Under the pieces are notes generated by a model. It saw only the letters and a list, made by a program, of their open reading frames with translations. It searched no databases and was not told the DNA's origin. Made by a program: the position numbers and the translations under genes. A stretch of 22,984 nt of DNA from Catajapyx aquilonaris (taxonomy: Eukaryota). Below are positions 1-22,984 of this stretch, piece by piece. The stretch is from contig JYFJ02001272.1 of assembly GCA_000934665.2 (NCBI GenBank), positions 62,001 to 84,984 on the forward strand, given 5' to 3'. Within the stretch, counting starts at the first letter, position 1. The number at the start of each line of letters is the position of its first letter.

Positions 1-699
1 TTCGACTTTCACTGCGCAATGAGCCTGCGGAAATACAACATTTGCAATCAAACTTACACCTTGAGGCGGATAATTCAGATTTAAAGCAATAAAGGTGGCA
101 AAAATTGAAACGGTTTTGATAAAATCGACATTCAGAAAGGGCAATTTGTCTTATATGGAGAAATACGTCCCCTACACATGATAAATTTTTTCAGGCGCAA
201 TCGACTAAACTTATCAAAACATATAGACCTACTGTAGAATAACAACATACTTATACAGTACAATATAATAAAATAATAAAATAGCGACTTTTACAACATC
301 AACAGTTATTAACGAACTATAGCTTGTAATGCCAATACAATACTATTATAAGGTATAGTGTTTCAAATGAGGTTAATTTCCTGCCGATTAGATGATATAT
401 ATTCGAGCACGTAATTCCTCACCACTTCCCGTACGAGAATTAATGGCTTAGCGTGTCGGTACAGTACTTCGCATCTCCTGAAAGATATGAAGAAAAATGA
501 AAAACCACATCGGATTTCGCATCCAGCCCCCTTCAATTACCGCCCAGATAGTGCATAACAGCCCTCCGCTGTAACTGCACCTGCTGTCAGGTAAAAAGCT
601 CCCCCATAGATATGCAAATATCCTGGCAGGGAACAAAACGCTGAAAAGGGGCATACAGTCAGGAAGAAAGGGTTCCCGTTCAAGTCACTTCCTGGCCAG

Positions 700-930
700 A
701 GCCCACTTAGGCAATGGACCAGATATGGACCTCCAGTTGGATAAAATACACTGTCCTTCCTTGTCTGAATAAAAATGTCGCAATGGTCAACGGTCCCTTA
801 ACACACGAGCACCTTTCCACACGCCTGCGACCTTTGACCGGCGACGGGACGCATTCGGGTTACTGCAGCATGCGTGAGACTGACCTCCATATTTCTGTAG
901 GTAATAATGGTGGGAATTGGCCCGACCTGA
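700..930 (+). mobile_element. Possible decayed non-LTR retrotransposon ORF2 C-terminal (zf-RVT-like) fragment
   Basis: The translation QIWTS…VNGPLT…RL…GYCSMRETDLHI loosely resembles the W..IW…LPT..RL…CxxC…ETxxHI pattern; some cysteines are missing. Confidence 0.28.
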
Positions 931-3608
931 TGACTCTCGGAACCCCCTCTTTCCTCCCCATAATATACCTATATGTGTATGTGGGACACCAAACTCTTTC
1001 ACCCAATGGAGACCTGGCACTTTAAAAAAAATGGAGGCGATCAAAGGGTGCATGCACAGTGTGTTGAATAATGGGATAGTTATACAAGAGTATCAAATTA
1101 GGGAAAGTAGCTGTATGAGATGTCAAAGGTTAACGGAAGCAAGGATATATGCGATTACATAATGCTTGGATAAAGACGTGCATTGCAGTAATTTATTACC
1201 AAGAATCAATGCCAAATACGGATAGCAATTCATCACAACAGAATTATAATGAATGGACGTCATTAATGTATTAATTGGCTAGATTTTAACAACTCTGTTC
1301 CAGCCGGCCATTTATTCAACTGCTGCCCCATCATATAGGTCAAAGAAGGTTGTAGTCAACATTGGTGACCAGCATTGAGGCAAGTGACACTAATGAGTAC
1401 GATTTCTAACATAATCCTCCCCCTCCCCCACCTCCCCGTCAGCAATGAGAAGTCCAAGCAACTTGTAACTGAATTGACAAAAAATGAATAACTTATACGT
1501 ACTACAGTATTACAAGTGAATAATTTTGCGACAAAATAGCTATTAATAAACTGTATGTACATTTGCAAAAAAAACTCGTTTTGCAGCAAAATTTTTGAAT
1601 TATTATTTACTCATATAAAATGCCATGCACATCAGTGCAGGTTACTAATTAATTATTTTTTACTGTATTATGTAGCAATGAGCTATACACTCAATAAAGC
1701 TATTAGAAAGAGTATCAAACCTCATAGAATTTGCACTATTTTCTTGTAAACAACGAACGTCGCCGTTCGCCTAATACCGTACTATATTATGTAATAATTA
1801 CGCTTGATATCAAAACCTGGTGAAATTCTTACACAACCCTAATGTTATTGTTCTATAAAAACAATAGTGTCCTACCAAGTTTGCCTATCTAATAACATGA
1901 TTGTTTTTGGATGGCAAAGACCATTTGCTTATCTTATGCTAACTCATTACTAACAGTTCAACAGGCAGGCGAATAAGAAGTAACATTTAATTGCACCACA
2001 TGTTCGTTCGTGGTATCAATGAAACAAAGAGCATCATGCTTGACCCTGGTGTAATACTGAATTGATCATAGATCTTCTTTAATAGGTCGGCATACAGTAC
2101 AGGTGGCAGGAGTAGGCTTGTGGAGCGGATTATACAATAATGCATGACCTAGTACTTTCTCGAAGCATTACCTGGATTACCGTTCGATATGCCCTTCTTC
2201 TGGGATAACTCACTGGGAAGGACGTGCGTGCCTTGCATTTTGCCTACTTACGCAGGATAAACTGGGTTCATCCAAGTGCCACACGGAGAGTAACTTTCCC
2301 CAAACTAATAGATCTGCCGATGTCTTAATATTACTGTAAGAATACAATGTTTGGCATACTCGATCAGGTTACAGAAGATTGCACAAAGTTTATATGACCC
2401 AAAAAGGCCCGTCTCGAAAGTGAGCAACATGCCAGACAAGTTACGCTGCAAATTTTTGCATACTATAAAAGCTGAGGAAAAACCCGATAAGTTATTGGCG
2501 CAATCAATGCAATAATGGTGCGAATTCCTCTGTCCCCACAGGCACTGAAAGGAAGCAACTTGTCCAGGAAGAGAACTAGTGCGCAGCATCATCCTGCAGC
2601 AACAATTCTTCCGCATTTTCTTTATTGAGGAACAGTCTTCGCCGGTACTGCATATCCTCAGATAAAAGACATTCGCACGGGAAAAAGCTATTTCCGCGAT
2701 GACTATGTGCAAAGCAATAGTCGCGGAACCACTCGTTCATTACTTTTTATGCAATCAGCCGGGTCTTATTCATTCGCACAATATAGAGGTTGCTGAACTT
2801 CCCAACCCCAGAAATAACTTCAAATAGAAGTAAATAAGTGTATGTATAAAGTGCAATAATATAAACTATAGTTTCTGGAGTGAACAATGGCCCTTCCCAC
2901 CCCTCCGAATTTGGGATTGAACAATACACCATCATGTACTAGGTTTATTTATTTATTTATTTTATTACCATGTGATCAGACCATGTAGGGGGACACTCCG
3001 AGGGACACTCACTCCATTTTACATATAACTTACTGTACTGTACATTTAATTGAACAATGAAAATGGTAAGAAATAGAGTGTCAGAGGAAAATTAATGCAC
3101 TTTGCACAGACTGTAGGCTTGACTGATCCATGGTGTACAAACAAGGCAATAAGGAAACATCGAGTATACGCAAACGACCAGAAAATTTTTCGAGGTGAAA
3201 TTTCGCAGCCATAACGAGTTACGTAACTTAATTGAAGCAAAACACTTGTATAGATGTATAGACCAGTAGCTTGGCCACGAGGCATACAAATTATTCCTAT
3301 TAGAGCAGTTGGCGTGGCCGGATATCACATTCAGGGATAGTGCTAGAGCTAGTGCACAGTTGGCAGGTGCGTGATCGGTTGTTCCGAATCCCCCCGGATG
3401 ACGGTGAAAGTAGAGAGCAAACTGTGAGTGAGTAGGAGGCAACACATCATACAGAATACAACTCTCTCCGCATTGGGGCAGGCGTCATTCCAGTCGAGGT
3501 CATCTGTTGGCTATCTACAGCACCTCAAGACAATAACACATTTCTTCTCCTCAAGATTGAGATGCTGCACGTCCGGACAGCATCTCATCACTGGCGTCCG
3601 TCTCTATA

Positions 3609-3671
3609 ATGACAACTTCTAGGCATCTGTACACCTCATTGCCTCAGGAAGATGGCGAGAATTCGCGAGTG
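3609..3671 (+). CDS. Candidate alternative first exon of DPP4 (MTTSRHLYTSLPQEDGENSRV)
   Basis: ATG, 21 open codons and a GTGAGT donor at 3672, phase 0 compatible with exon 2. Inr-like TCATTC at 3485-3490. Confidence 0.5.
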
Positions 3672-4577
3672 GTGAGTACAACAACGCAAAAGTGAAAGTA
3701 CTTGCCAAAATATACCAGTTGAAGTGAGTGGCGTAGCCGGGTCTGCCCTCTGCAGGCGACTTTGAAAAGTTCGGAGTTCAAGTTTCACATGTTAGGTGGC
3801 ATGCTTCTACTCGTGCGCAATGAACGTCCCTTTACAGTACAGATGTTGTACAGTAGCTTACATTATTACATGGTGTGTCAATGCAAATTGCAGGCGTTTC
3901 AAACGCGAATTATCCGGCTGGCTGGAAATTGCTAAATTTATTGCCCAACATTTCAATCCATGCTGAGCAGTTTCGCTTTGGTGCAGTGCATGCATCAGGA
4001 GAAGGAAAAAGCAGTAAAAAGTTTATAACTGCTCTAATGCCCATACTGTGACCATGATATGTTTACTCCCAACTCACTTTCCTTATTTTGAACTGTGGCC
4101 GTGACTCGGAATTAATTTTCTCCACGAGCAGGTGTGCCCCAACATGGAATAAATTACCACTCCTCTGGGTACAATACCAGCCATATATACTGGAGGGATC
4201 GTTGGTGCTTGACCTTTCAGACGAGATCCCGAATTTAAAGCATTGCGTGGCCAATTTGTCGCATTTCTGTACCAAGACGACAAACCGGATTAGTTAAATT
4301 GGCAGGAAATCACATTTGGAGGATGCGACGTTGACGTCACCAGTTGACACGGCAGTAGATGCGCATGAAAATACACGCCGATCCGTGGCACGGAAATCAT
4401 ATACAAAAAAAATTTCTCCCAGCACGAAAATATGTCACACTTTCATGCCAACCGTCATGCACGACTCGAAAAACCAGTCGCATCTGATGGCAATAAACTG
4501 ACGGAATAACCAAGATGCAGGCCCTTCATTCCTCGTTCAAGCTATTCTTCGGTGCGATGTCACTGATTTAACAATCA

Positions 4578-4604
4578 ATGGATTCACAATATGCAGAGAG
4601 TGAG
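4578..4604 (+). CDS. Candidate alternative first exon of DPP4 (MDSQYAESE)
   Basis: caATG, 9 codons, GAG|GTAATT donor, phase 0. Inr-like TCATTC at 4526-4531 and a CRE at 4332-4339. Confidence 0.35.
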
Positions 4605-4615
4605 GTAATTATTTC

Positions 4616-4659
4616 GTATTGTTGGTTGACAATTTGCAACCTGTGGCAACCAACAATAC
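4616..4659. repeat. 13-bp inverted repeat hairpin
   Basis: GTATTGTTGGTTG (4616-4628) and CAACCAACAATAC (4647-4659). Confidence 0.75.
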
Positions 4660-5446
4660 AAGAGCGTCCAGATTTTAGGGTCACCCTGTATTTGAAAAGG
4701 TGACATCACACGATTTTAAACAACTTGAAGTTACACAACGAATTCAGCTCCCAAGTGTCAACCACATCCTTCGATGGCCTTCCTTTCTCGAAGCCGTCTT
4801 ATCAAGTGGATTTCGTATCAAGAAAGGGGCATAACGGAACCGCGAATATTAGGCAGAGTAACGGTACTTCCAAAGTGGAGGTCGGTGTTTGTCGGAGGGG
4901 CAGTCTTCCTTTCGTATGATCGTACCTAGCGACCTTGGGATAGGACGTAAAAGAAAGAGGTTGCTGGATGCAGATGCTCCACATTCCGTTGGCCTCAATC
5001 ATGCAAATTGCCACTGGTAAACATTATTTTTTTCACACCTGTCCTCGCATGATTTGGTCCGACACTTTCAAGTAACTGCACATTACAGTCCAAAAAACGG
5101 CTTTTGTGCCGCACCGGTGTATGTACGGAATAACTTTCACGTCGCACGCGAGCCAATTGGGAGAGATTAGAGGGCAGTGTTATCCGGCCAAGGTCCCAGC
5201 TGCCAATGAGAGCTTGGGCAGATAGGCCTACACTGTTGGAAATTGGTCACTATCTGCCTGATGGAAATTGGAATAGCCAGCAGGAAGAGGCGTTTGACGT
5301 TTTTTTTTATATATCAAGAGTTGGCGGGGGCAGGCAAAGGGGGGTGGGAAGGTAGATTGTGGGGAGGGTGGGTGGGGGAAAATCCGGGTCGGAAAGACCA
5401 GACCAGGTTTAGGTTGGTTTGTTGAGAAGAACGCGGCAGGTTCAGG

Positions 5447-5476
5447 ATGGAGCTGGGAGAGAAGGATGAAACCAAG
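5447..5476 (+). CDS. Candidate alternative first exon of DPP4 (MELGEKDETK)
   Basis: ATGG start, 10 codons, consensus AAG|GTGAGT donor, phase 0. TATA-like run near 5308 and a G-rich leader. Confidence 0.5.
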
Positions 5477-8156
5477 GTGAGTTGGCTGCATACATAAGGA
5501 CCTACTTGCAAATAACTTGGTTGGAAAATTGTTTGTGAATTTGCATGTGCGTGATTGAAAATCCGGCACCGATCATGCATGTAGGAGTGGCCAGAAGGAA
5601 AGCGTGAGTCAACAGGCAAATTTCGCGATTTTCACACGGACTTTTCCTTATTGAAATTGCATACTGGAATAGATTGTCGCCGCTGAAGTTACTGTGACGT
5701 TGTGTCGGATATTGGCTTTTAAGGGCAATATTCAAAGGAGGCCATATAGTTAAAATACATACTCAAATGAACAAAAATATCTATATACAAATAACCTGCA
5801 ACCTGTCTACAGTGAAGTAGCTCTATTCCACAAATATTTCCCGCACTGAACAAGTATCGGAAGCAGAAAAACAATTCGCCAGGACGTAATAAAATTCTCT
5901 TATTAGCCAACATTCCGATGTGTCCAGGTCAGTTTGCAGGTAGTGGCATTGTACTGAAGGGGTATTTGTGTGGATTAGGTACTACTTTTGGCGCGTACTT
6001 CTAATCAAAAAATACCGATACCGATTGAAAACATCAACATGCTCTAGTCGCGACCTGATAAGGAATTTGCCGCAAGTTACACATCCTCTTCTAGAAGGGC
6101 AGATAACACGTCTACCTACACAACATGCAGGTATGATGTGCACATAGTAACCGACTATTCAATAGCATGACCTCGCAGCAATGCCTCGCTGGTCTTGTCT
6201 ATACCGGAGTTTCAAAATGATTCAGACAAACTTCTGTAGGTAAACTCCAGGACTCCCAAGGATCAACAACTGTAGACTCCGCAGTGGTTCCTCAGATAAT
6301 TAACATTAATCAAAGAGTATAAATTTTACCATCTCATATTTGGCGGTACAACTATCATGTCCACCTAAGGGGATTTGAAAAGATTGCACAGAGGGATGCA
6401 TACTTTTCAGGATCTTTTATTCCTTTTGTTTGAAGCTCATTATATCATGCTCATGGGGGCTAATTGTAAGACAAAATGACACCTCTATATACGTAAAGTG
6501 ATTCTCTCGTCTCCAAAAGTTCACCCTATGAGTAGTTAGTCTGAATCATTACGAAACGCCTTGAATACCAGTAGCCTGCAATTCAGGCAGTAAAACATAC
6601 CATTTTACCACGGGTGTATATAGCGAGACGCATTCGGTACTGTTCCCCTCCACCAACAATGAACCCCATGATTAACCCACTTCACACTCATTACCAAGAG
6701 TTACTGCTGACCTTCACACCGATTCTGCAAAATAATGTATGATGGTGGGGCACCCATATAATCCGGCAATAAAGCCAACCCCAAAACGACTCTAGAGGCA
6801 GGCAGAGTGTATTATTATTGGGCCAAAGTGGACGAAATGTTCCATGCAGACGGGCAGGAAGTCTTGGGGAAATCCCAGCTCATTAGGATTAACAAGGTCC
6901 AATGTTGAGGTTCTTCTTGACCATGGACGAATGCATGAAATGGGGCCTGATTATTCCGAGTGCTTACTCTGATTAAGCGGGGACAGCTGGTGTACAATTC
7001 TTTCTTGCTGTTTCGTCAAGTGTCATTTACAGATTACAGACTTGAACTGCAGGTGAAGTCCAATGCTTGAACCACACTTGAACCTGACCTCATCAAGTCT
7101 CGTTAGGGTTGCATCCCTGCACGGAACTAATGGAGAACTTGTGTGACAAATTTCGCGCACTGCACAGTCACTTCCGTTAAAGGTATGTCGAATCAGGGTG
7201 TGGTCTCTTTGAAGGTACATCAACCCACATTAATAATGCTCCCTTGTCGCAAGATTAATCGTAAAACTGGAAGCATTCGTATTGCTCTTTACGTCAGCCT
7301 GCTGCTGGCTTGGTTCTCCTTGGCTCATTGCTTGCAATTTATTTATTCGCAACTTTATGCTCCGTCTGAATCATTACGAGTGATCAAGGCGTAAATATTT
7401 ATTGCGGTTACAGACGTACAAAATAATGTCACTTATTTACGCCTTGTAAGTTGCAATGAATGATACAGTGGAATATGCAAAACATATTGATAGATCACAT
7501 TCTGCACGATAGTGTACGGTACACTCCGCACATTATACCCACTGCACTACTGCATCCCAATGGCAGATTTCAGTTCCTGTGAGGAAGTCCTACTTACTGT
7601 GGCACATGTACTACATTAAGTAGGGTTCCCAGATATTAATGAACATGTGCTAATAGATTGCGTAACAAATCCACTTGGCGATGACTAATACGTTTCTAAC
7701 ATGATAATCCGTAACAGCTGAGGGCCTAGTTTTCGGATCAATGACTTCCGTCGCGTCGGCGAGGAACTTTCATTCCTATACTCAACAAGCACAATTTAAT
7801 TCGTGGTCAGGGTGATTATTTAGCAGCAGAAGCGATGGACAGCGGTGCAGTAGGTCAGAAGAGCGTGAGATATGGTTTGCGCAGGTGACGTCTGCGAATG
7901 CACTCAACCCTGGCTATTCACATTATGCAAGTCAGCCACCCTAATGCCTTCAGACAGAAATTGCGACTGTCTTTTATCAGTGACCCACATGGTGGATGTT
8001 GCTAAATTATGTTGTTCATTCTGACCTCATATTATTATTGGGTAGATGCTACCAAATGCTACCCAAGCAGACAAGAATATCCACTGATTTTATTTATTGA
8101 CCTATCACCACCACAAAGGATTTTGATCAAAATACCACACACAATAGAATATTTTC

Positions 8157-8227
8157 CCGACATTCGGCTAACAATAATATTCACTGACGGATTCTGTCAG
8201 TGAATATTATTGTTAGCCGAATGTCGG
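8157..8227. repeat. Perfect 32-bp inverted repeat with a 7-nt spacer (fold-back/MITE-like)
   Basis: CCGACATTCGGCTAACAATAATATTCACTGAC (8157-8188) and its exact reverse complement (8196-8227). Confidence 0.9.
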
Positions 8228-8825
8228 AAAAATAAATTGCACACGATTCCTGAATATAAGCAAAGGATTCATCATTATTATTGCCGGGTTGCTATATGAA
8301 TTTCAAGTAGACAGTATGTGGGTACAGACGTACAGTTCAGAAAAATGTCAATCACCTTACACCTGCGTGGTACTGCACAGTCCAAGTCCACAGTCCGAAA
8401 GAAGAAGATAATTGCTAGCTCCCGCAACCAGAAAGCCATAATTAATAATCACAAGTGAATGTTGATTACTTTCTTTTTTCCTGCTGGGATAAACATTCCA
8501 TAACTTGTTCGACTGTGGACTGCATGAGTACTGCACCACCCTGTATAAAAGACTCTAAGTTTAGAGTGCAACGTGTCTAATTTAAATTATGTATGCAAAT
8601 GACGTACTATAGTCGGCCCGATTTAGCAAAATAAATCTGACCCGTATAAAAACCAATGACGCAATTGGACTAATCAATGACATCGTGGTTCAGAGTGATC
8701 GGAGTAAACAAGGTCCAATGACCGCAGCCAATTTCGCAATTCATGTCAACAAACATAAGCAAGCTGTCCGCTGAAGAAGAAAACAGTCCGTAGATTTCAT
8801 CTGGCCAGAGCATATTTGCCCCGAG

Positions 8826-8870
8826 ATGGAACCCACTCACGATGCCACGGTCTTGATTAACTCCTCAAAG
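8826..8870 (+). CDS. Candidate alternative first exon of DPP4 (MEPTHDATVLINSSK)
   Basis: gagATGg start, 15 codons, AAG|GTAGGA donor, phase 0. TATAAA at 8645-8650. Confidence 0.4.
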
Positions 8871-11467
8871 GTAGGACGAACTAACTGACATTTGACATTA
8901 TATACCATGGGTGTCCAGGCATGCAGAGGTCAATTGAATTATTGAAACAGCAATGCGTTGTGGGTTGCGAATATATAATGTTGCAATAGCCTACGCTGAG
9001 CCAAGATGTCAGAGCTGTATCGTAACCTCGCATATAAGATTGATCATTAGCATACAATCACCTTTCAAAATGAGGTCCAATAGATAAAACCAACGCCTGC
9101 AAAATGATAGAGTGCTTCATTCAATATATGATGCATACTTGTAGTCGTCATGTCAATCTGAAGATTAACGGTGGTAATTATTATCATCTTATTAACCCTC
9201 ACATGTGCTATAAAACAGCTATATAGGAACTTCTCTCAACTTGCAAGTCTCGACTGATTCACGCTGGCAAGAGAGATAAGTAAGTGACGCCAATGTGACA
9301 GATCGTGACGTGAGGTAGGGAAGGGTTCTGTCAAGAGTGACAATCACGCTCGTAAGTTACATTAAAACAATGAAAATAAAAAATTTGGGTAGTAATTTGG
9401 CCGACAAATGTCCTATCTCTTCAACAACGGACATTACCGTACATACTTGTAGACTTATTGCGTGCATGACATGAAAATGAAGGGATAGGTGCCAAAAAAA
9501 TCCGAACGTCAGCGTGACATACTTTATAAAATACCCCTTACTCATAAGATACACTGCTTTGCTATCTGCCCTTTATTCATTTTACAAACATCGCCCCGTT
9601 ACATTTCACCTCTCTATACCACCCTCTTGAACTGGGAACTTCAGTATACGAGTATACCACCTTGTATGATCGCATCAAGAAGTACGCTACACTTCGGATT
9701 CAGATGAGCAAGCCAGTGAGTAGCCTATACTTATAAACCTGTCGCACTTAAATAACCACTACTGCAATTACTTCAAATATTAATGCGGTGCACCAAAACT
9801 GTGAACGTGGTTAGAAAAACGGGTCACTTTATAGCCTCGAAAGTGGCCATCAGTTCCTATTGAAACTGGGCGTTTGAAATATTATTGCTGTTTCTTCGTG
9901 CCCTTGCGTGGATGCTGAGAATTTTACAGACTAGAGAGCGACTGTGTGCTTAGATAATAATAATAATTGTTACCGTCAGAATTTTTCGCGTGCCGCTTGT
10001 CTTTATTTATACAATATCTGCGACATGAATTGCATGACAGTTGCCTCGAACAGGAACACGCAATTGTTTGACTGGTGCAGATTTTTAAATAAAAAGGAGA
10101 TGGCATAAATTTCGTTACGTAACTATGCAAACGATTCCTTTTGAAGAAAAACATCGTTTGCAGGAAGCACCTTGTCCATATAATATGCATTCTCTCACAA
10201 TTTAGTGTATATTGCGAATAAAGGCAATAATAACCGTGCAGGAAATGAGGACATTTAGGACAAAATTAGATGCGCCATTTATTTGTAAACCCCATCCAAC
10301 TGCGTCAAGATTTCAATATCTCTTTGGAGCGAAGGTCATGAACTCGGCTTTTGCGCAATTAATTATCCAAGAAGTTCCCACTTTTGCTTCAATTTCGATT
10401 ATTCAAATTAGCCTAATAGTACTTATAGTGATTACCCATAATAGCACTGAAATATATTGGATATCCGGTATTTTAAAAGTACTGTTGCAAAACAACCATT
10501 CTAACAAGTGCAGTAATTACGTATCTAATTAGGTCTGAGGACAGACTGCTGTAAATCACCCAAAGGACTATTATAAGCTTGCTATTAATAGAGAAACATC
10601 TATGATTACAAAGTGTTAGTGGCAATCACAGTATTTGAACTCAGCTGTCAATTAATAATCCTCGAGTCTTTTTATCTGAACTGTGAAAAACCTCGTTAGG
10701 AGCGTATTGCTCTTGTGAACACTCCAGATTAGCTCATTATCAGGCCAATCCTCAAATTAGCCAGCGACGAAGCGTGTAACCTTACACGTCTATATGAACC
10801 CTCTCTAAAAGGCTCTTGACAGTATTCAATTTGCTCCAGTGTATTAATAAACCCATGTTGCATCCACGACAGTTAAAAATGGAGCCGGCGAAATCGAAAT
10901 TATTATCTAAGCTTCCTTGTTCACTCTTCTTTTTTTGAGGATCGTCCCGAAAAGAATGAGCGGAGGTGATAGTTTCTCCGTCACGGACACTTTAGCAAAG
11001 GAAAACTGGAGCTCTTTTCCGAGTCCCACAAAAGAACTTTTTGGAGTTGACCTCCTTTCTAAAAAAAATCCCATACGTGATGCCGCAAGGGGAATGACCA
11101 GACCCAATCATTTGTGTATGCATGGTGACATTTTAAGTAAATTCTGCGCAGACTCACGATTCGTATGCTGTGGTACATGGTAAATGTGTGTACATCACGT
11201 CCATTATGGTTTTTTTTTCGAAGAAAGGTGTAACTGGTTGCAATTTTTACATGAGGCCACAAGCCTAATTTTCACAAATTCTGTTTCTTTCCCCTCAGTG
11301 AATATGTCCCAGAAAAAGCTCTGCCGCTCACAGTCAGAGTAGGAAAAAACGGCTCAACCTTTACAATGTCCATAAAACTGGTTTACCACGCCAAGAAACA
11401 CAAGACAAAACTCTTTTTTAGTCCATCGCACTCGTGGGCATGCAACACCAGACGTAACCTGTGACAC

Positions 11468-11468
<1 letters not shown>

Positions 11469-11531
<63 letters not shown>
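11469..11531. repeat. (AAT)21 microsatellite
   Basis: Uninterrupted AAT run of 63 nt. Confidence 0.97.
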
Positions 11532-11853
11532 TCACACCCAGTGAGTCAGCCCAAGTGAACAATACGATTTTTTATATGCACCTGGCATTTTACAAGCGCG
11601 ATATGACCACCCTATTGTTCTATTACAGTAGCTCGTTATTGCTTCTAAAAAAAATTCTACGAATATTTGGCGACGTTGCGCGCTTTTTCCGTGACTTGCC
11701 CTACATTTTGAAAAAACGAGGATGGATTTGATTGAATCTTTCCCCAGCAATTGTTATGATACAATTTGTATATGCTGTGGTTATAACCCTTCGTATAAGT
11801 TAGTGAGAGGAAAGGATTGGAGTTGTCAGCTTCAGAGGGGGAGGGAGAGGGTA

Positions 11854-11950
11854 GTGACGTCACAAATTACGTGCGTGCATTTCCCATCCCCGCCACAAGT
11901 ACAACTACAGCCTCGGCAGTGAGGCCCGAAGGCGAAATCTCAGTTCAGTG
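11854..11950 (+). promoter_or_regulatory. Putative proximal DPP4 promoter (CRE palindrome plus arthropod initiator)
   Basis: GTGACGTCAC at 11854-11863 and TCAGTT (TCAKTY Inr consensus) at 11940-11945, about 120 nt before the ATG at 12064. Confidence 0.45.
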
Positions 11951-12063
11951 GAGGGGCTGGGGCAGGAGGGAATGGTGCCTTCGTGATTACAGTGCAGAAG
12001 TGAACCAACTTGTAAAAAAAAAAAGAAAGAAAGAAGGGACGCAGAGGACTTGGAAAACTAACC

Positions 12064-12117
12064 ATGGTGTCTCTGGACGGATCCAGGAATTCGTATGATC
12101 TCTCCAAAAGCAACCAA
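12064..12117 (+). CDS. DPP4: DPP4 proximal first coding exon (MVSLDGSRNSYDLSKSNQ)
   Basis: aaccATGg start, 18 open codons, then a GTGAGT donor at 12118. Phase 0 matches the acceptor at 12814 (…SNQ|ELV…). Confidence 0.75.
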
Positions 12118-15100
12118 GTGAGTTGTTATTACTGTTTGACTTGTTGCTATACAGTACTGTATATGCTTAAAAATACGGAGAAAGTGAACGGGTGACGTGT
12201 GCCAGCTGCATTCCCAACCGATCGCTACAATAGAGTAAAAATGCATACCATCAAGAGATACCATATACATGTGATGGAAGCGGCAAGGTCAGGTATGGTG
12301 CCATCATAATCATCGGCCCGGGAAATGAGCTACATTATGAACAAACACGGGGACTCAAAGTTAACAACATAGAATTGGTGTTTTCCTGTTTCCTTCTGTG
12401 CATTTTTTTCCCTCACCACCACCTCTGCCTTAACCAACTAGCAGTTTTTTCTAAATAATGGTAGATAATGGTCAATAACGGTTTCCGATGCGGTCAAGGA
12501 GGCCATCAGGGCAAGGCCTTGACCTGTGCTCCTTTGGGTGGGGCCTGACTTTTTGAGGAGTAGCCGAAGTCAGTGTTATAGGAATGCCATGAGGCCAACG
12601 CCTTCCTCTCCTTTTCCCCCCCTCCCCCTTCTTAACTTCCCCCCCACCTCTTCTCAACCTTCAAGACAAAAGTGATTCCCACCTGAGCTCTGGAATTTTA
12701 TCCCACCACGTGACCTTGGCTTTGCCTGATTTATGTGAGGGTCAAAATCTTGGGGTTGCGCAAAGTTCCACGAGGCAGGTCAAAGTGGACTAATAGTGTA
12801 CTCACAAATTTTAGGAGCTGGTCGATGGCGGGAGGTCATCCCGGAGGACGCGGTCCATCTACTGCATGGTCGGTGTCGGAGTGGCCATTGCGGTTGCAGT
12901 TGGTCTCATCATCCTCTTGGCCCTCCTGGAGAGGAAGCCCTCATCGGAAGAGTCGGTGGCAGCTGCCATGGGGAGATCTGCCGGGAAGAAGCCCATGAAG
13001 TTGAAGGATGTCCTCTCTGGCACCTTCTACCCTGAAAGCTTCAATGGCTCTTGGATCTCCGGTATGTGGCCTTCATTTCAATTACTGCAATGGCACACTC
13101 AATCGTGATAGCATGCTTTACTGAGCTCTTATCATGCCAGATCATCTACTACATGCAACCAAAATCAACTTGGGATCATTTGTCATTATGCTAATTGCTA
13201 ATAGGTTTTTGCCTCATAACGGCCTCATAATGACATAAAGTATTCTGTTGGTCGAATAATCAGACATTATCATGTAGAATTACTCTGTAAATATCACATC
13301 CGGATATTTGTAGCATCGCAAGGGAAATTTATTATTACCACCTTTGTGCATGAGAGCAATTCATCTGCACCAAGTTTATTAATAATTCAATGTTATCTCC
13401 CTTTCCAGACACTGCATACACTTATCGAACAAGCGAAGGAGAACTTGCCATGTACGATGAATCGACAAACAAACGACATATTTTATTACCTAAGCTACAT
13501 GCTGTGAGTATCCGATAACAGTAAAATAGGCGCACTGTAATTTGCTTGCAGGAGTTATTTCTAGATAACTTATAGCAAATGTGGCATTGAATCCTCTTGG
13601 CCACCTGCATCAGCGCCTGTGGAATTTCCAGATAAAATGTTCCTCGAAAATATAAGACTGTGATCAGAATTTGAATGCAGTCGTTAATCAAGTCTCTCAA
13701 TAGTAATTAAAACAAATGGGACACCTCAAATCATGGCCGTCACCTAATATCACAAATATGATACAGATTTCAGTTGTAGATGTACAAAGAGTCCAAATGC
13801 TCTCTATATACCTGCAAAAGTGTTTATTAAGTTTGTGGGCCATATGTATTGTATGCTTGGCTGGCCTTTGTATTCAATGCTGCATTGTGACTGATGTGTG
13901 CTGGAACAATCAGCCTTCCAATCATGATGGTGACACATGTGTGCAACCTAAATGATATCCTTTCTCTTCTACAGAGAAGGTTCCAACCAGCTCGTTACTG
14001 GCTTTCGGCTGATCGAAAATTTCTATTGTTAGCAAACAACATCCGCAAGGTAAGCAGCTATACAAACAAAGGTGACAAACTGTTGGGTGTTAATTACAAT
14101 GCATCAACTAGTATAACAATAGTCTTGCTAGAGTGCTCTTGTATGTTGTCAGAGGTCATGCTTGTTATAATATTACCACTCTAGAAAGTATATATAACTT
14201 TCATAATAATGCTTCTATTTACAGCTGTTCCGTCACTCCTTCCTTGCAAGCTACAAGATCTACGACATAGAAAACGAGTATGTCCTGCTTTTAATTCGTT
14301 TCAAAACAAAAAATGCCCAATTTTTGGGGGCATTTTGTATCTTTTTTTACATAATAGTTTTGATCTAATATGCACATAATTATATGCATCAGGCAAAGCA
14401 GAGCATCTATGTTTTTGATGCCATTTTAAAATGTTAAAGCAAGAAATCAATTGACAACAAGTTAACAGTAACACCACCTTTATTTTAACAGAGTCGTGAT
14501 TGATTTGAATCCTCCATCATGGAAAAACACTGATTCGTCTGCTCCTCTTCAACTGGTCAAATGGTCACCAACAGGGAGTTCCCTTGCCTATGTCTACATT
14601 GGAGATATATTCTACAGACAAAACCCACGCATCCAGAATCCAAATAATGACATCAGGATCACTACTTCAGGATCGCCTCTCACTATATTCAATGGAGTGC
14701 CGGACTGGGTCTATGAAGGTTAGTGGAACATAGCCATTTGGTAATCGAGATTATACAGTATTTACAAGGGTTGAATTTTTTCCATTTATGTAGAGGAAAT
14801 TTTGGGAACCAACTCTGCCATTTGGTTCTCACCTGATGGATCCCAATTAGCCTACGCATCGTTTGATGACAGTCAGGTTGAAGTCATGCAGCTCCCCATC
14901 TATGGTGAACCAGGAGACATGCGGTTTCAATATCCTCTGATGGAAACCATACATTATCCCAAGGTTAGAATCAATACGGCAAAAATGTGGATTTACATTA
15001 TGTTACTGATTTTGTCGCCTTCACTGCTACAAATGTGCTATTTTCAACTACAATGTTAGTCAGCAATCTAAAACTGATTATGAAAAATTCAGATAACTTA

Positions 15101-18100
15101 CACCAAGCAATTTAGGTACAGTATTTATGATATGATAGACTTTTATAAAATAATACAAATGGTGGGATGACTTTCTGGCGATTCAAATACCACCTGAGCA
15201 GCAAAATATGAAATGTTACCAGTCTAATATTGATTTAATATTTACAGCCAGGCACACCTAATCCAAAAGTGAACCTTTGGGTTGCCGACTTGTCAAATCC
15301 ATCACTAAGTCCAAAAATGCTGGTTGCACCATCAATGCTGAAGGATGAAGAGCAACATTTTATGGAGGTGGTGTGGCCGAATAAGGATGAAGTAGCTATA
15401 GCTTGGACGAACCGGGTGCAAAACATGTCCATCATTCAAATATGCCACACTGGCCAAGGAGAATGTGAAGATGTAAGTTTGCGCACCTCACTTACTGTAT
15501 AGTACAACAAAAGCGTTACTTTCTCATACCTTTTTGCTTTTTCCACTGCATTGTATTGTACACATCAGAAGAAACTGAATTTTATGATTTTTGTTTTGTT
15601 TTTTGTTGTTGTTGTTTTTTTCAAGCATGAAAGTACAAAACTGAATCCCTAAGCATTCTTTGCTATTGTGAGCATGTCTACTGGTACTCAAAACATGTCC
15701 AGTCAAAATGTCCTGCATGTTATTTATTTGGCTTGGTTCAGATCTTGCACATGCTGAAAAGGTTTACTAGTACATTAAAATTCTTTTCTCACGTGTTCAG
15801 AACTTGCCTGTGAGACAATTTCCCCCAGACTACCGTACTCATTTACTGTTCTACCAAAATATTATCCCTGCTTCTTCGTCATAAGAAACTTAGTTTTACT
15901 GCACTGGATTTATCCTTTCTCTCACTGGATGCTGGAATTTTATTGATACATTTCCATGACAAAAAGTTAATCAATACATATAAATTAATGAAATGTGGAA
16001 TAGGTGTAGCCATGGCCATGGTGCCAGTGTCAACAGCATCGAATTATTCCAGTGCCTTGGTGATGTAACTTCATCTAATCTACCACAAGCTAACCTACAA
16101 TAACTGAACCTGAATAAATTGTGGAAATTAGAAAGATTTTGCAGTCTTAGTGTGGGAAAGCGAGATGATATTTTAAAATCAGTCATACTTAATTTTAGTA
16201 GAAAAGCCACATTTACGCTTCATACGAATATTGATCATGTAGTGCTGATCTTTGGCCAGACCATAATTTTAAGTCTTAGAATATATAGTCACTGATTATT
16301 CGTTACCTTTTCCAGGCTCTGACGCTCACTGAACCGAGAGGTTGGATTGATGCTCCTGAAATGAAATTCAGCTCCAATGGATCAAAATTCCTCCTGATCC
16401 AGTCGCAGCCTCAGGGAGCAGGGGGGAACTTCAAGCACATCACACTCGTCACCAGAGATGGGAAAAGTTCAGTCAGTTACTTTGCAGTCACAGCTGGAGA
16501 GTTCACCGTCACTACCATTCTGAACTGGGATGAGAGCAAACACACAGTGTAAGACATATGCCTTCTAAAAGATTTTATGGAGCGTTAACCCCTTTGGCCG
16601 CAGTTTCCTACATGCACAGGCAATGGCACATGAAGGAAATGACCCCTGGGACCAAAGGGGTTAGAGATTATTTATATGAATGCTGCAATTGCATGCTTAT
16701 TATTTTATGTTAATATAACTTGACAGACTATACATGGGGACAAATGCATCAAGCCCTGAGCAGCAGCACATGTACGAAGTCCACGATGGCACCTGGGGAA
16801 AGAGGGACAGACCCTCGTGCATCACCTGTGCCGTCACGACCACCGACGGAACTCCCTGCAATTACAACAACATCAAGCTGAGCTCCTCTGGATCGTTCTA
16901 CATCCACACGTGTGAGGGTCCTGGAATACCAGAAGTCAATCTGTTTGACAAGGTAAGTACTTTTGTTTGGAAGTGCTGTCAAAATGGCATATATCATGAG
17001 TAGAATCAAATGTCACTTGACATTTTAGTCCTGCATTGTCTAACAGTACTTAAAGATGAGTTGCAGTCCTACATGTAGCTCACCACCAAAAAATGCATGA
17101 TCTGAACCATAATATCTTCACCTGCGTAGAACCACCAGCTGAAGCGCATCATCACCATCAACCACAACCTGAAGGCCACCATGGACGAGATTGCGATGCC
17201 AGGGAAGATGGACCTGCAGGTCCCGCTTCCAGGAGACCTAACAGCGCAGGTCTCCCTGAAGCTCCCTCCAGGACTGGACACGGCCAACCCAGACAAGAAG
17301 TACCCTCTCTTCATCAACGTGTAAGTAACTGCCGCACTTGCGATTACCATGCGTGACATGCTGCTGCGATGCGACACCCTGTAAAAAGTGAGGTACCAGT
17401 ACTGTCATTTGCACCAGTCTAGTGTTGACTCATCAGCTATTGTACTACAAGTAATTACAAGCTGTACTTACTGTAAGGCTTACATTGCAGATTAGCCACA
17501 CAAAATCTTGTGCATTCAGGTCATACCACCAGTAATGTGAAGCCCATTTTGTACACAATGTTTTCCTACTTGTAGTTAACGTACCTCAGCATAATTAGGG
17601 GCATAATTAGGCCATTAATTCCGGTCAGGTTCTGCTGAAATAATTCGTGGAACGTTCTAAAAATGTGGCTTCATGTCGACGTGTGACATGGCGCTAAATA
17701 TTAGTTCAGCATTTGCCCAGCAGGTAGCGTCCAGGTCGTTTCTTGACACTAGCGACACCTGTACCATTCAGAAAGTTATAAATATTAATAATTAATTTAA
17801 TTTTAACTCGACTTAATTATTATTTAAATTTCACTATAGTTGTGGATAATAATAAAAGACTAGAGTGGCGAGTGGGAAGTTTGAATTTGCAACACACTGT
17901 ACTTTCGCATGTTGCATTGTCGCATTTGTCATTCAGGTACGCGGGTCCCGACTCCCAGCTGGTGACCGACACTTGGAAGGTTGACTGGGGCACGTACCTG
18001 GCTTCGTCCAAGGGCATCATTTACGGCTCCATCGACGCTCGAGGTTCGGCCAGAAAGGGAGATGAGATGCTGTTTCAACTGTACCGTCGACTGGGTACCG

Positions 18101-19005
18101 TCGAAGTGGAGGACCAGATTGCTGTCACCAAGCACCTCCAGAACACCCTGCCCTTTGTGGACCCCAATCGGACCGCCATTTGGGGATGGAGCTACGGAGG
18201 GTTTGTCACAGCCATGACCATGGCCACTGATGTCAACGATGTGTTCCGGTGCGGTATATCCGTGGCGCCTGTCACCAACTGGATGTATTATGGTCAGTTT
18301 ATTGTCTGTATAACCTGCATATGTTAGCTCACTTGATCGTGTCAACATTTCAGACACCATTTACACCGAGAGATACATGGGATTGCCGACTCCCCAAGAC
18401 AACCTGATTGGTTACAACCGAAGCGACGTGACCAGACGGGTGAAGAATTTCGCGAAGAAAAAGTTCCTACTAGCCCATGGGACCGGAGACGATAATGTCC
18501 ATTACCAACAGTCTATGGTTTTGACCAAGGCTTTAGAAGAAGAGGATATACTCTTCAGGCAGCTGGTAAGCTCATTGCACTAATAATAATAATAATTTGT
18601 GTAATGCCGTACCTCAACAGAGGTCTTGGCAGGACCTTCATTTTGTCAAGGTGGTACATGAATTTGACAACGTAGAGTGGCCCTTGGTCCAAGGGCAGGG
18701 TGACTGGGAGGGGATGTGCAATGTGCACGTGCAATGTCGGCACTATGGTCATTTTGTGAGCTCCCTGGGTGGTTCGTTTATCGGAAATTCCACCCTAGAC
18801 GAAGCCGGAGAGGATCCCGAACTCCGCACGAGATGGGATCGAACCCGGGACCCTTCCCTCATTGCCCTAATTAATTTAAAACTAGTCATTAACAAACGGT
18901 ATTTTTCAGACTTATCCCGACGAAAACCATGGAATCCTGAGGCTGAAAACTCATCTGTATCACTCCTTAGGACAGTTTGTGGACGAGTGCTTTGCAACAA
19001 GTTGA
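12064..19005 (+). CDS. DPP4: Dipeptidyl peptidase 4-like (peptidase S9B, venom-DPP4-like type II membrane serine protease); spliced gene, 14 coding exons, ~819 aa
   Basis: Manual splice model: 12064-12117, 12815-13061, 13409-13503, 13975-14049, 14225-14277, 14492-14718, 14794-14963, 15248-15472, 16316-16548, 16727-16952, 17130-17320, 17937-18292, 18354-18565, 18910-19005. Total 2460 nt, all introns GT-AG and phases consistent. Motifs: TM anchor, PDWVYEEEI, WFSPDG, YPKPGTPNP, GWSYGG, HGTGDDNVH, YPDENHG. Confidence 0.95.
12815..13061 (+). CDS. DPP4: DPP4 exon 2: cytoplasmic end and transmembrane signal anchor
   Basis: ttttag acceptor; ELVDGGRSSRRTRSIYCMVGVGVAIAVAVGLIILLALLERK…FNGSWIS; gtatgt donor. 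Confidence 0.9.
13409..13503 (+). CDS. DPP4: DPP4 exon 3
   Basis: ctttccag acceptor; (D)TAYTYRTSEGELAMYDESTNKRHILLPKLHA; gtgagt donor; phases fit. Confidence 0.85.
13975..14049 (+). CDS. DPP4: DPP4 exon 4
   Basis: ctacag acceptor; RRFQPARYWLSADRKFLLLANNIRK; gtaagc donor. Confidence 0.9.
14225..14277 (+). CDS. DPP4: DPP4 exon 5
   Basis: tttacag acceptor; LFRHSFLASYKIYDIEN (RHS motif of the DPP4 family); gtatgt donor. Confidence 0.9.
14492..14718 (+). CDS. DPP4: DPP4 exon 6 (beta-propeller)
   Basis: …LQLVKWSPTGSSLAYVY…IFNGVPDWVYE; aacag acceptor, gttagt donor. Confidence 0.93.
14794..14963 (+). CDS. DPP4: DPP4 exon 7
   Basis: EEILGTNSAIWFSPDGSQLAYASFDDSQV…IHYPK; completes the Glu-Glu substrate motif. 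Confidence 0.93.
15248..15472 (+). CDS. DPP4: DPP4 exon 8
   Basis: PGTPNPKVNLWVADL…WTNRVQN…CED; tttacag acceptor, gtaagt donor. Confidence 0.93.
16316..16548 (+). CDS. DPP4: DPP4 exon 9
   Basis: ALTLTEPRGWID…FKHI…VTAGEFTVTTILNWDE; ttccag acceptor, gtaaga donor. Confidence 0.92.
16585..16664. mobile_element. Miniature piggyBac-type inverted-repeat element (MITE) in DPP4 intron 9
   Basis: TTAA-CCCCTTTGG…CCAAAGGGG-TTAG, with further internal pairing (TTTCCT/AGGAAA, CATG). Confidence 0.65.
16727..16952 (+). CDS. DPP4: DPP4 exon 10
   Basis: LYMGT…PEQQHMYEV…CITC…C…CEGPGIP…DK; gacag acceptor, gtaagt donor. Confidence 0.92.
17130..17320 (+). CDS. DPP4: DPP4 exon 11
   Basis: NHQLKRIITINHNLKATM…LKLPPGLD…KKYPLFINV (frame not shown in the ORF track); gtag acceptor, gtaagt donor. 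Confidence 0.92.
17937..18292 (+). CDS. DPP4: DPP4 exon 12 (catalytic serine)
   Basis: YAGPDSQ…IDARGS…LGTVEVEDQI…IWGWSYGGF…SVAPVTNWMYY. Confidence 0.96.
18354..18565 (+). CDS. DPP4: DPP4 exon 13 (catalytic aspartate)
   Basis: DTIYTERYMGLP…LLAHGTGDDNVHYQQS…ILFRQL; tttcag acceptor, gtaagc donor. Confidence 0.96.
18585..18857 (-). mobile_element. 5'-truncated tRNA-derived SINE in the last DPP4 intron
   Basis: Pol III B box GGTTCGATCCC (18835-18845, - strand); (ATT)n tail at 18582-18596; flanking direct repeats CTCATTGCACTAAT (18571-18584) and CTCATTGCCCTAAT (18858-18871). Confidence 0.8.
18910..19005 (+). CDS. DPP4: DPP4 exon 14 (catalytic histidine, stop)
   Basis: tttttcag acceptor; TYPDENHGILRLKTHLYHSLGQFVDECFATS then TGA. 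Confidence 0.94.
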   Translation, partial: TYPDENHGILRLKTHLYHSLGQFVDECFATS

Positions 19006-19607
19006 GAGACGAGTTTTAGATAATGAGTGTGTGTTTAAAAAAAAAGAGAGGAACATTTTACGATGTAAGACTTAAAGTAGCTTGTAAATGTGTAATTAAT
19101 GTGCCTTTATTTATTGTGCTGCCATCCTTTTTTTTGTGCATACGAGTTTTGTAAATCGATGTTCTTATTGGTCTGCTGAGTTCCTGTTTGGGGTATTATT
19201 AACTTGTAAAACATTGTCCCACAAACTGTGGGGTTTTTGTAATGTGATATGTTGCATGTATTGTAAATGTGTAAGGATGTAGGAGGCTTATGAAAAAAAG
19301 TACTTGACTTCAGATATAATGATGAATGCGAACAGCTGCTGTAGTTCTGTTGCAACGGTACTATGAAATGTGCCAAAATGAACTCGAATTGTATAGGCCT
19401 TTTTAGTACGTATGAAGATCGAGTCAACTAAGCAGGTAACAATCTGCAAAATATTATTTTCTTTGAAGGAAACGCGCCTAAACATTTATTTTACTAGTGC
19501 AGAATATTAGTGACGCATGCAAGTGACTCGCTTCTCTACGATGAGAATTAGCCTACGTCACAGTAATGTCTATTTTTGCAGTTTTATCAGGAGGATATAT
19601 TTGTATT

Positions 19608-19613
19608 AATAAA
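19608..19613 (+). terminator. Putative DPP4 polyadenylation signal
   Basis: AATAAA about 600 nt after the stop, followed by GT-rich tgtttgtgtgtgg. Confidence 0.5.
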
Positions 19614-19902
19614 AACTGTTTGTGTGTGGATAATGGCACATTTTCTGAAGAGCGGCCTTGTGATTGTACCTGCTTTCACTCTGATCTACATCCAGGTGGT
19701 TTTTAACTCTCCTCTGAAACTGGTTGGTTCCTGGTTCTTCTTTCGGTTTATTAAAGGTCAAGGATTCATAACAAATGTTTCATTCTTTGAAATAAGTTTT
19801 AACGAATATAACCATCCTTAATTCCTTTAAAAAATCTTAAAGCAGCGTCCGGTCCTGCAACAATGAAACAAATCGTTGAAACAACCATGTTGTCTGAACA
19901 TA

Positions 19903-19908
19903 TTTATT
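19903..19908 (-). terminator. Putative polyadenylation signal of the Ago3-like gene
   Basis: AATAAA on the - strand about 195 nt after the relic stop codon. Confidence 0.3.
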
Positions 19909-20102
19909 GCAAGTTACGTATTAACAAGAAGTATCGAAAAGTGACAATATTCCAAGTTAGAATCTTCAAGAGGTTGCAAAATGAATGAATGTCAACTAAA
20001 AAACAATATTGTAAACCCATATTGGAATTATTTTAATATTCACACAATCACGCCTGAAGATCTTCCACACTAGCTACTTCGTCCACAAACTTCGATGCAT
20101 CT

Positions 20103-20203
20103 TCACAGGAAGTGAAACTGGTTGTCAGAATCTCTGACGGTGGCTTTCGTATATGTTATGCGCCACCAGGAATGCCAACTATAGTGTGGGTAGTGTACCG
20201 GTA
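20103..20203 (-). pseudogene. AGO3: Degenerate terminal exon of the Ago3-like gene
   Basis: ttcttacag acceptor. Fragments LAFLVAHNI / RKPPSEIL / NQFHFL-TGA are separated by frameshifts and resemble the Piwi-family C-terminus YAHKLAxLV…PS…LxFL. Confidence 0.7.
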
Positions 20204-20704
20204 CTGTAAGAACAGAAAGTGAGGCGTTTCAAAAATCTGCAAAACATGATTGTTTTCATGCTCTTAGGAAGAGTTCAGGAACAAAATTACCTAATGCTGT
20301 TCACATATCCAAAGAAGGTAAATAAAAAGCCTTTGTACCTTAAAACCTGGGCGAAATATTACCAACGAAAAGTGGGAGAATATACAGTGGAAGCCTAACC
20401 CCCCCCCCCCACCCCCCAAAGGTTAGACCTACAACCTACTGGTAAGTAAAATGAAAATTATTTGATGGAAAGAAGGATAAAAATATATTTCAGTTCATCA
20501 GTAGGCTATGCTGTTGTTTTTCAGCAGTTAAGTCATAAGAGTCATCAAAGTGGTCTAAATTATAATACTACAGCTTAGAGACTACAGCACACAATAGGCC
20601 TACATAATACACTGGGGAAAGTGGTTAGGGCTGGCTAAATATCGAATATTATTGTTAGCCTGAAAAATTAATAAATTTACTCGTAACAAACTGGCTGCAG
20701 TAGC

Positions 20705-20883
20705 CTATAATAATATGGCTTCTGACGAGTGTATTTCCACAGTCCGCATTGTGGTTCTTGGCGTTTCTTCTCTTTCCAACGATGCGATGGTCCTCTCCGA
20801 AGGCAGGAGGCCTAAATTGACTGCAGTGGCATGGGTCAAACTGAGACTCCAGTTGGCCAGGACATCTTTTGCCTCTTTGCACT
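20705..20883 (-). pseudogene. AGO3: Ago3-like L2 exon, frameshifted and truncated
   Basis: ECKEAKDVLANWSLSL…LLPSERTI, then homology continues in another frame (VGKRR…NADCG…RSHII). Tandem CGATG duplication at 20780-20789; stop at 20705-20707. Confidence 0.75.
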
Positions 20884-20972
20884 CTGTCCCAGGTAAAAAT
20901 GCAACAAAATATTACGCAAAAGTTTGAAGATTCACGATAAAATGAAAAACTACACTGATGAAACATTCTTAC

Positions 20973-21246
20973 CTTCCACGTTTCTTACGAACTTTTGGAG
21001 AGCCTTCTCTCTCTCCAATGGGGTTTGTCTTGTATGGCTGTTAATGTCTTTCATTAAATTGTAATTTGATCCAATGCGATCCGTCATCCCCGTCAAGCAG
21101 CAGAGTTCCGGCACGATGCAAATGAGATGCGTAGTCATCTGCTTCCCACCCTTTTCCTGCTTCTTAGCATGAGAGATGAGCATCGGTTGACATTCATCAT
21201 GGATGTCCAAGTTGTGTGCTCTCCTGTAGTACTCCATGTACGTCAT
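20973..21246 (-). pseudogene. AGO3: Ago3-like PAZ exon 2 / L2
   Basis: MTYMEYYRRAHNLDIHDECQPMLIS…ICIVPELCCLTGMTD…MKDINSHTRQTP; ctatag acceptor, gtaaga donor. Confidence 0.92.
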
Positions 21247-21506
21247 CTATAGGGAGATAGCAACAAGACTGTTGTTAATCAATGTTTTTAAAAACCTTGT
21301 GTGCACCGAACGAAAATAAACTTCATTCTACGGAAAACTCTCTAAGACAAACGGAAACAGACTGTTTCCAACCAGCGCAATCGATCCCAACCAAATTATA
21401 TGAATATTATAAGTGCTTAATGCACATAAGCTTCATGAGTAACCGCATAAAAGGCTAGCCTTCAGAGTCCACATTGCTCTGCATAAATGGTAATTAAAGG
21501 GCTCAC

Positions 21507-21675
21507 CTCCACCTTTCCATCCCTATTAGTGAAAGAGTCAGTTGGCTTCAGGTGCCAGTCGATATCGTCAATCCTGTACATCTTGTTATTATATCTTGTG
21601 AGGACGTATGCACCAGTAACCATCTTCAGAATCTCATCCTTGAAGTTGCCAGAAGACTCGCACATAACATATGTC
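21507..21675 (-). pseudogene. AGO3: Ago3-like PAZ exon 1
   Basis: …[38 protein letters not shown]…; ttgcag acceptor, gtgagc donor. Confidence 0.92.
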
Positions 21676-22163
21676 CTGCAATAATTATTGGTGTATAGTG
21701 CGTTACACACATTTGCCACAACAATTCATCACAATATGACGCCCCTATATGACACGGATACCCAGTCCACTATGATCTTCTGACTCTCATCCTGCAAATG
21801 CAGCAGTAAAGAGTGGATAATAATGAACTAAGGCTAGAGCGGGCTATAGAGTAGAGGAAAACCTGAATTATTTTGGGTAATGTATCTGAGGCTTTAGTTC
21901 GTGTAACGCAGTAAATATCTTTATTGGATCTTGGTAGGCCTATTGCCCGTTCAGAGACACACATCCTTGATTCGAATGGCTAAACCTGGATCCATGGACT
22001 GTATGGGATTTGTTGTACTGTACATCAATGCAATATGCATCTATCCCTCTCAAAACAGCTGGTGAAACTCATACAAAAAATTTCTTTCGCTTTCCTAATT
22101 TTAAGTTAAACCATAGTCACTTAGAGAAAACAACGGAATGTTGTAGGTGTCAGCAAAACTCAC

Positions 22164-22277
22164 ATAACATCGAGTGCAGTCTGTGTGCGGGGTACCTTCT
22201 GGGAGCCATCGCAGCACAGCATCAGCCTACCTTCATGCTGGTGGACAGCTGTCACATAACCTGGCCACTCTTCCAGC
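22164..22277 (-). pseudogene. AGO3: Ago3-like L1 exon
   Basis: LEEWPGYVTAVHQHEGRLMLCCDGSQKVPRTQTALDV; ttttctcttgaag acceptor, GTGAGT donor; not in the ORF track. Confidence 0.88.
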
Positions 22278-22428
22278 CTTCAAGAGAAAAGAGAATCCCA
22301 ATGACAATACAAGTGTCATAAACTATCTACAAGTTTAAAAGTTAAGTGGAAACACAAAATATGAAGATGAAAAGGCATTAGAACATCATTCTACAAATTC
22401 AGTAGCCTCTACTCTAACAATAACTTAC

Positions 22429-22820
22429 CTCTGCTGAGGGGTCTGTGTCCCAGTCAGTGGGTTGTAGTAGTACGGCAGTCCTACTTTGACCATGTTGAGC
22501 TTGGACATAATTTTGTCCAACAGTAGGTTATAAAAGTGGATGTCACGTCCACCTTTCGATTGTTTCCGAGTCAGGCTCACTGTCAGTGGCACTGGGGTCA
22601 GGTCAACAGGATGGATGGATCTCAGCTGCATGACCTTCTCTGGCAACTCATATGGCAGGTAGAGTTTGGCACCATCAAAATAGCGGGTGGGTCCCAGAGT
22701 CTCCGCTACTTCTCTCATTACCTGGAATCGCATGGTCTTGGAATGCACTTTGGGGTCGAACGTCACCTCGTACTCAAAAAAACCCTTTCCCGCTTCCGCA
22801 ATGTTGAGAAATATGCAAGT
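22429..22820 (-). pseudogene. AGO3: Ago3-like N-domain exon (5' boundary lost or unclear)
   Basis: TCIFLNIAEAGKGFFEYEVTFDPKV…FDGAKLYLP…SIHPVD…HFYNLLL…YYNP…PQQR; GTAAGT donor at 22428. No CAG/TAG acceptor before the upstream in-frame stop. Confidence 0.85.
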
Positions 22821-22906
22821 GTAATGTATGGAGCATTGTTGTTAATTATGTTGTTTGTGATTGTAATGTATGTAATGCATGGAGCATTGTTGTTATATTT
22901 ATGTTG
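22821..22906. repeat. Imperfect direct repeat, about 33 bp x2
   Basis: GTAATGTATGGAGCATTGTTGTTA… at 22821 and GTAATGCATGGAGCATTGTTGTTA… at 22872. Confidence 0.8.
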
Positions 22907-22984
22907 ATTATGTTTGTTTTGTCTCCATGCATTATCTGTAACTATAGTGAATCGTTAAGGTTACCCTGGTGTGACTCACACTTA

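Follow-up and report, generated by a model that had tools for sequence, protein, structure and literature searches.

The window analysed here (a stretch of 22,984 nucleotides of Catajapyx aquilonaris DNA) contains a gene that, judged by its triad contexts and its domains, is an active member of the arthropod DPP4 family (peptidase S9B). In the reading that we hold to be reasonably probable, the gene has first exons that join a common anchor exon opening with the residues ELV: the first exon at 12064-12117 is the canonical one, a probable additional one lies distally at 3609-3671, and the three segments beginning at 4578, 5447 and 8826 may be either lineage-specific first exons or chance matches (Table 1). 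Each first exon would be short, carry its own ATG and presumably its own promoter, and be spliced to the phase-0 anchor exon. Promoter choice would then yield one ectopeptidase with different cytoplasmic tails and, through these, different trafficking or partners, the distal tail supplying a tyrosine-based sorting motif (YxxΦ) together with acidic residues. The use of the distal exons, the separate promoters and the sorting function are what we infer for this locus.

Table 1. Positions of the coding exons, candidate first exons and associated upstream elements within the window
Feature	Position	Strand	Basis
Upstream ORF (uORF), 15 codons	3562..3609	+	translation, direct reading
Candidate alternative first coding exon, 21 codons, donor GTGAGT	3609..3671	+	YxxΦ + acidic motif
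Candidate micro-exon, 9 codons, donor GTAATT	4578..4604	+	ATG, frame, donor
Candidate micro-exon, 10 codons, donor aag/GTGAGT	5447..5476	+	ATG, frame, donor
Candidate micro-exon, 15 codons, donor GTAGGA	8826..8870	+	ATG, frame, donor
TGACGTCA site	~11855-11862		direct reading
Initiator-like TCAGTT, 124 nt 5' of ATG 12064	11940..11945	+	motif scan
Canonical first coding exon, 18 codons, donor GTGAGT	12064..12117	+	tail alignment, profile
Common anchor exon, opens in phase 0 with ELV	12815..13061	+	contig start, joint 13060/13408, translation
Coding exon 3	13409..13503	+	contig joints, translation
Coding exon 4	13975..14049	+	contig joints, translation
Coding exon 5	14225..14277	+	contig joints, translation
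Coding exon 6, DPPIV_N	14492..14718	+	contig joints, translation, Pfam
Coding exon 7	14794..14963	+	contig joints, translation
Coding exon 8	15248..15472	+	contig joints, translation
Coding exon 9	16316..16548	+	contig joints, translation
Coding exon 10	16727..16952	+	contig joints, translation
Coding exon 11	17130..17320	+	contig joints, translation
Coding exon 12, Peptidase_S9, catalytic serine in GWSYGG	17937..18292	+	contig joints, translation, Pfam
Coding exon 13, catalytic aspartate context	18354..18565	+	contig joints, translation
Last exon: catalytic histidine context, TGA 19003-19005, 3' UTR to contig end	18910..19594	+	contig joints, translation

The body of the gene is defined by a single transcript-like contig of 2997 letters (run X1), in which 13 exons lying between 12815 and 19594 are joined by 12 GT..AG joints. 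The joined exons hold an open frame of 801 codons with serine, aspartate and histidine contexts. In translation, exon 14492-14718 (over 14493-14717) matches PF00930 (DPPIV_N, E 1.9e-13) and exon 17937-18292 (over 17938-18291) matches PF00326 (Peptidase_S9, E 1.4e-29), and the exon translations contain GWSYGG, GDDNVH and ENHG, the usual contexts of the catalytic residues in this family. The features that place a protein in S9B were all found, namely DPPIV_N, Peptidase_S9, the triad contexts and an N-terminal signal-anchor. The second letter of the contig is 12815, and one letter is unaligned at the 3' end. Nothing in run X1 aligned to 1-12814, a gap that is no evidence on whether any first exon is expressed. 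It was asked whether the contig stops at the acceptor owing to a branch in the assembly graph (several upstream partners), an idea that was dropped because the contig end of a single study gives no usable hint.

The anchor exon completes the cytoplasmic tail, supplies the signal-anchor helix and opens the ectodomain; a hydrophobic run of ~21 residues follows a basic ELV..RR segment, and a helix of this kind suggests a type II membrane topology. The acceptor ttttag/GAG at 12814/12815 and the frame downstream of it, which begins with ELV, are confirmed by the spliced contig. When the anchor exon was used as a query for longer proteins, no match was found at E 0.001. That the contig begins at the acceptor is all that raised the idea of a spliced leader trans-spliced at 12815 with no upstream exon of the locus in use, an explanation for which we find no point that counts and which we regard as very improbable. 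The conserved SNQ/ELV-type tail at 12064-12117 shows that cis-splicing is ancestral; moreover, by direct reading, the ATG nearest to 12815 on its downstream side is not in frame, and the earliest methionine in frame lies where the membrane helix starts. A search for Rfam families in the window found none and hence no SL RNA, although this is weak evidence.

The peptide of 12064-12117 matches the SYDL..SNQ/ELV tail found in orthologues from barnacles, decapods and insects, and its Smith-Waterman score of 40 against the Pollicipes tail P0106 was matched by 0/213 ATG-initiated decoys and by 0/300 shuffles. With a type-A profile made from 16 orthologue tails, the fragment holding this exon ranked first among 943 six-frame fragments (E 0.036, the next being 1.2). 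On the strength of this alignment and profile, 12064-12117 is the conserved, ancestral canonical first coding exon. Its core promoter is likely to comprise the TCAGTT at 11940 and the TGACGTCA site.

The original prediction described five ATG-initiated, stop-free segments compatible in phase 0 with the ELV exon at 12815, and this description is borne out: the segments lie where they were placed and measure 63, 27, 30, 45 and 54 nt, each a multiple of three, and lengths, acceptor and frame agree. GT follows all five, and GTGAGT stands, as described, at three of the donors (3672, 5477 and 12118), the other two being GTAATT (4605) and GTAGGA (8871). ATG-to-phase-0-donor segments were counted on the + strand of 1-12814 with an approximate donor matrix based on the metazoan consensus. 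At threshold 4 there were six, the five listed and 3057-3065, against a mean of 1.79 (sd 1.28) in 200 dinucleotide shuffles, 1/200 of which attained six; the reverse strand had two, and phases 1 and 2 gave two and four. At threshold 5 there were four segments against a shuffle mean of 0.875, with four attained in 3/200. Such segments thus exceed chance on the strand of the gene by a modest margin. Among the 12 donors of the gene itself are GTTAGT, GTTAGA, GTCAGT and GTATGT, and the real donors of this genome are therefore looser than the matrix used.

These counts bear on the proposal that 12064-12117 is the sole real first exon and that each of the other four is a fortuitous ATG...GT match lying in intergenic or promoter-distal DNA, outside the transcription unit. 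The shuffles lead one to expect about 1.8 segments by chance at threshold 4, as this proposal would have it, and the segments were originally chosen by the very criteria under test; the six observed are nonetheless more than chance readily provides. Motifs resembling promoter elements are common across the background: all five segments do have an upstream TCAKTY (≤200 nt) or TATAWAW (≤250 nt), as was expected of most of them, but so do 38% of 242 + strand ATGs, and TCAKTY occurs 21 times on the reverse strand vs 13 on the + strand. Other searches of the sequence returned nothing: Pfam gave no match for seven upstream ORFs of 101-143 aa, no repeats were found covering the candidate segments, and no tRNA was found.

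The most distal segment, 3609-3671, encodes a peptide that resembles one class of orthologue tails in having a YxxΦ with an acidic cluster after it, and the other four segments are without this motif. It was defined as YxxΦ and then at least three D/E within 5 residues, starting within 6 residues. This definition was made post hoc, with the orthologues and the candidate already seen and with five candidates set against several tail classes; under it the motif occurs in 13/92 orthologue tails from seven lineages (tail shuffles mean 1.8, 13 attained in 0/500). With the motif so chosen, it was found in 0/176 other ATG-initiated 21-codon decoys and in 14/2000 shuffles of the 3609-3671 peptide itself, and this rarity, together with its recurrence in orthologue tails, speaks against a sole exon at 12064. 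Alignment and profiles speak the other way. In Smith-Waterman comparison with the orthologue tails, the peptide was equalled or beaten by 11/176 decoys and 40/300 shuffles; a type-B profile placed its fragment 15th among 513 reported matches (E 19), and a second, motif-centred profile left it outside the best 10 of 574. The case for 3609-3671 is suggestive: its peptide resembles the YxxΦ tail class in its sorting motif, but neither alignment nor profiles give significant support for homology. Both of these profiles favoured 9720-9752, which is stop-bounded, lacks an ATG or usable donor, and was set aside as a chance match. As to its upstream region, an Inr-like TCATTC lies at 3485, and ATGs and uORFs stand upstream of 3609; the final A of the stop TAA of the uORF at 3562-3609 is the first letter of ATG 3609, and this uORF is relevant only if transcription begins upstream of 3562.

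The three remaining peptides did not stand out from decoys when compared with orthologue tails: equal or higher scores were obtained by 255/324 decoys for 4578-4604, 166/312 for 5447-5476 and 79/251 for 8826-8870. The donor of 5447-5476 is the best among the five (score 8.2), and the segment sits in a G-rich stretch, with a GC skew of 0.16-0.20 across 4501-6000. A TATAWAW lies upstream of it at 5308, and another lies upstream of 8826-8870 at 8645; ATGs and uORFs are also present upstream of 8826 (direct reading). Profiles of two decapod-specific tail classes (a 47-residue class and 'MESLGK') found nothing in the upstream region, the best E being 0.67 and 4.5. The conservation of the segments, measured against orthologue tails, extends to 12064-12117 in alignment and profile, is not seen in these tests for the other four, and for 3609 consists of a likeness at the level of the motif.

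Among arthropod orthologues, grouped as sequences sharing a 30-residue word and represented mostly by RefSeq model predictions, 16/23 groups have from 2 to 12 different N-termini, which diverge exactly at [ED]L[VLIM] before the membrane helix; in two of the orthologue groups the junction is GLL or GLM. Examples with several isoforms include Macrobrachium nipponense (X1-X7), Amphibalanus (X1-X3), Nilaparvata (X1-X4), Tachypleus (X1-X3) and Aedes (X1-X3), and some of the N-termini are also present in Logan transcript assemblies (P0010, P0125, P0141, P0183, P0184 and P0209). A gene with a single first exon would thus be an exception. This pattern tells against 12064-12117 standing alone, an explanation that is possible but rather unlikely, even though in the alignment tests all but one of the peptides fail to outscore the decoys and 3609 is passed over by the profiles. 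Some orthologue tails are no more than 1 to 4 residues long, and some isoforms start inside the anchor exon; both could favour a further explanation, namely that alternative first exons are real but are other than those listed, being very short or non-coding leaders or lying upstream of the window. The window does hold the unlisted candidates 3057-3065 and 9704-9715; nothing specific, however, points to unlisted exons, and the listed candidates have better donors; we think this improbable.

We return to a canonical exon at 12064 with a probable distal exon at 3609. As a design, the cassette of the original prediction is supported by the family-wide isoform pattern, and for 12064 by the conservation of that exon; it is unsupported for 4578, 5447 and 8826, which are no better than decoys, and for 3609 it is suggestive, through the motif. 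The earlier reading of the array is, overall, partly supported. A search of the open-access literature found no paper on alternative first exons of arthropod DPP4 genes; public gene models do nonetheless show such isoforms.

Were the distal exons in use, the regulation of an active peptide-processing enzyme would depend on the tail that it carries as well as on its amount. The ELV junction that this gene shares with vertebrate DPP6 also opens simple invertebrate systems to the study of tail function. As regards annotation, the seemingly 'empty' 12 kb before this gene deserves a micro-exon search, and the 18-codon exon at 12064 is easily missed. A wider evolutionary proposal is put forward tentatively, as one that may well be wrong: a first-exon cassette with an ELV anchor would be ancestral to bilaterians, the tails of DPP6 and DPP10 would have been inherited from an active peptidase, the YxxΦ-acidic class would be old in arthropods, promoter choice would route the ectopeptidase to different membranes, and both old classes would be present here (12064 and 3609).

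The design is known from relatives of this gene, which would be a further case of it. The RefSeq 'venom dipeptidyl peptidase 4' genes are orthologous active peptidases with ≤67% identity over exon 12, and in the sets from Macrobrachium nipponense, Amphibalanus amphitrite, Nilaparvata lugens, Thrips palmi (X1/X2) and Aedes the junction is as in this gene. One tail type (SYDL/SLEM..SNQ, the canonical one) is common to these sets and to this gene, and a second, with YxxΦ and acidic residues, may be compared with the candidate 3609-3671. Most other RefSeq tails are lineage-specific and therefore give no validation of 4578, 5447 or 8826. The RefSeq sets are annotated models credited with transcript support, whereas in this gene homology backs the canonical exon only. 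Mammalian DPP4/CD26 is likewise a type II membrane serine exopeptidase with both of the domains found here, and PDB chains of DPP4 match the family. Its one cytoplasmic tail is very short, and it is not known to have an array of alternative coding first exons.

In vertebrates the precedent invoked by the original prediction is documented: DPP6 and DPP10 have variable cytoplasmic N-termini that arise from alternative first exons, among them 1a, 1K, 1L and 1S (Jerng and Pfaffinger 2012, 2014; PMC3366920, PMC3973911). Of the first exons at these loci, it is the one closest to exon 2 that is broadly expressed (PMC3366920, PMC3973911), which suggests by analogy that the 12064 exon could have a similar role. 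DPP6 and DPP10 belong to the same protein family as this gene, and their variant first exons join a common exon set; the candidate alternative exons here have no sequence likeness to those vertebrate variant exons that were compared. In vertebrate DPP6 and in this gene alike, the common part begins with ELV just before the membrane helix, with ELVGSN at residue 18 in one DPP6 chain (7ukg_I) and at ~residue 75 in another (7w6t_I). Through this shared junction, the well-studied N-terminal variants of vertebrate DPP6 and DPP10 connect with a gene design that is far older. In DPP6 and DPP10 the variant tails are known to alter gating, these proteins being catalytically inactive subunits of Kv4 channels, whereas the gene described here keeps its catalytic triad.

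The window is animal DNA and carries a gene body whose exons are linked, through 12 GT..AG joints and with zero differing letters, by a 2997-letter contig of X1 (one sequencing run in contig form), the reach of which is 12815 and downstream. Joined at exact splice sites, the exons give an 801-codon open frame that shows the Ser, Asp and His contexts found in active enzymes, and Pfam matches to DPPIV_N and Peptidase_S9 were found in the gene body. A protein search with exon 12 returned 1084 of 3702 candidates at E 1e-20 or better; since the 120 matches listed are nearly all arthropod (named venom dipeptidyl peptidase 4, DPP4-like, FAP-like and DPP10-like) and identity to them reaches at most 67%, this is a DPP4-family peptidase gene of an arthropod, with no close relative in the databases searched. 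Several further X1 contigs match a stretch in its last intron only partially, with loose ends and odd joints, and the stretch therefore looks like a dispersed repeat; a tRNA-like box on its minus strand was seen by eye only, with none reported by ARAGORN or Rfam. The neighbouring exons belong to a Piwi-family gene (Pfam Piwi_N, E 1.7e-09; two PAZ pieces, E 1.3e-10 and 8.6e-13).

Coordinates of the DPP4-family gene, its candidate first exons (named by start position) and neighbouring features in the window
Feature	Position	Strand	Detail
uORF	3562-3609		15 codons; final A of its TAA stop is the first base of the 3609 ATG
Candidate first exon 3609	3609-3671	+	
Candidate first exon 4578	4578-4604	+	
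Candidate first exon 5447	5447-5476	+	best donor of the candidates
Palindrome	8150-8234		85 nt, near-perfect; 42-nt arms 95% complementary, 1-nt gap
Candidate first exon 8826	8826-8870	+	
Top match of tyrosine-class profiles	9720-9752		11 codons, stop-bounded; without ATG or usable donor
(AAT)n microsatellite	11461-11540		long; ~500 nt upstream of canonical first exon
Canonical first exon	12064-12117	+	18 codons; donor GTGAGT
Anchor exon	12815-13061	+	phase 0; carries membrane helix
Gene body	12815 to ~19600	+	13 exons
Stretch in last intron	18584-18850		
Stop codon	19003-19005	+	TGA
Piwi-family gene exons	20953-22841	-	tail to tail with DPP4 gene; running to window end

Many arthropod orthologues have predicted alternative N-termini. 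Members of 20 orthologue clusters were listed and the full-length proteins grouped by a common 30-residue word near the N-terminus; 16 of the 23 groups have 2 to 12 different N-termini, which diverge exactly at an [ED]L[VLIM] junction (GLL or GLM in Daphnia and Prorops). These groups are crustaceans (shrimps, crabs, a barnacle, Daphnia), insects (planthopper, thrips, mayfly, ants, ladybirds, dung beetle, mosquitoes, two parasitoid-wasp groups) and chelicerates (a scorpion and two horseshoe-crab groups, one pairing two species). Most of the proteins with differing N-termini are named as isoforms of a single gene on a single contig; the isoforms are mostly RefSeq predicted models, with a few N-termini also present in Logan transcript assemblies. 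The other seven groups have N-terminal differences between species, or internal starts. A second small cassette lies between the first-exon peptide and ELV in isoforms of Scylla (P0143 and P0149) and shrimps (P0023 and P0132), so that the 5' regions of these genes can contain not only first exons but also internal micro-exons.

Barnacle, decapod and insect orthologues have in common a short tail, that is, the cytoplasmic peptide preceding the junction, ending in a SYDL..S.Q- or SLEM..SNQ-type motif that directly abuts [ED]L[VLIM] and then the membrane helix, and the canonical exon followed by the start of the anchor exon matches this arrangement. Its peptide aligns best, among 92 orthologue tails, with the Pollicipes protein P0106 (local score 40), a score exceeding those of 213/213 equal-length ATG-initiated decoys from both strands and 300/300 shuffles. 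With a profile of 16 orthologue tails, the window left out, the 12064 fragment ranked first of 943 six-frame fragments (E 0.036; runner-up 1.2). The proposal that this segment is a first exon has thus been borne out: judged by these comparisons the exon is almost certainly real, and it is, on the same sequence grounds, ancestral. Upstream of it are an Inr-like TCAGTT, at a distance of 124 nt, and, read directly, a TGACGTCA site slightly further away.

The original prediction described five candidate alternative first exons, and their basic features were confirmed: each begins with ATG, is stop-free, runs for a whole number of codons and has GT directly after it (GTGAGT in three), and the acceptor at 12815, where they were to join in frame, opens its frame with ELV. 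Using a rough donor matrix from the metazoan consensus, 6 ATG-to-phase-0-donor segments were counted upstream of 12815 on the gene's strand (reverse strand, 2) versus 1.79 ± 1.28 in dinucleotide shuffles, 1/200 of which reached 6, a genuine though modest excess. Since donors used by the gene itself fit the matrix less strictly, many weaker chance candidates exist too. An upstream Inr- or TATA-like motif was present in all five, but carries little weight, because 38% of all 242 same-strand ATGs have one too and the opposite strand has more matches to the Inr pattern.

The prediction held for 12064, whilst alignment to orthologue tails gave no support for the four distal candidates, where equal-length decoys scored equal or higher in 11/176 cases for 3609, 255/324 for 4578, 166/312 for 5447 and 79/251 for 8826. 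One recurrent orthologue tail class has a tyrosine motif (YSPV, YKPV, YAPV, YQRL, YTRL or YKKL) followed by acidic residues; in the 3609 peptide, YTSL stands before an acidic cluster. The motif was written post hoc, with the data already seen and the five candidates viewed against several tail classes, as YxxΦ (Φ, bulky hydrophobic) followed by at least three D/E within 5 residues, starting within 6 residues; it occurs in 13/92 orthologue tails from 7 lineages (shuffle mean 1.8; 0/500 reach 13). So defined after the fact, it occurs in the 3609 peptide, in 0/176 other decoys and in 14/2000 shuffles of that peptide. Of two profiles of the class, one placed 3609 only 15th of 513 (E 19) and the other left it outside the top 10 of 574. 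The top match of both, at 9720-9752 (E about 0.07-0.08), is probably a chance match and less likely a decayed exon. Should transcription begin further upstream, the uORF overlapping the ATG of 3609 could link termination to re-initiation; upstream ATGs, read directly, also precede 8826. Candidate 5447 sits in G-rich sequence whose GC skew is positive; beyond this setting and its donor, the tests run gave it no further support. The palindrome between 5447 and 8826 could be a foldback element or hairpin RNA. Overall, the gene quite probably has one or more coding first exons besides 12064; the balance tips slightly towards 3609 being real, 5447 is possible though rather doubtful, and 4578 and 8826 are both unlikely.

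First exons have no acceptor. In the usual manner of alternative first exons, a transcript begun at a distal promoter would thus have its first donor joined directly to 12815, and the proximal first exons would be skipped. Read directly, the sequence ahead of 12064 is purine-rich and without a polypyrimidine tract. The product would always be the same active ectopeptidase, with change limited to the first 9 to 21 cytoplasmic residues. Tyrosine-based sorting signals are established cell biology; by analogy, a tail with YxxΦ and acidic residues would promote adaptor-mediated sorting or endocytosis, and the canonical tail would not.

At search-result level, no paper was found in the open-access literature on alternative first exons of arthropod DPP4 genes or on the common ELV junction. 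Alternative first exons are already documented for vertebrate DPP6/DPP10 and visible in public arthropod orthologue gene models, and the wider interpretation, in which the cassette is ancestral and includes an old sorting-signal tail, merits a proper comparative study. According to PMC3973911 and PMC3366920, the variable cytoplasmic N-termini of DPP6/DPP10 come from alternative first exons joined to 25 common exons; exon 1K contributes 17 positions. DPP6 PDB chains have ELVGSN at residue 18 (801-residue chain) and at about residue 75 (873-residue chain). The DPP6/DPP10 likeness originally drawn goes beyond analogy: the ELV junction itself is common to vertebrate DPP6 and the arthropod gene.
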